A DNA stretch of 64,000 bases. It comes from TPA_inf: Saccharomyces (Eukaryota). The stretch spans positions 32,001 through 96,000 of the forward strand of contig BK006940.2 in the NCBI GenBank assembly GCA_000146045.2, given 5' to 3'. Shown here in pieces: positions 1 through 64,000 of the stretch (position 1 is the first letter of the stretch; each line of letters begins with the position of its first letter). Made by a program: the position numbers and the translations under genes. A model generated the notes under the pieces. It was not told the origin of the DNA and searched no databases. It saw only the letters and a list, made by a program, of their open reading frames with translations.

Positions 1-1271
1 TTCAAGTGTAAAAAAAATTTTTTTTCTGTTAGTTTGATGCAGAAGACTTATACTTTTAACTTTTTTGGTTAACTTACACAAACCAAGCGCACAACGCCTG
101 CGCTTTTTAGTATTAGATGGCATGATTTGAAAAGCATAAAAGTCTGGATATTGGAATTTAGGGAGGCGGCGGGATAGAGCGATAGTTTCTCCCCATATAA
201 AGTCTACAAAATGTGTGGGTTTTTGATATCGATCGAAATTTCACAAGGTGTTCTATAATGACTAACATTTTTGTGAGCAGTTGACTCTCCTTAGTGCACA
301 TTGTGGAATATGTATGCCATGTCTCTTAAAGGGGTAAAAAGAGGTATTCTGCATACTACCAGTGGGGTTTATAGCATCGTTTAATCTTGTTATCCTGTTT
401 CGGTTTCGGCAATTTCTTTCAAAATTCTGTTTTCAATGTTATCTGGGAAAGAAATGTTTCGAAAAATAATACGTAAATTGTTCCGACAAAAGAGTTCTTG
501 TCTATGATTATTCAAAATGCTGACTTTTTATTTAGCGCTTATTGGAGTCTTTGCTGTCTGTAGAAATCTGACCAGGCATACAAATTATAGTTATTTACTA
601 ACGCAAGAAGTTTATTGTGGTTTTCATGTGTATGTGGCCACGTAGATTTATTTTGTAAATAAGTATCGCGACAGCTTCTATTTTCTTGGTTTAATACGCC
701 TGTACTAATTTCCATTTTTGAGTTTAGGCGGTGCTTTCGTAAAAATGATATGATTATTCCGCTCATAAATGGTAGTCATGGTAAGGAAGATAAAAAAAGC
801 GCAGTTCCACTGTCAGGCTTCGTTTATTTAACAATATAGATACATCATAAAAGTTTTTGGTAATGTTCTCTGGTTTTACTTCGTACTTCTGATCAGAAGT
901 CTGTTATATCATGGTTCGGTACCAATTTTTTTTATACACCATTGTGATGATGTTAAAACTAAACGTATAAATTGGTCAATTATGTTGCTAGTAATGCAGC
1001 TCAAGCAAATTTATTTTATTGGCCTACATAAAGAAAACTAACTCTACAACTTTTACGGTATAAATATGCAATGTGATTTAAAAAATCACTGAAGTGTGTC
1101 AGAATATGAGAAACTTTAAGTGAAGCGTCATATTTTTGTGCCCTCATATCAAAAAAATGCTTTAAAAGCAGTCAACCAATGTGCCAAAAATTTTCAAAAT
1201 TCAGGAACTTGTTGTTCGGCAGACTTTTATTCTGCCTGCTAAAGATCTGCCGACCTACCATAGCGGTCATG

Positions 1272-3848
1272 TTAATTGTAACGGCTATATCTACTGGGTA
1301 GACTGACAGTTGATTTCCTTCGAACGCCAACTCTCGCATTGCCATTTTTAGAATCATCGTTAAATCTTTTATCTCTTTTCGGTAAAAAACTAGATATGAC
1401 TGATTTGGCCCCACTACCTGCGGCTTCGTTGAGCGTTGCAGGTGGGTCTATTTTTTTGATCCAATAGCTAGCTAAAAACCAGCTTATGACAGCTAGTAAA
1501 AGCAGTACCCCCAAAATTCCATACCACCACGCAATACTTCCATTTCTTCCTGGAACTTTTACATTCATACCGAACAGACCAGTAATAACATTTAATGGAA
1601 CTAACATTGTACCTAACATAGTAACTTTACCCAACATTTCTGTAACTTTATTATTAGAGTTAAATGATTCCACTTGTAATTGGGCCAGGTAGTTTGCATG
1701 TGATCTAGAAAAAATCTTTTCGTACGCCAATAAATTTTGAAACATCGTCAACAAATGATCCTGAATATCACCTAAGTATAAAGCAATATCTCCCCTTGGT
1801 TGTGATGTTGTTTGCATATAGCTATTTGATAAGCTTATTTGGTTATTACTATTATTCTGGTTCACATTCTCTTGTTCCGCTTGTAAGTTCACCATGTTAG
1901 TTTGAGATTTAAGCACTGGCCCAATACCATTAGTTTCATCTTGACATCTTTTGGCGAACATTTTGATAACATCTGCTTTACCGCTCAAGAGTCTCATCAG
2001 CGTCATTGTCTTACGCCTACTTTCACCAATCCTTTGTAACATGGCTGCAAAATCCATATCACGGGTCATAAACACTGAATCATCAATCGAATCAGCTTCA
2101 TACTCGATGGATTGAATAACCGGAGCAAAACTATCTGTGATATCATCGATTAAAGCATAACATAACCAATCTGAATTGACACTGACATAGTCACGTAATT
2201 GTCTTACACGTCTTCTTACATTGGCACAGTGTGATATTGGGTCAAAATGAAAAGTCAAGACACCTGACCTAAAAACAACGATGTAAACATTTATAGGTTC
2301 AAGATAATTCTCCGATTCTTTATCATTTTCAAATGTATGGAAACAGACAAAGTAATAGGATTTGAAAAGCTCTACCTTTTCACGCGTTTCTTGCATCCTG
2401 ATATCTTCCGCGGTCAAAGGATGGATTCCAAATGTTTTTGCTATGCAACGCATTTCATCATCAGTTGGACAACTGCAATCCAACCACCACGTTGGATCGC
2501 CTCCCTTGAATAACTCATAAAACGTCTGTCCCTCGGATATCAAAGAAGGGATATCACTAGCATGCACAGTTTCATCAGATTCAGAGCGGAAGAACGAAAA
2601 TCTACTAGGAATTTGATATTCTGTATTTTGGAGGGTATAATACGCCCGGCTATAACTCGAATCATTTCCTTCTTTTTCACCTTCAATCTTATTTCTACCA
2701 AATGTTACGTCAGGGTGTAGATCAGGTTTATCATCTTCCCTCACAGATTCATTGTTTTCAGATACGTACATCTCATTAACGCTGCAATTTTTTTCAAGAG
2801 TCCGTGAAATTTCAGGTGTATATTTCAGAGCTGCTGAGGATCCTGAAGTGGAAGCAGAGTTAGTAAATCCAGTATCTTGGTCGGTATGATTGTATGTTCG
2901 TTCACTGTGCCTTTGATGGTTCGCCAAAGACAGATTTCTTTCAGCATTTGAAATCTGGGCATATTCTTCCAACTCATCAAAATCAACACCATTAACTCTT
3001 GTATGTAATAGTCGAAACATTGGAAAACAAACGTCTTCTTCTGTTTCTTGAGAATCCCTGGATGCTTGCGATATCTCACTATGGAAAGATACCCTGCTAT
3101 CCATACGTAACGGTTTAATTCTTCGTGTGTCATTTCCCATATCGGACTTTTGCGATGCAGTTCTTGTCAACAACGTTGTAGGATTGACTGATGAATGTGT
3201 CGATATTGTAGAATAGGTTCTTCTCTTAAGTTTCGCCTGTTTGGGATGCGTACCATGCTCTGATTCAGCCGATGTTTCAAAGATTGCGCTAACTAGCGAA
3301 GCCTTACGAGCGCTTGTAAAAGTTCTTGCCGAGGAGGAGGCTTCTAAGTTGCATCTGTTACTTGACGTACCGGCAGGTAACGCCGTATCATGGCCTCTCT
3401 CTAAAGCCGCATTCTTTGGCAAAGAGGGAGCGATGCTCTCTACATGAATCTGCTTTTGGTGAGTTTCAGACTTTGCTAGCCTGGATGGCCTCGCATTAGA
3501 ACTTAAAAGCGCGAAAGATCTTAACTGGTAACGTTTCACTGCTTCTGCTTCTGCTTCACCTTCAAAATCCATGCGGCCACTTGTGGATATATTCGTTTTC
3601 TCCACATAGCCTCCATTTTCCACTCCACTATTCTCCCCGTTAGAGGAACTAAATTTGTGTCTAGAATCTTTCGTTTCGTCCACTTTCAATGCAAGCGCTT
3701 CGTGACGTATTGGTTGTGCATCAGAATACTGCCTATAGTTCTCTAATTTTGGGTACTTGCCTGTCTTCATGGAAGCCGCCGTATTGTCAACGGATTTTGA
3801 CCTTGGTAAATCTGACGATGAATCAAATGAAGTGGATAAGGACGACAT
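1272..3848 (-). CDS. ALR2: CorA-family plasma-membrane Mg2+ transporter
   Basis: 858-aa ORF. The GMN motif (…GLFGMNVKVPG…) lies between two C-terminal TM helices, after a long Ser/Asn-rich N-terminal region. Position fits YFL050C. Confidence 0.9.
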   Translation of the reverse strand: MSSLSTSFDSSSDLPRSKSVDNTAASMKTGKYPKLENYRQYSDAQPIRHEALALKVDETKDSRHKFSSSNGENSGVENGGYVEKTNISTSGRMDFEGEAEAEAVKRYQLRSFALLSSNARPSRLAKSETHQKQIHVESIAPSLPKNAALERGHDTALPAGTSSNRCNLEASSSARTFTSARKASLVSAIFETSAESEHGTHPKQAKLKRRTYSTISTHSSVNPTTLLTRTASQKSDMGNDTRRIKPLRMDSRVSFHSEISQASRDSQETEEDVCFPMFRLLHTRVNGVDFDELEEYAQISNAERNLSLANHQRHSERTYNHTDQDTGFTNSASTSGSSAALKYTPEISRTLEKNCSVNEMYVSENNESVREDDKPDLHPDVTFGRNKIEGEKEGNDSSYSRAYYTLQNTEYQIPSRFSFFRSESDETVHASDIPSLISEGQTFYELFKGGDPTWWLDCSCPTDDEMRCIAKTFGIHPLTAEDIRMQETREKVELFKSYYFVCFHTFENDKESENYLEPINVYIVVFRSGVLTFHFDPISHCANVRRRVRQLRDYVSVNSDWLCYALIDDITDSFAPVIQSIEYEADSIDDSVFMTRDMDFAAMLQRIGESRRKTMTLMRLLSGKADVIKMFAKRCQDETNGIGPVLKSQTNMVNLQAEQENVNQNNSNNQISLSNSYMQTTSQPRGDIALYLGDIQDHLLTMFQNLLAYEKIFSRSHANYLAQLQVESFNSNNKVTEMLGKVTMLGTMLVPLNVITGLFGMNVKVPGRNGSIAWWYGILGVLLLLAVISWFLASYWIKKIDPPATLNEAAGSGAKSVISSFLPKRDKRFNDDSKNGNARVGVRRKSTVSLPSRYSRYN

Positions 3849-4802
3849 TACGAAGTTTTTTCACGTTTTCTCATAAAAATTCAGTACTTCTATAAAGGTG
3901 ATTAAAATATATTCCTGTCGATTTTTTTATCCAACTGACAGTACATTTCCATGTAAGTAATTGTTTAGCAATAGTAGTCTCTACCGTCCTTGCTGAACAT
4001 TGAATAGAGGAAATAAACGCTGTTGATTTTACCTTTCCACTTTTATAATATAAACCTCTACGTTAAAATATCATATGCTCGAGGAAAACCTGATTTCTCT
4101 GGAAGCAGCCACTTTCGTGAACAGCCAAACCAAATGCTGCATTTTTCGAAGAAAATTTTTATCTCAAGGAGTCGCTTTTGTAACTTATAGCCGGTCAGGC
4201 AGTAAAAACGTACCTGAAAGAATAGTTTGATAGTAGGATATGGACAACGGTTAGTTTTGTCTGTACTTCTTGTATACAGGGCCTCTGTCAAATGAATGTG
4301 CGTATAAATTAATGGAGGTCTTGCATAGTTTGTTGAAACTTGGAAGAACTGTCAACCTTCACATATATGATATCCACGGTCTAAGCACGAAGGGCACTTC
4401 TTGTTTCTCACATTTAGGCAACTACGATGTGGGAAGTACAGCTCAGTTACGGAATCTAGCACGTAGGAAGAATAAGCGATAAGTGTTCCCTTCAACACAT
4501 CCATAAAGGAGTTTAGCAGCTGATATATTTGTCGTATCTAAAAAAATTTTCAGAGTATTATGACCTCGTCAAGTACAACGGAAATATATCCTGACATGGA
4601 AAGATTAGCCGTTCAGAAAGTGGCCCTGTGCATTAAATATAGTTGTAGTTTCAGCCGTCTATATTTTTTTTTCGAACCATCACTTTTCCCTTTCTGGACT
4701 TTTCTCAATGTAAAAACAAGAAAAACATGGAATGTATAATACTATAAATAAAAAAAGTAGGAAGAAGAACCAAAACAAAGGGCGTTTTAAAGAGAGACGA
4801 AT

Positions 4803-6674
4803 ATGCTTGGCGAAGATGAAGGGAATACCGTTCTTGAAAAGGGAAATAATCCTTCTGTAAAACAAGGAGAGGTTGGAGCTGTATTTATAGTACCCAAAAT
4901 ACTTATCAGAGAACATGAAAGAGTGATACTTAAGCAAATTCTGCAAATCCTGGATCAAGATGAATTGGTTCAACCTCCCTTAGACAAATTTCCCTACAAA
5001 AAATTAGAATTACCGAAATATATAGATGAACTTAAGACGAGAGACGCTACTAATACATCCTACAAGATGATACAATTGGATGCTTATGGTGAGAAAAAAG
5101 TGGGTTCGAACGGTGAATTATTTGGCGGTAGACATTATTTGTTCAACACCTTCACATTCACGGCTCATATGGGTGTTCTTCTGGTACTTTTACAAGATGT
5201 CATTAAAGTGTTATACCAAAGCAACGCAACGCATGACGAGGACGAGTTTATTGTCCAGCATGATCAAATTCTGGTAATGGAAACTTCTGAGGAACAAACA
5301 AAATTTTTGGCCAAAAATGGTGTCATTCCTGAAGAATCCAAAGGATCTTTTAAGTATATAACTGCCAGGTCAGCCTTTGTTGAATTCGGTGCTTCTGTTA
5401 TTGCCGGTGGTCAACGCATCGTTGATGATTATTGGGAATCTTTAGCTAAAAAGCAAAATTTGTCGTCTCACCAAAGGGTTTTCAAATTATCAACAAATTT
5501 AATTTCTAAAATCTCACTTTTACGCCCCTCCTTCCAAAATAACAGGATTAGCAATGCCAATGAAATTAGTGCGAACACTAATAATACCTGTACGATTTCT
5601 ACTTCAAAATTCGAATCACAGTATCCAATAGTCACGGAACAACCGTCAGCGGAGATTAGAGAAGCCTATATTGAAAACTTTGCCAAAGGTGAGCACATTT
5701 CGGCAATTGTTCCTGGTCAAAGCATTAGTGGAACATTGGAACTCAGTGCACAATTTAGAGTACCGCGTTATCACAGCAAAAACTCATTTCAACAAGCTCT
5801 GCAAATGAAGGCAATGGACATACCAATCGGAAGACATGAAGAATTACTTGCGCAATATGAAAGTCAAGCTCCTGATGGTTCCGCTTCAATTTCACTTCCT
5901 AACCATATTCCATCTGTCAATCCTAGCAATAAACCAATCAAACGAATGCTAAGTAGCATTCTTGATATTAACGTTTCCTCATCAAAAAACAAGAAGTCTG
6001 AGGAGAACGAAATGATAAAACCCATGAACAAGGGCCAACACAAAAATAATACATCGTTAAACATAAACGGCTGGAAATTTGAATCTTTGCCATTAAAATC
6101 CGCCGAGAATTCAGGTAAACAGCAATATTATAGAGGATTGCCGTTATATGAAAAAAACACGCTGCTAGAAAGGTTGAAACAGCTGACACCGAACGAAATT
6201 AAAGAACTAGAGCATTTACACGATGCCGTTTTTGTTAATACCGGTTTGCAGAACGTTAGAAAAGTTAGGACAAAAAAATGGAAAAAGTACTGGCAGTACA
6301 AGGCAGGTATTCCTATCGGTTTGAAACGGTCTCAATTGGATGAATTCAAAAATAAATATTTGAAAGATGTGTTGGCGCAAACGAGTGTTACTACAAATTT
6401 TAACGAAATAACGAATACGGATGAAACAATAACAACAAAGAGGGTACCGAACCCAAACTTCCTAGGAAATTGTAACATTAAGGATTTTAAACCTCCATAC
6501 ATTTATTCTCATGTGAACAAAGTACCACAAAATGTCGCTGGGGATAAAACGGCTGTTAAGCTGGACACTGAAGTAAAGAACACAAATGCTAATCCAGTGG
6601 TGGCGACGGATCCGGTCGCCGCTAAACCGGACAACCTGGCTAACTTCAGCAACGAAGTAGCTATGAATAATTGA
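4803..6674 (+). CDS. SWP82: SWI/SNF chromatin-remodelling complex subunit
   Basis: 623-aa ORF. Recognised by sequence and by position between ALR2 and EMP47 (YFL049W). Confidence 0.8.
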   Translation: MLGEDEGNTVLEKGNNPSVKQGEVGAVFIVPKILIREHERVILKQILQILDQDELVQPPLDKFPYKKLELPKYIDELKTRDATNTSYKMIQLDAYGEKKVGSNGELFGGRHYLFNTFTFTAHMGVLLVLLQDVIKVLYQSNATHDEDEFIVQHDQILVMETSEEQTKFLAKNGVIPEESKGSFKYITARSAFVEFGASVIAGGQRIVDDYWESLAKKQNLSSHQRVFKLSTNLISKISLLRPSFQNNRISNANEISANTNNTCTISTSKFESQYPIVTEQPSAEIREAYIENFAKGEHISAIVPGQSISGTLELSAQFRVPRYHSKNSFQQALQMKAMDIPIGRHEELLAQYESQAPDGSASISLPNHIPSVNPSNKPIKRMLSSILDINVSSSKNKKSEENEMIKPMNKGQHKNNTSLNINGWKFESLPLKSAENSGKQQYYRGLPLYEKNTLLERLKQLTPNEIKELEHLHDAVFVNTGLQNVRKVRTKKWKKYWQYKAGIPIGLKRSQLDEFKNKYLKDVLAQTSVTTNFNEITNTDETITTKRVPNPNFLGNCNIKDFKPPYIYSHVNKVPQNVAGDKTAVKLDTEVKNTNANPVVATDPVAAKPDNLANFSNEVAMNN

Positions 6675-6842
6675 AAGAAGTAAAACATAATGTAGGGAAC
6701 ACTCCAATAAGAAATAAACCATTGTTGAAGTAGTAATATAAACTATCGTTCGTTATTTTATAAAATATGTATTGTTACATATATATACATATATAGGGAA
6801 TGCATGTGCACAATTGGTTTGAGTGGAAGGAATAATCCAAAA

Positions 6843-8189
6843 TCATAGCAGTTTGGTCTTTATGATCTCTTGTCTGATTCTGAATGTGTAATATGCCATA
6901 ACCAACATAATGAAAATTAATGGAAGTAACCAAATCATTAGTTTTCTGGCAATTTCGTCGACCTGAGGACCATCTTGTCCATGACGTTTGGTAGCTTCCC
7001 TATACTTTTCTTGTTCAACCAGGACTTTCTCCAATTTCTGATTGATTGATAAGAAGTCTTTGAAATTTTCTTTATCCTCAGCGATTGCATCATCGGTGGA
7101 CGTTCCCTTTTCATTATTAGCTGGTGGCTTAGAAGAGAGCTGTTTAGTTATCGTAGTCATGAATGATAATAGCTCTTGTTGGACCTTAATGACATCATTT
7201 AGCTTTGTTTCTAAAGCATTGATATCGTTCGCAAGAATTTTACCTTCAACTCTATCCAGTTTCTTATACAATTCATAGTTTGTAATTTTGTCTTTGTCAG
7301 CGTCAAATGCTGTTTTTTCAATCAATTTTTCTTTGCCGGTTTGTTGGTCAATGTATTTGGTGATCAGTTTTGGCTGACCCATTGCATTCACATTAGGGAT
7401 CAAAGAATCTTCAATCACGCCATTAAAAAATTGCATTTTGAATATTTCAAAAGACTCTGCATTATTATTCACTGCTCCATTTTGAGCGGTGACACCAATA
7501 CGGTAAGACCCAGAGGGAAAGCGAACCTTCCTAGTTTGGAAACAGACTTTATTGTCCACCTGAACTTTTAATAAGTTGTCGTCTTCCAAATCATAAGTTA
7601 CTCTGATCGTGGAAGGAACGGAGGAATCCTGATAACCCATCAAACAAGATGCAAAACTCTGATCATAGATTTTCGTCTTATCTACAGGCTTTTGACCATC
7701 ATTTAGTTGACCACGAAGTGTTGGGCCCAATGGACCATTGTTATCCACTAATAATTGTAAACCATCATAGTTCACTGGCCCATTGTATAACTGCTTATCG
7801 CGTGGTACGTTAGAATCTTGAACAAACCAAAATGATATGCCACCGTCGGTTTGGCCAGAATAACCAACACTCCTAAATGTCCACTCCATAGTAAAAGAAT
7901 CCTTCAAATCGAATCCTTGCTTCAACCAAAGTGAACCCTTGGAATTTTGCTTAGAAGTCAATACAATTCTCCCTTCCTCTAGACTAGCTTGTTCTCCAGT
8001 TTGCCAGTTATTGGGCACTTTACGTGCATTAATGAGATCAGGGAGCGAGTAGTCTGAGCTTAATTTGGATGCATCTGAAGTGTCACCCAATGGATGAGCT
8101 TCTAGCAATCCAGCCCATGTCGCTAAGACGGTAAAAACACTCAACAGTACTGTACTTTTCATAGTAATTAACATCATCATAAAATACAA
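6843..8189 (-). CDS. EMP47: L-type lectin-domain ER/Golgi cargo receptor with C-terminal KTKLL di-lysine retrieval signal
   Basis: 448 aa. N-terminal signal peptide, a legume-lectin-like luminal domain, a coiled-coil stalk, one TM helix, and the C-terminus …IRQEIIKTKLL. Confidence 0.9.
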   Translation of the reverse strand: MYFMMMLITMKSTVLLSVFTVLATWAGLLEAHPLGDTSDASKLSSDYSLPDLINARKVPNNWQTGEQASLEEGRIVLTSKQNSKGSLWLKQGFDLKDSFTMEWTFRSVGYSGQTDGGISFWFVQDSNVPRDKQLYNGPVNYDGLQLLVDNNGPLGPTLRGQLNDGQKPVDKTKIYDQSFASCLMGYQDSSVPSTIRVTYDLEDDNLLKVQVDNKVCFQTRKVRFPSGSYRIGVTAQNGAVNNNAESFEIFKMQFFNGVIEDSLIPNVNAMGQPKLITKYIDQQTGKEKLIEKTAFDADKDKITNYELYKKLDRVEGKILANDINALETKLNDVIKVQQELLSFMTTITKQLSSKPPANNEKGTSTDDAIAEDKENFKDFLSINQKLEKVLVEQEKYREATKRHGQDGPQVDEIARKLMIWLLPLIFIMLVMAYYTFRIRQEIIKTKLL

Positions 8190-8420
8190 ATTCCCTGATG
8201 CTAACTATTTGTTAATTTTATTGGTATAATTATAATTATTCAATACCAATTAAGGCTTCTATTAAAAGATCAAAAACATTCTTAAGAGTTCATACTGTTT
8301 CTCTACTCGTGTATAGTGATACCAAGACGTAATGACAATAATAGATGGAAATTGAAATATTATGAAACAGGAATAATATTCCGTTGAATTGTAATAGATG
8401 TTGTACACCTGCAAGCGAGC

Positions 8421-10565
8421 ATGCTATCATTTTGCGACTATTTTTGGTCTGAAGACCTTGTCTCAGGTCTAGATGTGCTTTTTGATAGATTATACCATGG
8501 TTGTGAGCAATGCGACTTGTTCATTCAATTATTTGCGTCAAGAATGCAATTTGAAGTCAGTCACGGGAGGCAGTTGTTTGGTATAGAAGCCGGTATGGAC
8601 AATCTGAAGGCAGTGCAGGAAGATGAAGATGAAGGGGTGACAGTTTCGAGGGCCCTGAGGGGAATTCTACAGGAAATGTCTCAGGAAGGGACGCATCACT
8701 TGACAATAGCGTCGAACATAGAAAGTTTGGTGCTGCAGCCATTCAGTAAATGGTGCATAGAACATAGGGAGAGAATTCAATACTCCGAGAAGACTTTGTT
8801 GACCAATGTAAATAATTTCAGGAAGTCTAAAAAGTACGTCGGTAAGCTGGAGAAGGAATATTTTAATAAATGTAGGCAGCTAGAAGAATTTAAAAGAACT
8901 CATTTCAACGAAGATGAGCTAGCAAATGCAATGAAATCATTGAAAATACAAAATAAATACGAAGAAGATGTGGCCAGGGAAAAGGATCACAGATTTTTCA
9001 ACAGGATAGCGGGAATAGATTTTGATTATAAGACAATGAAGGAGACGCTTCAGCTGTTACTGACCAAGCTTCCTAAAACGGACTATAAGCTACCTCTCAT
9101 TAGTTATTCTTTGAGCAACACCAACAATGGTGGAGAAATAACGAAGTTTCTGCTTGACCACATGTCGTTAAAGGATATTGATCAAGCTGAAACGTTTGGC
9201 CAAGATTTGTTGAATTTAGGGTTTTTGAAATATTGCAACGGTGTTGGTAATACATTTGTCAACTCTAAAAAATTTCAATACCAATGGAAGAATACCGCGT
9301 ACATGTTTGCCAATGTGCCAATGCCCGGTTCAGAGGAGCCTACCACTGGTGAATCCTTAATATCCCGGTTCAACAACTGGGATGGTTCATCTGCAAAGGA
9401 AATTATTCAATCCAAGATTGGTAACGACCAGGGGGCAGCGAAGATCCAAGCTCCGCATATATCCGATAATGAAAGGACGCTTTTCAGAATGATGGATGCG
9501 CTTGCAGCGTCAGATAAGAAGTATTACCAGGAGTGCTTCAAGATGGATGCCTTGAGATGCTCGGTTGAGGAGTTGTTGATTGACCATTTGTCGTTTATGG
9601 AAAAATGTGAGTCCGATAGACTGAATGCGATCAAGAAAGCGACACTAGATTTTTGTTCTACCTTGGGTAACAAGATTTCTTCGTTAAGACTGTGCATAGA
9701 TAAAATGCTCACGCTAGAAAACGATATTGATCCCACTGCAGACCTTTTGCAACTTTTAGTTAAGTACAAGACGGGCAGTTTCAAGCCGCAAGCCATTGTT
9801 TATAATAATTACTACAATCCTGGTTCATTTCAAAACTTTGGTGTTGATCTAGAAACTCGTTGTAGACTAGACAAGAAAGTCGTTCCGTTGATAATTTCTT
9901 CGATATTCTCATATATGGACAAAATATATCCTGACTTACCTAATGATAAAGTAAGAACTTCAATTTGGACTGATTCGGTGAAATTAAGTTTAACACATCA
10001 GCTTCGAAACCTATTGAACAAACAACAGTTCCACAACGAAGGGGAAATATTTGATATACTTTCTACGTCCAAGTTGGAGCCAAGCACCATCGCCAGTGTT
10101 GTTAAAATTTATTTATTAGAATTACCAGACCCACTAATTCCCAATGATGTCTCTGATATTCTTCGGGTGCTTTACCTTGACTATCCACCTTTAGTTGAAA
10201 CTGCGTTGCAAAATTCTACATCATCTCCCGAGAATCAGCAGGACGATGACAACGAAGAAGGCTTTGATACCAAGAGAATAAGAGGCCTTTATACTACTCT
10301 GTCCTCTCTAAGCAAACCACACATAGCGACACTAGACGCTATTACAACTCATTTTTACAGATTAATTAAAATTCTGAAAATGGGAGAGAACGGTAATGAA
10401 GTAGCAGATGAGTTTACCGTCTCAATTTCACAAGAATTTGCCAATTGTATTATCCAGTCAAAGATCACCGATGATAATGAAATTGGTTTTAAGATTTTCT
10501 ATGATCTACTGACACATAAGAAACAGATTTTTCACGAATTGAAAAGGCAAAATTCAAAAAATTAG
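8421..10565 (+). CDS. RGD2: Rho GTPase-activating protein (F-BAR/FCH + DEP + RhoGAP domains)
   Basis: 714-aa ORF. The RhoGAP-like region sits in the C-terminal third. Position fits YFL047W. Confidence 0.85.
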   Translation: MLSFCDYFWSEDLVSGLDVLFDRLYHGCEQCDLFIQLFASRMQFEVSHGRQLFGIEAGMDNLKAVQEDEDEGVTVSRALRGILQEMSQEGTHHLTIASNIESLVLQPFSKWCIEHRERIQYSEKTLLTNVNNFRKSKKYVGKLEKEYFNKCRQLEEFKRTHFNEDELANAMKSLKIQNKYEEDVAREKDHRFFNRIAGIDFDYKTMKETLQLLLTKLPKTDYKLPLISYSLSNTNNGGEITKFLLDHMSLKDIDQAETFGQDLLNLGFLKYCNGVGNTFVNSKKFQYQWKNTAYMFANVPMPGSEEPTTGESLISRFNNWDGSSAKEIIQSKIGNDQGAAKIQAPHISDNERTLFRMMDALAASDKKYYQECFKMDALRCSVEELLIDHLSFMEKCESDRLNAIKKATLDFCSTLGNKISSLRLCIDKMLTLENDIDPTADLLQLLVKYKTGSFKPQAIVYNNYYNPGSFQNFGVDLETRCRLDKKVVPLIISSIFSYMDKIYPDLPNDKVRTSIWTDSVKLSLTHQLRNLLNKQQFHNEGEIFDILSTSKLEPSTIASVVKIYLLELPDPLIPNDVSDILRVLYLDYPPLVETALQNSTSSPENQQDDDNEEGFDTKRIRGLYTTLSSLSKPHIATLDAITTHFYRLIKILKMGENGNEVADEFTVSISQEFANCIIQSKITDDNEIGFKIFYDLLTHKKQIFHELKRQNSKN

Positions 10566-10814
10566 GACTAGGCGATATAGATTTGTATATAATTTTATAT
10601 AAAAGGAAATATGTACATCATTTTCTTTCACTGTAGGCAGCTGTTTCAAGTTCTTTTTTTATTGGAGATATAATTATTTACATTATTGTTATAGAGGACA
10701 CACGAAAAAGCAAGAAGGGAACTATAAGAAAAATAAAAAATAATGAAGAATACAGATCTGTAATTAGTCATTTCAAGTGAGCGTAATAAGTAAAGTAAGG
10801 TAGAACGGAATAAA

Positions 10815-11438
10815 ATGCTCAAGCGTATTGTTGGATTGCCTGCAAGGCGTTGCTTTCATAGAACGTCCTTTTTGCTGGGCAGTGACTTTGAAACTGTGCA
10901 TATTCCCAATACGAACCACTTTAAAGATTTACTTATAGAGAACGGTAAATTTCAAGAGGATCAAGCAACTACAATAGTAGAGATAATGACAGATGCAATT
11001 AGGGGCGGGGTTAATCATGTTTCACAGGATCTGGCAAAGAGAGAAAAATTGACCCAACTTAGCTATCAACAACGTGTTGATTTTGCAAAGTTAAGAGATC
11101 AGCTATTGAGTGCTGATAGAAGTGAATTTCACAATATTCAAAACGAGTACGAAAGTGTGAAAAACGATCTGGAGAAACTAAGAAACAAACTAAGGGAAGA
11201 AATTACCAAAACAAACGCCGGTTTCAAACTTGATCTGTCCTTAGAAAAAGGCAGAATTAGGGAAGAAAGTAGTCATCACGATCTGCAAATAAAAGAAATC
11301 GACACCAAAATTGAGCAAGAAGTGACCAATATGAAGATGCAGATTGATTCTGTCAAGACTCAAGTCATGCAATGGCTGATAGGTGTCTGTACAGGTACAT
11401 TTGCACTTGTATTAGCATATATGAGGTTATTAACATAG
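10815..11438 (+). CDS. FMP32: Mitochondrial protein, DUF1640 coiled-coil family
   Basis: 207 aa. Basic amphipathic N-terminus (MLKRIVGLPARRCFHRTSFLLG) consistent with a mitochondrial presequence, and a C-terminal TM segment. Confidence 0.8.
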   Translation: MLKRIVGLPARRCFHRTSFLLGSDFETVHIPNTNHFKDLLIENGKFQEDQATTIVEIMTDAIRGGVNHVSQDLAKREKLTQLSYQQRVDFAKLRDQLLSADRSEFHNIQNEYESVKNDLEKLRNKLREEITKTNAGFKLDLSLEKGRIREESSHHDLQIKEIDTKIEQEVTNMKMQIDSVKTQVMQWLIGVCTGTFALVLAYMRLLT

Positions 11439-11627
11439 TGGCGACAAGCGAGGAAAAAGGGCTAGACTTGGTACTTGAAAATTGCATTTACGTTTTGTAT
11501 AACACAGTTCAGTAAGAGTACACATTCAATAACGTAGTAAGAGTATATTTATTTATATAAGAAGGATAAAAAAGAATCACCAAACGGATCACAAATGGCA
11601 TAATCACGTAGCAACCTGGAAATAAAG

Positions 11628-12392
11628 CTATAAGTTGAATAGTTCAGTCAAAATTTTGACGGTGTCATCAGGGGATTGTACTGAATGTCCGATGGTTCTT
11701 TCATCGACAAAAATTTCGTAATCGTTACCACCGACCATAGTCTTGTCACCAAAGAAATGAATTTCCTTGAAACCATCTTTTTCAACGTGTTGCAAACAGT
11801 AGGTCTTATCCCAACCAGCGGGGAAAACGTCGAAAGAGATTTGGCCACCAATGGAGAAAGTCAAACCGTAGTCTGGGAATTCCTTTTTCAAAGCTTCAAC
11901 GAACTTGGCTCTGATTTGGTGTTCCTTATCGTATCTTTCGAATTCGTTTCTTTCCTCAGTAGAAGCATTTCTACCAATTGGGGAAACGTTGATCATACCA
12001 TTTCTAAATTCCAAGAAAGTACCTCTTCTCTTTGGCAAGTCAATTTCAGATAGATATCTCAAAATGAAGACGGCCAATTTATTGTATTTTTCCTCACCGA
12101 GCCAGTTGATGAAGGATTGAGAAGCTAATTCCTTACCTAATCTGTAGGCGGTCAAACCATTTTCAGAGAAAGAATAGTCAAATTCATCTAAAACGTTTGG
12201 GCCTAACTGTTCTAATTGCTTGCTTAAGTCAGAACCACCGACAAAACCAATGCAGCACTTGTTTCTCAACTTGGCCAAAGTTTTTCTAACTTCTTCAGAA
12301 ACAGTTAATCTGGCTGGTGTCAAGGTACCATCAACATCGAATAAAACCAAAGTTTCTGGTTTTTCCTTGTAAGCGAATTCAGCGATACTCAT
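11628..12392 (-). CDS. SEC53: Phosphomannomutase (HAD superfamily)
   Basis: 254 aa. HAD motif I DVDGTLT near the N-terminus and strong codon bias typical of a highly expressed gene. Confidence 0.95.
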
Positions 12393-12654
12393 TATTGGTG
12401 GTTATATTAGCAGATAGGTAAAAAAGGAGAAAGAAGTACTAAGGAAATTGTCGATTTAGTTTTCGTCAAAGATCTTATACTTTGCCAAGAAGAATAGACG
12501 ATATAAACAGAAAAATAAGTGAAAAGAACACGTAAAAAACGGCACATTTTAATATATTTCAAATTTTTTTTTCATCAACGACAAAAGGAATGCATTTTAT
12601 CCACTTTTCGTGTCTCATGACGAGTATACCGATAAACGCCAAATGCGTATTTTA

Positions 12655-13560
12655 TTATCTATTTTGGCCAAAATCAACGTGTCCCGTGGATTCAGCGTGC
12701 CTAGCAACTTCTCTTTCACCCACAAAGGTCATTTGGCAAGTGTTGCATTTGATCTGGGCCTTATGAGTGTTGAAGGAATAGCCAGTTTGCTTCAAATTTG
12801 AGGCCAGTTGCAAAGCTGCTGTTAGAACATCATCTGATTCCGGCTGGTTCTTGTTGAAAACAGTTTTAAACTCGTTCATGGTCAAGGAATCATAGTGGAT
12901 TCCGTTGAACAGTATCAAAATGTAGTTGTCGAACTTGTCCTCGTTGAACTTTTCGATTTTAACAGCGTCAATGTCGACTACATAAATAGCTACTGCGAGT
13001 GCATCGGATATGATACCAATCTCGATGGCTCCACCCCAAGATTCCATTTTCAAAATCCATTGCGCGTAATCTTTGTTAGGTTTGTCCAATATGGCGTCAT
13101 TGAACTTGACGGGGTTGTTGAGGACCTCCTTAGAGACCATCTCCCTGAGGTCACGAACGCTATCTTGTTTGAAGATGCCATAGGCAATAGCATGGAACAG
13201 ACACGAGTTGTCGTCGAGAACAGGATGTACTGATAGGACGTTTTCTCCACTGCCACCAATTGACATCTCAGTGCTCTTCAGCACCCTCTTTGGTTTGGGT
13301 TGTGGTGGTGGCAAACTGAAGCTTTCGTTACTATCAGAGGACTCTATTGTAATCTTTTCACCAGAGTTAATACCCAGCTCGTCCAGCTGGGTTTGTCCCA
13401 AAGAAGCGTCTTCCCCTTGCAAATTGATCCTTTGAGGCGGATATCCAAACCTCATCGTCTTAACATCTACATTGATATGCTCAATAAGATCATTTAGTGT
13501 TGCATCTTGCTTCAAAGTAACGACTTGGTTGATTCCTGCTCCAGTAACTTTCAGTTTCAT
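12655..13560 (-). CDS. OTU1: OTU-family deubiquitinase with N-terminal UBX-like domain and C-terminal C2H2 zinc finger
   Basis: 301 aa. OTU Cys box (…DDNSCLFHAIAYG…) and His box, plus a C-terminal CNTCQ…HAESTGH zinc finger. Confidence 0.9.
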   Translation of the reverse strand: MKLKVTGAGINQVVTLKQDATLNDLIEHINVDVKTMRFGYPPQRINLQGEDASLGQTQLDELGINSGEKITIESSDSNESFSLPPPQPKPKRVLKSTEMSIGGSGENVLSVHPVLDDNSCLFHAIAYGIFKQDSVRDLREMVSKEVLNNPVKFNDAILDKPNKDYAQWILKMESWGGAIEIGIISDALAVAIYVVDIDAVKIEKFNEDKFDNYILILFNGIHYDSLTMNEFKTVFNKNQPESDDVLTAALQLASNLKQTGYSFNTHKAQIKCNTCQMTFVGEREVARHAESTGHVDFGQNR

Positions 13561-13719
13561 CTTGAAAGTTTCTTCTCTTGGTTATCTTCTTCAATGTTAT
13601 CTTGTTTTCAAAGGAAAAAGTTGTTATTTGCCACTGAAATCGGCTTATTTCGCCCTTTACTATTAGTTACTACCATTGCCCTATAGAAACGATATATATT
13701 GGTACGAAGAAAATACAGA

Positions 13720-15744
13720 TCACAACTTCAGTTCTACCAATTGCAGCTTCACCAGTTGATGTAATGAGACAGCAATTGAACGTATGTAGAACAGATTAAA
13801 CAATAGCAAAACGACCACAATCAAGTATAAGAACAACCATGTTTCCATGGTGACCTTGAGACCTTGCTGCTCTGCAATTGCGGGAGCCGTAACAACCGCT
13901 TCTCTTGGTTGTTCAAGGTCAACCTCTTTCAACTTATTTTTTACTTCTTTATCATCTTGCTCCTCTTCCTCCTTGCTGATAGTAATTTGGCACTCTTCGA
14001 CATTGTTCTTGATGAACTTGGAAAGAATACGCTCCATTAATTGCGCAGCCTCCAATTGACCATTCTTGCATCCATTTTCAACCATACCTTTGATCCAACT
14101 GGAACCAGTCCATTCCACCCAAAAGGATACCCGTAACAGACACGTTATTTCGTCATTCCAACGGATTAGATACCTTGTCTTAGTTGAGAAACTACCACCA
14201 CTGGGCACGTTCGGAGTGCGTATGCTACTGATAACCTCATAGTAAGTATCAGGATCTTTTCTCTTTATTACCTCAGCAACATAACATGTCGTGGACTTGG
14301 GCCCCGCAGGAAAGTGCAATGCTTTCTCGTATGAATACTCACGCTTCAAAGTCATGGAAGATCCGTCAATGCTCGTGAAATTTGGAATAGTGGTAATTTG
14401 TGAACCTTCTTGACCCCGTAAAAAATCTAGAAGAAATTCGTTTTGCTCTGAGTTGAACATGATCTCAAAAAGTATACCAGGTGCACAATCGAATGGTAAC
14501 TCCTTGAGAACAAACTCGTTATTGGCCATAGGTTCAGCCGGAAAGCTTGTTGAATGATGATATATTGGACCATCATACTGATACGAGGAATCGGCACGCA
14601 GTTTATACGCTTTCTCTTTTTCTTTATCCGGCGAGGAACTCGTACTATTGGGGGTAGTCTCATTTGTAGAGATATTTTCATCGTCATTTTCATTAGTGTC
14701 ATTATCATTAGCGTCTTTATCATTGTTTTCCTCATCGATGGAGTTTATTGCATCATCAATCTCTTTGCCATTTCCTGACTTTTCTGCTTTAGTATTGATG
14801 TTTTCGCTGGCCATGTCCTTCTGCAACAAGGTTCTTGACCACACTTCTTTCATTAATCCAAATGCAGCATCCCTGGATATAAAACCATTAAAGAGAGTTT
14901 TGCCCATCTTTGTTTCGATGGATATTGCGCTGGGGAACAACCCAGCAGCAGAAGTTTTTTCCATAAACGTGACATCTTCGAACGCAATCAGTACTTTAGC
15001 AATCCAACCAAGAACATTGGAGTTGAAGCAGAGATGCGTTTCTGTTATGTATAGTTTCCCCTGGTAAAGCAGCTCTCTATTCAGCCCACAATTAAAATCA
15101 TCCAGTAGTCTGTCATCTTTAGGAACGGACTTGAATGTCTCATGAAAGTCTTTATTTCTTTGCTCAGACGCATAGTGATAAGGTGTGTCCATGTAACGTT
15201 CTTCCACGAATCGTCTATGATCGTAATTGTCTTCTTTCATTTGGGAAGGAGTGAGTCTTGTCTTGACCTCATCAGGCTTTTCCACCTGTTGCAAGGGAGA
15301 GCCTATTTCAGCAATTGTGGCATTACTGATACGGCGGCTTGATCTTCTTTTGGACCCCATGGAAGGCTCCCTTCTATGTGATATAATGCTTGGTTGCGAA
15401 ACTGGCGAAGTTGGCGTAGTTGATCTAGAAACTGGGGATGGCACGTTTGACTTAAACGAAGAGATCATTCCACTGAAGAACGAGGACGTCGAAGAAGTCC
15501 TTGATTGATCGTGCTTGATCTCTGTAGGGTGTTCATCGGCGGCACTTTGGTTTGTAATCACTACTAAATTCTTGCGTACGTCGTTGGTCTCTGTATTTAG
15601 GGGCACTTCTTGCAGTGACTCAGCTTCAGTATCGCCGGCATTGTCATTGTTACTTGCATGCTCAAAGGGGGGACCCAATTGTTTCACAGAATCAGTACTG
15701 TCCTCATTATCTGATACGGGTTCCCAGTTATCTACATCCGACAT
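13720..15744 (-). CDS. LAM5: GRAM + VASt (StART-like) sterol-transfer protein, C-terminal membrane anchor
   Basis: The long ORF 13720..15750 has two in-frame ATGs: MVMSDVDNW… at 15750 and MSDVDNW… at 15744. I recall the annotated YFL042C product as 674 aa, which implies the downstream ATG at 15744. Asn/Asp-rich low-complexity insert and a C-terminal TM helix. Confidence 0.8.
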   Translation of the reverse strand: MSDVDNWEPVSDNEDSTDSVKQLGPPFEHASNNDNAGDTEAESLQEVPLNTETNDVRKNLVVITNQSAADEHPTEIKHDQSRTSSTSSFFSGMISSFKSNVPSPVSRSTTPTSPVSQPSIISHRREPSMGSKRRSSRRISNATIAEIGSPLQQVEKPDEVKTRLTPSQMKEDNYDHRRFVEERYMDTPYHYASEQRNKDFHETFKSVPKDDRLLDDFNCGLNRELLYQGKLYITETHLCFNSNVLGWIAKVLIAFEDVTFMEKTSAAGLFPSAISIETKMGKTLFNGFISRDAAFGLMKEVWSRTLLQKDMASENINTKAEKSGNGKEIDDAINSIDEENNDKDANDNDTNENDDENISTNETTPNSTSSSPDKEKEKAYKLRADSSYQYDGPIYHHSTSFPAEPMANNEFVLKELPFDCAPGILFEIMFNSEQNEFLLDFLRGQEGSQITTIPNFTSIDGSSMTLKREYSYEKALHFPAGPKSTTCYVAEVIKRKDPDTYYEVISSIRTPNVPSGGSFSTKTRYLIRWNDEITCLLRVSFWVEWTGSSWIKGMVENGCKNGQLEAAQLMERILSKFIKNNVEECQITISKEEEEQDDKEVKNKLKEVDLEQPREAVVTAPAIAEQQGLKVTMETWLFLYLIVVVLLLFNLFYIRSIAVSLHQLVKLQLVELKL

Positions 15745-15989
15745 CACCACTAATCTTTTTGTGTAGTTGCCTTCTTCACCCTTTTCTCAGATAGCGAAAT
15801 GGTTGAGTGTTTTAATATAATTGTCAAGATGCTTTATGAAAAAGGGTGGGAGAAACAAGTCCCCCTGCTCAGCGATACGCGATCTCTCTGATCTCAGACA
15901 TAAAGCAAACATTCTATCATGAGTGACATTGAGGATGACGGTAATTGGTAATATCTGACCTTCTGACCTCCACTCAACACAATGCAGAA

Positions 15990-16925
15990 AGCTATCAAAT
16001 GTTTTGAACCAAACATGAAAGAGATTCAGAAAGTTGCCAAGCCAACGTGATGTCACAGGTCAAAGTTTAAGTGAAGGCTATTGGAATCTGCGGATCAGAC
16101 ATTCACTACTACACGGATGGCCAGGTCAGCGTAAAGTAACCTGGGAAGCCCATGACTTTGGGCCACGAATCCAACGGTGCTGTTCTTGAAATTGAAGTAT
16201 CTCAAACTACTGTAAAGCGGGTGATGCAGTAAGCATATAGCCCTCATACCCAAATAGGTTTACCAAAGAGTTTCTGTGAGGCCATTATAGTTTGCAGCTC
16301 AACATACCATTTGCTGCATCACTGACCGTGACGGCACCCTTTGTCAAGAGTTCGTGGTTAACGTCGACTGCGTTTACTGATTACCGTTACAGTGAATTTC
16401 TAGCAAGAGTCCTCTGTAGATGCCACTATTTGTCGCTCTCCATGTAGTAAGGCCGTCCTAGCTGAAGTGTGGGGAGTAAGCTGTAGTTATAGGTGCTGGA
16501 ACAATTGATCTGCTGGCGGGTGCGGTACTCAGAGGGTTTGGTGTTCATGAGTACACATGATTCCAAGAAAGAGCAAAATGGACAGTTTATAAACGCTATG
16601 AAGAACTGCTATAATCAGAAAAAAAGGAAGCCTGATGGATTCGAGTCCTCAGGTACTCAAAAGAGCGTTGAGAATATGCTAAAATGTGTCAAGAACGGTG
16701 GAACAGTTAAGTAGGTTGATATCCACCCCTCGAATGAAAATGTGGGGACCCTCCCAACGAGATTCCTTCAGAGAGATTACATATAAAGTGAAATTCAAGT
16801 ATGACGATGGTGACTACTCCTTGGCCATTGATTTGATGTCTAGGGATTGTATTAATGTCTATGAGTTGATTACCGATAGGCTACTGGTTGATTTCCTTTC
16901 AAAAAAGCTGCTCAAGCTAAGATAG
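15990..16925 (+). pseudogene. Decayed relic of a sorbitol/xylitol dehydrogenase gene (zinc-dependent medium-chain dehydrogenase, SOR1/XYL2-like)
   Basis: Translating three forward frames gives collinear pieces of a polyol dehydrogenase, interrupted by stops and frameshifts. They are VKAIGICGSDIHYYTDGQVSVK*PGKPMTLGHESNGAVLEIEV (cf. SOR1 AIKATGICGSDIHYY…APMVLGHESSGQVVEVG), HYSLQLNIPFAAS…TAPFVKS (cf. SYNLCPHMAFAAT…DGTLVKY), GAGTIDLLAGAVLRGFG (cf. GAGPVGLLTGAVARAFG), KCVKNGGTVK (cf. VKTTKVGGTMVQ) and FKYDDGDYSLAIDLM…NVYELIT (cf. FRYSFGDYRDAVNLV…NVKPLIT). Confidence 0.8.
16734..16925 (+). CDS. Small 63-codon ORF (YFL041W-A-like) that is the C-terminal fragment of the dehydrogenase relic
   Basis: MKMWGPSQRDSFREITYKVKFKYDDGDYSLAIDLMSRDCINVYELITDRLLVDFLSKKLLKLR lies inside the 16686..16925 ORF. 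It aligns with the C-terminus of sorbitol dehydrogenases. It is likely a pseudogene fragment rather than an independent gene. Confidence 0.4.
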   Translation: MKMWGPSQRDSFREITYKVKFKYDDGDYSLAIDLMSRDCINVYELITDRLLVDFLSKKLLKLR

Positions 16926-17010
16926 GTAAGGTGTTTATAGAATTTATCGAACTGTATCTAAATATTTTTAATATTCTTGTTTTATTACTTTGTGGCTTTT
17001 GTATTCAGTC

Positions 17011-17017
17011 TGCACCC
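17011..17017 (+). promoter_or_regulatory. Aft1-type iron-responsive element core (TGCACCC) upstream of FET5
   Basis: TGCACCC sits 122 bp upstream of the FET5 ATG. FET5 is a known Aft1-regulon member. The flanking base does not fit the extended consensus perfectly. Confidence 0.35.
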
Positions 17018-17138
17018 TGTTTCGCCATCGATTCTTATAATACATACATTTTTATATAAGATCACAGAAAATACGAAGACGTAAAAAAAGAGTTCCGAAT
17101 GAAAGAAGAAAGAATCAAGCACAGGAAGACAAGAAACG

Positions 17139-19007
17139 ATGTTGTTCTACTCGTTCGTGTGGTCTGTACTGGCCGCTAGTGTTGCTTTGGCAAAGACACA
17201 TAAGTTAAACTATACCGCTTCTTGGGTAACTGCCAATCCTGATGGATTGCATGAAAAAAGGATGATTGGTTTTAATGGCGAATGGCCACTTCCAGATATC
17301 CATGTTGAAAAAGGAGATCGTGTTGAGCTTTATTTGACTAACGGCTTTCAAGACAATACTGCTACTTCTCTACATTTCCATGGTCTTTTCCAGAATACGA
17401 GTTTGGGGAACCAGCTTCAAATGGATGGTCCTTCTATGGTGACACAATGTCCCATCGTTCCGGGACAAACATACCTGTACAACTTCACTGTCCCAGAGCA
17501 GGTAGGAACGTTCTGGTACCATGCACACATGGGTGCCCAGTACGGTGACGGTATGAGGGGTGCATTTATCATCCACGATCCGGAGGAGCCCTTCGAATAT
17601 GATCATGAACGAGTCATCACTCTATCGGACCATTATCACGAAAATTATAAAACGGTTACCAAAGAGTTTCTGTCAAGATATAATCCAACCGGTGCTGAAC
17701 CTATTCCTCAAAATATTCTTTTTAATAATACGATGAATGTAACTTTAGATTTTACACCCGGTGAAACGTATCTCTTCAGGTTCTTGAACGTTGGGCTGTT
17801 TGTATCCCAGTATATCATTCTTGAGGATCATGAAATGAGTATAGTAGAGGTGGACGGTGTTTACGTAAAGCCAAACTTTACTGATTCGATATATCTTTCT
17901 GCGGGGCAAAGAATGAGTGTGTTGATTAAAGCTAAAGATAAAATGCCTACAAGAAACTACGCTATGATGCAAATAATGGATGAGACGATGCTTGATGTTG
18001 TCCCACCTGAGTTACAACTCAACCAAACTATCCAAATGAGGTATGGCCACTCGTTGCCGGAGGCACGCGCATTGAACATTGAAGATTGTGACTTGGACCG
18101 CGCCACGAATGACTTTTACCTAGAACCTCTGATTGAGAGAGACCTACTTGCTCACTATGACCACCAAATTGTCATGGATGTAAGAATGGTCAACTTGGGT
18201 GATGGTGTGAAGTATGCATTTTTCAATAATATCACTTACGTCACACCAAAGGTGCCTACTTTGACAACGTTGCTTACCTCAGGAAAGCTTGCGTCAGATC
18301 CTAGAATTTATGGTGATAATATCAATGCGCAGTTATTGAAACATAATGATATCATAGAGGTTGTTCTAAACAATTATGATTCTGGCAGACATCCATTCCA
18401 TTTGCACGGTCATAATTTCCAAATAGTCCAAAAGTCGCCAGGGTTCCATGTTGATGAAGCTTATGACGAATCTGAGCAAGATGAAATGACCGTCCCTTAT
18501 AACGAATCTGCGCCATTACAACCGTTCCCTGAGAGGCCGATGGTGAGAGATACAGTGGTTCTTGAACCTAGTGGACATGTTGTCCTGAGATTTAGAGCTG
18601 ACAACCCTGGTGTCTGGTATTTCCATTGTCATGTAGATTGGCACTTACAACAAGGTTTGGCTTCGGTCTTTATTGAGGCACCCGTTTTACTTCAGGAAAG
18701 GGAAAAGCTTAATGAGAACTATCTGGATATATGCAAAGCCGCTGATATTCCGGTAGTTGGTAATGCTGCAGGTCATTCGAATGATTGGTTTGACTTAAAA
18801 GGATTACCAAGACAACCTGAGCCACTACCAAAGGGATTTACTACTGAAGGATATTTGGCATTGATTATTTCAACCATTATCGGTGTCTGGGGCCTATATT
18901 CCATTGCTCAGTATGGTATTGGCGAGGTTATCCCTAACGATGAGAAGGTGTACCACACGTTAAGGGAAATCTTGGCTGAAAATGAAATAGAGGTTTCTCG
19001 CGGCTAA
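17139..19007 (+). CDS. FET5: Multicopper ferroxidase (Fet3 paralog), vacuolar iron transport
   Basis: 622 aa. Signal peptide, copper-binding motifs HFHG, HAHMG and HCHVDWH, and a C-terminal TM helix. Confidence 0.95.
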   Translation: MLFYSFVWSVLAASVALAKTHKLNYTASWVTANPDGLHEKRMIGFNGEWPLPDIHVEKGDRVELYLTNGFQDNTATSLHFHGLFQNTSLGNQLQMDGPSMVTQCPIVPGQTYLYNFTVPEQVGTFWYHAHMGAQYGDGMRGAFIIHDPEEPFEYDHERVITLSDHYHENYKTVTKEFLSRYNPTGAEPIPQNILFNNTMNVTLDFTPGETYLFRFLNVGLFVSQYIILEDHEMSIVEVDGVYVKPNFTDSIYLSAGQRMSVLIKAKDKMPTRNYAMMQIMDETMLDVVPPELQLNQTIQMRYGHSLPEARALNIEDCDLDRATNDFYLEPLIERDLLAHYDHQIVMDVRMVNLGDGVKYAFFNNITYVTPKVPTLTTLLTSGKLASDPRIYGDNINAQLLKHNDIIEVVLNNYDSGRHPFHLHGHNFQIVQKSPGFHVDEAYDESEQDEMTVPYNESAPLQPFPERPMVRDTVVLEPSGHVVLRFRADNPGVWYFHCHVDWHLQQGLASVFIEAPVLLQEREKLNENYLDICKAADIPVVGNAAGHSNDWFDLKGLPRQPEPLPKGFTTEGYLALIISTIIGVWGLYSIAQYGIGEVIPNDEKVYHTLREILAENEIEVSRG

Positions 19008-19349
19008 TTAAACAAGAAAATATAAAAGAAAAATGAAAGAAGTTTATATTCATATTGATGATTTGCAATCCTAAAAAAAATGTAGCACTGTAAATACTGC
19101 TTACTATTGAGTATTTTCATTTTGTTCATTCCATTCCCTATATAATATTCATACGTAATCAAATCTATTGCTTTTTTTTTCTCTTTTATTTCGTTGTTTT
19201 AGCTCTGACGTTGTGACGCTCAGCCAAGAACGTCACAAAAAAAGGATGAAAATCAAAAAACAAAATATTCAATAAGTGTAATATGAGAAGAGAAAAAAGA
19301 AAGAACAAGTACAGTTTCTAACATTATACTTTAAAAATTATTAAGCACA

Positions 19350-20972
19350 ATGACAGCAATGAAAGCTATTGTCTGGAGACTTCCCAAGATGCCGAAAATC
19401 AAAATTACAAAAACTTATGAAGTTACGAAAATTACGGCGATATTGACACTAGTAGGATTTATAATGGGCCTTGAGGTGCCGTCATTGGCAACTTTTCTCA
19501 CAAACAAAACGTTTAATGAGTACTTCAAGTATCCAACTCCTTTACAACAAGGTTTACTCATGGGGTCCACCCCCCTGGGTGGTATCATGGGATGTTTTAT
19601 TTGCTGCATAATGAATGATAGATTCAGTAGAATATATCAATTTCAATCGGGAATAATAATATGGAATATTGTTACGTTATTGAACTTTTGTATTTGGGAT
19701 ATATTAGGTTTACTAATTTGCCGGATGATCAAGGGTATGATCCTTGGGAACTTTTCAATTTTAGTAGCATCCTACGCAAATGAAGTTATCCCCCGCGGCA
19801 AGCGTGGAAGTACGATGAGCTATATTCAATTGTGTTTAACCATTGGAATTCTTGTTATGCATTATTTGTGCATTGCATTAAGTCTATGGGATTCTCATTT
19901 TGCGTTCCGTATAGCGTGGTGCATAGGAATCATTCCTGGATTACTGTTCTGGATGGCTAGCTACGCTCTACCTGAATCTTATCACTGGCTAGTACTACAT
20001 GGGAAGATGAGTGAAGCTCAGGAAATTCAGCACAATTTAGCCAAAAAGTTTAATGAAAGCCAGCCAAGGGATGCAGTCCCTGAGATGAGTAAGATCGAAT
20101 TAGCAGGAGATTTTTGGATTGGAGTTAATGATTTGGACTTCTCCAAAAAATTACCTCGGGGTTCGTTTAAGCCTTTGATTCTTGGAATGACTTTACAGTT
20201 ATTGGTTCAATTTAGCGGTATAAACATTATCCTTGGTTATATTACATACATTTGCGAGATTGTAGGGCTTGAAGGCAATGTAAAACTATTCACCAGTTCC
20301 ATTCCATATTTCATCAACATGGTTTTGAGCTTGTTACCGATTACATTCATTGATTACACTAGCAGAAAGCTAATTACCTTGTTGGGTGGCTTTCCCATTA
20401 GTGGGTTGCTCATTACAATCGGCGCATTATTTGTGAAGTATGGTCAAGACACCAAGCCCATCGACGGCAATAGGAGTTTAGTTTGGTCAATTGGAGAAAA
20501 CCCGTTTGTGGGAGGATGGATTCTAACTTTATGCTTTCTAATTGTTGGAATATTTGCCATGAGCCTTTCCAGTATACCTTGGGTTTACACGAATGAAATG
20601 TTGCCCTCACGAGTGAAAGTTAAGGGATTTGCCATTTGCGTAACGTTTGGATGGTTGGGCAATTTTATTTTAACGTTTCTATGCCCTGTGATGATTGAAA
20701 GATTAAAAGGCACAACATTTATAATATTTGGATCTTTGACATTCTTGATATCACTTTCAGTTTTGATTTGGTTCCCAGAAACAAAGGGTATGAGCATAGA
20801 AGATATTGATAAATTCTTCGAATTTGAGAGTAAAGAGGGCACCAATTTACATGGGGAAAAGGGTATCAAAACGCCGGACTCAAATTCTAATGGCGGTTCT
20901 ACAAGATCCTCCCAAGAAGGGCAATTGCATAAACCTATAAAACTGAAAAGCGATGAAGAGATGATCATATGA
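19350..20972 (+). CDS. Putative MFS sugar-transporter-like membrane protein
   Basis: 540 aa with about 12 predicted TM helices and a sugar-porter-like fold. Position fits YFL040W. Confidence 0.8.
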   Translation: MTAMKAIVWRLPKMPKIKITKTYEVTKITAILTLVGFIMGLEVPSLATFLTNKTFNEYFKYPTPLQQGLLMGSTPLGGIMGCFICCIMNDRFSRIYQFQSGIIIWNIVTLLNFCIWDILGLLICRMIKGMILGNFSILVASYANEVIPRGKRGSTMSYIQLCLTIGILVMHYLCIALSLWDSHFAFRIAWCIGIIPGLLFWMASYALPESYHWLVLHGKMSEAQEIQHNLAKKFNESQPRDAVPEMSKIELAGDFWIGVNDLDFSKKLPRGSFKPLILGMTLQLLVQFSGINIILGYITYICEIVGLEGNVKLFTSSIPYFINMVLSLLPITFIDYTSRKLITLLGGFPISGLLITIGALFVKYGQDTKPIDGNRSLVWSIGENPFVGGWILTLCFLIVGIFAMSLSSIPWVYTNEMLPSRVKVKGFAICVTFGWLGNFILTFLCPVMIERLKGTTFIIFGSLTFLISLSVLIWFPETKGMSIEDIDKFFEFESKEGTNLHGEKGIKTPDSNSNGGSTRSSQEGQLHKPIKLKSDEEMII

Positions 20973-21259
20973 TACACGGTCCAATGGATAAACATTTTTT
21001 ATCAACACTATGATATATAAATATAATAGTTTTTCGTATATATATTCCTTTTTTTGGTCAATTTTTGAAATTTTCGTAGAAAAGGGAGAGACAAAACACA
21101 TTATATCAATGAAAACGTACAAAAAGTAGATAAAGTCAGTGCTTAAACACGTCTTTTCCTTAAAAATACTTTATTATTTTTATTTTATTGAGAGGGTGGT
21201 TTAAAAATAGAAATAGAGAGAGAGGTACATACATAAACATACGCGCACAAAAGCAGAGA

Positions 21260-22696
21260 TTAGAAACACTTGTGGTGAACGATAGATGGACCACTTTCGT
21301 CGTATTCTTGTTTTGAGATCCACATTTGTTGGAAGGTAGTCAAAGAAGCCAAGATAGAACCACCAATCCAGACGGAGTACTTTCTTTCTGGAGGAGCAAT
21401 GATCTTGACCTTCATGGAAGATGGAGCCAAAGCGGTGATTTCCTTTTGCATTCTTTCGGCAATACCTGGGAACATGGTGGTACCACCGGACATAACGATG
21501 TTACCGTATAATTCCTTACGGACATCGACATCACACTTCATGATGGAGTTGTAAGTAGTTTGGTCAATACCGGCAGATTCCAAACCCAAAACAGAAGGAT
21601 GGAACAAAGCTTCTGGGGCTCTGAATCTTTCGTTACCAATAGTGATGACTTGACCATCTGGAAGTTCGTAGGATTTTTCAATTGAAGAAGATTGAGCAGC
21701 GGTTTGCATTTCTTGTTCGAAGTCCAAGGCGACGTAACATAGTTTTTCCTTGATGTCACGGACAATTTCTCTTTCAGCAGTGGTGGAGAAAGAGTAACCA
21801 CGTTCACTCAAGATCTTCATCAAGTAGTCAGTCAAATCTCTACCGGCCAAATCGATTCTCAAAATGGCGTGAGGTAGAGAGAAACCAGCGTAAATTGGAA
21901 CGACGTGAGTAACACCATCACCGGAATCCAAAACAATACCAGTAGTTCTACCGGAAGAGTACAAGGACAAAACGGCTTGGATGGAAACGTAGAAGGCTGG
22001 AACGTTGAAAGTTTCAAACATAATTTGAGTCATCTTTTCTCTGTTTGATTTAGGGTTCATTGGAGCTTCAGTCAAAAGAACAGGGTGTTCTTCTGGGGCA
22101 ACTCTCAATTCGTTGTAGAAGGTATGATGCCAGATCTTTTCCATATCGTCCCAGTTGGTGACAATACCGTGTTCAATTGGGTAACGTAAAGTCAAGATAC
22201 CTCTCTTGGATTGAGCTTCATCACCAACGTAGGAGTCTTTTTGACCCATACCGACCATGATACCTTGGTGTCTTGGTCTACCGACGATAGATGGGAAGAC
22301 AGCACGAGGAGCGTCGTCACCGGCAAAACCGGCTTTACACATACCAGAACCGTTATCAATAACCAAAGCAGCAACCTCTAAACATATAATATAGCAACAA
22401 AAAGAATGAAGCAATCGATGTTAGTACATGAGACTTAGTAACAGTAGCAAATAAAAGAAGAATATCACTATCACTTATCACGAAAATATTTCAGTTTTTT
22501 TTTTTTTTCCAAATTTCAAGCCCCTATTTATTCCAATAATATCGTGGTTATTACAGATCAGTCAATATAGGAGGTTATGGGAGAGTGAAAAATAGTAAAA
22601 AAAGGTAAAAGAGAAATCTCTCGAGCAATTGGGACCGTGCAATTCTTCTTACAGTTAAATGGGATGGTGCAAGCGCTAGAACATACCAGAATCCAT
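21260..22696 (-). CDS. ACT1: Actin; two exons 22687..22696 (ATGGATTCTG) and 21260..22377
   Basis: Exon 2 translates to the complete yeast actin from …[17 protein letters not shown]… to …IVHHKCF. Exon 1 encodes M-D-S plus the first nucleotide of the next codon. The spliced product is 375 aa. Confidence 0.97.
22378..22686 (-). other. ACT1: ACT1 spliceosomal intron (309 nt)
   Basis: Read on the minus strand: 5' splice site GTATGT at 22686..22681, branch point TACTAAC at 22435..22429, and 3' splice site TAG ending at 22378. Confidence 0.95.
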
Positions 22697-23365
22697 TGTT
22701 AATTCAGTAAATTTTCGATCTTGGGAAGAAAAAAGCAGTAAGCGTGAAAAATCTAAAAGCTGATGTAGTAGAAGATCCTATTCTTTAACAAAGATTGACC
22801 TTTTCTTTTTCTTCTTGGTTTGAGTAGAAAGGGGAAGGAAGAATACAAGAGAGAGGAAAAAAAGGAAGATAAAAAGAGAGCGTGATATAAATGAATATAT
22901 ATTAAACAAGAGAGATTGGGAAGGAAAGGATCAAACAAACCCAAAAATATTTCAAAAAGGAGAGAGAGAGGCGAGTTTGGTTTCAAAACGGTTTATTTAT
23001 TTATGCAAGAGGACGTGGAAGAAAAAGAAGAAGGAAGAAAAAAATTTGAAAGAAAAAAACGCGTGGCGGGTAAAGAAGAAAATGGAAAATAGAGGCCGGG
23101 TGACAGAGAAATATTGAGGGTTAATTGGAAAATATGTTAGGGTGAGGCATATGTTTTTAAGGGTTTTGAGGATCCGATAAGGAAGAATGTAGGTTAAATG
23201 TTGTGCATTAATTGCTGTGGCAGCTTACCCGCTTCCCCACACATTTTGGTAGTATCTGTCCTCTTGTTATTGTTACTGTAATTGTGTATATATGTTCTCG
23301 CGTGTGTCTTATTTACTTATTTAGTTATTATATTATATGGGTCTGCAAGGTAGAGGCGCGCTTGT

Positions 23366-23986
23366 TCAACAGCAGCCCCCACCGGTGTTGGTTAAACTCT
23401 GTCCCTTCAGGTTGACGTTCCCTTTGTCTTCCTTCTTCTGAGTGGTTTCGTTCAGGTTTTGTTGGGACATACTTTCCTTGATTTGTCTAGCCATGGTTAA
23501 AAACGCATCCTCGACGTTGGTGGAGTCCAAAGCACTAGTCTCTAAGAACGGCATCTTATTCGCGTCCGCAAATTCCTTTGCCACGTCATATTCCACGACA
23601 CGCTTGTCCTTTAAATCACACTTGTTACCTACCAATAGCTTCAACACTGTTGAGGTTGCATACCGATCAATCTCTTGCAGCCACATCTTCACGCCGTTGA
23701 AGGATTCTTGGTCAGTGACATCATACACGATAATGATCCCATGCGAACCACGGTAGTAAGATGAAGTGATAGTACGGAAACGTTCTTGACCTGCAGTGTC
23801 CCAAATCTGTAGCTTTACAGTCTTGCCGTCCAGTTCTACAGTCTTAATCTTGAAGTCCACTCCAATTGTGGAGATGTAGTCGTTGGTATATGTGTCGTCC
23901 GAAAACCTCAAAAGTAAACAGGACTTCCCGACACCGGAATTCCCGATCAACAGCAGTTTGAACAGGTAATCGTACTCGCTATTCAT
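23366..23986 (-). CDS. YPT1: Rab1-family GTPase (ER-Golgi transport)
   Basis: 206 aa. P-loop [20 protein letters not shown], and the C-terminal GGCC prenylation motif. Confidence 0.97.
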
Positions 23987-24335
23987 ATTAGTGCTTTTCT
24001 TGTTTTATTTATTTCAACCTGGGCCTAACAGTAAAGATATCCTCCTCAAAACTGGTGCACTTAATCGCTGAATTTGTTCTGGCTTCTCTTCTTTTTCTTT
24101 ATTCCCCCCATGGGCCAAAAAAAATAGTACTATCAGGAATTTGGCGCCGGGTCACGATATACGTGTACAGTGACCTAGGCGACGCCACAAGGAAAAAGGA
24201 AAAAAACAGAAAAAACAACAAAAACTAAAACAAACACGAAAACTTTAATAGATCTAAGTGAAGTAGTGGTGAGGCAATTGGAGTGACATAGCAGCTACTA
24301 CAACTACAAAAGCAAAATCTCCACAAAGTAATATA

Positions 24336-25709
24336 ATGAGAGAAATCATTCATATCTCGACAGGTCAGTGTGGTAACCAAATTGGTGCTGCATTCTGGGA
24401 AACTATCTGTGGTGAGCACGGTTTGGATTTCAATGGGACATATCACGGCCATGACGATATCCAGAAGGAGAGACTGAACGTGTACTTCAACGAGGCATCT
24501 TCTGGGAAGTGGGTTCCAAGATCTATTAACGTCGATCTAGAACCTGGGACGATTGACGCAGTACGCAATTCTGCCATCGGGAATTTGTTTAGACCTGACA
24601 ATTATATCTTTGGGCAAAGTTCTGCGGGCAACGTGTGGGCCAAGGGTCACTACACAGAAGGTGCTGAGCTTGTAGACAGCGTCATGGATGTTATTAGACG
24701 AGAGGCCGAAGGATGCGACTCCCTTCAAGGTTTCCAGATCACACATTCTCTTGGTGGTGGTACCGGTTCCGGTATGGGTACGCTTTTGATCTCGAAGATT
24801 AGGGAAGAGTTTCCTGATCGTATGATGGCCACCTTCTCCGTCTTGCCCTCTCCGAAGACTTCTGACACCGTTGTCGAACCATACAATGCCACGTTGTCTG
24901 TGCACCAATTGGTAGAACACTCTGATGAAACATTCTGTATCGATAACGAAGCACTTTATGACATCTGTCAAAGGACCTTAAAGTTGAATCAACCTTCTTA
25001 TGGAGATTTGAACAACTTGGTCTCGAGCGTCATGTCTGGTGTGACAACTTCATTGCGTTATCCCGGCCAATTGAACTCTGATTTGAGAAAGTTGGCTGTT
25101 AATCTTGTCCCATTCCCACGTTTACATTTCTTCATGGTCGGCTACGCTCCATTGACGGCAATTGGCTCTCAATCATTTAGATCTTTGACTGTCCCTGAAT
25201 TAACACAGCAAATGTTTGATGCCAAGAACATGATGGCTGCTGCCGATCCAAGAAACGGTAGATACCTTACCGTTGCAGCCTTCTTTAGAGGTAAAGTTTC
25301 CGTTAAGGAGGTGGAAGATGAAATGCATAAAGTGCAATCTAAAAACTCAGACTATTTCGTGGAATGGATCCCCAACAATGTGCAAACTGCTGTGTGTTCT
25401 GTCGCTCCTCAAGGTTTGGACATGGCTGCTACTTTCATTGCTAACTCCACATCTATTCAAGAGCTATTCAAGAGAGTTGGTGACCAATTTTCCGCTATGT
25501 TCAAAAGAAAAGCTTTCTTGCACTGGTATACTAGTGAAGGTATGGACGAATTGGAATTCTCTGAGGCTGAATCTAATATGAATGATCTGGTTAGCGAATA
25601 CCAACAATACCAAGAGGCTACTGTAGAAGATGATGAAGAAGTCGACGAAAATGGCGATTTTGGTGCTCCACAAAACCAAGATGAACCAATCACTGAGAAT
25701 TTTGAATAA
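24336..25709 (+). CDS. TUB2: Beta-tubulin
   Basis: 457 aa, [17 protein letters not shown]…, with the GGGTGSG tubulin signature and an acidic C-terminal tail. Confidence 0.97.
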
Positions 25710-25865
25710 TTAAGTTGCTTTCCTTTCTTTTTCTTACCTTTCTTCTTCTCTAGGATTGAAGCACTTGGAGCAAAATAAACAAAAATCAAAAAAACTAATT
25801 AAATATCTTTAAAATATTACCGTACGAAAAAATTTATACCATTCCCTACTGAAGTATGTAATTCA

Positions 25866-25908
25866 AAATATATATATGTATATGTATATGTACATATATA
25901 TGTATATA
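25866..25908. repeat. (TA)n/(TATG)n microsatellite in the TUB2 3' region
   Basis: Sequence reads atatatatgtatatgtatatgtacatatatatgtatata. Confidence 0.8.
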
Positions 25909-26000
25909 CTATCTTAACAACCTTTAACCTTCCGAGCTATTGATTTTTGATCCTCACTTCAGCGGCTAAAAAAAAAAAAAACACCCCGAGTATTAGTGAA

Positions 26001-26033
26001 TATAGATATATATATATATATATATATATATAA
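26001..26033. repeat. (TA)14 microsatellite
   Basis: Sequence reads tatagatatatatatatatatatatatatataa. Confidence 0.85.
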
Positions 26034-26781
26034 GGAGGCCGATAAAAAAGAACTTGCAATATTACGCAGATCAGGGATTTACTAAAAGAAAAGTAATAAA
26101 GGACTGCTGCTTCCAAAGAAAGAAGATTACAACATGTTGATGATTGTGGAAGCGGTGCTTATGGTATTCTACCTGTTTCCCCAGAATTTTGTTGAGAACT
26201 AATCATGAACAAAAAACTGTGTTTTATATTGTGATTTCCATAATTCCATTACAATTTTGTACCAAGCATAGGTCTGATTATCAACAATACGCTGCTTCAG
26301 TCCTTTTATTTAGCAGTACGTTGCTTGTTATTCCTTCATCATCTAGCCGCCATAGTTGGAACCCCGCGTGAAAAATGATATACATTTCGTATTCAGTGAT
26401 CTGGGGTTGCATGAATAAAAATTCTGGGTAAATTGTGGGTGGGTACACTTTGGCAAAGGCTAACCCCGAATTTTTCATTATTTCGGTTTTTTTTCTTTTT
26501 AATTTCAAGAAAATGGAAAACTTTAAGAATAACGACGTTGATTTTAGCCTCTCCGTGAAGATATTGGTAAAAAGATAGGTGTCGTCGATTATAGCCACCA
26601 GCTTTTACAAAAGATACCACCAGCTTGTGAATAGTTTTTAAGAAAGTCGCTTTAAAAGGACTACCTACCCCAGATCAGAAACAAAAGCAGATCTCCTGTT
26701 CATATACCATTTGTATTCTGCTTCTTTACATTTTATACATTCCTTGGATCAGTTCCTCCCCCTCTTTGATATTCACTCAAT

Positions 26782-29700
26782 ATGCTGAGACCGGCCTATA
26801 AATCGCTCGTGAAAACATCCCTGTTACAAAGACGGTTAATATCTTCAAAGGGATCTAAGCTGTTTAAACCATCTCCGGACTCAACAAGTACAATATTAAT
26901 ATCTGAAGACCCCCTTGTAACAGGCTCGTCCCCAACCTCATCTACAACATCAGGTATAATAAGTTCAAATGATTTCCCTTTGTTCAACAAAAATAGGAAA
27001 GACGCCAAGAGCAGCATATCCTACCAATGGAAAAATCCTTCAGAATTAGAGTTTGACCCTTTCAATAAATCGCATGCCTCAGCAGTAACCTCGATGACAA
27101 GAACTAGAGACGTTATGCAATTATGGTCTCTGTTAGAAGCATGCTTGCAATCGAATCTAATGAAAAGAGCGTTCTCTATATTGGAGTCACTGTACCTGGT
27201 ACCTGAACATAAGCAGCGATTTATCGAGGATTATAACATGTACTTGAATTCATTTTCCAAAAATGACCCTAATTTCCCTATTTTAAAAATGAACGAAAAA
27301 TTAACAAATGATTTGGAGACAAGTTTTAAAGACGTTAATTATAATGACAAAACTTTGGCAATAATGATTCATCACGCTTTGAACTTCCATTCAACGACAA
27401 GCTCGATGCTTTTGAAGCCTATAATCTCTGCCTACTTGAAAATGAGCGTGAATGGTATTAGGGAAATTTTCTCCTGCCTAGATATTTTGACCATTTCAGA
27501 TCTGAATATTTTAATGAATGACTTAAAGGTTATAACACCATCGCAACTGCCAAATTCTGTAAGACCAATATTAGAATCACTTACGCTATCTCCTACACCT
27601 GTAAATAATATTGAAAATGAGGAGGGTTTGAACAAAGTGGAAGCTGAGAACGATTCAAAATTGCATAAAGCATCAAATGCAAGCTCTGATTCTATAAAAA
27701 AACCTTCCTTGGATCCTCTTCGGGAAGTTTCATTCCACGGTTCAACAGAAGTCTTGTCAAAAGACGCTGAAAAGCTTATAGCTGTAGACACTATTGGAAT
27801 GAGAGTAATCCGGCATACTTTGCTGGGATTATCATTAACGCCGGAACAGAAAGAGCAAATTTCTAAATTCAAATTTGATGCCAATGATAATGTTTTGAAA
27901 ATGAAACCTACGAAAAACGACGATAATAATAATTCTATAAATTTTTTTGAAATTTACAATTCACTGCCAACATTAGAGGAAAAGAAGGCATTCGAAAGCG
28001 CATTAAATATATTTAACCAAGATAGACAAAAGGTACTTGAAAACCGTGCAACGGAAGCCGCAAGAGAGCGTTGGAAGCACGATTTTGAAGAGGCAAAAGC
28101 TAGAGGTGACATTTCAATTGAAAAGAATTTAAACGTTAAGTTGTGGAAATGGTATAATGAAATGTTACCTCTAGTGAAGGAAGAAATTAATCATTGTAGG
28201 TCATTATTGTCAGAAAAGCTATCAGATAAGAAAGGCTTGAATAAAGTTGACACGAACCGTCTTGGATATGGACCATACTTAACCTTGATTGACCCTGGTA
28301 AAATGTGTGTCATCACCATTTTGGAACTATTAAAGTTAAATTCTACGGGTGGTGTTATTGAAGGTATGAGGACCGCAAGAGCGGTTATATCAGTGGGTAA
28401 AGCTATTGAAATGGAATTTAGATCCGAGCAGGTTTTGAAAAGCGAATCTCAAGCGTTCAGAGATGTTAACAAGAAATCACCAGAATTCAAAAAACTGGTA
28501 CAAAATGCTAAATCTGTATTCAGATCATCTCAAATTGAGCAGTCGAAAATTTTGTGGCCTCAGAGTATTAGGGCCAGAATCGGTTCGGTATTAATCTCAA
28601 TGTTGATTCAAGTCGCTAAGGTATCTGTGCAAGGTGTTGACCCTGTGACAAAAGCTAAGGTTCACGGTGAAGCTCCAGCTTTTGCGCATGGTTATCAGTA
28701 CCACAATGGTTCCAAATTGGGTGTCTTGAAGATTCACAAGACTTTGATTCGTCAATTGAACGGTGAAAGATTGATTGCCTCTGTCCAACCACAATTATTA
28801 CCAATGTTGGTGGAACCCAAACCCTGGGTTAATTGGAGATCAGGTGGATATCATTATACACAATCTACCCTTTTAAGAACAAAAGACTCACCCGAACAAG
28901 TAGCATATTTGAAAGCTGCTTCCGATAATGGTGATATAGACCGCGTTTATGATGGTTTGAATGTTCTGGGTAGAACACCGTGGACTGTCAACAGAAAAGT
29001 TTTTGATGTGGTTTCACAAGTTTGGAATAAAGGTGAAGGTTTCCTAGATATTCCAGGTGCACAAGACGAAATGGTTTTACCACCAGCTCCTCCGAAGAAC
29101 TCCGACCCTTCCATTTTGAGAGCCTGGAAACTTCAAGTCAAAACAATTGCTAATAAATTCTCTTCAGATAGATCAAATAGATGTGATACGAACTACAAAT
29201 TGGAAATTGCAAGAGCATTTTTGGGTGAAAAGCTGTACTTTCCACATAATTTGGACTTTAGGGGACGTGCTTATCCTTTGTCTCCACATTTCAATCATCT
29301 TGGTAATGATATGAGTCGTGGCCTTTTGATTTTTTGGCACGGTAAAAAATTAGGACCTTCTGGTCTCAAGTGGTTAAAGATTCATTTGTCAAATCTGTTC
29401 GGATTTGATAAGTTACCCCTAAAGGATCGTGTTGCATTTACTGAGTCTCATTTGCAGGACATCAAGGATTCTGCGGAAAATCCCTTAACGGGAGATCGTT
29501 GGTGGACTACTGCTGATAAGCCATGGCAAGCATTGGCCACATGCTTTGAATTGAATGAAGTTATGAAAATGGATAATCCAGAGGAGTTTATCTCTCATCA
29601 ACCGGTTCACCAAGACGGTACTTGCAATGGTTTGCAACATTATGCTGCCTTGGGTGGTGACGTTGAAGGGGCTACTCAAGTGAATCTGGTTCCAAGCGAT

Positions 29701-30837
29701 AAACCACAAGATGTTTATGCTCATGTTGCAAGGTTGGTGCAAAAAAGATTAGAAATTGCAGCAGAAAAAGGAGACGAAAACGCCAAAATTTTGAAGGATA
29801 AGATTACCAGAAAGGTTGTCAAGCAAACCGTCATGACAAACGTTTATGGTGTTACCTACGTCGGGGCTACTTTTCAAATTGCTAAACAATTAAGCCCAAT
29901 ATTTGATGATCGTAAAGAAAGCTTAGACTTTTCTAAATACCTAACCAAACATGTTTTTAGTGCTATCCGCGAGTTATTTCATAGTGCGCATTTAATTCAG
30001 GATTGGTTAGGTGAAAGTGCGAAAAGAATTTCCAAATCTATCAGGTTGGATGTTGATGAAAAATCGTTCAAGAACGGTAATAAACCCGACTTTATGTCAT
30101 CCGTCATATGGACGACACCACTAGGACTACCAATTGTTCAGCCATATCGTGAAGAAAGCAAAAAGCAAGTTGAGACCAATTTGCAAACTGTCTTTATTAG
30201 CGATCCTTTCGCTGTCAACCCTGTTAATGCAAGAAGGCAAAAGGCAGGTCTTCCACCGAACTTCATCCATTCGCTGGATGCTTCACATATGTTGCTAAGT
30301 GCAGCAGAATGTGGAAAGCAAGGATTAGATTTCGCATCAGTTCATGATTCTTACTGGACGCATGCATCTGATATAGACACTATGAATGTGGTGTTAAGGG
30401 AACAGTTTATCAAACTCCATGAGGTAGATCTGGTTTTAAGATTGAAGGAGGAGTTTGACCAAAGGTATAAGAATTACGTCAAGATTGGAAAGTTGAAGAG
30501 ATCTACGGATTTGGCTCAAAAGATTATTAGAATCCGTAAAGATTTATCCAGAAAATTAGGAAGAAGTACTACATTAGCAGATGAAATTTATTTTGAGAAA
30601 AAAAGGCAAGAATTATTAAACAGCCCTCTAATAGAAGATAGAAATGTTGGTGAAAAGATGGTTACAACTGTATCATTATTTGAAGACATCACTGACTTGG
30701 ACGCACTTGAACTAGAAAACGGTGGAGATGAAAATAGCGGTATGAGTGTTCTTTTACCGTTGAGATTACCTGAAATCCCACCTAAAGGTGATTTTGATGT
30801 TACAGTATTGAGAAACAGTCAATATTTTTTCTCGTGA
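26782..30837 (+). CDS. RPO41: Mitochondrial DNA-directed RNA polymerase (T7-phage-like single-subunit RNAP)
   Basis: 1351 aa. N-terminal mitochondrial targeting sequence, and conserved C-terminal polymerase motifs such as …[16 protein letters not shown]… and …HDSYWTHA…. Confidence 0.95.
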
Positions 30838-31015
30838 GCCGTGAACTACAAACTAAAATTTATTTGTGTTATTTTTATTTAACTTGTACATATATATATA
30901 TATACATACTTAGCGTTTATCGTTTGCATTATTTTTCATTCTTTTTAATTGTTTATATTAAGTGTCTAAAATAGGAGTGACCCATGGTAACTAATAATAA
31001 TAATTGTGTTCACCT

Positions 31016-31993
31016 CTAATTATAAATAATTTTGCCCTGTTTTTCAAAGCTTTCAATTAACGGTAGCAGCGGAGCCATTTCCTTTCTGTCAATGATCTTA
31101 AACTCCTTTGCAAAACTAATGAAATGAGAGAAAAATGAATTCCAATGAGCTTCTAATGACAAGTGCACAATTTTGTCAAAGTGGTGGTGATAAATATGTG
31201 CGAATATCCTGAACATCTGTACCATGATTCTCTGCACATCTCTCGAAAATTGCTGCGGGAATGGTAGCCCATTTTTGGTCGGAAACAAGTTTTTATCGTT
31301 CACTTTGTTATTTATCCACGTGAGGGCCAAATCTATGTACTGACTAGCTGGCAGTGAAACCTGTCTATTGTTTGCGTCCAGCCATAAATAATCCGTGTGA
31401 GGGCCAGCGTTCATTGTTGGATACGCGTCAGGCGTTACGTACTCCGCTACTACTCCGTAAAATTGGTTCAAGTTTGTGAAGAATTCGAAAACGTTCAACG
31501 CTATCCACTCTCCCAGGTCCACATATTTGGGCAATTGTACTATTGTTTTAAATGAACCTTTCACTAAAGCAGTTCTTACGAACGGTTCGCTGAGAAACAT
31601 TATCTGTTGTGATTCTGATCTCTCACTAGCTTCTTGCTGTTGAGACTGTGGTGTGGTAGATGTCAATTGCTGTGATTGCGGCGTAGACTTTTGTGCGGGG
31701 AAACTTGTTTGAGAATGCCTCTTAGGCGAATGATGTTTATTTCTTAACGATAATCTGGAATTGCTGCTGTGGGGGCTTGAATAAATGGTGTTCATTGCTG
31801 GCGGCTGAGCAACATTAAGGGGCTGGTTTTTATTTTTCTTTGAGTTTCTTCCGAATGCTCTGTTTTGCAAAGTATACACGTAGGATCAAATGATTTGATT
31901 AGGTGTGTTGGCTAGTTAGTAAAATGATAACGCAGGTCCAGAAGAAAATAAAACGACAACAGTGTGAACATACTTGAAGTTGAAGAAGGACAT
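31016..31993 (-). CDS. MOB2: Mob1/phocein-family kinase activator (Cbk1 partner); two exons 31974..31993 and 31016..31859
   Basis: Exon 1 is ATGTCCTTCTTCAACTTCAA (MSFFNFK-). The 114-nt intron has GTATGT at 31973..31968, TACTAAC at about 31920..31914, and CAG at 31862..31860. Exon 2 continues …AFGRNSKKNKNQ… through the Mob domain. The spliced product is 287 aa. Confidence 0.9.
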
Positions 31994-32242
31994 GATGTGC
32001 TGATAAATGCTTGGTTGGCTTGCGGAATTGGGGTAGTTGCTTTTCTTAAAGTTTTTTGATGATCTTCGTGTTTCAAAAGCTAAAGCATTTCTTTTTCTTT
32101 TCTATTTTTCACTAATTTTCGTGAAGTGACATATTGCAAAAATAAAATATGTAAATCAAAAGAGGGACAAAAGGATATATTAAGGGTGGTGAATTATGAT
32201 ATGAATAGCATTTTATAAATTAATATACATGTGAGTGTCTAT

Positions 32243-32932
32243 TTATTCGTCATCCTCTTCTTCGTCAGCATCTTCAGGGGTGACTTGATAGAAAACCAAT
32301 TTGTATTGGTTTTGCCTTATAGAGACGAATCTGATCCAGTCTCTTAGCTGATTCTTCTTCAAATACTTCTTTGTTAGATATTTCAAGTATTTACCAGAAA
32401 ATTTGGCACTGGATACTACAGTGACTATAGAACCATCTTCAGTAACCTCAATGGCGTTCCCTAAGTTTCCTACGGCACCATCTACTTTAATATGATCGAT
32501 TAAGTACTTGGAATATGAAGCCGGATCGAAGACTCCGTTTTCAGTTGGAGAGGAAACGTCAACGGTTAAGGTTTTGATAACTTTTTGCTTTCTGGAAGTC
32601 TGTTACAGTTTTATGTTAGTAATCCCAACTGAGATGAAATCATCCTTGTCGTTTGGACGAGGAAAAAATGTCTGGCCTACTGCTATTAACAATCACTTCA
32701 TATAGCTAGAGAAAGCGCATTGCCTCTGTTAAAGCTATAAGGGGTGAATTTTTAAAATACAGAATAGCTGAATACATAAAAATGTAACTTCGAGATGGAA
32801 TCCACTAGTTCGCTGTGAAAGCGGGACTGTTCAATGAACTGTAGGAATAGACAAACTTTTTAAAGATTTTATTTTCTTTCATGTTCTCTAATTGTGACAT
32901 AGGAACGAAAATTAACGTACGTTTGGAGCCAT
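32243..32932 (-). CDS. RPL22B: Ribosomal protein L22 (eL22), B copy; exons 32921..32932 (ATGGCTCCAAAC) and 32243..32599
   Basis: Exon 1 encodes MAPN. The 321-nt intron at 32600..32920 has 5' splice site GTACGT, branch point TACTAAC at about 32626..32620, and 3' splice site CAG. Exon 2 translates to [29 protein letters not shown]…[16 protein letters not shown]. Confidence 0.9.
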
Positions 32933-33142
32933 TGTGGTTGATATTTGTGAAACGATATAGGTTTACTGTGCTACGGTGTTTTTATGATCCCAGATGTTCA
33001 AAAAAAATCAATAATTATCAATTAATCGTGTACTTTAATAATCCATATATGAATCATTTAGGTAATTAGCTCTTTTTTGCTTGAAAAATTCATCCATTCG
33101 GCTCGCGTTGTCTAAAAAAAAAAGTTTGGAAACTTTTTTGTA

Positions 33143-33178
33143 TAATTTATGGGTGTTATCTCTGAATATGTACGGGTG
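33143..33178 (-). promoter_or_regulatory. Two tandem Rap1-binding sites in the RPL22B promoter
   Basis: On the minus strand: ACACCCATAAATT (33155..33143) and ACACCCGTACAT (33178..33167). The second matches ACACCCRYACAY perfectly. Both lie about 210-250 bp upstream of the RPL22B ATG, the usual ribosomal-protein-gene layout. Confidence 0.6.
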
Positions 33179-33476
33179 TTGACATGGAGAAAGCAGTCTC
33201 GATATTTTGCCGACCTTAATGCTTTAAGAATATGAAAGGAAATGCGGTGCAAATAAACGATCCTATCGTGGTAGTAGGAAAGGGTGTGTACTACTAATAG
33301 AGAATTATACCATACGCTAGTTTGTTTCCGAGTTTGAATAGCTTCGTATTTTCCTTACTGGCTGGTACAGTTAGTTTTAGTGATTCTATTAGTGATTGGA
33401 AAGCATAGTGGAAGGGTTTCTCGAACGTAATAGAGGCAGAGTTAAAAGAGAAGATTAAACATTACAGTACTAAAAG

Positions 33477-36400
33477 ATGTCCGATTCGGAGGAAGATTTA
33501 GGTGTACAGTTGAAAGGCTTGAAGATAGCGAGGCATTTGAAGGAGTCAGGGGAGCATACTGATGAAGAATCCAACTCAAGCCCCGAACATGATTGCGGCT
33601 TGAGTAATCAAGATGATTTAACTGTTATGCATACACAGGCTAAAGAAGAAGTTTTTAAACGAAGAGAAGAAGACGGAACACGAACCGAAGATGCTTTACA
33701 TGAGGGAGAAGCAGGAAAAGAGGGCACAGGTTTTCCCTCATCACAGTCAGTGTGCAGTCCTAATGAAGCAGATAGCGGTATTGATCGGGCCGATAAACCT
33801 ATTTTGCTGGACCCTTTTAAATCTGTGCACGATACGGATCCTGTTCCAGGTACAAAGTCCAGGAGCAATTCAGACTCCGACTCTGATTCAGATGATGGAG
33901 GCTGGCAAGAGATGCCCGCTGTCTCATCGTTCAATATATATAACCACAGAGGCGAACTAGAGTTGACTTCCAAGGTTAGAAACTCAGAACAAGCCTCTGA
34001 GACGTCTCCCACAGTTCCTCCAGGAAAAAATTGCAAAAGTGTCAATGATTCTAGATTTGACTATACGAAAATGGCCGCTGAGCAGCAAGCCCAACGATCC
34101 TATCGAACAAATAAAAAAACAGATTTCCTTTTTGACCACAAAGTACTGAAAAAGAAAATTAACAGTTCGCAAACTTCCGTAAATTTGACTTCTTCCCCTT
34201 CGACTACATCCTTGAACAATGAAAAAAATAATGATGACGATGATGATGATTCTTATGACGAATATGAGGACGACGTGGAACCAGTGAACGACTTGAATCG
34301 GGACTCGCAGTTAAACATAACGAAAAATCTGCTATCTGATATGGAGAAGTTTGCCTACGTAGGTGCAATAAACATTTTGGCAAATCAAATGTGCACGAAT
34401 TTGGCTACGCTGTGTCTTTGTATTGACATTAAATCCCACAAGAAACTAGCACATAGATTACAGTTTACCCAGAAGGATATGGCTGCTTGGAAAACTGTGG
34501 TTTTATCACGGCTATATGATCATTTGGGGATATCTCAAGAAGAAATTGTTATGATTGAGAAGCTTTCTCTGCACAAAATCCAATTGGAAGATTTGTGTAA
34601 ATGTTTGAAAACCACTCAGAGCATTGATAATCCATGGGAGAATGATAGAGACCACGAAGAAGACGGTATAGAGGAAACTACGGAACGAATGAGTCCAAAT
34701 GAACAAAATGGCTCAGTACAGGCTAGTACTCCCGACCCAGAACAATCCGCAACACCTGAAACACCAAAGGCTAAACAATCACCGTTATCTTCGGACGTTC
34801 CAGGAAAAGTACTCGATCCGGAAAATGTCAAAAGCCAAGACAAATTAAATATAGATGTGGCGTGGACCATTATATGTGATCTTTTCCTAATATGCTTGCA
34901 ATCCTCCACCTATGATTCGAGGTCAAGGACTTTGTTGATAAATTTTGCCAAAGTCTTGAATATGACTAGCTTGGAAATTTGTGAATTTGAAAGACGAGTA
35001 ACAGATTCCTTAGACATGGAACAATCTACAGAAGATCAAGTATGGGATGAACAAGATCACATGAGAAATAGACGGAGAAGCAAAAGAAGAAAGAAAATGG
35101 CATATGTCGCACTTGCCATGGTAGGTGGTTCTTTGGTCCTTGGACTAAGTGGTGGTTTACTAGCCCCCGTCATTGGCGGGGGGATTGCTGCTGGTTTGTC
35201 AACAATAGGTATTACTGGTGCTACAAGTTTCTTGACCGGAGTGGGTGGTACCACTGTTGTTGCCGTTTCAAGTACTGCTATTGGTGCCAACATCGGTGCT
35301 AGAGGTATGTCAAAAAGGATGGGAAGTGTGAGAACTTTTGAGTTCAGGCCACTGCATAATAATAGAAGGGTTAATCTAATCCTAACAGTGTCAGGCTGGA
35401 TGGTTGGTAACGAAGATGATGTTAGATTGCCATTTTCTACGGTGGACCCTGTTGAAGGTGACCTGTACTCGTTATATTGGGAGCCCGAAATGCTAAAGTC
35501 TATTGGTCAAACGGTCAGTATTGTAGCTACCGAAATTTTTACCACCTCGCTTCAACAAATTTTGGGTGCCACTGTTTTAACAGCCTTGATCAGTTCTATC
35601 CAATGGCCGATGGCTTTATCGAAATTGGGTTATATTTTAGATAATCCGTGGAATGTTTCTTTGGACAGAGCTTGGTCTGCAGGCAAAATTCTTGCTGACA
35701 CCCTAATTGCAAGAAATTTAGGTGCCCGCCCCATTACACTGGTTGGCTTCTCAATAGGTGCGAGGGTCATTTTTTCTTGTTTAATCGAATTGTGCAAGAA
35801 AAAGGCTCTAGGTTTGATTGAAAACGTTTATCTATTCGGTACACCAGCTGTCATGAAAAAGGAGCAACTAGTCATGGCAAGATCTGTAGTTAGTGGGAGG
35901 TTTGTAAATGGTTATTCGGATAAAGATTGGTTTTTAGCATATTTATTTAGAGCTGCTGCTGGTGGATTTAGTGCTGTTATGGGTATTTCTACGATAGAAA
36001 ACGTTGAAGGTATCGAGAATATTAATTGCACTGAATTTGTTGATGGTCATTTGAATTATCGTAAAAGCATGCCTAAGTTATTAAAAAGAATTGGTATTGC
36101 TGTTTTAAGTGAGGAGTTTGTCGAGATAGAGGAGATGATGAACCCAGAAGAAGTGAAAAGAAAAAGGAAATTAATAAATGATGTCGATGCAGCCCAAAAA
36201 AAACTAAGTGAAAGAAAAAAGCATAACAGTTGGGTGCCGAAGTGGTTGAAACCGAAGAAATCCAAATGGAAGGTCATGGTCGAAGAAGCTGTCGAAGAAG
36301 GAAGAGATATGCAAGACCTACCAGAAAATGACGTCAATAACAATGAAAACGAAAATCCAGATGAACATGAAGGGATAGCAAGGCAAAAACGCAGAGATGC

Positions 36401-36698
36401 TGCTCTTGTCGATCATGGGGCATTAATGCATGAGTTACAACTTATAAAACAAGCGATGCACGAAGACGAAATAAAGAATAAAGCATGCCTTCCAGGAGAA
36501 GACAAGGAAGTGGAATCATCAAACGACTTCTTGGGGGAGTCGCATTACAAACCACCGTCAACACCAAAAATTAATCCACCACAAAGCCCTAATAACTTCC
36601 AATTGTTAAGTGCTGGGAGAACTATTCTTCCAGAGGATGATGATTTCGACCCTCGAGGAAAAAAAAAGGTTGAATTCTCTTTCCCAGATGATATCTAG
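33477..36698 (+). CDS. MIL1: DUF726 alpha/beta-hydrolase-like membrane protein (YFL034W, MIL1)
   Basis: 1073 aa. Acidic and Ser-rich N-terminus, a Gly-rich TM region, and a lipase-like GFSIGARV (GxSxG) motif. Confidence 0.8.
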   Translation: MSDSEEDLGVQLKGLKIARHLKESGEHTDEESNSSPEHDCGLSNQDDLTVMHTQAKEEVFKRREEDGTRTEDALHEGEAGKEGTGFPSSQSVCSPNEADSGIDRADKPILLDPFKSVHDTDPVPGTKSRSNSDSDSDSDDGGWQEMPAVSSFNIYNHRGELELTSKVRNSEQASETSPTVPPGKNCKSVNDSRFDYTKMAAEQQAQRSYRTNKKTDFLFDHKVLKKKINSSQTSVNLTSSPSTTSLNNEKNNDDDDDDSYDEYEDDVEPVNDLNRDSQLNITKNLLSDMEKFAYVGAINILANQMCTNLATLCLCIDIKSHKKLAHRLQFTQKDMAAWKTVVLSRLYDHLGISQEEIVMIEKLSLHKIQLEDLCKCLKTTQSIDNPWENDRDHEEDGIEETTERMSPNEQNGSVQASTPDPEQSATPETPKAKQSPLSSDVPGKVLDPENVKSQDKLNIDVAWTIICDLFLICLQSSTYDSRSRTLLINFAKVLNMTSLEICEFERRVTDSLDMEQSTEDQVWDEQDHMRNRRRSKRRKKMAYVALAMVGGSLVLGLSGGLLAPVIGGGIAAGLSTIGITGATSFLTGVGGTTVVAVSSTAIGANIGARGMSKRMGSVRTFEFRPLHNNRRVNLILTVSGWMVGNEDDVRLPFSTVDPVEGDLYSLYWEPEMLKSIGQTVSIVATEIFTTSLQQILGATVLTALISSIQWPMALSKLGYILDNPWNVSLDRAWSAGKILADTLIARNLGARPITLVGFSIGARVIFSCLIELCKKKALGLIENVYLFGTPAVMKKEQLVMARSVVSGRFVNGYSDKDWFLAYLFRAAAGGFSAVMGISTIENVEGIENINCTEFVDGHLNYRKSMPKLLKRIGIAVLSEEFVEIEEMMNPEEVKRKRKLINDVDAAQKKLSERKKHNSWVPKWLKPKKSKWKVMVEEAVEEGRDMQDLPENDVNNNENENPDEHEGIARQKRRDAALVDHGALMHELQLIKQAMHEDEIKNKACLPGEDKEVESSNDFLGESHYKPPSTPKINPPQSPNNFQLLSAGRTILPEDDDFDPRGKKKVEFSFPDDI

Positions 36699-36933
36699 AT
36701 GGCTTTTATTCTATTAAAATGATCTATCATAGACACATTCATAGGTTAAATAGGACGTTCTCCAAAATATGTAACAATACTATATAGAATAATATATGTG
36801 TTTTATTCTGCTTTTAATATTTCCAGATTTTAAAGTTTTGATACAAAATATGAAATTAGGGACTTCAAAAATTCTAATTTAGCCTCGAAATTGAGAAATG
36901 AAATTAGATCATAAATTAACTCTAACAAAGGAG

Positions 36934-36969
36934 AATATATATACGTACATATATATATATATATATATA
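36934..36969. repeat. (TA)n microsatellite in the MIL1/RIM15 convergent intergenic region
   Basis: Sequence reads atatatatacgtacatatatatatatatatatataa. Confidence 0.8.
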
Positions 36970-37114
36970 AGTTATTGTAATTGAGAAAAAAATAAACATC
37001 ATATAAAACTTCCGTTTTAATGAACGGGGGAAAATCCATGATTATTCTCAGATTTGCTTTCAAGCAAAGTTTTTATTCAGTTATTTTTTTTAATTATCTT
37101 TATCTTAAAATTTA

Positions 37115-40100
37115 TCAGTGCGTTTCATCAGAATCGCTCAATATAGTATGCTCTTCATCTTCTTGAGACTTTTTCAGTGCGTACTTAGCCACCAATTTTT
37201 TTAGCTCGTCAAGTTTTACCGGTTTTTCTAAAACATCGTCAAAGACTCTACTGGTTGCCGCCTCCTGAAAATAATTTGTTATGGCCACAATTGGTGTTGT
37301 CGAATTAGCACCATTTGTTTGCTTTAGTAGTTGAACAATGTCAATAGCACCAAGTTTTGGAAGCTTCAAGGCTGTCATAATTAAGTCAAAACTTACACCA
37401 CTAGTGGCTCTACTAACTAGTTCATCACCGGCACCAACACTGACGACGGTACAGCCCAAATTTTCTAAGTCTTTAGTAACCCGATATCTATGAATCGGTA
37501 TAGGCTCACAAACAAGAACATCCATGTGGTATCCAATCTCAGAAGTGCTCGAGCTCTTTCGGCCACTACGCCTCCTGTTTCTTAAAGAGTTAACTCTTGA
37601 TATAGCCTGTAGTCGGTCGCTTTCCTCTGCCGAGAGATCACTGGAATTGGTCCGTTGCGAAAAACTCTTTGATAGAACCCTCTGTCTTGAAAAATATGAG
37701 CTCACGGTGGTGGTATTAGCAGGTGATAGTGGCGACTTGAATTTAGTCATCGTAGGTGAATCCGAGCTATTTGCTGTTGTTTGTTGGTTATCCCCGATTA
37801 TACTACCCTTCCTTGATAATGTTGACGAGTCGATACTAATACTTCGTTCAGGAGAATATGATCTTGTGGAGAATGAATCAGACCTCAAAAATGTTTTGGG
37901 AAATGTGCCAAATGTTGAAGGAGAACCGGATATGGTAGGCTTATGTATTTTCAACTTGCCACCAGATGTAGTGTTTGAAGCGTTACTCCCTGGAGTTGAC
38001 ACTGATCCGTCTGAGGATGACCCCATTAGTGACGCAGAAGAGGTTCTTCTGTGAACCCCAGGTTGTTCAGAAAAATGTTCACTTTTCAGTCTATTTATAG
38101 CATCTTTATTAGCTTTATCAAGAGCCGATAAATTCCTGAAATTAAAAGAACCAAATTCCGTTTGTGAATCATTCAATTTACTTGATCTGCGATCCCTCAT
38201 ATGTGGAGGTATAGCCAGTGACAAATTCTTCAGATTGGGTGAGTTTTTGGCACTTGTAGTAGTTGTACCGGTCCCGTTAGGTGTAATATATCCTGTTTCT
38301 TGAGGTACTGACTCTAATACAGAAGCAATACTTAATTTATTAACCGGTGTATGTGCACCAAAGTCATGCACGCTACTGTTGGAATTATTTGAGCTCCTAT
38401 TAGTGGTGTTACTCATCGATAGTTTACGGGATAAAATATTTTTATGATTCAATGGTGGAGAGAGATTAGCTGCAGATAATTCAGAAACATCGGTGTTAAT
38501 GCCATGTTTACCAAACAAAATATTGGCATTATCGTTTTCGATATCGTCTCCAAAATCTTGGAGCTCTGCACCCCTTAGGTCAAAATAATCAGTATCTTCT
38601 GGATTGTCTATTGTAGGGACAAAAGAAGCTTCCTCATCGTAAACATGATCCCAATCCACATTCTTGAAATAAGGGTGATCTTTAATTTCTTGAATTCCTT
38701 TCGCACCCAGTCTTTTCGCAGGATCCACAACCAACAATTTTTCTATCAAATCTTTTGCCTCTGGTGTTAGGAATTCTCGCTCTTCTTCTTCATTTTTAAA
38801 CTCTGGCCATTGAATGACTCCTGATAGAATTTTCTTAAAAACAGCATCTGGTGTTTCTGCATGGAATGGAGGATACCCTAAAAGTAATTCGAAAAATATA
38901 CAACCAACTGACCACCAGTCGCATTGCTTGTTATCTTCACCCTTTCCTTCAATAGTTTCTGGAGCGAGATAATCGGGAGTCCCAAAAAATTTCTTATTTT
39001 GCTTGCTATCATCAGGATAAAACAAAGCTAAATCCGAAGGTGCTGGCGAAAGGGAAATGTTATTATTCGAGTTAATATTCGTATTGGTAGCTGCGATAGC
39101 ATCTGAAGATAATAGGTCATTAGAAAAGGATTTATTCTCAGTGAGTGATTTCCTTCTCATAATATTATTAGCGTTCGAATTTGTGGGATTTGCTAAAGGA
39201 GGAGTACTAGAACGAGAAATATCAAGGAGGGAAAATGATAATTGAGATTCACTTCTTCTAAGGGACGCTGGGAGATCGATGTTCGAACTTCCGTGTGATC
39301 TGTCCTTCCCACGGTAATATGAAGGATAAACAACAGTGTTCGTACTGGGCGTTGGCGTCATTGAGTGGGAATTGGAAGTACTTGAGTATTCTGAGTGTTC
39401 GTATTGCTGACCTAGTGATGACTTCTTGCTTCTATTATACTGCTTATGATCTGATGTGAAGCTATCTGGGGTTGATAATTGAGAATGATTACTATTGTTG
39501 TTGTTCATGGTAAAATTATTTGCTGGGTTATCGATTGGTAAAGTGGAACTGATACTTAGCGACGACTTATGTGGGACAAACTTGTGACGGCGAATCAGAC
39601 CAGCTCTTGATAAACCGAAATCTGTTAATTTCACATGACCTGCATTATCAATTAGTAGATTTTCAGGCTTTAAGTCATGATGAATGATCCCATTTTGATG
39701 CATATCATTCACACCGACAACGATTTCGGTTAGGTATTGCTTGGCCCATTGATCGGGCAGATACCCCATCATCTTGATTAAAGTGGCCAAATCTCCACCT
39801 GGTAAATATTCCATCACTAAGAAAAGGTTATCTTTATTTTGGAAACTAGCAAATAGTCTCGCAACATAGGGCTTATCACTTTGAACCATCATGATTGCTC
39901 TCTCGGATTTGACATTTGTTACTTGATTTTTGGCAATCATATCTGATTTCCTTAGAACCTTTATAGCAAAATAATCTCCTGTGAGTTTTTTCCGTGCTAG
40001 ATAAACACTACCATAAGCACCTTTGCTGATTGGTTTCAAGATATCGTAATCTTTTATGCTAGGCGTTGGAGATTTAACAGTTTGGTTTGTGGCCAATAAA

Positions 40101-41354
40101 AGGGGTGATAATGGCATATTCGGTGAAGTTAACATTGCATTATTGATACTATCTGTTCTGGCAATATTGGAAGGGTGCTGCTCTGGGGTTAAAAAATCCT
40201 TGGAGAATGTGAAAGGTGAAGATATCGGCGATTTATCATGAATCAGTTTAAAACTGTTTGTCTGCTGCATAGAATGGCTTGCGAGATTACCAAATGATGG
40301 TGAACCACGCCTTGGGGTCAAGGAAATACTTGTCATTAGTTTTGGTAATACTGAGTTTGTGGAATTGTTACTATTAGTCTTGGTACCCGTGGTGGTCGCC
40401 TGAGTAGAGGATGTTATGGTGGTATCTACGGAAGGTTGAGGTTGAAGAGAATCTTTATCTCTAGACAGCATTTCGTTGGTGCGGTCATCATTATCTACAT
40501 GTGAGTATTCTATCTTTTGTCTTGGTGTTATGGATCTTGATCTTATCCCCAGCCTTGACGAAGAGGAAGAAGGTCTTTCCGAGTTACTAGTCCGAGAGTC
40601 GGTGGCTTCACCAATACCATACTGTTTCATACTACTACCCCTACTATTAGTGTTATTATCTCTATCAATAGATATCGTGGATTCGATACTTGGGTTCGGA
40701 ATGATGTCAGCGTTTAAATAGGCATCAGAGAATAATCCGTTTGAGTCAAGTTTCCTTCGAGGTGTCGGTAGTTTCATAACGGTGTTGCTACAACTACGGG
40801 GCAAAGGAGAAGGATGCCTGATATCATTTGCAGTTGGTGTTTCTTCAATGGAAGAAACCGGGAAAGGAATAGGCTCCAGATGAGACTTGGAGGGTGCTTC
40901 AAAGGACGCACATTGGTCGTGTTGGACTTGCAGGGGAGTAGAGGAGGAATATATGAGATTCTCGGCTTCTGGTTGTTGAGAGTGAATTTGCGGCAGTGGG
41001 GAATGAAATATGGAAGAAGACCTTAAATTCATTGGGTGAGTTAGGATTGCATGCTTATTTATTTCAATTTGCTCGCGGATCAGTTGTACCACATAGTTGT
41101 TGACCTCGTTTTTAATCTTTAAAGAATAGGTCATTGCGTTATCCAACCTCAACACGGCATCCACTTTTTTCCTTGCCAAGTCCAGAGTATCGTGAATCAA
41201 AAGAGCTAGTCCAGGATCCTGATCATCATTGAGAAAAAATCTTGATTGCCACGACGTGACGTTTTGAATGTTGTGGTTAGTCCTTGGGGAAAACTGAAAA
41301 TATGAATTCAAGCTAACTGTATCTTTTTGGATAGGGAATTGATCTAACAAAGCA

Positions 41355-41386
<32 letters not shown>

Positions 41387-42427
41387 GTTATTATTACCAT
41401 TATCTTGAGGAAATGTTGAAAGACTGTGGTAAAGATCAGGAACCATTTCACTCGGGTTGATATCTATGGCGTCCTGACACAGCTCTCTTAAGGAGTCTAA
41501 AACTTGGTTAAGGAAGTTGTTGGAACGTACCTGTATCTGACTGCCCTTATACTCTGAATCTTTCGTGAAGTTTGCCAAGATCGCCTGTTGCTCAAGAAGA
41601 TTATCGTGTAGTAATTGTATGAGCGATTCCGTTCTATGCTCGCAAACGCAACTTTGCGAATGGGTCTCCAACCACCAAACAGGGACAAAGTTCTCACAGA
41701 CCCGGCATAGTTCCATTTTTGGCAGAGGTAGATTGAACTCGTCTATTATCATTTCCAGTCGTATTCTCTTCAAGTACTGCACGAAGATCTTAGCGCCGAA
41801 CCCAAGCGTCTTGGCGAACTCTTCGGGAAGTTGGATATCGATATCGTCGCAATTATCGGATAACTGGATGACCATGTCGTCTTGAGCGTCTTCGTTGGCA
41901 TAAAAGTCTGACCAGTCGTTTGTGCGAGGCTTGACTATCCACATCGTGTGAGAGGGCAACTGTGTGTGGCCATCCCTGATTAAGATACCACGTGCTTCCA
42001 AGGTCGTTATCGTACTTTCATCGTCACAGCCTGCGCTACCTTCATAGTCGGCTGCCTTTATCTTGAACGTTATAGTGCAACTGGTGTCATCATTCATGAG
42101 CAGCATGTCTGTGGCCTTTTGAAAGACACCTTTATCTTGATCGGATCCGAGAATAAGGTCTGCAATGTACGTCGGAGAAGAGCCACTATCATCGGCGACT
42201 CCTGTGATCGTGTTCCACTGTGGAGAGCCATATCGCACCTTGCCGTCCAGTTCCAGCTCCAAGATCATACACGGATTCTTCTCTGTGGCCAGCTGCAGAT
42301 ATTTTTCATAATTGGAGGAAGTCAATGAGCTTGGGTTCGAATTCGATGATATCGGGGAGAGCTTGTTTATGCCAAGTCCCTCTTTCATAGCCTGAGATCC
42401 GCCTGCGGTGTTACTTCTATTGAACAT
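37115..42427 (-). CDS. RIM15: PAS-kinase-like nutrient-signalling protein kinase (Greatwall family) with C-terminal receiver domain
   Basis: 1770 aa. Kinase motifs …IIHHDLKPENLLID… and …DFGLS… are split by a long insert. A response-regulator-like domain sits at the C-terminus, and a poly-Asn tract is present. Confidence 0.93.
41356..41398. repeat. (AAT)n trinucleotide repeat encoding poly-Asn within RIM15
   Basis: The plus strand reads ttattattattattattattattattattgttattatta. The minus strand encodes N14 flanked by more Asn. Confidence 0.85.
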
Positions 42428-43178
42428 CTGTCTTCCTCTACTGGGCTTATCTATTCTATCAAATGAGGCAAGAGAAAGGAAAGGGAAAAAAAAAAAGGGA
42501 AAATGCTTGATGAGTTAGGAATTCAGTAAAAGCACCCACCAGAACCTCTACAGCAGGCCTTCCAGGAGTGGTTAAGAGGATAGAGAATTCTGTATATATA
42601 TATACGTCTATATCTATACAAAAAACGGCAGACAATGCAGAAGTTGAAAATGCTGTGATACGAACAACAACTTATTTTTACAATGAAAAACAACACCAAG
42701 CTGCCAAAAGCTGTATATTAAAGTTAAAGCTCCCTCATTTTTAGTAAGGACGCTTTCTTTTCCCACAAAAGGGACGAGGAAAAAAAGAAAAACCTGGAAA
42801 TATAGTCACGTGACATGAATAAACAAGACCTAGGGCAATATGGAAAAAGAAGCTAGGATAAAAATACATTTATGAGGGTTGTAAGGCAAAGTGGCTCAGC
42901 ATTAAGTAGGGCTAAAAAGAGTCGCAAATATACATCGTACCGAGTGATGAACGTGGTTTTGAACACCTTGTTCTCTTTTGTTCTCGCTCCCTACATTCAC
43001 TATATATTAGAAGAAATTTCACCTCAATGGACAACTCGAGAAATGAATACAGAAATATGTTTTTTAGCGAAATTTTCCTTTCTTCTTGTCTTCTTGTTTT
43101 ATTTAAACTTCCAAGGCTTTAACTCAGTGTCAAACATAACAACCTCCTCCTCCCCCACCTACGACAACAACCGCCACT

Positions 43179-44147
43179 ATGGAAATGACTGATTTTGAAC
43201 TAACTAGTAATTCGCAATCGAACTTGGCTATCCCTACCAACTTCAAGTCGACTCTGCCTCCAAGGAAAAGAGCCAAGACAAAAGAGGAAAAGGAACAGCG
43301 AAGGATCGAGCGTATTTTGAGAAACAGAAGAGCTGCTCACCAGAGCAGAGAGAAAAAAAGACTACATCTGCAGTATCTCGAGAGAAAATGTTCTCTTTTG
43401 GAAAATTTACTGAACAGCGTCAACCTTGAAAAACTGGCTGACCACGAAGACGCGTTGACTTGCAGCCACGACGCTTTTGTTGCTTCTCTTGACGAGTACA
43501 GGGATTTCCAGAGCACGAGGGGCGCTTCACTGGACACCAGGGCCAGTTCGCACTCGTCGTCTGATACGTTCACACCTTCACCTCTGAACTGTACAATGGA
43601 GCCTGCGACTTTGTCGCCCAAGAGTATGCGCGATTCCGCGTCGGACCAAGAGACTTCATGGGAGCTGCAGATGTTTAAGACGGAAAATGTACCAGAGTCG
43701 ACGACGCTACCTGCCGTAGACAACAACAATTTGTTTGATGCGGTGGCCTCGCCGTTGGCAGACCCACTCTGCGACGATATAGCGGGAAACAGTCTACCCT
43801 TTGACAATTCAATTGATCTTGACAATTGGCGTAATCCAGCCGTGATTACGATGACCAGGAAACTACAGTGAACAAGAACACTAGCCCCAGCTTTTGCTTT
43901 CTGCTTTTTTTCTTTTTTTTTTTTTTTAGTCGTGGTTCTCTGATGGGGGAGGAGCCGGTTAAAGTACCTTCAAAAGCAGAATGCAGGGTTATTGGAAGCT
44001 TTCTTTTTTTCTTTTATGCTAGTTTTTCCTGAACAAATAGAGCCATTCTTTTCTTATTACTAAGAAATGGACGGCTTGCTTGTACTGTCCGAAGCGCAGT
44101 CAGGTTTGAATTCATTTGAATTGAATGATTTCTTCATCACTTCATGA
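43179..44147 (+). CDS. HAC1: bZIP transcription factor of the unfolded protein response; exon 1 43179..43839, unconventional intron 43840..44091, exon 2 44092..44147
   Basis: The unspliced ORF 43179..43871 gives the 230-aa Hac1u form ending …AVITMTRKLQ*. Joining exon 1 (ends …CCAG) to exon 2 gives a 238-aa product ending EAQSGLNSFELNDFFITS*. The bZIP basic region is RRIERILRNRRAAHQSREKKR. Confidence 0.9.
43840..44091 (+). other. HAC1: HAC1 252-nt Ire1/tRNA-ligase-processed intron
   Basis: 5' site tcCAG|CCGtga and 3' site tgtCCG|AAGcgc both fit the Ire1 loop consensus CNG|(C/A)NGN. Intron segment 43944..43954 (tgggggaggag) is complementary to 5'UTR 43147..43157 (ctcctccccca), the translational-block pairing. 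Confidence 0.85.
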
Positions 44148-44830
44148 AGACAATCGCAAGAGGGTATAATTTTTTTTTTCTCGTTATTATCGCTGTTGGT
44201 GGGTTTTTTCTTTTCATATATTTCTTTTTCGCTTAGTGGTTTCTACTGTTCTGTCTCCGGTTAGTGTGTGCTACTTCAACCGAAGAAGAAGAGGCTTTTC
44301 AAGAATGCAAACGTGAGGTTGGCGCGCCCTCCTACAATTATTTGTGGCGACTGGGCAGCGACACTGAACATAGCTCTTGAACAAGACCCTTTTTTGGCTG
44401 CAAGGAGCAAGACTGGCTGGGGTTCCACCTCAAAGAGCCACGCTCTGCTTTTTTTCTATCTGTTTGTGTCATATCTATCTGTCTATTTATCTATATATAT
44501 ATTTTTTTATATAAAACTATAAAGAATTCTTGATGTATGCCCTTAGGTTGGGCAGCTTTTCAACCTTAGACTTGATGCTAACGCCGCTCTGTTCCTTCTC
44601 CCGTGCTCCCGCAAGCGAACATCTCCCCCTAACTCCGGGCCAATGAGTGATAACTATATCAAATACCTTCGAAAGGACCTTAGTCATCATATCACTCTCA
44701 CTCTCACGGCTCTCTGTAGTCCTCCTCGAGGAGTGGCCAAGAATGTTCTGTTCCGCAGTCTTTATATAATCGCACTGGTTGAAGACGAAAGCTCATATAA
44801 TTCTTTTTCCATAGCCTAAATACACCAACG

Positions 44831-45988
44831 ATGACTAAATCTGTAGATACGCTGCTGATCCCAGGCCCCATTATCCTAAGCGGAGCAGTCCAGAAGGCCC
44901 TGGACGTTCCCTCTTTGGGCCACACCTCTCCTGAGTTCGTCTCTATTTTTCAAAGGGTGCTAAAGAACACAAGAGCTGTCTTCAAATCCGCTGCTGCCTC
45001 GAAGTCTCAGCCTTTTGTGCTTGCCGGCTCTGGTACGTTGGGGTGGGACATATTTGCCTCGAACTTTATTCTTTCGAAGGCCCCCAACAAGAACGTGCTG
45101 GTCGTATCCACTGGGACATTTTCTGACAGGTTTGCTGACTGTCTGCGTAGCTACGGTGCGCAAGTAGATGTTGTTAGGCCCCTCAAGATAGGCGAATCAG
45201 TTCCCTTAGAACTGATTACTGAAAAGTTGTCGCAAAATAGCTATGGGGCTGTCACGGTTACGCACGTTGACACTTCAACGGCAGTGCTGTCCGATCTGAA
45301 AGCCATTTCGCAAGCGATTAAGCAGACTTCGCCGGAAACGTTCTTCGTAGTCGATGCTGTATGCTCGATTGGATGCGAAGAGTTTGAATTTGATGAATGG
45401 GGGGTGGATTTCGCCTTGACTGCTTCGCAAAAGGCTATTGGCGCTCCAGCGGGTCTTTCTATCTCGCTATGCAGTAGCAGATTCATGGATTATGCACTCA
45501 ACGACAGCAAAAATGGTCATGTACATGGGTATTTTTCCTCGTTGAGAAGATGGACACCAATAATGGAAAATTATGAGGCTGGTAAAGGAGCTTATTTTGC
45601 AACCCCACCCGTACAACTAATTAATAGCCTTGATGTAGCCTTGAAAGAAATTCTCGAAGAGGGGTTGCATAAGAGATGGGATTTGCACCGTGAAATGAGT
45701 GATTGGTTTAAAGACAGTTTGGTTAATGGCTTGCAATTGACATCCGTCAGTAGGTATCCTTCTAACATGTCTGCGCACGGGTTGACAGCCGTATACGTAG
45801 CAGATCCTCCTGATGTCATTGCTTTTTTAAAGTCACACGGTGTAGTCATTGCCGGAGGTATTCACAAGGACATCGGACCCAAGTATATCCGTATTGGACA
45901 TATGGGTGTGACCGCTTGCAACAAGAATTTACCGTACATGAAGAACTGCTTCGACTTAATAAAACTAGCTCTTCAGAGGAAAAAGTGA
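44831..45988 (+). CDS. AGX1: Alanine:glyoxylate aminotransferase (class V PLP aminotransferase)
   Basis: 385 aa. Class-V aminotransferase fold with a PLP-lysine region (…TASQKAIGAP…). Confidence 0.9.
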   Translation: MTKSVDTLLIPGPIILSGAVQKALDVPSLGHTSPEFVSIFQRVLKNTRAVFKSAAASKSQPFVLAGSGTLGWDIFASNFILSKAPNKNVLVVSTGTFSDRFADCLRSYGAQVDVVRPLKIGESVPLELITEKLSQNSYGAVTVTHVDTSTAVLSDLKAISQAIKQTSPETFFVVDAVCSIGCEEFEFDEWGVDFALTASQKAIGAPAGLSISLCSSRFMDYALNDSKNGHVHGYFSSLRRWTPIMENYEAGKGAYFATPPVQLINSLDVALKEILEEGLHKRWDLHREMSDWFKDSLVNGLQLTSVSRYPSNMSAHGLTAVYVADPPDVIAFLKSHGVVIAGGIHKDIGPKYIRIGHMGVTACNKNLPYMKNCFDLIKLALQRKK

Positions 45989-46010
45989 TTACCCTCGTAC
46001 TTTTCATTTC

Positions 46011-46034
46011 ATATATATATATATATATATATAT
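46011..46034. repeat. (AT)12 microsatellite in the 66-bp AGX1/CAK1 convergent gap
   Basis: Sequence reads atatatatatatatatatatatat. Confidence 0.85.
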
Positions 46035-46054
46035 GTACCTATATATTCTTCTTA

Positions 46055-47161
46055 TTATGGCTTTTCTAATTCTTGCAAGATTCTTTGACAGCTCCATCTT
46101 TCGTTTGGTGAAAATGAAACCATCCCCAGGATACAATTAATGAACTTCTGCTTGACTTTGACATCCGCAATCTCGTCCAGTCGAGGCATATTCCTCTCAA
46201 CAATGCTAATCTGTACATCTTTCTCCTGGTCCAGTACATACTTGCCATCGCCATCTGCACCAAACATACCAACAAATGCATCAACCGAGCCGTGTTGCGC
46301 AACCTCTTCCCATTTCTGAATGGACGGTATGCCCAACTTTTCGAATATTGAGCAAATCAGTCTGAAATCGCTTCCATCTGAGTTCATGTCGTCGCTGCCG
46401 TCATCAATCATGGCCGGAACGTGCCCCATACGGCTTGTTTCTCTCTGGAACCACTGAGAAATAATTATCAACAACGACCACACGTCCACGCCACCATCAT
46501 AGCATTTTACTCCAAAAAGCACTTCTGGGGCCTTGTAAATTCCTGTGCTTATATCCGTCACCTTGCTATCCATGGGTTCCGCACTTGTTTGTGAGTTATT
46601 TGCCATGTCATAAGAGATGCCAAAATCAATTATGTACAACTTTGGGGATACGGTGCTGGTATTGTTTGTTAGCATGATATTTTGCGGTTTGATGTCGCGG
46701 TGAATGATCTTGTTCTCATGTAAGAATGCAATCCCTTCAACCATTTGCCGGAAAAAGGACAAAGAATACCGATTGACGTCCAATTGATTAGTATATTTCT
46801 GAACGGGGGGGTCCGCAACAATTGGGATACTGGGATTTAGCAAATCGTAATAGGGATTTTTTTTTCTTCTATCTCTTTTATAGTGCATTTGCATGAACTC
46901 ATAAAGGTTCATCTCTTCAAAGGGAAACAACAACAATAGGTCATTATTATCGGTAGCCTTAGACTCTAGAAGAGGTAAGATGTGCTTACATTTGTTGCCC
47001 AGTTTGTTTAATATCGATACTTCGAATTTGGCGTTATGTGGCGGGATATCGAAATCTAGTGCTAGACATTTAATGGCATATGTATCCGACCTATAAATCC
47101 TAGCAGTTCTAGTAGATTTGACCAACTGACAGTGTGTAATGTCTATACTATCCAGTTTCAT
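46055..47161 (-). CDS. CAK1: CDK-activating kinase, atypical protein kinase lacking the Gly-loop
   Basis: 368 aa. Catalytic loop HRDIKPQNIM and DFG (…IIDFGIS…). No GxGxxG motif, as is characteristic of Cak1. Confidence 0.9.
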   Translation of the reverse strand: MKLDSIDITHCQLVKSTRTARIYRSDTYAIKCLALDFDIPPHNAKFEVSILNKLGNKCKHILPLLESKATDNNDLLLLFPFEEMNLYEFMQMHYKRDRRKKNPYYDLLNPSIPIVADPPVQKYTNQLDVNRYSLSFFRQMVEGIAFLHENKIIHRDIKPQNIMLTNNTSTVSPKLYIIDFGISYDMANNSQTSAEPMDSKVTDISTGIYKAPEVLFGVKCYDGGVDVWSLLIIISQWFQRETSRMGHVPAMIDDGSDDMNSDGSDFRLICSIFEKLGIPSIQKWEEVAQHGSVDAFVGMFGADGDGKYVLDQEKDVQISIVERNMPRLDEIADVKVKQKFINCILGMVSFSPNERWSCQRILQELEKP

Positions 47162-47343
47162 TAAGATGGGCGTGAATTTTGTTGCCTCTCTTCTTCATCT
47201 GGCCTCTTTGCTTCTATGAGACTTCTGTCGTTTTCCTTTTTTTAGGATCACAAACTACTTCTATAACTTAAATAGTCAAATCACATTTTCCACTAAGATA
47301 CATATTTTCTATACAGGGGGTCTTTGCAGTTATATATACTCAG

Positions 47344-48213
47344 TTATATACCAATCTCTTTGTCAGGAATTTGATTATCACGTTTCAACCATTCTAGTGC
47401 TAATGGATGCAAACTATTCACTTTACTAATAACAACCTTATTGTTGTCATTTTCAAAGGCCACTTGTCCATTAACTTTAGCATTGACCACTTCAGAGAAC
47501 TCTACGTCTTTCTGATAATCTAAATTATCCACAATCTTACCTGATTTCATATGGTATACTTGGTTAGGCCATTTGGCCAAGCCGTCAAAAATATGTGTAG
47601 CGTAGACCACTGAGCATCTTCTGGTTTCGGTCTCCCACTTTAAAAACTCCAGAAGTCTTGCTCTGGCAATAACATCGAGATCCACAGTGACCTCATCAAG
47701 TAGTAAAACTCTCCAAGGTTTCAAGAGCCCCATGGCTAACTGAACTCTTCTCTTTTGTCCATCACTTAACCTGTGCATTCTCCAACGTACATCGATGTCC
47801 AGGATTCTAACCAATCTTTCACCTCTTTCCCTAAAATGATCGAATCCAATACTTTTTAATAGTTCCAAGACGCCGATATCCCTATTAATGATACTCATAT
47901 GGCACCATTCCGTACCTAGATAAGTGGTCGTTTGGTAGTTCGTCGAATCTTCAACACTTTCATCATCGTCCACTTGATTCATAGATAATGGACTGAATGG
48001 ATCAAGACCATTGACCAGGATTTTTCCATCAAGGCAAAGATGCTTACCGCTTAGTAATTTCAAAAGGGTGGATTTACCAGCACCATTGGCACCCACAACT
48101 AAAGATCTTGTATTCCATGGGATTTGAAGATTGATATCAACAACTGACGGATCGGAGCTTTCTTTGAATTTGTACGTTAGGTTACGCACCTCAATAGCAA
48201 ATTGGGAAACCAT
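47344..48213 (-). CDS. CAF16: ABC-type ATPase (non-transporter), CCR4-NOT associated
   Basis: 289 aa. Walker A GANGAGKST, ABC signature LSDGQKRR, and Walker B LLLDE. Confidence 0.9.
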   Translation of the reverse strand: MVSQFAIEVRNLTYKFKESSDPSVVDINLQIPWNTRSLVVGANGAGKSTLLKLLSGKHLCLDGKILVNGLDPFSPLSMNQVDDDESVEDSTNYQTTTYLGTEWCHMSIINRDIGVLELLKSIGFDHFRERGERLVRILDIDVRWRMHRLSDGQKRRVQLAMGLLKPWRVLLLDEVTVDLDVIARARLLEFLKWETETRRCSVVYATHIFDGLAKWPNQVYHMKSGKIVDNLDYQKDVEFSEVVNAKVNGQVAFENDNNKVVISKVNSLHPLALEWLKRDNQIPDKEIGI

Positions 48214-48418
48214 CTTGAGAGTTATCTAATATCTTGATATCTTATGCAGGAGTACTGGTTTTCTCCATACTAAAAATCTCTCTTTCAGAATTTTCGTTTT
48301 TTCTTATTTGAGTCATCCTCGAAGAAATTTCCGCAGCGAATTTTAAAGAAGCACTTTATAATAATACCTTACATATGAGTTTGTTTCTATGTCATGGGTA
48401 TATAAGGTATATTGTATG

Positions 48419-49912
48419 CTATCTAGTTGGATGCCCCAGTTTCAAAATGTCCCTAATCGGATCCACCCAGATGTGACTAACGTGGTGCAAATTTATATTT
48501 ATATGTGATAAGTCTTTCAACTTTGTGGAGATCATGTAACGTAGATTGAGTACTAAACTCAACGACCTTGTAGTCCGTAATTGGTACAGGATAGCTACAA
48601 TCCCGATAAGTAAAGAAATTTTGCTCCACCTGTTATATTTGGAGGGTAAAAAATGGCCAAGTCTTTGGACCAACGCCCTTGTCTTGGATCTGGCGGCGAC
48701 ACCATGATACTTTTCTTCCTTGTAATGCTCGTTCATCTTTGTTTGTTCGCTCAAATAGAAGATAATGGTGCTCATATCGAAGCATCCTGGCTTTCCACAT
48801 GCTGTATTGAGTAATGCACTATATTTATTAAGACTCACCCGTTTCAAAGCCTTCTTGCTGGCAGTAGTCGCATCTTTTCTAGTTATTTGCAAGACTTCTT
48901 CCCAAAGCGCCTCATCATACAGTTTTTTCTGTAAAACTGTTTGTATAGCACCATGGCGCAGGTCAAAATCGTTCTCGAAGAAATCAGAATTAGCTTCTAT
49001 TTGCTTCGAAATTTCAGACGCATTTTGCAATAGCAGGTTCTTGTATATGATCAAAGGTAAACGCATAGATTGCATCGATATTGTCATGTCAAATATCTGG
49101 AAAAGAATTTTATGAAGATTGTTGTCACCGCTATCTATAGGTTTCAAATTATGTGCAAAGATTGTCAATATTGACCCAATAGCGAAAAGGGGCTCATTTT
49201 CGTCAAATTTGAATAGATTATAGAATTTCATGTTTGATTCCTTTATCAATGAAGAGATTACTCTCAATTGCTCAAATGAAAAATCTAGTGAGTTCATCAT
49301 GAAATCCCTCAGATATAATAGGGTAAATGCTTCGATGCAATAAAACAGCCTTTCCATATCAATTTCTTCTTGCAATGAGAGATTTTCTAGTTCCAGTCCG
49401 TTCTCTTTTGTGACATTCCAACTAAAACACATGATGAAAACAGACACAATATCATGATAACCTTGGTAATAGTTCAACGTTGGGTACTTTCTCAATACCC
49501 GAGTAATTAACTCCACCAGTAGTTTTCTCAATTGCAGTTTCAAGTTTTTGTCGACAATTCCACCAAAAGACCTTTCTGCATCCAATATCACCTGACCTTC
49601 ATCTTTATGTTTTTCCACTGGTGTAATGTACTCTGTTGCATCATCAATAAGCAACTGGGACGCCAATAATTCATACCAACAATCTTTTCTTAATGAGTTG
49701 TTTACAAACCCCAGAGGCCCTAAACCTATGTACCTCAAAGCTCGGACATCTTTTTTCTCTAATAACTTTGATATAACTTTTCCTTTTTGTTCTTCTGCCT
49801 TTCCACTGTCACAACGAGAAAGTGATTCCAGATATGCGTTATAACCTCCCCTTGTCAACGCGTCTTTGTCGTGGCTACTCTGATTAGTATGAAATAATGA
49901 CCTTAATGGCAT
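48419..49912 (-). CDS. GYP8: TBC-domain Rab GTPase-activating protein with C-terminal TM anchor
   Basis: 497-aa ORF. I did not pick out the TBC catalytic motifs by eye. The call rests on size, the hydrophobic C-terminal segment (…ISLLIGIVAILYQL…), and position between CAF16 and STE2 (YFL027C). Confidence 0.8.
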   Translation of the reverse strand: MPLRSLFHTNQSSHDKDALTRGGYNAYLESLSRCDSGKAEEQKGKVISKLLEKKDVRALRYIGLGPLGFVNNSLRKDCWYELLASQLLIDDATEYITPVEKHKDEGQVILDAERSFGGIVDKNLKLQLRKLLVELITRVLRKYPTLNYYQGYHDIVSVFIMCFSWNVTKENGLELENLSLQEEIDMERLFYCIEAFTLLYLRDFMMNSLDFSFEQLRVISSLIKESNMKFYNLFKFDENEPLFAIGSILTIFAHNLKPIDSGDNNLHKILFQIFDMTISMQSMRLPLIIYKNLLLQNASEISKQIEANSDFFENDFDLRHGAIQTVLQKKLYDEALWEEVLQITRKDATTASKKALKRVSLNKYSALLNTACGKPGCFDMSTIIFYLSEQTKMNEHYKEEKYHGVAARSKTRALVQRLGHFLPSKYNRWSKISLLIGIVAILYQLRTTRSLSLVLNLRYMISTKLKDLSHININLHHVSHIWVDPIRDILKLGHPTR

Positions 49913-50350
49913 CGTATTTTGTTAATTGGCTTGTTCTATGTCATTTGCTAAATTTTCTCTTTATTTCTTTACTTTGCCAATTCAAGATAATCTTCCCTTC
50001 CCAGAGAGAAAAAAGGAAAAATTTAGCTATGAAACCTCAATAAGCTTTTTAATACACCAAAGATTCAAGATAAGAGCATAGAACGAACTGTAGAATAGTC
50101 CGGATATGTTATCCAATGCCTGCCAAAATGCATTGTCACACGCTGTAGTGCTCGAATAGGTGTTGCAATCCGTCAATATACGTCTTGCTCTGTGGGTAAA
50201 TGTCTCGTGCATTAAGACAGGCTAGTATAAACGAGAAGAAGTATCCTGCTTTGCAATGAAACAATAGTATCCGCTAAGAATTTAAGCAGGCCAACGTCCA
50301 TACTGCTTAGGACCTGTGCCTGGCAAGTCGCAGATTGAAGTTTTTTCAAC

Positions 50351-50381
50351 CATGTAAATTTCCTAATTGGGTAAGTACATG
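50351..50381 (+). promoter_or_regulatory. alpha2-Mcm1 a-specific-gene operator upstream of STE2
   Basis: CATGTAAATTTCCTAATTGGGTAAGTACATG has a central Mcm1 P-box CCTAATTGGG (CC(A/T)6GG) flanked by inverted alpha2 half-sites CATGTAA…TACATG. It lies about 200 bp upstream of the STE2 ATG. Pheromone-response elements TGAAACA occur at 50257..50263 and 50383..50389. Confidence 0.85.
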
Positions 50382-50579
50382 ATGAAACACATATGAAGAA
50401 AAAAGCTTTCCTACATATTCAAGATTTTTTTCTGTGGGTGGAATACTATTTAAGGAGTGCTATTAGTATCTTATTTGACTTCAAAGCAATACGATACCTT
50501 TTCTTTTCACCTGCTCTGGCTATAATTATAATTGGTTACTTAAAAATGCACCGTTAAGAACCATATCCAAGAATCAAAA

Positions 50580-51875
50580 ATGTCTGATGCGGCTCCTTCA
50601 TTGAGCAATCTATTTTATGATCCAACGTATAATCCTGGTCAAAGCACCATTAACTACACTTCCATATATGGGAATGGATCTACCATCACTTTCGATGAGT
50701 TGCAAGGTTTAGTTAACAGTACTGTTACTCAGGCCATTATGTTTGGTGTCAGATGTGGTGCAGCTGCTTTGACTTTGATTGTCATGTGGATGACATCGAG
50801 AAGCAGAAAAACGCCGATTTTCATTATCAACCAAGTTTCATTGTTTTTAATCATTTTGCATTCTGCACTCTATTTTAAATATTTACTGTCTAATTACTCT
50901 TCAGTGACTTACGCTCTCACCGGATTTCCTCAGTTCATCAGTAGAGGTGACGTTCATGTTTATGGTGCTACAAATATAATTCAAGTCCTTCTTGTGGCTT
51001 CTATTGAGACTTCACTGGTGTTTCAGATAAAAGTTATTTTCACAGGCGACAACTTCAAAAGGATAGGTTTGATGCTGACGTCGATATCTTTCACTTTAGG
51101 GATTGCTACAGTTACCATGTATTTTGTAAGCGCTGTTAAAGGTATGATTGTGACTTATAATGATGTTAGTGCCACCCAAGATAAATACTTCAATGCATCC
51201 ACAATTTTACTTGCATCCTCAATAAACTTTATGTCATTTGTCCTGGTAGTTAAATTGATTTTAGCTATTAGATCAAGAAGATTCCTTGGTCTCAAGCAGT
51301 TCGATAGTTTCCATATTTTACTCATAATGTCATGTCAATCTTTGTTGGTTCCATCGATAATATTCATCCTCGCATACAGTTTGAAACCAAACCAGGGAAC
51401 AGATGTCTTGACTACTGTTGCAACATTACTTGCTGTATTGTCTTTACCATTATCATCAATGTGGGCCACGGCTGCTAATAATGCATCCAAAACAAACACA
51501 ATTACTTCAGACTTTACAACATCCACAGATAGGTTTTATCCAGGCACGCTGTCTAGCTTTCAAACTGATAGTATCAACAACGATGCTAAAAGCAGTCTCA
51601 GAAGTAGATTATATGACCTATATCCTAGAAGGAAGGAAACAACATCGGATAAACATTCGGAAAGAACTTTTGTTTCTGAGACTGCAGATGATATAGAGAA
51701 AAATCAGTTTTATCAGTTGCCCACACCTACGAGTTCAAAAAATACTAGGATAGGACCGTTTGCTGATGCAAGTTACAAAGAGGGAGAAGTTGAACCCGTC
51801 GACATGTACACTCCCGATACGGCAGCTGATGAGGAAGCCAGAAAGTTCTGGACTGAAGATAATAATAATTTATGA
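50580..51875 (+). CDS. STE2: Alpha-factor pheromone receptor (class D GPCR)
   Basis: 431 aa, MSDAAPSLSNLFYDPTYNPGQSTINYTS…, with seven TM helices and a Ser/Thr-rich C-terminal tail. Confidence 0.97.
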   Translation: MSDAAPSLSNLFYDPTYNPGQSTINYTSIYGNGSTITFDELQGLVNSTVTQAIMFGVRCGAAALTLIVMWMTSRSRKTPIFIINQVSLFLIILHSALYFKYLLSNYSSVTYALTGFPQFISRGDVHVYGATNIIQVLLVASIETSLVFQIKVIFTGDNFKRIGLMLTSISFTLGIATVTMYFVSAVKGMIVTYNDVSATQDKYFNASTILLASSINFMSFVLVVKLILAIRSRRFLGLKQFDSFHILLIMSCQSLLVPSIIFILAYSLKPNQGTDVLTTVATLLAVLSLPLSSMWATAANNASKTNTITSDFTTSTDRFYPGTLSSFQTDSINNDAKSSLRSRLYDLYPRRKETTSDKHSERTFVSETADDIEKNQFYQLPTPTSSKNTRIGPFADASYKEGEVEPVDMYTPDTAADEEARKFWTEDNNNL

Positions 51876-52144
51876 TCAAAATTTACGGCTTTGAAAAAGT
51901 AATTTCGTGACCTTCGGTATAAGGTTACTACTAGATTCAGGTGCTCATCAGATGCACCACATTCTCTATAAAAAAAAATGGTATCTTTCTTATTTGATAA
52001 TATTTAAACTCCTTTACATAATAAACATCTCGTAAGTAGTGGTAGAAACCACCTTTGCTTTTACGAGTTCAAGCTTTTTTCTTGCCATGATCTAGAACTC
52101 TCAGGCAATATATACAGTTAATCTTTTTTTACTGGGTTGTAGTT

Positions 52145-55100
52145 CTAATGTATTGTTTCGAAAAATAGCAACCAGGCACATATTATGTTCACCAAGTGGT
52201 GTATCCAGTACAGATTTCTTATTCCATAAATGAAACTGAAAACGGTTAAGTACACAAATAAAATGATGGTAACTTTACCATCCCACGTGTCTAAAGGTAC
52301 GCTGTTTGGCATTTTGAAAATAGAATTATTTCCAACCAAAAAAATAATTGGTGCCACTGCTAGTATATTGTGATGGGATCTAAATGAAGTTTCCCATTTG
52401 ATGGCAACATTATGCAGGAAAACAATAATGATAGGGATGTTAATGGCACTAACAAATAATAAAAGCAGAAGCAACGTCATATTATAATTTAGTAAGTTCA
52501 ATTTCTGCTCGTTGTTTGATAGTTTCAACAGCGCTACTCTAATGCAGGTAGCAATTTGGATTACTAATGAGATAACAAACGCCATCTGGTATGGTATGTG
52601 AAAAAATACCAACAGTAATAAAAGCACAGATGCCATTAATCTTCCCTTACCATACGCTTTATGTTCAATAGTATCAAAAGCCTCTTTATCTTCAGTGTTT
52701 TTCTTTGATAACTTCCGTTGAAGGAATATTACTAAAATTTCCAAGGATCCAAAAATCTTAGAAACTAGTGCTAGTAATCCAACTGTCATAACCCCAAAGA
52801 GAATTCCAATAGTTGACATAAACCAATCTCTGATCCCCAAATAATAAAAATTTGCATGCATGTTTCTCTCGGATAGCAGAAATGGATAATTTAAACCGAC
52901 AGGATCCAATAAATAAAGTATTCGTTGTACCAACTTATTATTAACCACAGGCGAAGCTAAGAACAGCGTAAAAAACATTAATATTCCGTGCTTTCTTAAA
53001 ATATATCCCAAAGTGCTATCAAAGGAAGGAAACTCAGATGTCTTGTTGTACCAGTAGAACTGGTATGACAGTACGAGTGCTATAAACGCGACTGGAAAAG
53101 ATGCTAGTGCTAATCTGTACCTGATAAACAGCATTTTCAAAGTTAAAGACCAATTAATAGTCATTTTAGCTTCTAAGGACATTCCGGGTGGAATAAAAAA
53201 ACTTAATTGTAGCGATCTCGGTTCGCTTTCATTTAATGGGATAAACGGTGCTACATTATGCATATTTATATCGAGACTTTTGTTTATAATATTTAGATGC
53301 CATTTAGACTCGAAAGGTTCGTAAACCCATTGCCTTATGAAAGGCTGAAACAATGTCTCTTCGGAAGCAATACCTTCGTTGCTTGCCTCAATCTTGGTTT
53401 CTAATTTGTACGATAATAAAGAATCCCACAAATTACTGAAACTTATAACCTGCTCGATGTCTTTGCCATCCAAGTGTAGTTGTTCTCCAAAGAGCAATAT
53501 TTGAGAAGGTGTAGTATTGACTATTTGTACATTGGAGACGTTGCGCAGTAATGCCAAAAGAAACCCCTGATTGTCCTCCATGCCTTCTTGTTCTGAAAAT
53601 TCACCGTAAGTGGGTTTGCTTATCATCAAGTAGTCGTACTTCTGTAGTATATTCTTGCCAACACTAACGGCTTTAAACGGATTTTTTGCTTCTCCAAAAG
53701 AAGAATCAGCTGCGAACTGAGTATCTTTTGAAGACCTGGGCACTGTTAGAATACTATCAACAGCTGTTATACAGCTTAGATTCACCCTGGACTCTGTACA
53801 GAAATAGATCATAGGCATATCGAGACTAGTTAATAATGTGAAATGCAGGTGTTCAGTGGAGGAGATGTTACTCGGAATATTTATTTTTGTATAATTGTTG
53901 TGCCACTTTTCCAGGTTAAACATTTCAAAATCTAGGACATCGTTCATTTCCAAAGTAGCGTAATCAGAAAAGAAGTTGTCACTAAATTCTTGTAAGTTTT
54001 CTTGAGGATAATTTAACTTACTATTCATCCATGAGTAGTCTTCAAACCCTGAAAGCAATAGTTTTCTAGCGATTTGCAATCTCTGATTCAATGGCTTAAC
54101 TTTTTCAGGTTTGGAGGCATCTATACTTTCCAATAAAAGGCGCGCTAGTACCTCTCTTAATTGCTTGCACCAAACAATGGCTAAATGATCAATTGGAGTC
54201 CAAACATCTGGAATAGTAGTTGTGAAGCTGGTGAACCCATTTTCTAAGCTAACCAAATCTTCTACAGATGCATAATCTGCAGGTAAAGTAGTATCCAATA
54301 TACCGCCTGTAATGGAAACCAATGAAATGTTCTTAGAGAAAAAAGAATCGTTTTGGGATAACTGCTTTCTCCAATATTCGTTTGTATTTTTGTAAAGCTT
54401 TAAAATGTCACCATCAAAGGTTACTGGTGAAGCAGCATGAGGTGATGATAAGGTCAATATGGTGCTTATACTTCCCGGTACGTGGTTCTTCAAAGTTAGC
54501 ATGACCCTGGATACAATACCGCCCATGGAATGTCCCACGATAATAACTGACTGCGGTTTTGGATGTGGGTAATCAGGGGTCCTTTCGTAAAGAGACAAGA
54601 TGTACTTAATGGCATCATTTAGGTATTCAGCTTGATCAAGCATTGTTTCACCATGAAACGCAGTGAAATCTTCATTGAAATCTGCCGTAAAGAAGTCCAA
54701 ATTTCGCACATTTTCGTTACGCAGAGTCGCCCTGGTATTGGAATCAAAATATATATTGGAGCAAGCGGAAGCAATCGATCTGCATTGCCTAAAAGAACCT
54801 GCATTTCCGGGTATAAAAAGTACAGGGATACCATCAAGTTGTAACTCATCACCATTTAAAGGTTCTCGGTCTACGCTTTGTTCTCGATACAAGTAAAGAT
54901 GATACTTGTGTGCCAGTGGTGTATACCTCTCGTCAAATCCATCGATCCTTGCGTAAGATGGAAACATATAGATAGATTCACACTGAGGAGCATCTGCACC
55001 ATTAAAAGGTTTCAGTAGCGATATCAATAAAAGCGAGCAAATGCTTAAAATGCCAAGAATAGAGAAAAGGCGATATGTGTAAGGTTTTTTTGCTATCTTA

Positions 55101-55234
55101 TCATTGTTCATATATTTGGGGGAAGCTTTATCCTGGTCTTCACGCGTAGCGAGTACTCTCGAGTATTGACCAGATGAGTTAACTTTATTAATTATGGGCC
55201 GCGTTATAACACTAACTAATCTCCTGATACCCAT
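52145..55234 (-). CDS. BST1: GPI inositol deacylase (PGAP1-like lipase), ER membrane
   Basis: The open frame runs to 55339, giving 1064 aa. The sequence [17 protein letters not shown]… begins at the internal ATG at 55234, giving 1029 aa. Lipase motif GHSMGG and multiple C-terminal TM helices. Confidence 0.88.
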
Positions 55235-55846
55235 AACGAAATGAAGATTTTTGTATGATGGTAAGCCTAAGATATAGGCCAATGCTTTAAAGTAGAGGGA
55301 GTATTTCGAGTGTGAATTTACTATCAGATGGAACTGCAAGGAATGTGTTGAGACTCATTTTTACTTTTTCTTGTTATGACTTGGTTGGTATATTTAGACC
55401 TTTTTCAAAATTCGCGCCATACAGGAAAAAAAAATGGATAATAAGAAGAAATGCATTTATTTGAGGGTACCTAGTGAGTTATGCAATTGTCTATATAAGA
55501 GTATGAATCTAACTTAAATACATCAAGCATTTGGGATGAAATCATGCGAAAAATCAAAAGGTCACAACCGTGTGAAATGGAAATTAAAAAAAACGTTAAA
55601 AATATGTAGTCTTGTGAAGGTGATAATATTACAGCCGGATGATACTTGCTATTTTTCTTTTGAAATTTATTGTAGTTATCTTTTTTTGTTTTTTGTTTTT
55701 TTTCATTATTATTGCGTTATCGGTGTTCATTTCGGTGATTTGAATCTTCAGTAATGTTGCCTCGACTTTCGTAGTAAACTTTGAATGTCAGGTTTGTTAA
55801 ATGCCAATGCGTAGAAAGATGTTCGAGAGGTACAAAGTTGTGCTGC

Positions 55847-58345
55847 TCATGATGAATTTTTCTGGGTTATAGAAGAGTTCTGTTTCGCTTCTGAATTGAT
55901 TAACGAATCATTTAATTTTTTTAGGGAGTTCGAAGAATTTGAATTATTGTTCTGTGATTTCTGCTTTTGTTGTTGTGCTTGCTGCTGTTGCTGCTGCTGC
56001 TGTTGTTGTTGCTGTTGTAAATGTTGTATATGCTTTTGTTTCAGTCTGGTGATATAGTCCCTACGATACTTTATGGTGGCTTCCCTTAATTGTTCGTAGG
56101 ACTTCGTACCCAACATTGTTCCGAATCTAATCACCTGAGTATCATTTGAAATCTGGTTAAGTCTTGCCGGTTCATCTGAAAACTTGATCCCATATTCATT
56201 TTGTGGAGAATCATACTTCCACTTGTCGTAAAGTCTGACAAATTCGTCGTATTTGGAATCGTAAACATTAATCGAGTCAGTATCGTTACTACCTTCTCTT
56301 GAATATTGTTCTTTTTCGATTGAATCGAAATCTACAAAATCCATTAAAGAACATGCAGACTTGGTCGACGATGTTGTAAAATTTGGCATACGATCAACAT
56401 ACTTAATATTAGATCTACCAACTCTCTTCCTGAATTTTATTGGATACTCTCTCGAATGAATTTCCAAATTTTCTTGGAATGGGTCGTACAGTTCAGTTTT
56501 TTTGATTCTTTTGGTATCCAAGTTGTAATTATCTTTGTTTCTCGAACGGCCATTTGAATCATATATTCTGATGTCATCAGATATCCCCTTCAAGTATTCT
56601 GGTAAATGTGAAGAATAAAAAGATCTATCTATCTGAAACTTGGATGACGCGATAGATGCAAAGGGAACATTACTAGTCGAAAAATTTTTAGGCAACGACA
56701 TGTCAAATACAGGATTAAAGGGATCGTCCGTTAAGTTGAAAAAGACATCTGCGTCTTCAATTTTCCGTTTCTCCATCTTTTCCTGAACGAACTTTCTTGC
56801 ATTTTTTTCTTTGCTGTTCAATAGAGCATCCACGTCTTCCAATACAATGTCAGGAATTTTGGAAGATGGTAGTTTGACATAAACATGAGACGTAATTGGC
56901 TGTGATGTTGAAGAAGAGGATGCATTCGCGAGTTGCTTTCCGTTTTCAGTCTTAAGGGCATTTTGCTGTTGTTGTTGTTGTTGCTGTAACAGTTGCTGCT
57001 GTTGCTGCTTGGTGAGCCTAGAAGATTTGTCTTCAAGTTGGTTATTCCTTTTATTGTTCTTTGCCTTCGCTGCCGCTGCTGCAGCAGCTGCTCTCTTAAG
57101 TTCAGCTTTCCTTAGTTCAGCTTCCCTTTGTTCGACCGTAACAATCGTGGGGCGTTTTCTCTTGTGGTTAATCAAGTCATCGTCTTCTCCACTAATGTTC
57201 AAAGATCTTTTCAAATTCTTAATTTTTACCCTTTGATCGAATATTTTTAATTCATCATTAATCCAATTTAGGGAAACGTTCTCACGTTTAGCAACAAGCA
57301 GGGCCAAGTCCTTCGCGTTTTTCAATTCTTGATGCAACGCCCTTAAACGCTGACTGTTTAAGATATCTATACGTCTTGTTTTCCGCGGATGTCTCACTTC
57401 TCTTCTTCTGAAACAGACGTAGGGATCAATCTCTTCTTTTTCACCCGGCCTTTCAAATTTCAGCTGCGGAAAAATTTCGTACCCGTTAACTTCAATTTTT
57501 CTTTCTCTCCAATAATCATAAATTTTAGAGCCGAACTTCTCTATCAGCTGAATTAAAGGTCTCGTATTCATTTGAGATACGGGGTCGAATTGTGTGATAA
57601 AATGTGTTTTATGAGAATTTATTTCATGATTCAGCTGGTTTCTTAGATTGAAATCAGCCATATCTGATTTTATTAATGTGGGCTTCAATTCTTCAAAAGA
57701 AAGTATACTTTCCGGATCCATACTCAAGAATGGTTGACGCTCGTGAATAGCATGTTCAAAACTGGAACAAAGTATTTCAAATTCGTCTTCAGTTAAAATG
57801 TCTGATGAACCTTTGTTGACTTGTTCATTTAAAAAGGTCTCATCTCTTTCATCCATATTGTAGTTGGTACCACAGCAATCCTCCACAGTGGCAGAAAATT
57901 TGATGTAGCTGGTGGTCTCCTGGAAACTGCCCGTATAAAACTTATCATATTCATTCCAAGTCATAGAAGCATCCGGGGTCGGAATATAGTCTTTGTGCTT
58001 TGTATGACCAGAACCCATTTGTAATATTCGATGCAAATGGACCTCCTTTTCTTCATTTTTTTCTACACCAGTTTCGATCTCAACCACCTCTCTCTGTTGC
58101 AATTCATCTTTATCCAGGTGTTTCAGATCGTTAGGCAGATATATCTTAAGATGTTGCTTCACAGATATTTTTCGATGTCTAAATCGACTATTACTGCTAC
58201 CAGCACTGGCTCCAGCACCTGAATCGCCTTTTGAGAATGAATCTAGACCGTCATCGTGCGCACTCCTAGATCCAGACCGCCTAGTGCTTCTACCAGATTT
58301 ATGCGAACCGTCATTGATCTCTATAGCGTTTGAAGGTGTCGGCAT
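55847..58345 (-). CDS. EPL1: Enhancer-of-Polycomb-like NuA4 histone acetyltransferase subunit
   Basis: 832 aa. EPc-N-like N-terminal half, then a C-terminal half with poly-Q and poly-A tracts and an Asn/Ser-rich tail. Confidence 0.9.
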
Positions 58346-58985
58346 CGTTATTATCGTTATTTGCTAATGTTATTACAATGTTTTTATAAGCACGTGACTA
58401 TAATGTTACCCTATCGTGTGCAATTTTTATTTATGTTGACCTGAAGTCCGCAGTTGCCGTACAATGTGAGAATATGGACAAAAGGAAGGCGAGGGTGGCA
58501 AAAAGAGGAGTCAAAAATAGATAGCGTTTATTTTATTATAGCAGCTCAGAGGAACGCGATGTGGTGTAATAATATTGCGAGTGTCTAATGACCACCAGAA
58601 TACGAGCACAGTTTTGGCTGATTTTTGCAAACTTTTTTGCTTTTGTGTAGTAACCTCTCACAGGTATTGCTTGTATGCTATACCATGTGATATGTAATAG
58701 TACAATTTTGTGGTCGGATCGTGCTTTTGCCACCCGCGGCCGACGGAGAAAATTTTTTTCCTCTATCCCTTTGTTTCTCGCTTACTCCTGCGGTATGGGG
58801 TGCTAACTATGGTGAGCGAGTATGGGAAGAAGTAGCGATATACGGGTAACCCTAATGTTTGGGTGTTTTGAAATTTATCCTTGGAGGATAGGCGATGAGC
58901 TGCTCTTAAAGGTTTTAACAGAGAGTGTTGTATGAATATTCTGTAGAATTTTATAGTAAACAGGTATCCTCAGACTGTAATAGCC

Positions 58986-61376
58986 ATGGATTTGTTAGCG
59001 GCCAGCGTAGAAAGTACGTTGAAAAATCTGCAAGATAAGAGAAACTTTCTTTCGGAACAAAGAGAGCACTATATAGATATCAGAAGCCGACTGGTTAGAT
59101 TTATCAATGACAATGATGATGGCGAAGAAGAAGGCGAAGGCCAAGGGATGGTGTTTGGTGATATCATAATTTCTACGAGTAAGATATATCTAAGTCTAGG
59201 CTATGAGTATTACGTTGAAAAGACCAAAGAGGAGGCCATCACGTTTGTTGATGATAAATTAAAACTAATGGAGGACGCCATTGAGCAATTTAACCTGAAG
59301 ATCGAAGAGGCTAAAAAGACCTTAGACAACTTGAATCACATGGAGGACGGAAATGGAATTGAAGAAGACGAAGCGAACAACGACGAAGATTTTCTGCCCT
59401 CTATGGAGATTAGAGAAGAACTAGATGACGAGGGAAATGTCATAAGTAGTTCCGTTACCCCTACAACAAAGCAACCATCACAATCGAATTCCAAAAAAGA
59501 ACAGACACCTGCAGTCGGTCCAAAGGAGAAAGGATTAGCAAAGGAGAAGAAATCAAAGTCATTCGAAGAAAACTTGAAAGGAAAGTTATTGAAAAGGAAC
59601 GATGAAGTAAAGAAAAAAGTGCAGCCATCTAAAGTAGATACAGAAAACGTGTATACATTTGCCGACTTGGTCCAACAGATGGACCAACAAGATGAATTGG
59701 AGGACGGCTATATTGAAACTGATGAAATAAATTATGATTATGATGCGTTCGAAAACTCCAATTTCAAAGTCAATGATAACTATGAAGAGGATGACGAGGA
59801 CGAAGATGAAGAAGAGTATCTAAATCATTCTATTATACCTGGCTTTGAAGCGCAGTCCTCATTTTTACAACAAATTCAACGCCTACGCGCACAAAAGCAA
59901 TCCCAAGATCATGAGAGGGAAGAAGGTGACGTTAATAAATCATTAAAACCTATTTTGAAAAAGTCTTCTTTTGCTGAGAATTCAGACAAAAAGCAGAAAA
60001 AGAAACAAGTCGGGTTTGCATCTTCTCTAGAAATTCACGAAGTCGAAAACTTGAAAGAAGAGAACAAGAGGCAGATGCAATCCTTTGCGGTGCCCATGTA
60101 TGAAACCCAGGAAAGCACAGGTATCGCTAATAAAATGACATCGGATGAGTTTGATGGTGATTTATTTGCTAAGATGTTGGGTGTCCAAGAGGCCGATGAA
60201 GTGCATGAAAAATATAAAGAGGAACTGATAAATCAAGAGAGACTTGAAGGGGAAGCAAGCAGGTCGAATAGAAGAACTAGGGTGTCCAGATTCCGGAAGG
60301 ATAGAGCTTCTAAAAAAGAAAATACGTTATCAACTTTCAAACAGGAAACGACAAGGTCAGTGGAGAACGAGGTAGTGGAAAAAGAGCCTGTTGTGGGGGA
60401 TATTATAGAAAAAGAACCTGTTGTGGGGGATGTTATAGAAAAAGAACCTGTTGTGGGGGATGTTATAGAAAAAGAGCCTGCTGTCACCGATATAGTGGAA
60501 AGGGAGCCTGCTGTCAACGATATAGTGGAAAGGAAGCCTGTTGTGGGGGATATTATAGAAAAAGAACCTACTATCAACGATATAGTGGAAAAAGAACCGG
60601 AAATTAACAGCAAGAGCGAGTTTGAGACTCCTTTTAAAAAGAAAAAGCTAAAATCACTGCAAAAACCAAGATCATCGAAATCAATGAAAAAAAAATTTGA
60701 TCCCAAAATTCTCGAAAATATAAGTGATGACGATTATGATGATGATGACGATGGTAATAAGAAACTTTTGTCCAACAAAAGTAAAAATAACACTGATGAG
60801 CAAGATAAATTTCCTTCAAAAATCCAAGAGGTGTCTAGGTCGATGGCTAAGACGGGCGCCACAGTAGGGAGTGAGCCGGTTAGAATTACAAATGTCGATT
60901 ATCACGCCCTAGGTGGAAACTTGGATGATATGGTCAAGGCATATTCATTGGGGTTATATGACGACGATTTAGAGGAAGATCCAGGAACCATAGTGGAAAA
61001 GCTCGAGGATTTCAAAGAATACAATAAGCAGGTGGAGTTGCTGCGTGACGAAATTCGAGACTTTCAACTAGAAAACAAGCCAGTGACGATGGAGGAGGAG
61101 GAAAATGATGGCAATGTTATGAATGATATCATTGAGCATGAATTTCCTGAAAGTTACACAAATGACGAGGACGAAGTAGCACTACATCCGGGCCGGCTAC
61201 AGGAAGAGGTTGCTATAGAGTACAGACGGTTGAAAGAAGCTACCGCGTCGAAATGGCAATCATCATCACCCGCCGCACACACTGAAGGCGAATTGGAGCC
61301 TATTGATAAGTTCGGGAACCCGGTCAAGACAAGTCGTTTCCGCTCTCAACGGCTCCATATGGACAGTAAACCATAA
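58986..61376 (+). CDS. BUD27: Prefoldin-like URI-family protein
   Basis: 796 aa. N-terminal prefoldin-like coiled coil, an acidic middle, and an internal 11-aa tandem repeat block. Confidence 0.9.
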   Translation: MDLLAASVESTLKNLQDKRNFLSEQREHYIDIRSRLVRFINDNDDGEEEGEGQGMVFGDIIISTSKIYLSLGYEYYVEKTKEEAITFVDDKLKLMEDAIEQFNLKIEEAKKTLDNLNHMEDGNGIEEDEANNDEDFLPSMEIREELDDEGNVISSSVTPTTKQPSQSNSKKEQTPAVGPKEKGLAKEKKSKSFEENLKGKLLKRNDEVKKKVQPSKVDTENVYTFADLVQQMDQQDELEDGYIETDEINYDYDAFENSNFKVNDNYEEDDEDEDEEEYLNHSIIPGFEAQSSFLQQIQRLRAQKQSQDHEREEGDVNKSLKPILKKSSFAENSDKKQKKKQVGFASSLEIHEVENLKEENKRQMQSFAVPMYETQESTGIANKMTSDEFDGDLFAKMLGVQEADEVHEKYKEELINQERLEGEASRSNRRTRVSRFRKDRASKKENTLSTFKQETTRSVENEVVEKEPVVGDIIEKEPVVGDVIEKEPVVGDVIEKEPAVTDIVEREPAVNDIVERKPVVGDIIEKEPTINDIVEKEPEINSKSEFETPFKKKKLKSLQKPRSSKSMKKKFDPKILENISDDDYDDDDDGNKKLLSNKSKNNTDEQDKFPSKIQEVSRSMAKTGATVGSEPVRITNVDYHALGGNLDDMVKAYSLGLYDDDLEEDPGTIVEKLEDFKEYNKQVELLRDEIRDFQLENKPVTMEEEENDGNVMNDIIEHEFPESYTNDEDEVALHPGRLQEEVAIEYRRLKEATASKWQSSSPAAHTEGELEPIDKFGNPVKTSRFRSQRLHMDSKP
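60372..60600 (+). repeat. Seven copies of a 33-bp in-frame tandem repeat inside BUD27
   Basis: The unit gtagtggaaaaagagcctgttgtgggggatatt encodes (V/I)(V/I)E(K/R)(E/K)P(V/A/T)(V/I)(G/T/N)D(I/V). Protein copies read VVEKEPVVGDI / IEKEPVVGDV / IEKEPVVGDV / IEKEPAVTDI / VEREPAVNDI / VERKPVVGDI / IEKEPTINDI. Confidence 0.9.
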
Positions 61377-61498
61377 CCCATATGGAGACAGAAAGTAAAT
61401 CAGAATCTATATTAACATATACGTATATATTTGTTTTGTGTACAATAACTACTACAAAATTGGGGACAGACGATATAAAACTAGAGGAACTGCTGAGC

Positions 61499-63010
61499 TT
61501 ATTCGTACAAGTCTTCGTCCAATCTAGCAGCAGGATTGGTTTCGATAAAGTCCAAAGAGACTTTATGACCTAACAGTTCTCTGATGTTTTGAACCTTATA
61601 TTTGATCATGGTAGGTCTTTCCAAGGATAACCCCCAACCAAGGACTCTTAGATCCTTTGGTAGACCCATGGACTCGAGCATTTCTGGTCTGAACATACCA
61701 GAGTTACCGATTTCGACCCATTTTTGCAAACCTTCGTGCCAAGAAAAGATTTCCATTGATGGCTCGGTGTAAGGATTGTAGGTAGGCTTGAATCTCAAAC
61801 CGGTGACACCCATTCTTTCGAAAAACTCTTCCATGAACTTGATCAGGTCACCCAGAGTAATGTTGTAGTCGGCAAGAACACCTTCCACCTGGTGGAATTC
61901 GGCCAAATGGGTGGCGTCAACTGCTTCGTTACGGAAAACACGGTCGATAGAAAACAATCTGGTGGGCTTTGGATCTTTGGCCAAATCGTGCAGCATTCTG
62001 GCAGAGATGGCTGTGGAGTGAGTTCTCAAGACCAATTTTTGACATTCTTCTGGCTTCCAGTTGTAACGATAACCGATGGACCCGAATCTCCCCTGTTCGT
62101 GAACGGCTTTGATATTGTCCATGTATGTCTTGTCATCGGGCAAGTCAGCGGTTAGTGGGTCCTTGATGTAGAAAGTGTCTTGCAGGTCACGAGCAGGATG
62201 CTGTTGTGGGACGTAAAGGGCATCGAAGTTCCAGAAACCTGTCTCGACGTATTGGTTCGAGGGCATCTCTGTGAATCCCATGGAAAAGAAAATTTGTCTA
62301 AATTCCTCTCTGACTTTGTTTAAGGGGTGAAGAGCACCTGAAGATATTTGCACACCTTGAGAATTGAAATTGTAAGGCTTGAACTTCAAGTCCTTGTATG
62401 CATTGGTGGAGACCATGTCGGAGGTAAGATCGGTTTCCAATTTGGTGAGGTCGGTCGAGAACTCTGGCCCTTTGGTAACGTTGAAATCTGTGATTTTACC
62501 TTGAGCAATTAACTTTCTTTTCTTCAAGTCGTTCAAAATCTTGGCGTCAATGCTATCCAGATGCGAGTTGTTCTTGATTTGCGCTAGAATAGATTGCGTT
62601 TCATCAGTAAGCTCATTTAAATCGGTATTTTGCAATTTTGCGGAGAGTTCAAGCTCGTTTGAGGCGTTTTTGGCGATCCAGCCGTTCTTGAAAGCTCTAG
62701 CCTGACCGACCTTACCAACTTGAGGACCCAGTTTGGACATCACATCTTTGATTTGAAGTTGACCCAACTCTTGGATGAGCTTGACTAGTTTAATTTCGTA
62801 CGAACCTTCATTCAAAATTTGAGCACCTTCTTTGGTCAAGTCATACGTAACCGTGTCGACCTTGGAAAACTCTAACTTGTTGTGGGCTTTCAAAGAGTTC
62901 AAAGCGGAAAGAACATCTTGAGAGCCGTGCTGAGGGAAAGTTGCCAGTGTGGACTTGATCTCATCCAATTCATCTAGTTTTTTTAGAATTTCTAATTGGA
63001 AGTCAGACAT
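61499..63010 (-). CDS. FRS2: Phenylalanyl-tRNA synthetase alpha (catalytic) subunit, cytoplasmic
   Basis: 503 aa. Class II aaRS motifs (…[12 protein letters not shown]…, …[12 protein letters not shown]…) and high codon bias. Confidence 0.93.
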
Positions 63011-63724
63011 CTTTACGTTAGGGGGTGAGAGAGGGAGGGGGGTGCCTTTAATGTATATATACGTAAGATATATATATATATGTATATATATGGAAATGTA
63101 TTCACAACTTTACATGTGCATTAACCACAAGTACTGCGTACGTTCAAGATTACAGCAATGCGTTTTATTAATTTTTCAAGCATTTTTCACGTAGAGAGGA
63201 ACAAAGTTTACTGAAAAGAAAAGAGGTAGAGAAAAACAGAAAAATTTTTTTTTTCTGTTTTTCCTGCCTCTTTTCTTTGTTTGATTCAATATGGTCGACC
63301 GGGTAAACCCCTGATAAAACGATACCAAAGCCGGGTCACCTAACTTATGGCCAAATGCGACCGGTCCCGCTTTCCGATTTTAGCCGGCGAAGACGTACTT
63401 GGCGCCATAATCAAAACCTAGCTTGCCCAATACTTCTGAGTTCTACGTGGTGCAAAAATATTTTTTTTTTTTTGAAAAACCTACCCTATTTCATTATAGA
63501 TGCATCCATCAGTATTACGGTGTCCTCACACAACCCTGTCTCTGCACAACGTAATACCTCCTTTTCCCGTCTGCTAGCTCTCATTTCGCGGTAATCCAAC
63601 TTCAACCAGCAACCCGGATCTTCTATACGCAGTCCGGTGTGTGGGTGCATGACTGATTGGTCCGGCCGATAACAGGTGTGCTTGCACCCAGTGCCCAACG
63701 TCAACAAAGCAGGAACAACGGGCT

Positions 63725-63756
63725 GATAAGGGAGAAGATAAGATAAGATAAGATAA
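63725..63756 (+). promoter_or_regulatory. Tandem GATAAG array (five GATAA cores) in the GAT1 promoter
   Basis: Sequence reads GATAAGggagaaGATAAGATAAGATAAGATAA, about 210-240 bp upstream of the GAT1 ATG. GATAA is the binding core of the NCR GATA factors Gln3, Gat1, Dal80 and Gzf3. Confidence 0.7.
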
Positions 63757-63965
63757 CAAATCATTGCGTCCGACCACAGGCCGACACATAGCAGAACGAT
63801 GTGAAGCAGCGCAGCATAGTGTTAGTGCCGGTGCAGCTACCGCTGGTATTAACAGCCACCACAATACAGAGCAACAATAATAACAGCACTATGAGTCGCA
63901 CACTTGCGGTGCCCGGCCCAGCCACATATATATAGGTGTGTGCCACTCCCGGCCCCGGTATTAGC

Positions 63966-64000
63966 ATGCACGTTTTCTTTCCTTTGCTTTTCCGCCCTTC
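63966..64000 (+). CDS. GAT1: GATA-family transcription activator, 5' end only (truncated by window edge)
   Basis: ATGCACGTTTTCTTTCCTTTGCTTTTCCGCCCTTC translates to MHVFFPLLFRP, matching my recollection of the Gat1 N-terminus. Position fits YFL021W. Confidence 0.55.
   Translation, partial: MHVFFPLLFRP

Follow-up and report, generated by a model that had tools for sequence, protein, structure and literature searches.

A decayed polyol dehydrogenase gene, the whole-genome-duplication twin of XYL2, lies between LAM5 and FET5 and contains YFL041W-A

The plus strand between LAM5 and FET5, at positions 15982-16948 of the 64,000 nucleotides of DNA analysed here (the window), is almost certainly a unitary pseudogene, or 'gene remnant', left by the gene for a Zn-dependent medium-chain polyol dehydrogenase that S. 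cerevisiae once had. This relic is the whole-genome duplication (WGD) ohnolog of XYL2/YLR070C and not a copy of SOR1/SOR2, and the annotated 63-codon ORF YFL041W-A is an accidental open stretch inside it. The initial annotation of this DNA had recognised a decayed polyol dehydrogenase gene, a dead paralog and not a new gene; both points hold, and the second can now be refined to a syntenic WGD paralog of XYL2 that falls outside the SOR1/SOR2 clade. The locus, its lesion counts and its paralogy were already known from a 2023/2025 preprint, which names the gene remnant REMYFL041W-A (Dietrich, Magwene and McCusker, bioRxiv 10.1101/2023.09.07.545205); what we add is a polarised codon-position test and the observation of an Asp-to-Ser replacement.

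In a frameshift-aware protein-DNA alignment, positions 15982-16948 match, in collinear order, a zinc-type polyol dehydrogenase of 344 aa, P0001, which is encoded by the intact ortholog on the S. paradoxus-like sequence L001. This protein aligns to 15982-16945 with 69% amino acid identity, across 7 frameshifts and 10 stops, and the DNA alignment of the relic to L001:3358-4392 agrees with the protein-guided one. Using tblastn, P0001 yielded collinear HSPs in frames 1, 3, 2, 1 and 3 over 15982-16942 (summed E 2.5e-48), and the relic was also detected with T. delbrueckii XYL2 (E 1.2e-21), a Saccharomyces Xyl2-type protein (E 5.6e-17) and S. cerevisiae Sor1 (E 6.5e-15), E-values that rule out a chance similarity. 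The weakest HSP is the YFL041W-A portion (E 0.004-0.013 against Xyl2/Sor1), and the similarity extends well beyond that ORF, as the initial annotation had held. These dehydrogenase queries gave no other significant tblastn match within the 64-kb window.

The stitched translation of the relic matches the Pfam domain ADH_N (GroES-like) at 8e-14, above the curated cut-off, followed by ADH_zinc_N (Rossmann) at 3.7e-4, below its cut-off, as expected of a decayed sequence; the two domains occur in the order of a polyol dehydrogenase. It also matches a solved xylitol dehydrogenase (PDB 7y9p, 1e-30) and the human sorbitol dehydrogenase (SDH) structure (7e-29). The catalytic zinc of such enzymes is held by the Cys of GICGSD, the His-Glu of GHE and the Glu of EPL. 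The motifs GICGSDIHYY and GHESNG persist in the relic, the EPL glutamate is substituted (stop-MPL), and GAGTID stands where GxGxxG is expected, leaving traces of an incomplete motif set.

The first codon of the relic is a conserved ATG, and its last nucleotide lies about 23 nt beyond the stop codon of YFL041W-A, so that the extent of 15990-16925 given by the initial annotation has to be replaced by 15982-16948. A conserved TGCACCC element at 17011 falls outside the relic. The remnant, its flanking genes and its eight blocks are as follows, in-frame stops being written out within the translations.

13720..15744, minus strand: LAM5 (YFL042C, GRAM/VASt protein), left syntenic anchor (ORF list; GRAM and VASt in the L001 ortholog).
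15982..16948, plus strand: whole gene remnant (P0001 protein alignment, DNA alignment to L001, tblastn).
15982..16044, plus strand: block 1, N-terminus MQKAIKCFEPNMKEIQKVAKP from the conserved ATG, in the frame of 15982; then a 7-nt deletion, frameshift 1 at 16045.
16047..16202, plus strand: block 2, catalytic-zinc region VMSQVKV, stop, VKAIGICGSDIHYYTDGQVSVK, stop, PGKPMTLGHESNGAVLEIEVS (three-frame translation, alignments, Pfam ADH_N); TAA at 16068, TAA at 16137, a 6-nt in-frame deletion and, at the end, a 1-nt deletion, frameshift 2 at 16203.
16205..16321, plus strand: block 3, NYCKAGDAVSI, stop, PSYPNRFTKEFL, stop, GHYSLQLNIPFAAS (three-frame translation, alignments); TAG at 16238, TGA at 16277 and, at the end, a 1-nt deletion, frameshift 3 at 16322.
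16324..16542, plus strand: block 4, DRDGTLCQEFVVNVDCVY, stop, LPLQ, stop, ISSKSPL, stop, MPLFVALHVVRPS, stop, LKCGE, stop, AVVIGAGTIDLLAGAVLRGFG, holding the Rossmann GxGxxG region (alignments); stops at 16378, 16393, 16417, 16459 and 16477 and, at the end, a 14-nt deletion, frameshift 4 at 16543.
16547..16747, plus strand: block 5, MSTHDSKKEQNGQFINAMKNCYNQKKRKPDGFESSGTQKSVENMLKCVKNGGTVK, stop, VDIHPSNENVG (alignments); TAG at 16712, in-frame deletions of 15 nt and 6 nt and, at the end, a 1-nt deletion, frameshift 5 at 16748.
16750..16767, plus strand: block 6, PPNEIP (protein-DNA alignment); then a 1-nt deletion, frameshift 6 at 16768.
16770..16889, plus strand: block 7, REITYKVKFKYDDGDYSLAIDLMSRDCINVYELITDRLLV, 40 codons (alignment and translation); at the end, a 16-nt deletion, frameshift 7 at 16890.
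16895..16945, plus strand: block 8, true C-terminal end PFKKAAQAKIGKVFIEF (alignments), in a frame different from that of YFL041W-A and extending beyond its stop.
16734..16925, plus strand: YFL041W-A, annotated 63-codon ORF (translation check), corresponding to chrVI 48734-48925 (PMC7801573) with a window offset of 32000.
17139..19007, plus strand: FET5 (YFL041W, multicopper oxidase), right syntenic anchor (ORF list, L001 neighbour, homolog search).

The frameshift-tolerant alignment thus counts 10 in-frame stops and 7 frameshifting deletions (7, 1, 1, 14, 1, 1 and 16 nt), to which 3 in-frame deletions (6, 15 and 6 nt) are added; in block 4 the alignment is poor at about 16385-16425, where compensating +/-1 indels may be hidden. 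With other guide proteins (Xyl2, Sor1 and those of T. delbrueckii and V. polyspora), 7-8 frameshifts and 8-10 stops were obtained. All indels relative to the L001 ortholog are deletions in the relic, and they sum to 68 nt in the DNA alignment (967 nt in the relic, 1035 nt in the intact ortholog); the initial annotation was right that the relic is shorter than an intact gene, and its figure of about 60 nt is corrected accordingly. The relic lacks the uninterrupted ORF of about 340-360 codons of a working gene, its longest open stretches measuring 51-79 codons. The peptides quoted in the initial annotation were all found in the three-frame translation of 15900-17000. One of them, LTVTAPFVKS, is present, but its VKS tail is an out-of-frame read-through; past the frameshift at 16322, the homologous sequence continues in a different frame as DRDGTLCQEF.

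A syntenic comparison of the kind proposed in the initial annotation shows an intact dehydrogenase gene in the same interval of L001. This sequence is collinear with positions 12622-22593 of the window (88.6% identity) and presents the order OTU1, LAM5, the 344-aa ADH_N/ADH_zinc_N gene encoding P0001, FET5, the YFL040W ortholog and ACT1, the relic sitting at the native slot of the intact gene. Identity between the window and L001 is 89-91% in flanking coding sequences, 82-85% in intergenic DNA and 79.6% in the relic, divergence levels that fit a S. paradoxus-like origin of L001. P0001 is orthologous to the relic by position and by sequence (about 80% nucleotide identity, shared derived features) and differs from it in having an open frame of 344 codons under purifying selection. 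Our search with the FET5 protein for the LAM5-FET5 interval of sensu stricto species returned hardly any relatives at 70-95% and one short usable contig, L009, and a metagenome scan with P0001 retrieved nothing but an unrelated locus, 28% identical. Two dehydrogenases 43-45% identical (P0049 and P0041) were set aside, their gene contexts being those of non-Saccharomyces XYL2 loci and not of FET5-adjacent orthologs.

In pre-duplication yeasts, XYL2 lies between RGR1 and FET5: T. delbrueckii and K. lactis share the single order OTU1-x-LAM-RGR1(Med14)-XYL2-FET5-MEF1-FYV7-PET309-SPC3. This order is divided in Saccharomyces between an XYL2 track (LAM6-RGR1-XYL2-MEF1-FYV7-PET309-SPC3) and the track of the window (OTU1-LAM5-relic-FET5), a double conserved synteny that makes the relic and XYL2 duplicated partners, as are LAM5 and LAM6. 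In V. polyspora, too, the slot of the relic is the position of XYL2. The assignment rests on synteny, since the relic and XYL2 both form long branches and a sequence tree is insufficient: in our neighbour-joining (NJ) tree, both Saccharomyces copies branch outside the pre-WGD/SOR cluster, with weak basal nodes (9-60% bootstrap). XYL2/YLR070C and its orthologs (P0029 and P0030) belong to the same medium-chain dehydrogenase/reductase (MDR) polyol dehydrogenase family as the relic and descend from the same ancestral locus. XYL2 remains intact, with a product of 356 aa, and the relic is about 37% identical to it. The FET5-adjacent copy is shorter, at 344 aa, carries the insertion HPSNENVG and reads FMS where XYL2 has FVD; this copy had strongly diverged before its death.

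The decay itself is neutral. With L009 as outgroup, changes specific to S. cerevisiae are spread evenly over codon positions 1, 2 and 3 (27, 27 and 26; total 80) in the 3' two-thirds of the relic covered by this count, whereas those specific to L001 concentrate at third positions (4, 3 and 17; total 24); the binomial p is 3e-8. The gene has evolved neutrally on the S. cerevisiae branch, at its native site and with 17 disabling lesions, and under purifying selection on the sister branch. A first timing estimate, which took the pairwise dN/dS of the relic (0.25, against 0.04-0.11 for neighbouring genes) to place the loss about one-third along the branch, was superseded by this polarised count. 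Equal rates at all codon positions place the loss close to the beginning of the S. cerevisiae branch, suggesting that the gene was inactivated when S. paradoxus split off or shortly afterwards. The WGD twin of XYL2 kept its ancestral place directly upstream of FET5, and since its inactivation it has drifted neutrally and accumulated stops and deletions; it encodes no dehydrogenase, and YFL041W-A is left as a chance open stretch. Within Saccharomyces this gene has decayed twice independently, once in S. cerevisiae and once in the species of L009. As a case of gene loss after duplication the relic is clean and datable, and it offers a local yardstick of the neutral rate beside FET5.

Mobile subtelomeric SOR copies exist in S. 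cerevisiae (10.1101/2023.09.07.545205) and the relic is about as similar to Sor1 as to Xyl2 (36-37% identity), which could suggest that a copy of SOR1/SOR2 or XYL2, now dead, was dispersed ectopically or by retroposition and landed between LAM5 and FET5. A recent copy would closely match its source, at far more than the observed 37% or so, and the slot is both the ancestral position of XYL2 and occupied by an intact gene in the sister species. SOR1/SOR2 (YJR159W/YDL246C) share with the relic the enzyme family and the motifs GICGSDIHYY and GHES.G, but are subtelomeric, variable in copy number and without synteny to this chromosome-internal locus; in the NJ tree they form a separate clade with 100% bootstrap, outside of which the relic pairs with P0001, also with 100%. 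Synteny refutes the ectopic origin, to which we leave a vanishingly small probability. The same near-zero probability applies to a null allele specific to S288C or laboratory strains of a gene intact in other S. cerevisiae. Null alleles with a single lesion are frequent among strains of this species, according to the preprint, which reports no intact allele of this gene in 94 + 1011 S. cerevisiae genomes (10.1101/2023.09.07.545205). The load of lesions and the 79.6% identity to the sister ortholog imply a long neutral decay, and three other S. cerevisiae-type contigs, 98.9-99.8% identical to the relic (one spanning it fully, two covering its 3' part only), are all decayed, the full-length one, 1.1% divergent, retaining all 10 stops and every indel; the strain-specific reading is effectively refuted.

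It is more debatable, though still very improbable, that YFL041W-A is a genuine small gene, an exapted dehydrogenase fragment producing a functional 63-aa peptide. The ORF has an ATG start and is identical in the three contigs just mentioned, an identity that among near-identical isolates is uninformative on selection. It is catalogued as an uncharacterised gene, and its SGD entry is based on fungal homology and on detection by RT-PCR, as far as the preprint's citation of Kessler 2003 conveys (10.1101/2023.09.07.545205); the preprint itself classes it as dubious, and PMC7801573 treats it as an alcohol dehydrogenase gene. The relic accounts wholly for this homology to real genes, since 40 of the 63 codons (codons 13-52, 16770-16889) are taken from the old reading frame, codons 1-12 and 53-63 being outside it as products of frameshifts. 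The initial annotation had called YFL041W-A the C-terminal fragment of the relic; it is indeed a leftover open stretch, but not the extreme C-terminus, as the last 17 or so ancestral codons lie in another frame at 16895-16945. Given what is established about the fold, a 40-residue slice from the Rossmann-domain end of an MDR enzyme cannot fold independently or bind zinc or a cofactor, and the 3' two-thirds of the relic, over which changes on the S. cerevisiae branch are spread evenly among codon positions, include this ORF. The locus probably yields no functional product, and YFL041W-A should be dropped from counts of genes of unknown function, of de novo genes or proto-genes and of alcohol dehydrogenase genes.

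Gene relics of S. cerevisiae of the same feature class as the one adjacent to FET5 were reportedly described by Lafontaine et al. in 2004 ('Gene relics'). In the preprint, REMYFL041W-A spans 47982-48942 (window 15982-16942), with 7 frameshifts and 10 stops, and is read as a lost WGD paralog of XYL2; its text has 'chromosome IV', whereas its coordinates are those of chromosome VI (10.1101/2023.09.07.545205). Our end of the relic lies 6 nt beyond the published one, where the ortholog has its stop codon. According to the same preprint, S. mikatae and S. arboricola carry the gene intact and have lost the XYL2 twin instead, and S. paradoxus N44/CBS432 also has an intact copy. It further describes other remnants of the same class (such as REMYDR439C-A and REMYKL162C-A), former genes at their native sites with many stops and frameshifts and partly mis-annotated as small ORFs, which derive from other parent gene families. 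The LAM5-FET5 relic is not mentioned in two papers on pseudogenes and unannotated genes (PMC2876123 and PMC3161974). In our own analysis, nothing was found that contradicts the pseudogene reading.

Where the second Rossmann beta-strand ends, the relic and its intact ortholog present a Ser (FMSTHDSKKE), at a position where all other aligned XYL2/SOR proteins have the NAD-specifying Asp (FVD). The residue aligned there is Asp203 in human SDH and an Ala in 1E3J, a ketose reductase that depends on NADP(H). From this replacement one may tentatively suggest, as a possibility that we consider rather doubtful, that the lost gene was not a redundant second xylitol dehydrogenase but a neofunctionalised enzyme that evolved fast and had changed its use of cofactor. 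If the enzyme did use NADP(H), a distinct polyol/ketose reductase activity linked to this cofactor would have disappeared from S. cerevisiae and, independently, from the species of L009, and would persist in S. paradoxus.

The stretch corresponds to S. cerevisiae chromosome VI 32001-96000. The translation of its 63-codon ORF at 16734-16925 is the YFL041W-A product, and a published table places YFL041W-A at chrVI 48734-48925 (PMC7801573), giving an offset of exactly 32000. The bounds of the interval come from the ORF list:

13720-15744, - strand: LAM5, one bound of the relic interval
16734-16925: YFL041W-A, 63-codon ORF within the relic
17139-19007, + strand: FET5, other bound of the relic interval

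The dehydrogenase peptides quoted in the initial annotation are all present in the three-frame translation of 15900-17000. A tblastn search with P0001, the intact ortholog described below, reached a summed E of 2.5e-48 from five HSPs that are collinear across 15982-16942 and use three frames, and the region was also recovered with a Saccharomyces Xyl2-type protein (E 5.6e-17), S. cerevisiae Sor1 (E 6.5e-15) and T. delbrueckii XYL2 (E 1.2e-21). These dehydrogenases matched no second site under E = 0.5 in the rest of the 64 kb. A hand-stitched translation of the relic matched Pfam ADH_N (8e-14), the xylitol dehydrogenase 7Y9P (1e-30) and the human sorbitol dehydrogenase 1PL6 (7e-29) of the PDB. 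Judged from these scores, the similarity is beyond chance by a wide margin. It is not confined to YFL041W-A, whose HSP is the weakest of all.

With the stitched translation as query, one close protein was obtained, P0001 (344 aa, 62% identity), which is encoded on the 10-kb contig L001 together with OTU1, a GRAM/VASt protein (LAM5), a multicopper oxidase (FET5), a sugar transporter (YFL040W) and actin. The window is collinear with L001 over 12622-22593 (88.6% identity), and the syntenic LAM5-FET5 interval, which the initial annotation had proposed to compare, contains an intact dehydrogenase gene there. Identity between window and L001 is 89-91% in flanking coding sequences, 82-85% in intergenic DNA and 79.6% in the relic on ungapped columns only (72.5% with gaps counted). 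These values fit the well-known divergence between S. cerevisiae and S. paradoxus, and L001, labelled only 'synthetic metagenome', is probably S. paradoxus. Searches of a large protein collection with the dehydrogenase and FET5 yielded hardly any orthologs from sensu stricto Saccharomyces (for FET5, a 100% match followed by 68% for the next best, two fragments aside), so that intact orthologs missing from these searches are not evidence of absence in nature.

Lesions were counted with a purpose-written, frameshift-tolerant dynamic-programming alignment of protein to DNA. [quoted passage not shown]

16045, 16203, 16322, 16543, 16748, 16768, 16890: frameshifts
16068, 16137, 16477: TAA stops
16238, 16417, 16459, 16712: TAG stops
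16277, 16378, 16393: TGA stops

With Xyl2, Sor1, T. delbrueckii or V. polyspora proteins as guides, 7-8 frameshifts and 8-10 stops were obtained. Compensating single-base indels may be hidden in a poorly aligning patch at ~16385-16425. In the nucleotide alignment with the intact gene, all indels are deletions on the S. cerevisiae side, seven frameshifting (7, 1, 1, 14, 1, 1 and 16 nt) and three in-frame (6, 15 and 6 nt); their sum, 68 nt, exactly explains the length of the relic (967 nt) relative to the intact gene (1035 nt).

With a pairwise dN/dS of 0.25 to L001, the relic exceeds OTU1, LAM5, FET5 and YFL040W (0.04-0.11). Changes were polarised with L009, a short contig from a more distant Saccharomyces species (79% identity in FET5) that spans the gene's 3′ two-thirds. 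In this part, 80 changes are specific to S. cerevisiae, distributed 27/27/26 over codon positions 1/2/3, and 24 to L001, distributed 4/3/17 (binomial p = 3e-8; position bias, Fisher p = 0.002). Bases misaligned near frameshifts may raise the S. cerevisiae count somewhat but cannot produce the position pattern. The codon-position counts indicate that the S. cerevisiae copy has lacked coding constraint along essentially its entire branch after the split, and that purifying selection acts on the sister copy on L001.

In the pre-duplication species T. delbrueckii and K. lactis, the gene order is OTU1-x-LAM-RGR1(Med14)-XYL2-FET5-MEF1-FYV7-PET309-SPC3, and V. polyspora also keeps a dehydrogenase immediately upstream of FET5. 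The Saccharomyces XYL2-type gene lies in the context LAM6-RGR1-XYL2-MEF1-FYV7-PET309-SPC3, and the window carries OTU1-LAM5-relic-FET5. The ancestral locus is split over two Saccharomyces tracks, a classic double conserved synteny, and by this synteny XYL2 and the relic are whole-genome-duplication twins, as are LAM6 and LAM5. In a neighbour-joining tree, relic and P0001 form a pair (100% bootstrap) outside the SOR1/SOR2 clade (100%); the resolution of the tree does not reach the deeper nodes, since both Saccharomyces copies sit on long branches. With Xyl2, Sor1 and pre-duplication XYL2 proteins the relic shares only 36-38% identity. The observation of a relic is confirmed, and its interpretation as a decayed dehydrogenase is supported and can be sharpened to an XYL2 ohnolog that died at about the time when S. 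cerevisiae and S. paradoxus separated.

The relic is present in three other S. cerevisiae-type contigs (98.9-99.8% identity). The only one covering it entirely, L011, retains all ten stops and all indels and carries an additional 2-nt deletion at 15993-15994. Its polymorphism is unevenly spread: six substitutions cluster in the relic's 5′-terminal segment 16016-16052, and the remainder has only 3 differing sites.

A second decayed copy lies upstream of FET5 on L009:

L009 1-681 (Logan SRR31481546 contig): decayed dehydrogenase copy

Over 680 nt, this copy shows 8 frameshifts and 3 stops, none in common with S. cerevisiae; it keeps the 14-nt and 15-nt segments lost there and has a private 29-nt deletion. 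Since the lesions are unshared, the gene died at least twice. Some of the L009 lesions could be assembly errors, as FET5 on this contig is called as two ORFs (585-2021 and 1990-2724), reflecting either a real frameshift or such an error; eleven lesions in 680 nt are nevertheless far above one in ~2 kb.

YFL041W-A, described initially as the C-terminal fragment of the relic, is indeed relic-derived, but only the 40 codons bounded by the frameshifts at 16768 and 16890 (REITYK...DRLLV, 16770-16889) keep to the ancestral frame. Frameshift readings make up the first 12 (MKMWGPSQRDSF) and the last 11 codons (DFLSKKLLKLR) of the ORF, and frameshift-tolerant alignment locates the true C-terminus of the former gene, 17 codons long, at 16895-16945 in a different frame. 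With only 40 codons in the ancestral frame, YFL041W-A is a by-product of the relic, and its 'fungal homology' is inherited and not evidence of function. Its inclusion in 2021 among 'genes encoding for alcohol production' (PMC7801573) shows a relic-derived ORF propagating as if it were a gene.

The relic has been described as REMYFL041W-A (47982-48942, window 15982-16942), a lost WGD paralog of XYL2 that in S288c contains seven frameshifts and ten stops (Dietrich, Magwene and McCusker, bioRxiv 10.1101/2023.09.07.545205; PMC12157680). According to this preprint, the gene is intact in S. paradoxus N44/CBS432, S. mikatae and S. arboricola, more intact yet still disrupted in other S. paradoxus strains, a remnant in S. 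kudriavzevii, and intact in 0 of 94 + 1011 S. cerevisiae genomes; YFL041W-A is proposed for the dubious class. Our independent analysis reproduces its numbers, and the finding is correct and already known. The preprint text says 'chromosome IV', and its coordinates are those of chromosome VI.

A small residue of novelty concerns the cofactor. The relic and P0001 have in common three derived traits that no other aligned family member shows: an insertion of two residues (HPSNENVG), a shorter variable loop, and FMSTHDSKKE where all other aligned XYL2/SOR proteins have 'FVD...':

16547-16576; P0001 residues ~197-207 (gene L001 3358-4392): FMSTHDSKKE

In human sorbitol dehydrogenase, the residue aligned with the Ser of this motif is Asp203; in 1E3J, an NADP(H)-dependent ketose reductase, it is Ala. 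Asp at this MDR position selects NAD over NADP; its replacement by Ser suggests, as a lead and not a result, that the lost enzyme may have had an altered cofactor preference.

Two other elements were noted, and no tRNA genes were found in the window:

17011-17017: TGCACCC, 122-128 nt upstream of the FET5 ATG, just outside the relic
25815-26521, - strand: RUF21 (RNA of unknown function 21), full-length Rfam match, 708.7 bits

TGCACCC is the core motif of the iron-responsive element of Aft1/Aft2. Counting both strands, the 64 kb contain it only 5 times, and the copy upstream of FET5 is kept with its flanks in L001. RUF21, the sole Rfam family exceeding its gathering score in the window, sits between the ORFs 24336-25709 and 26782-30837.
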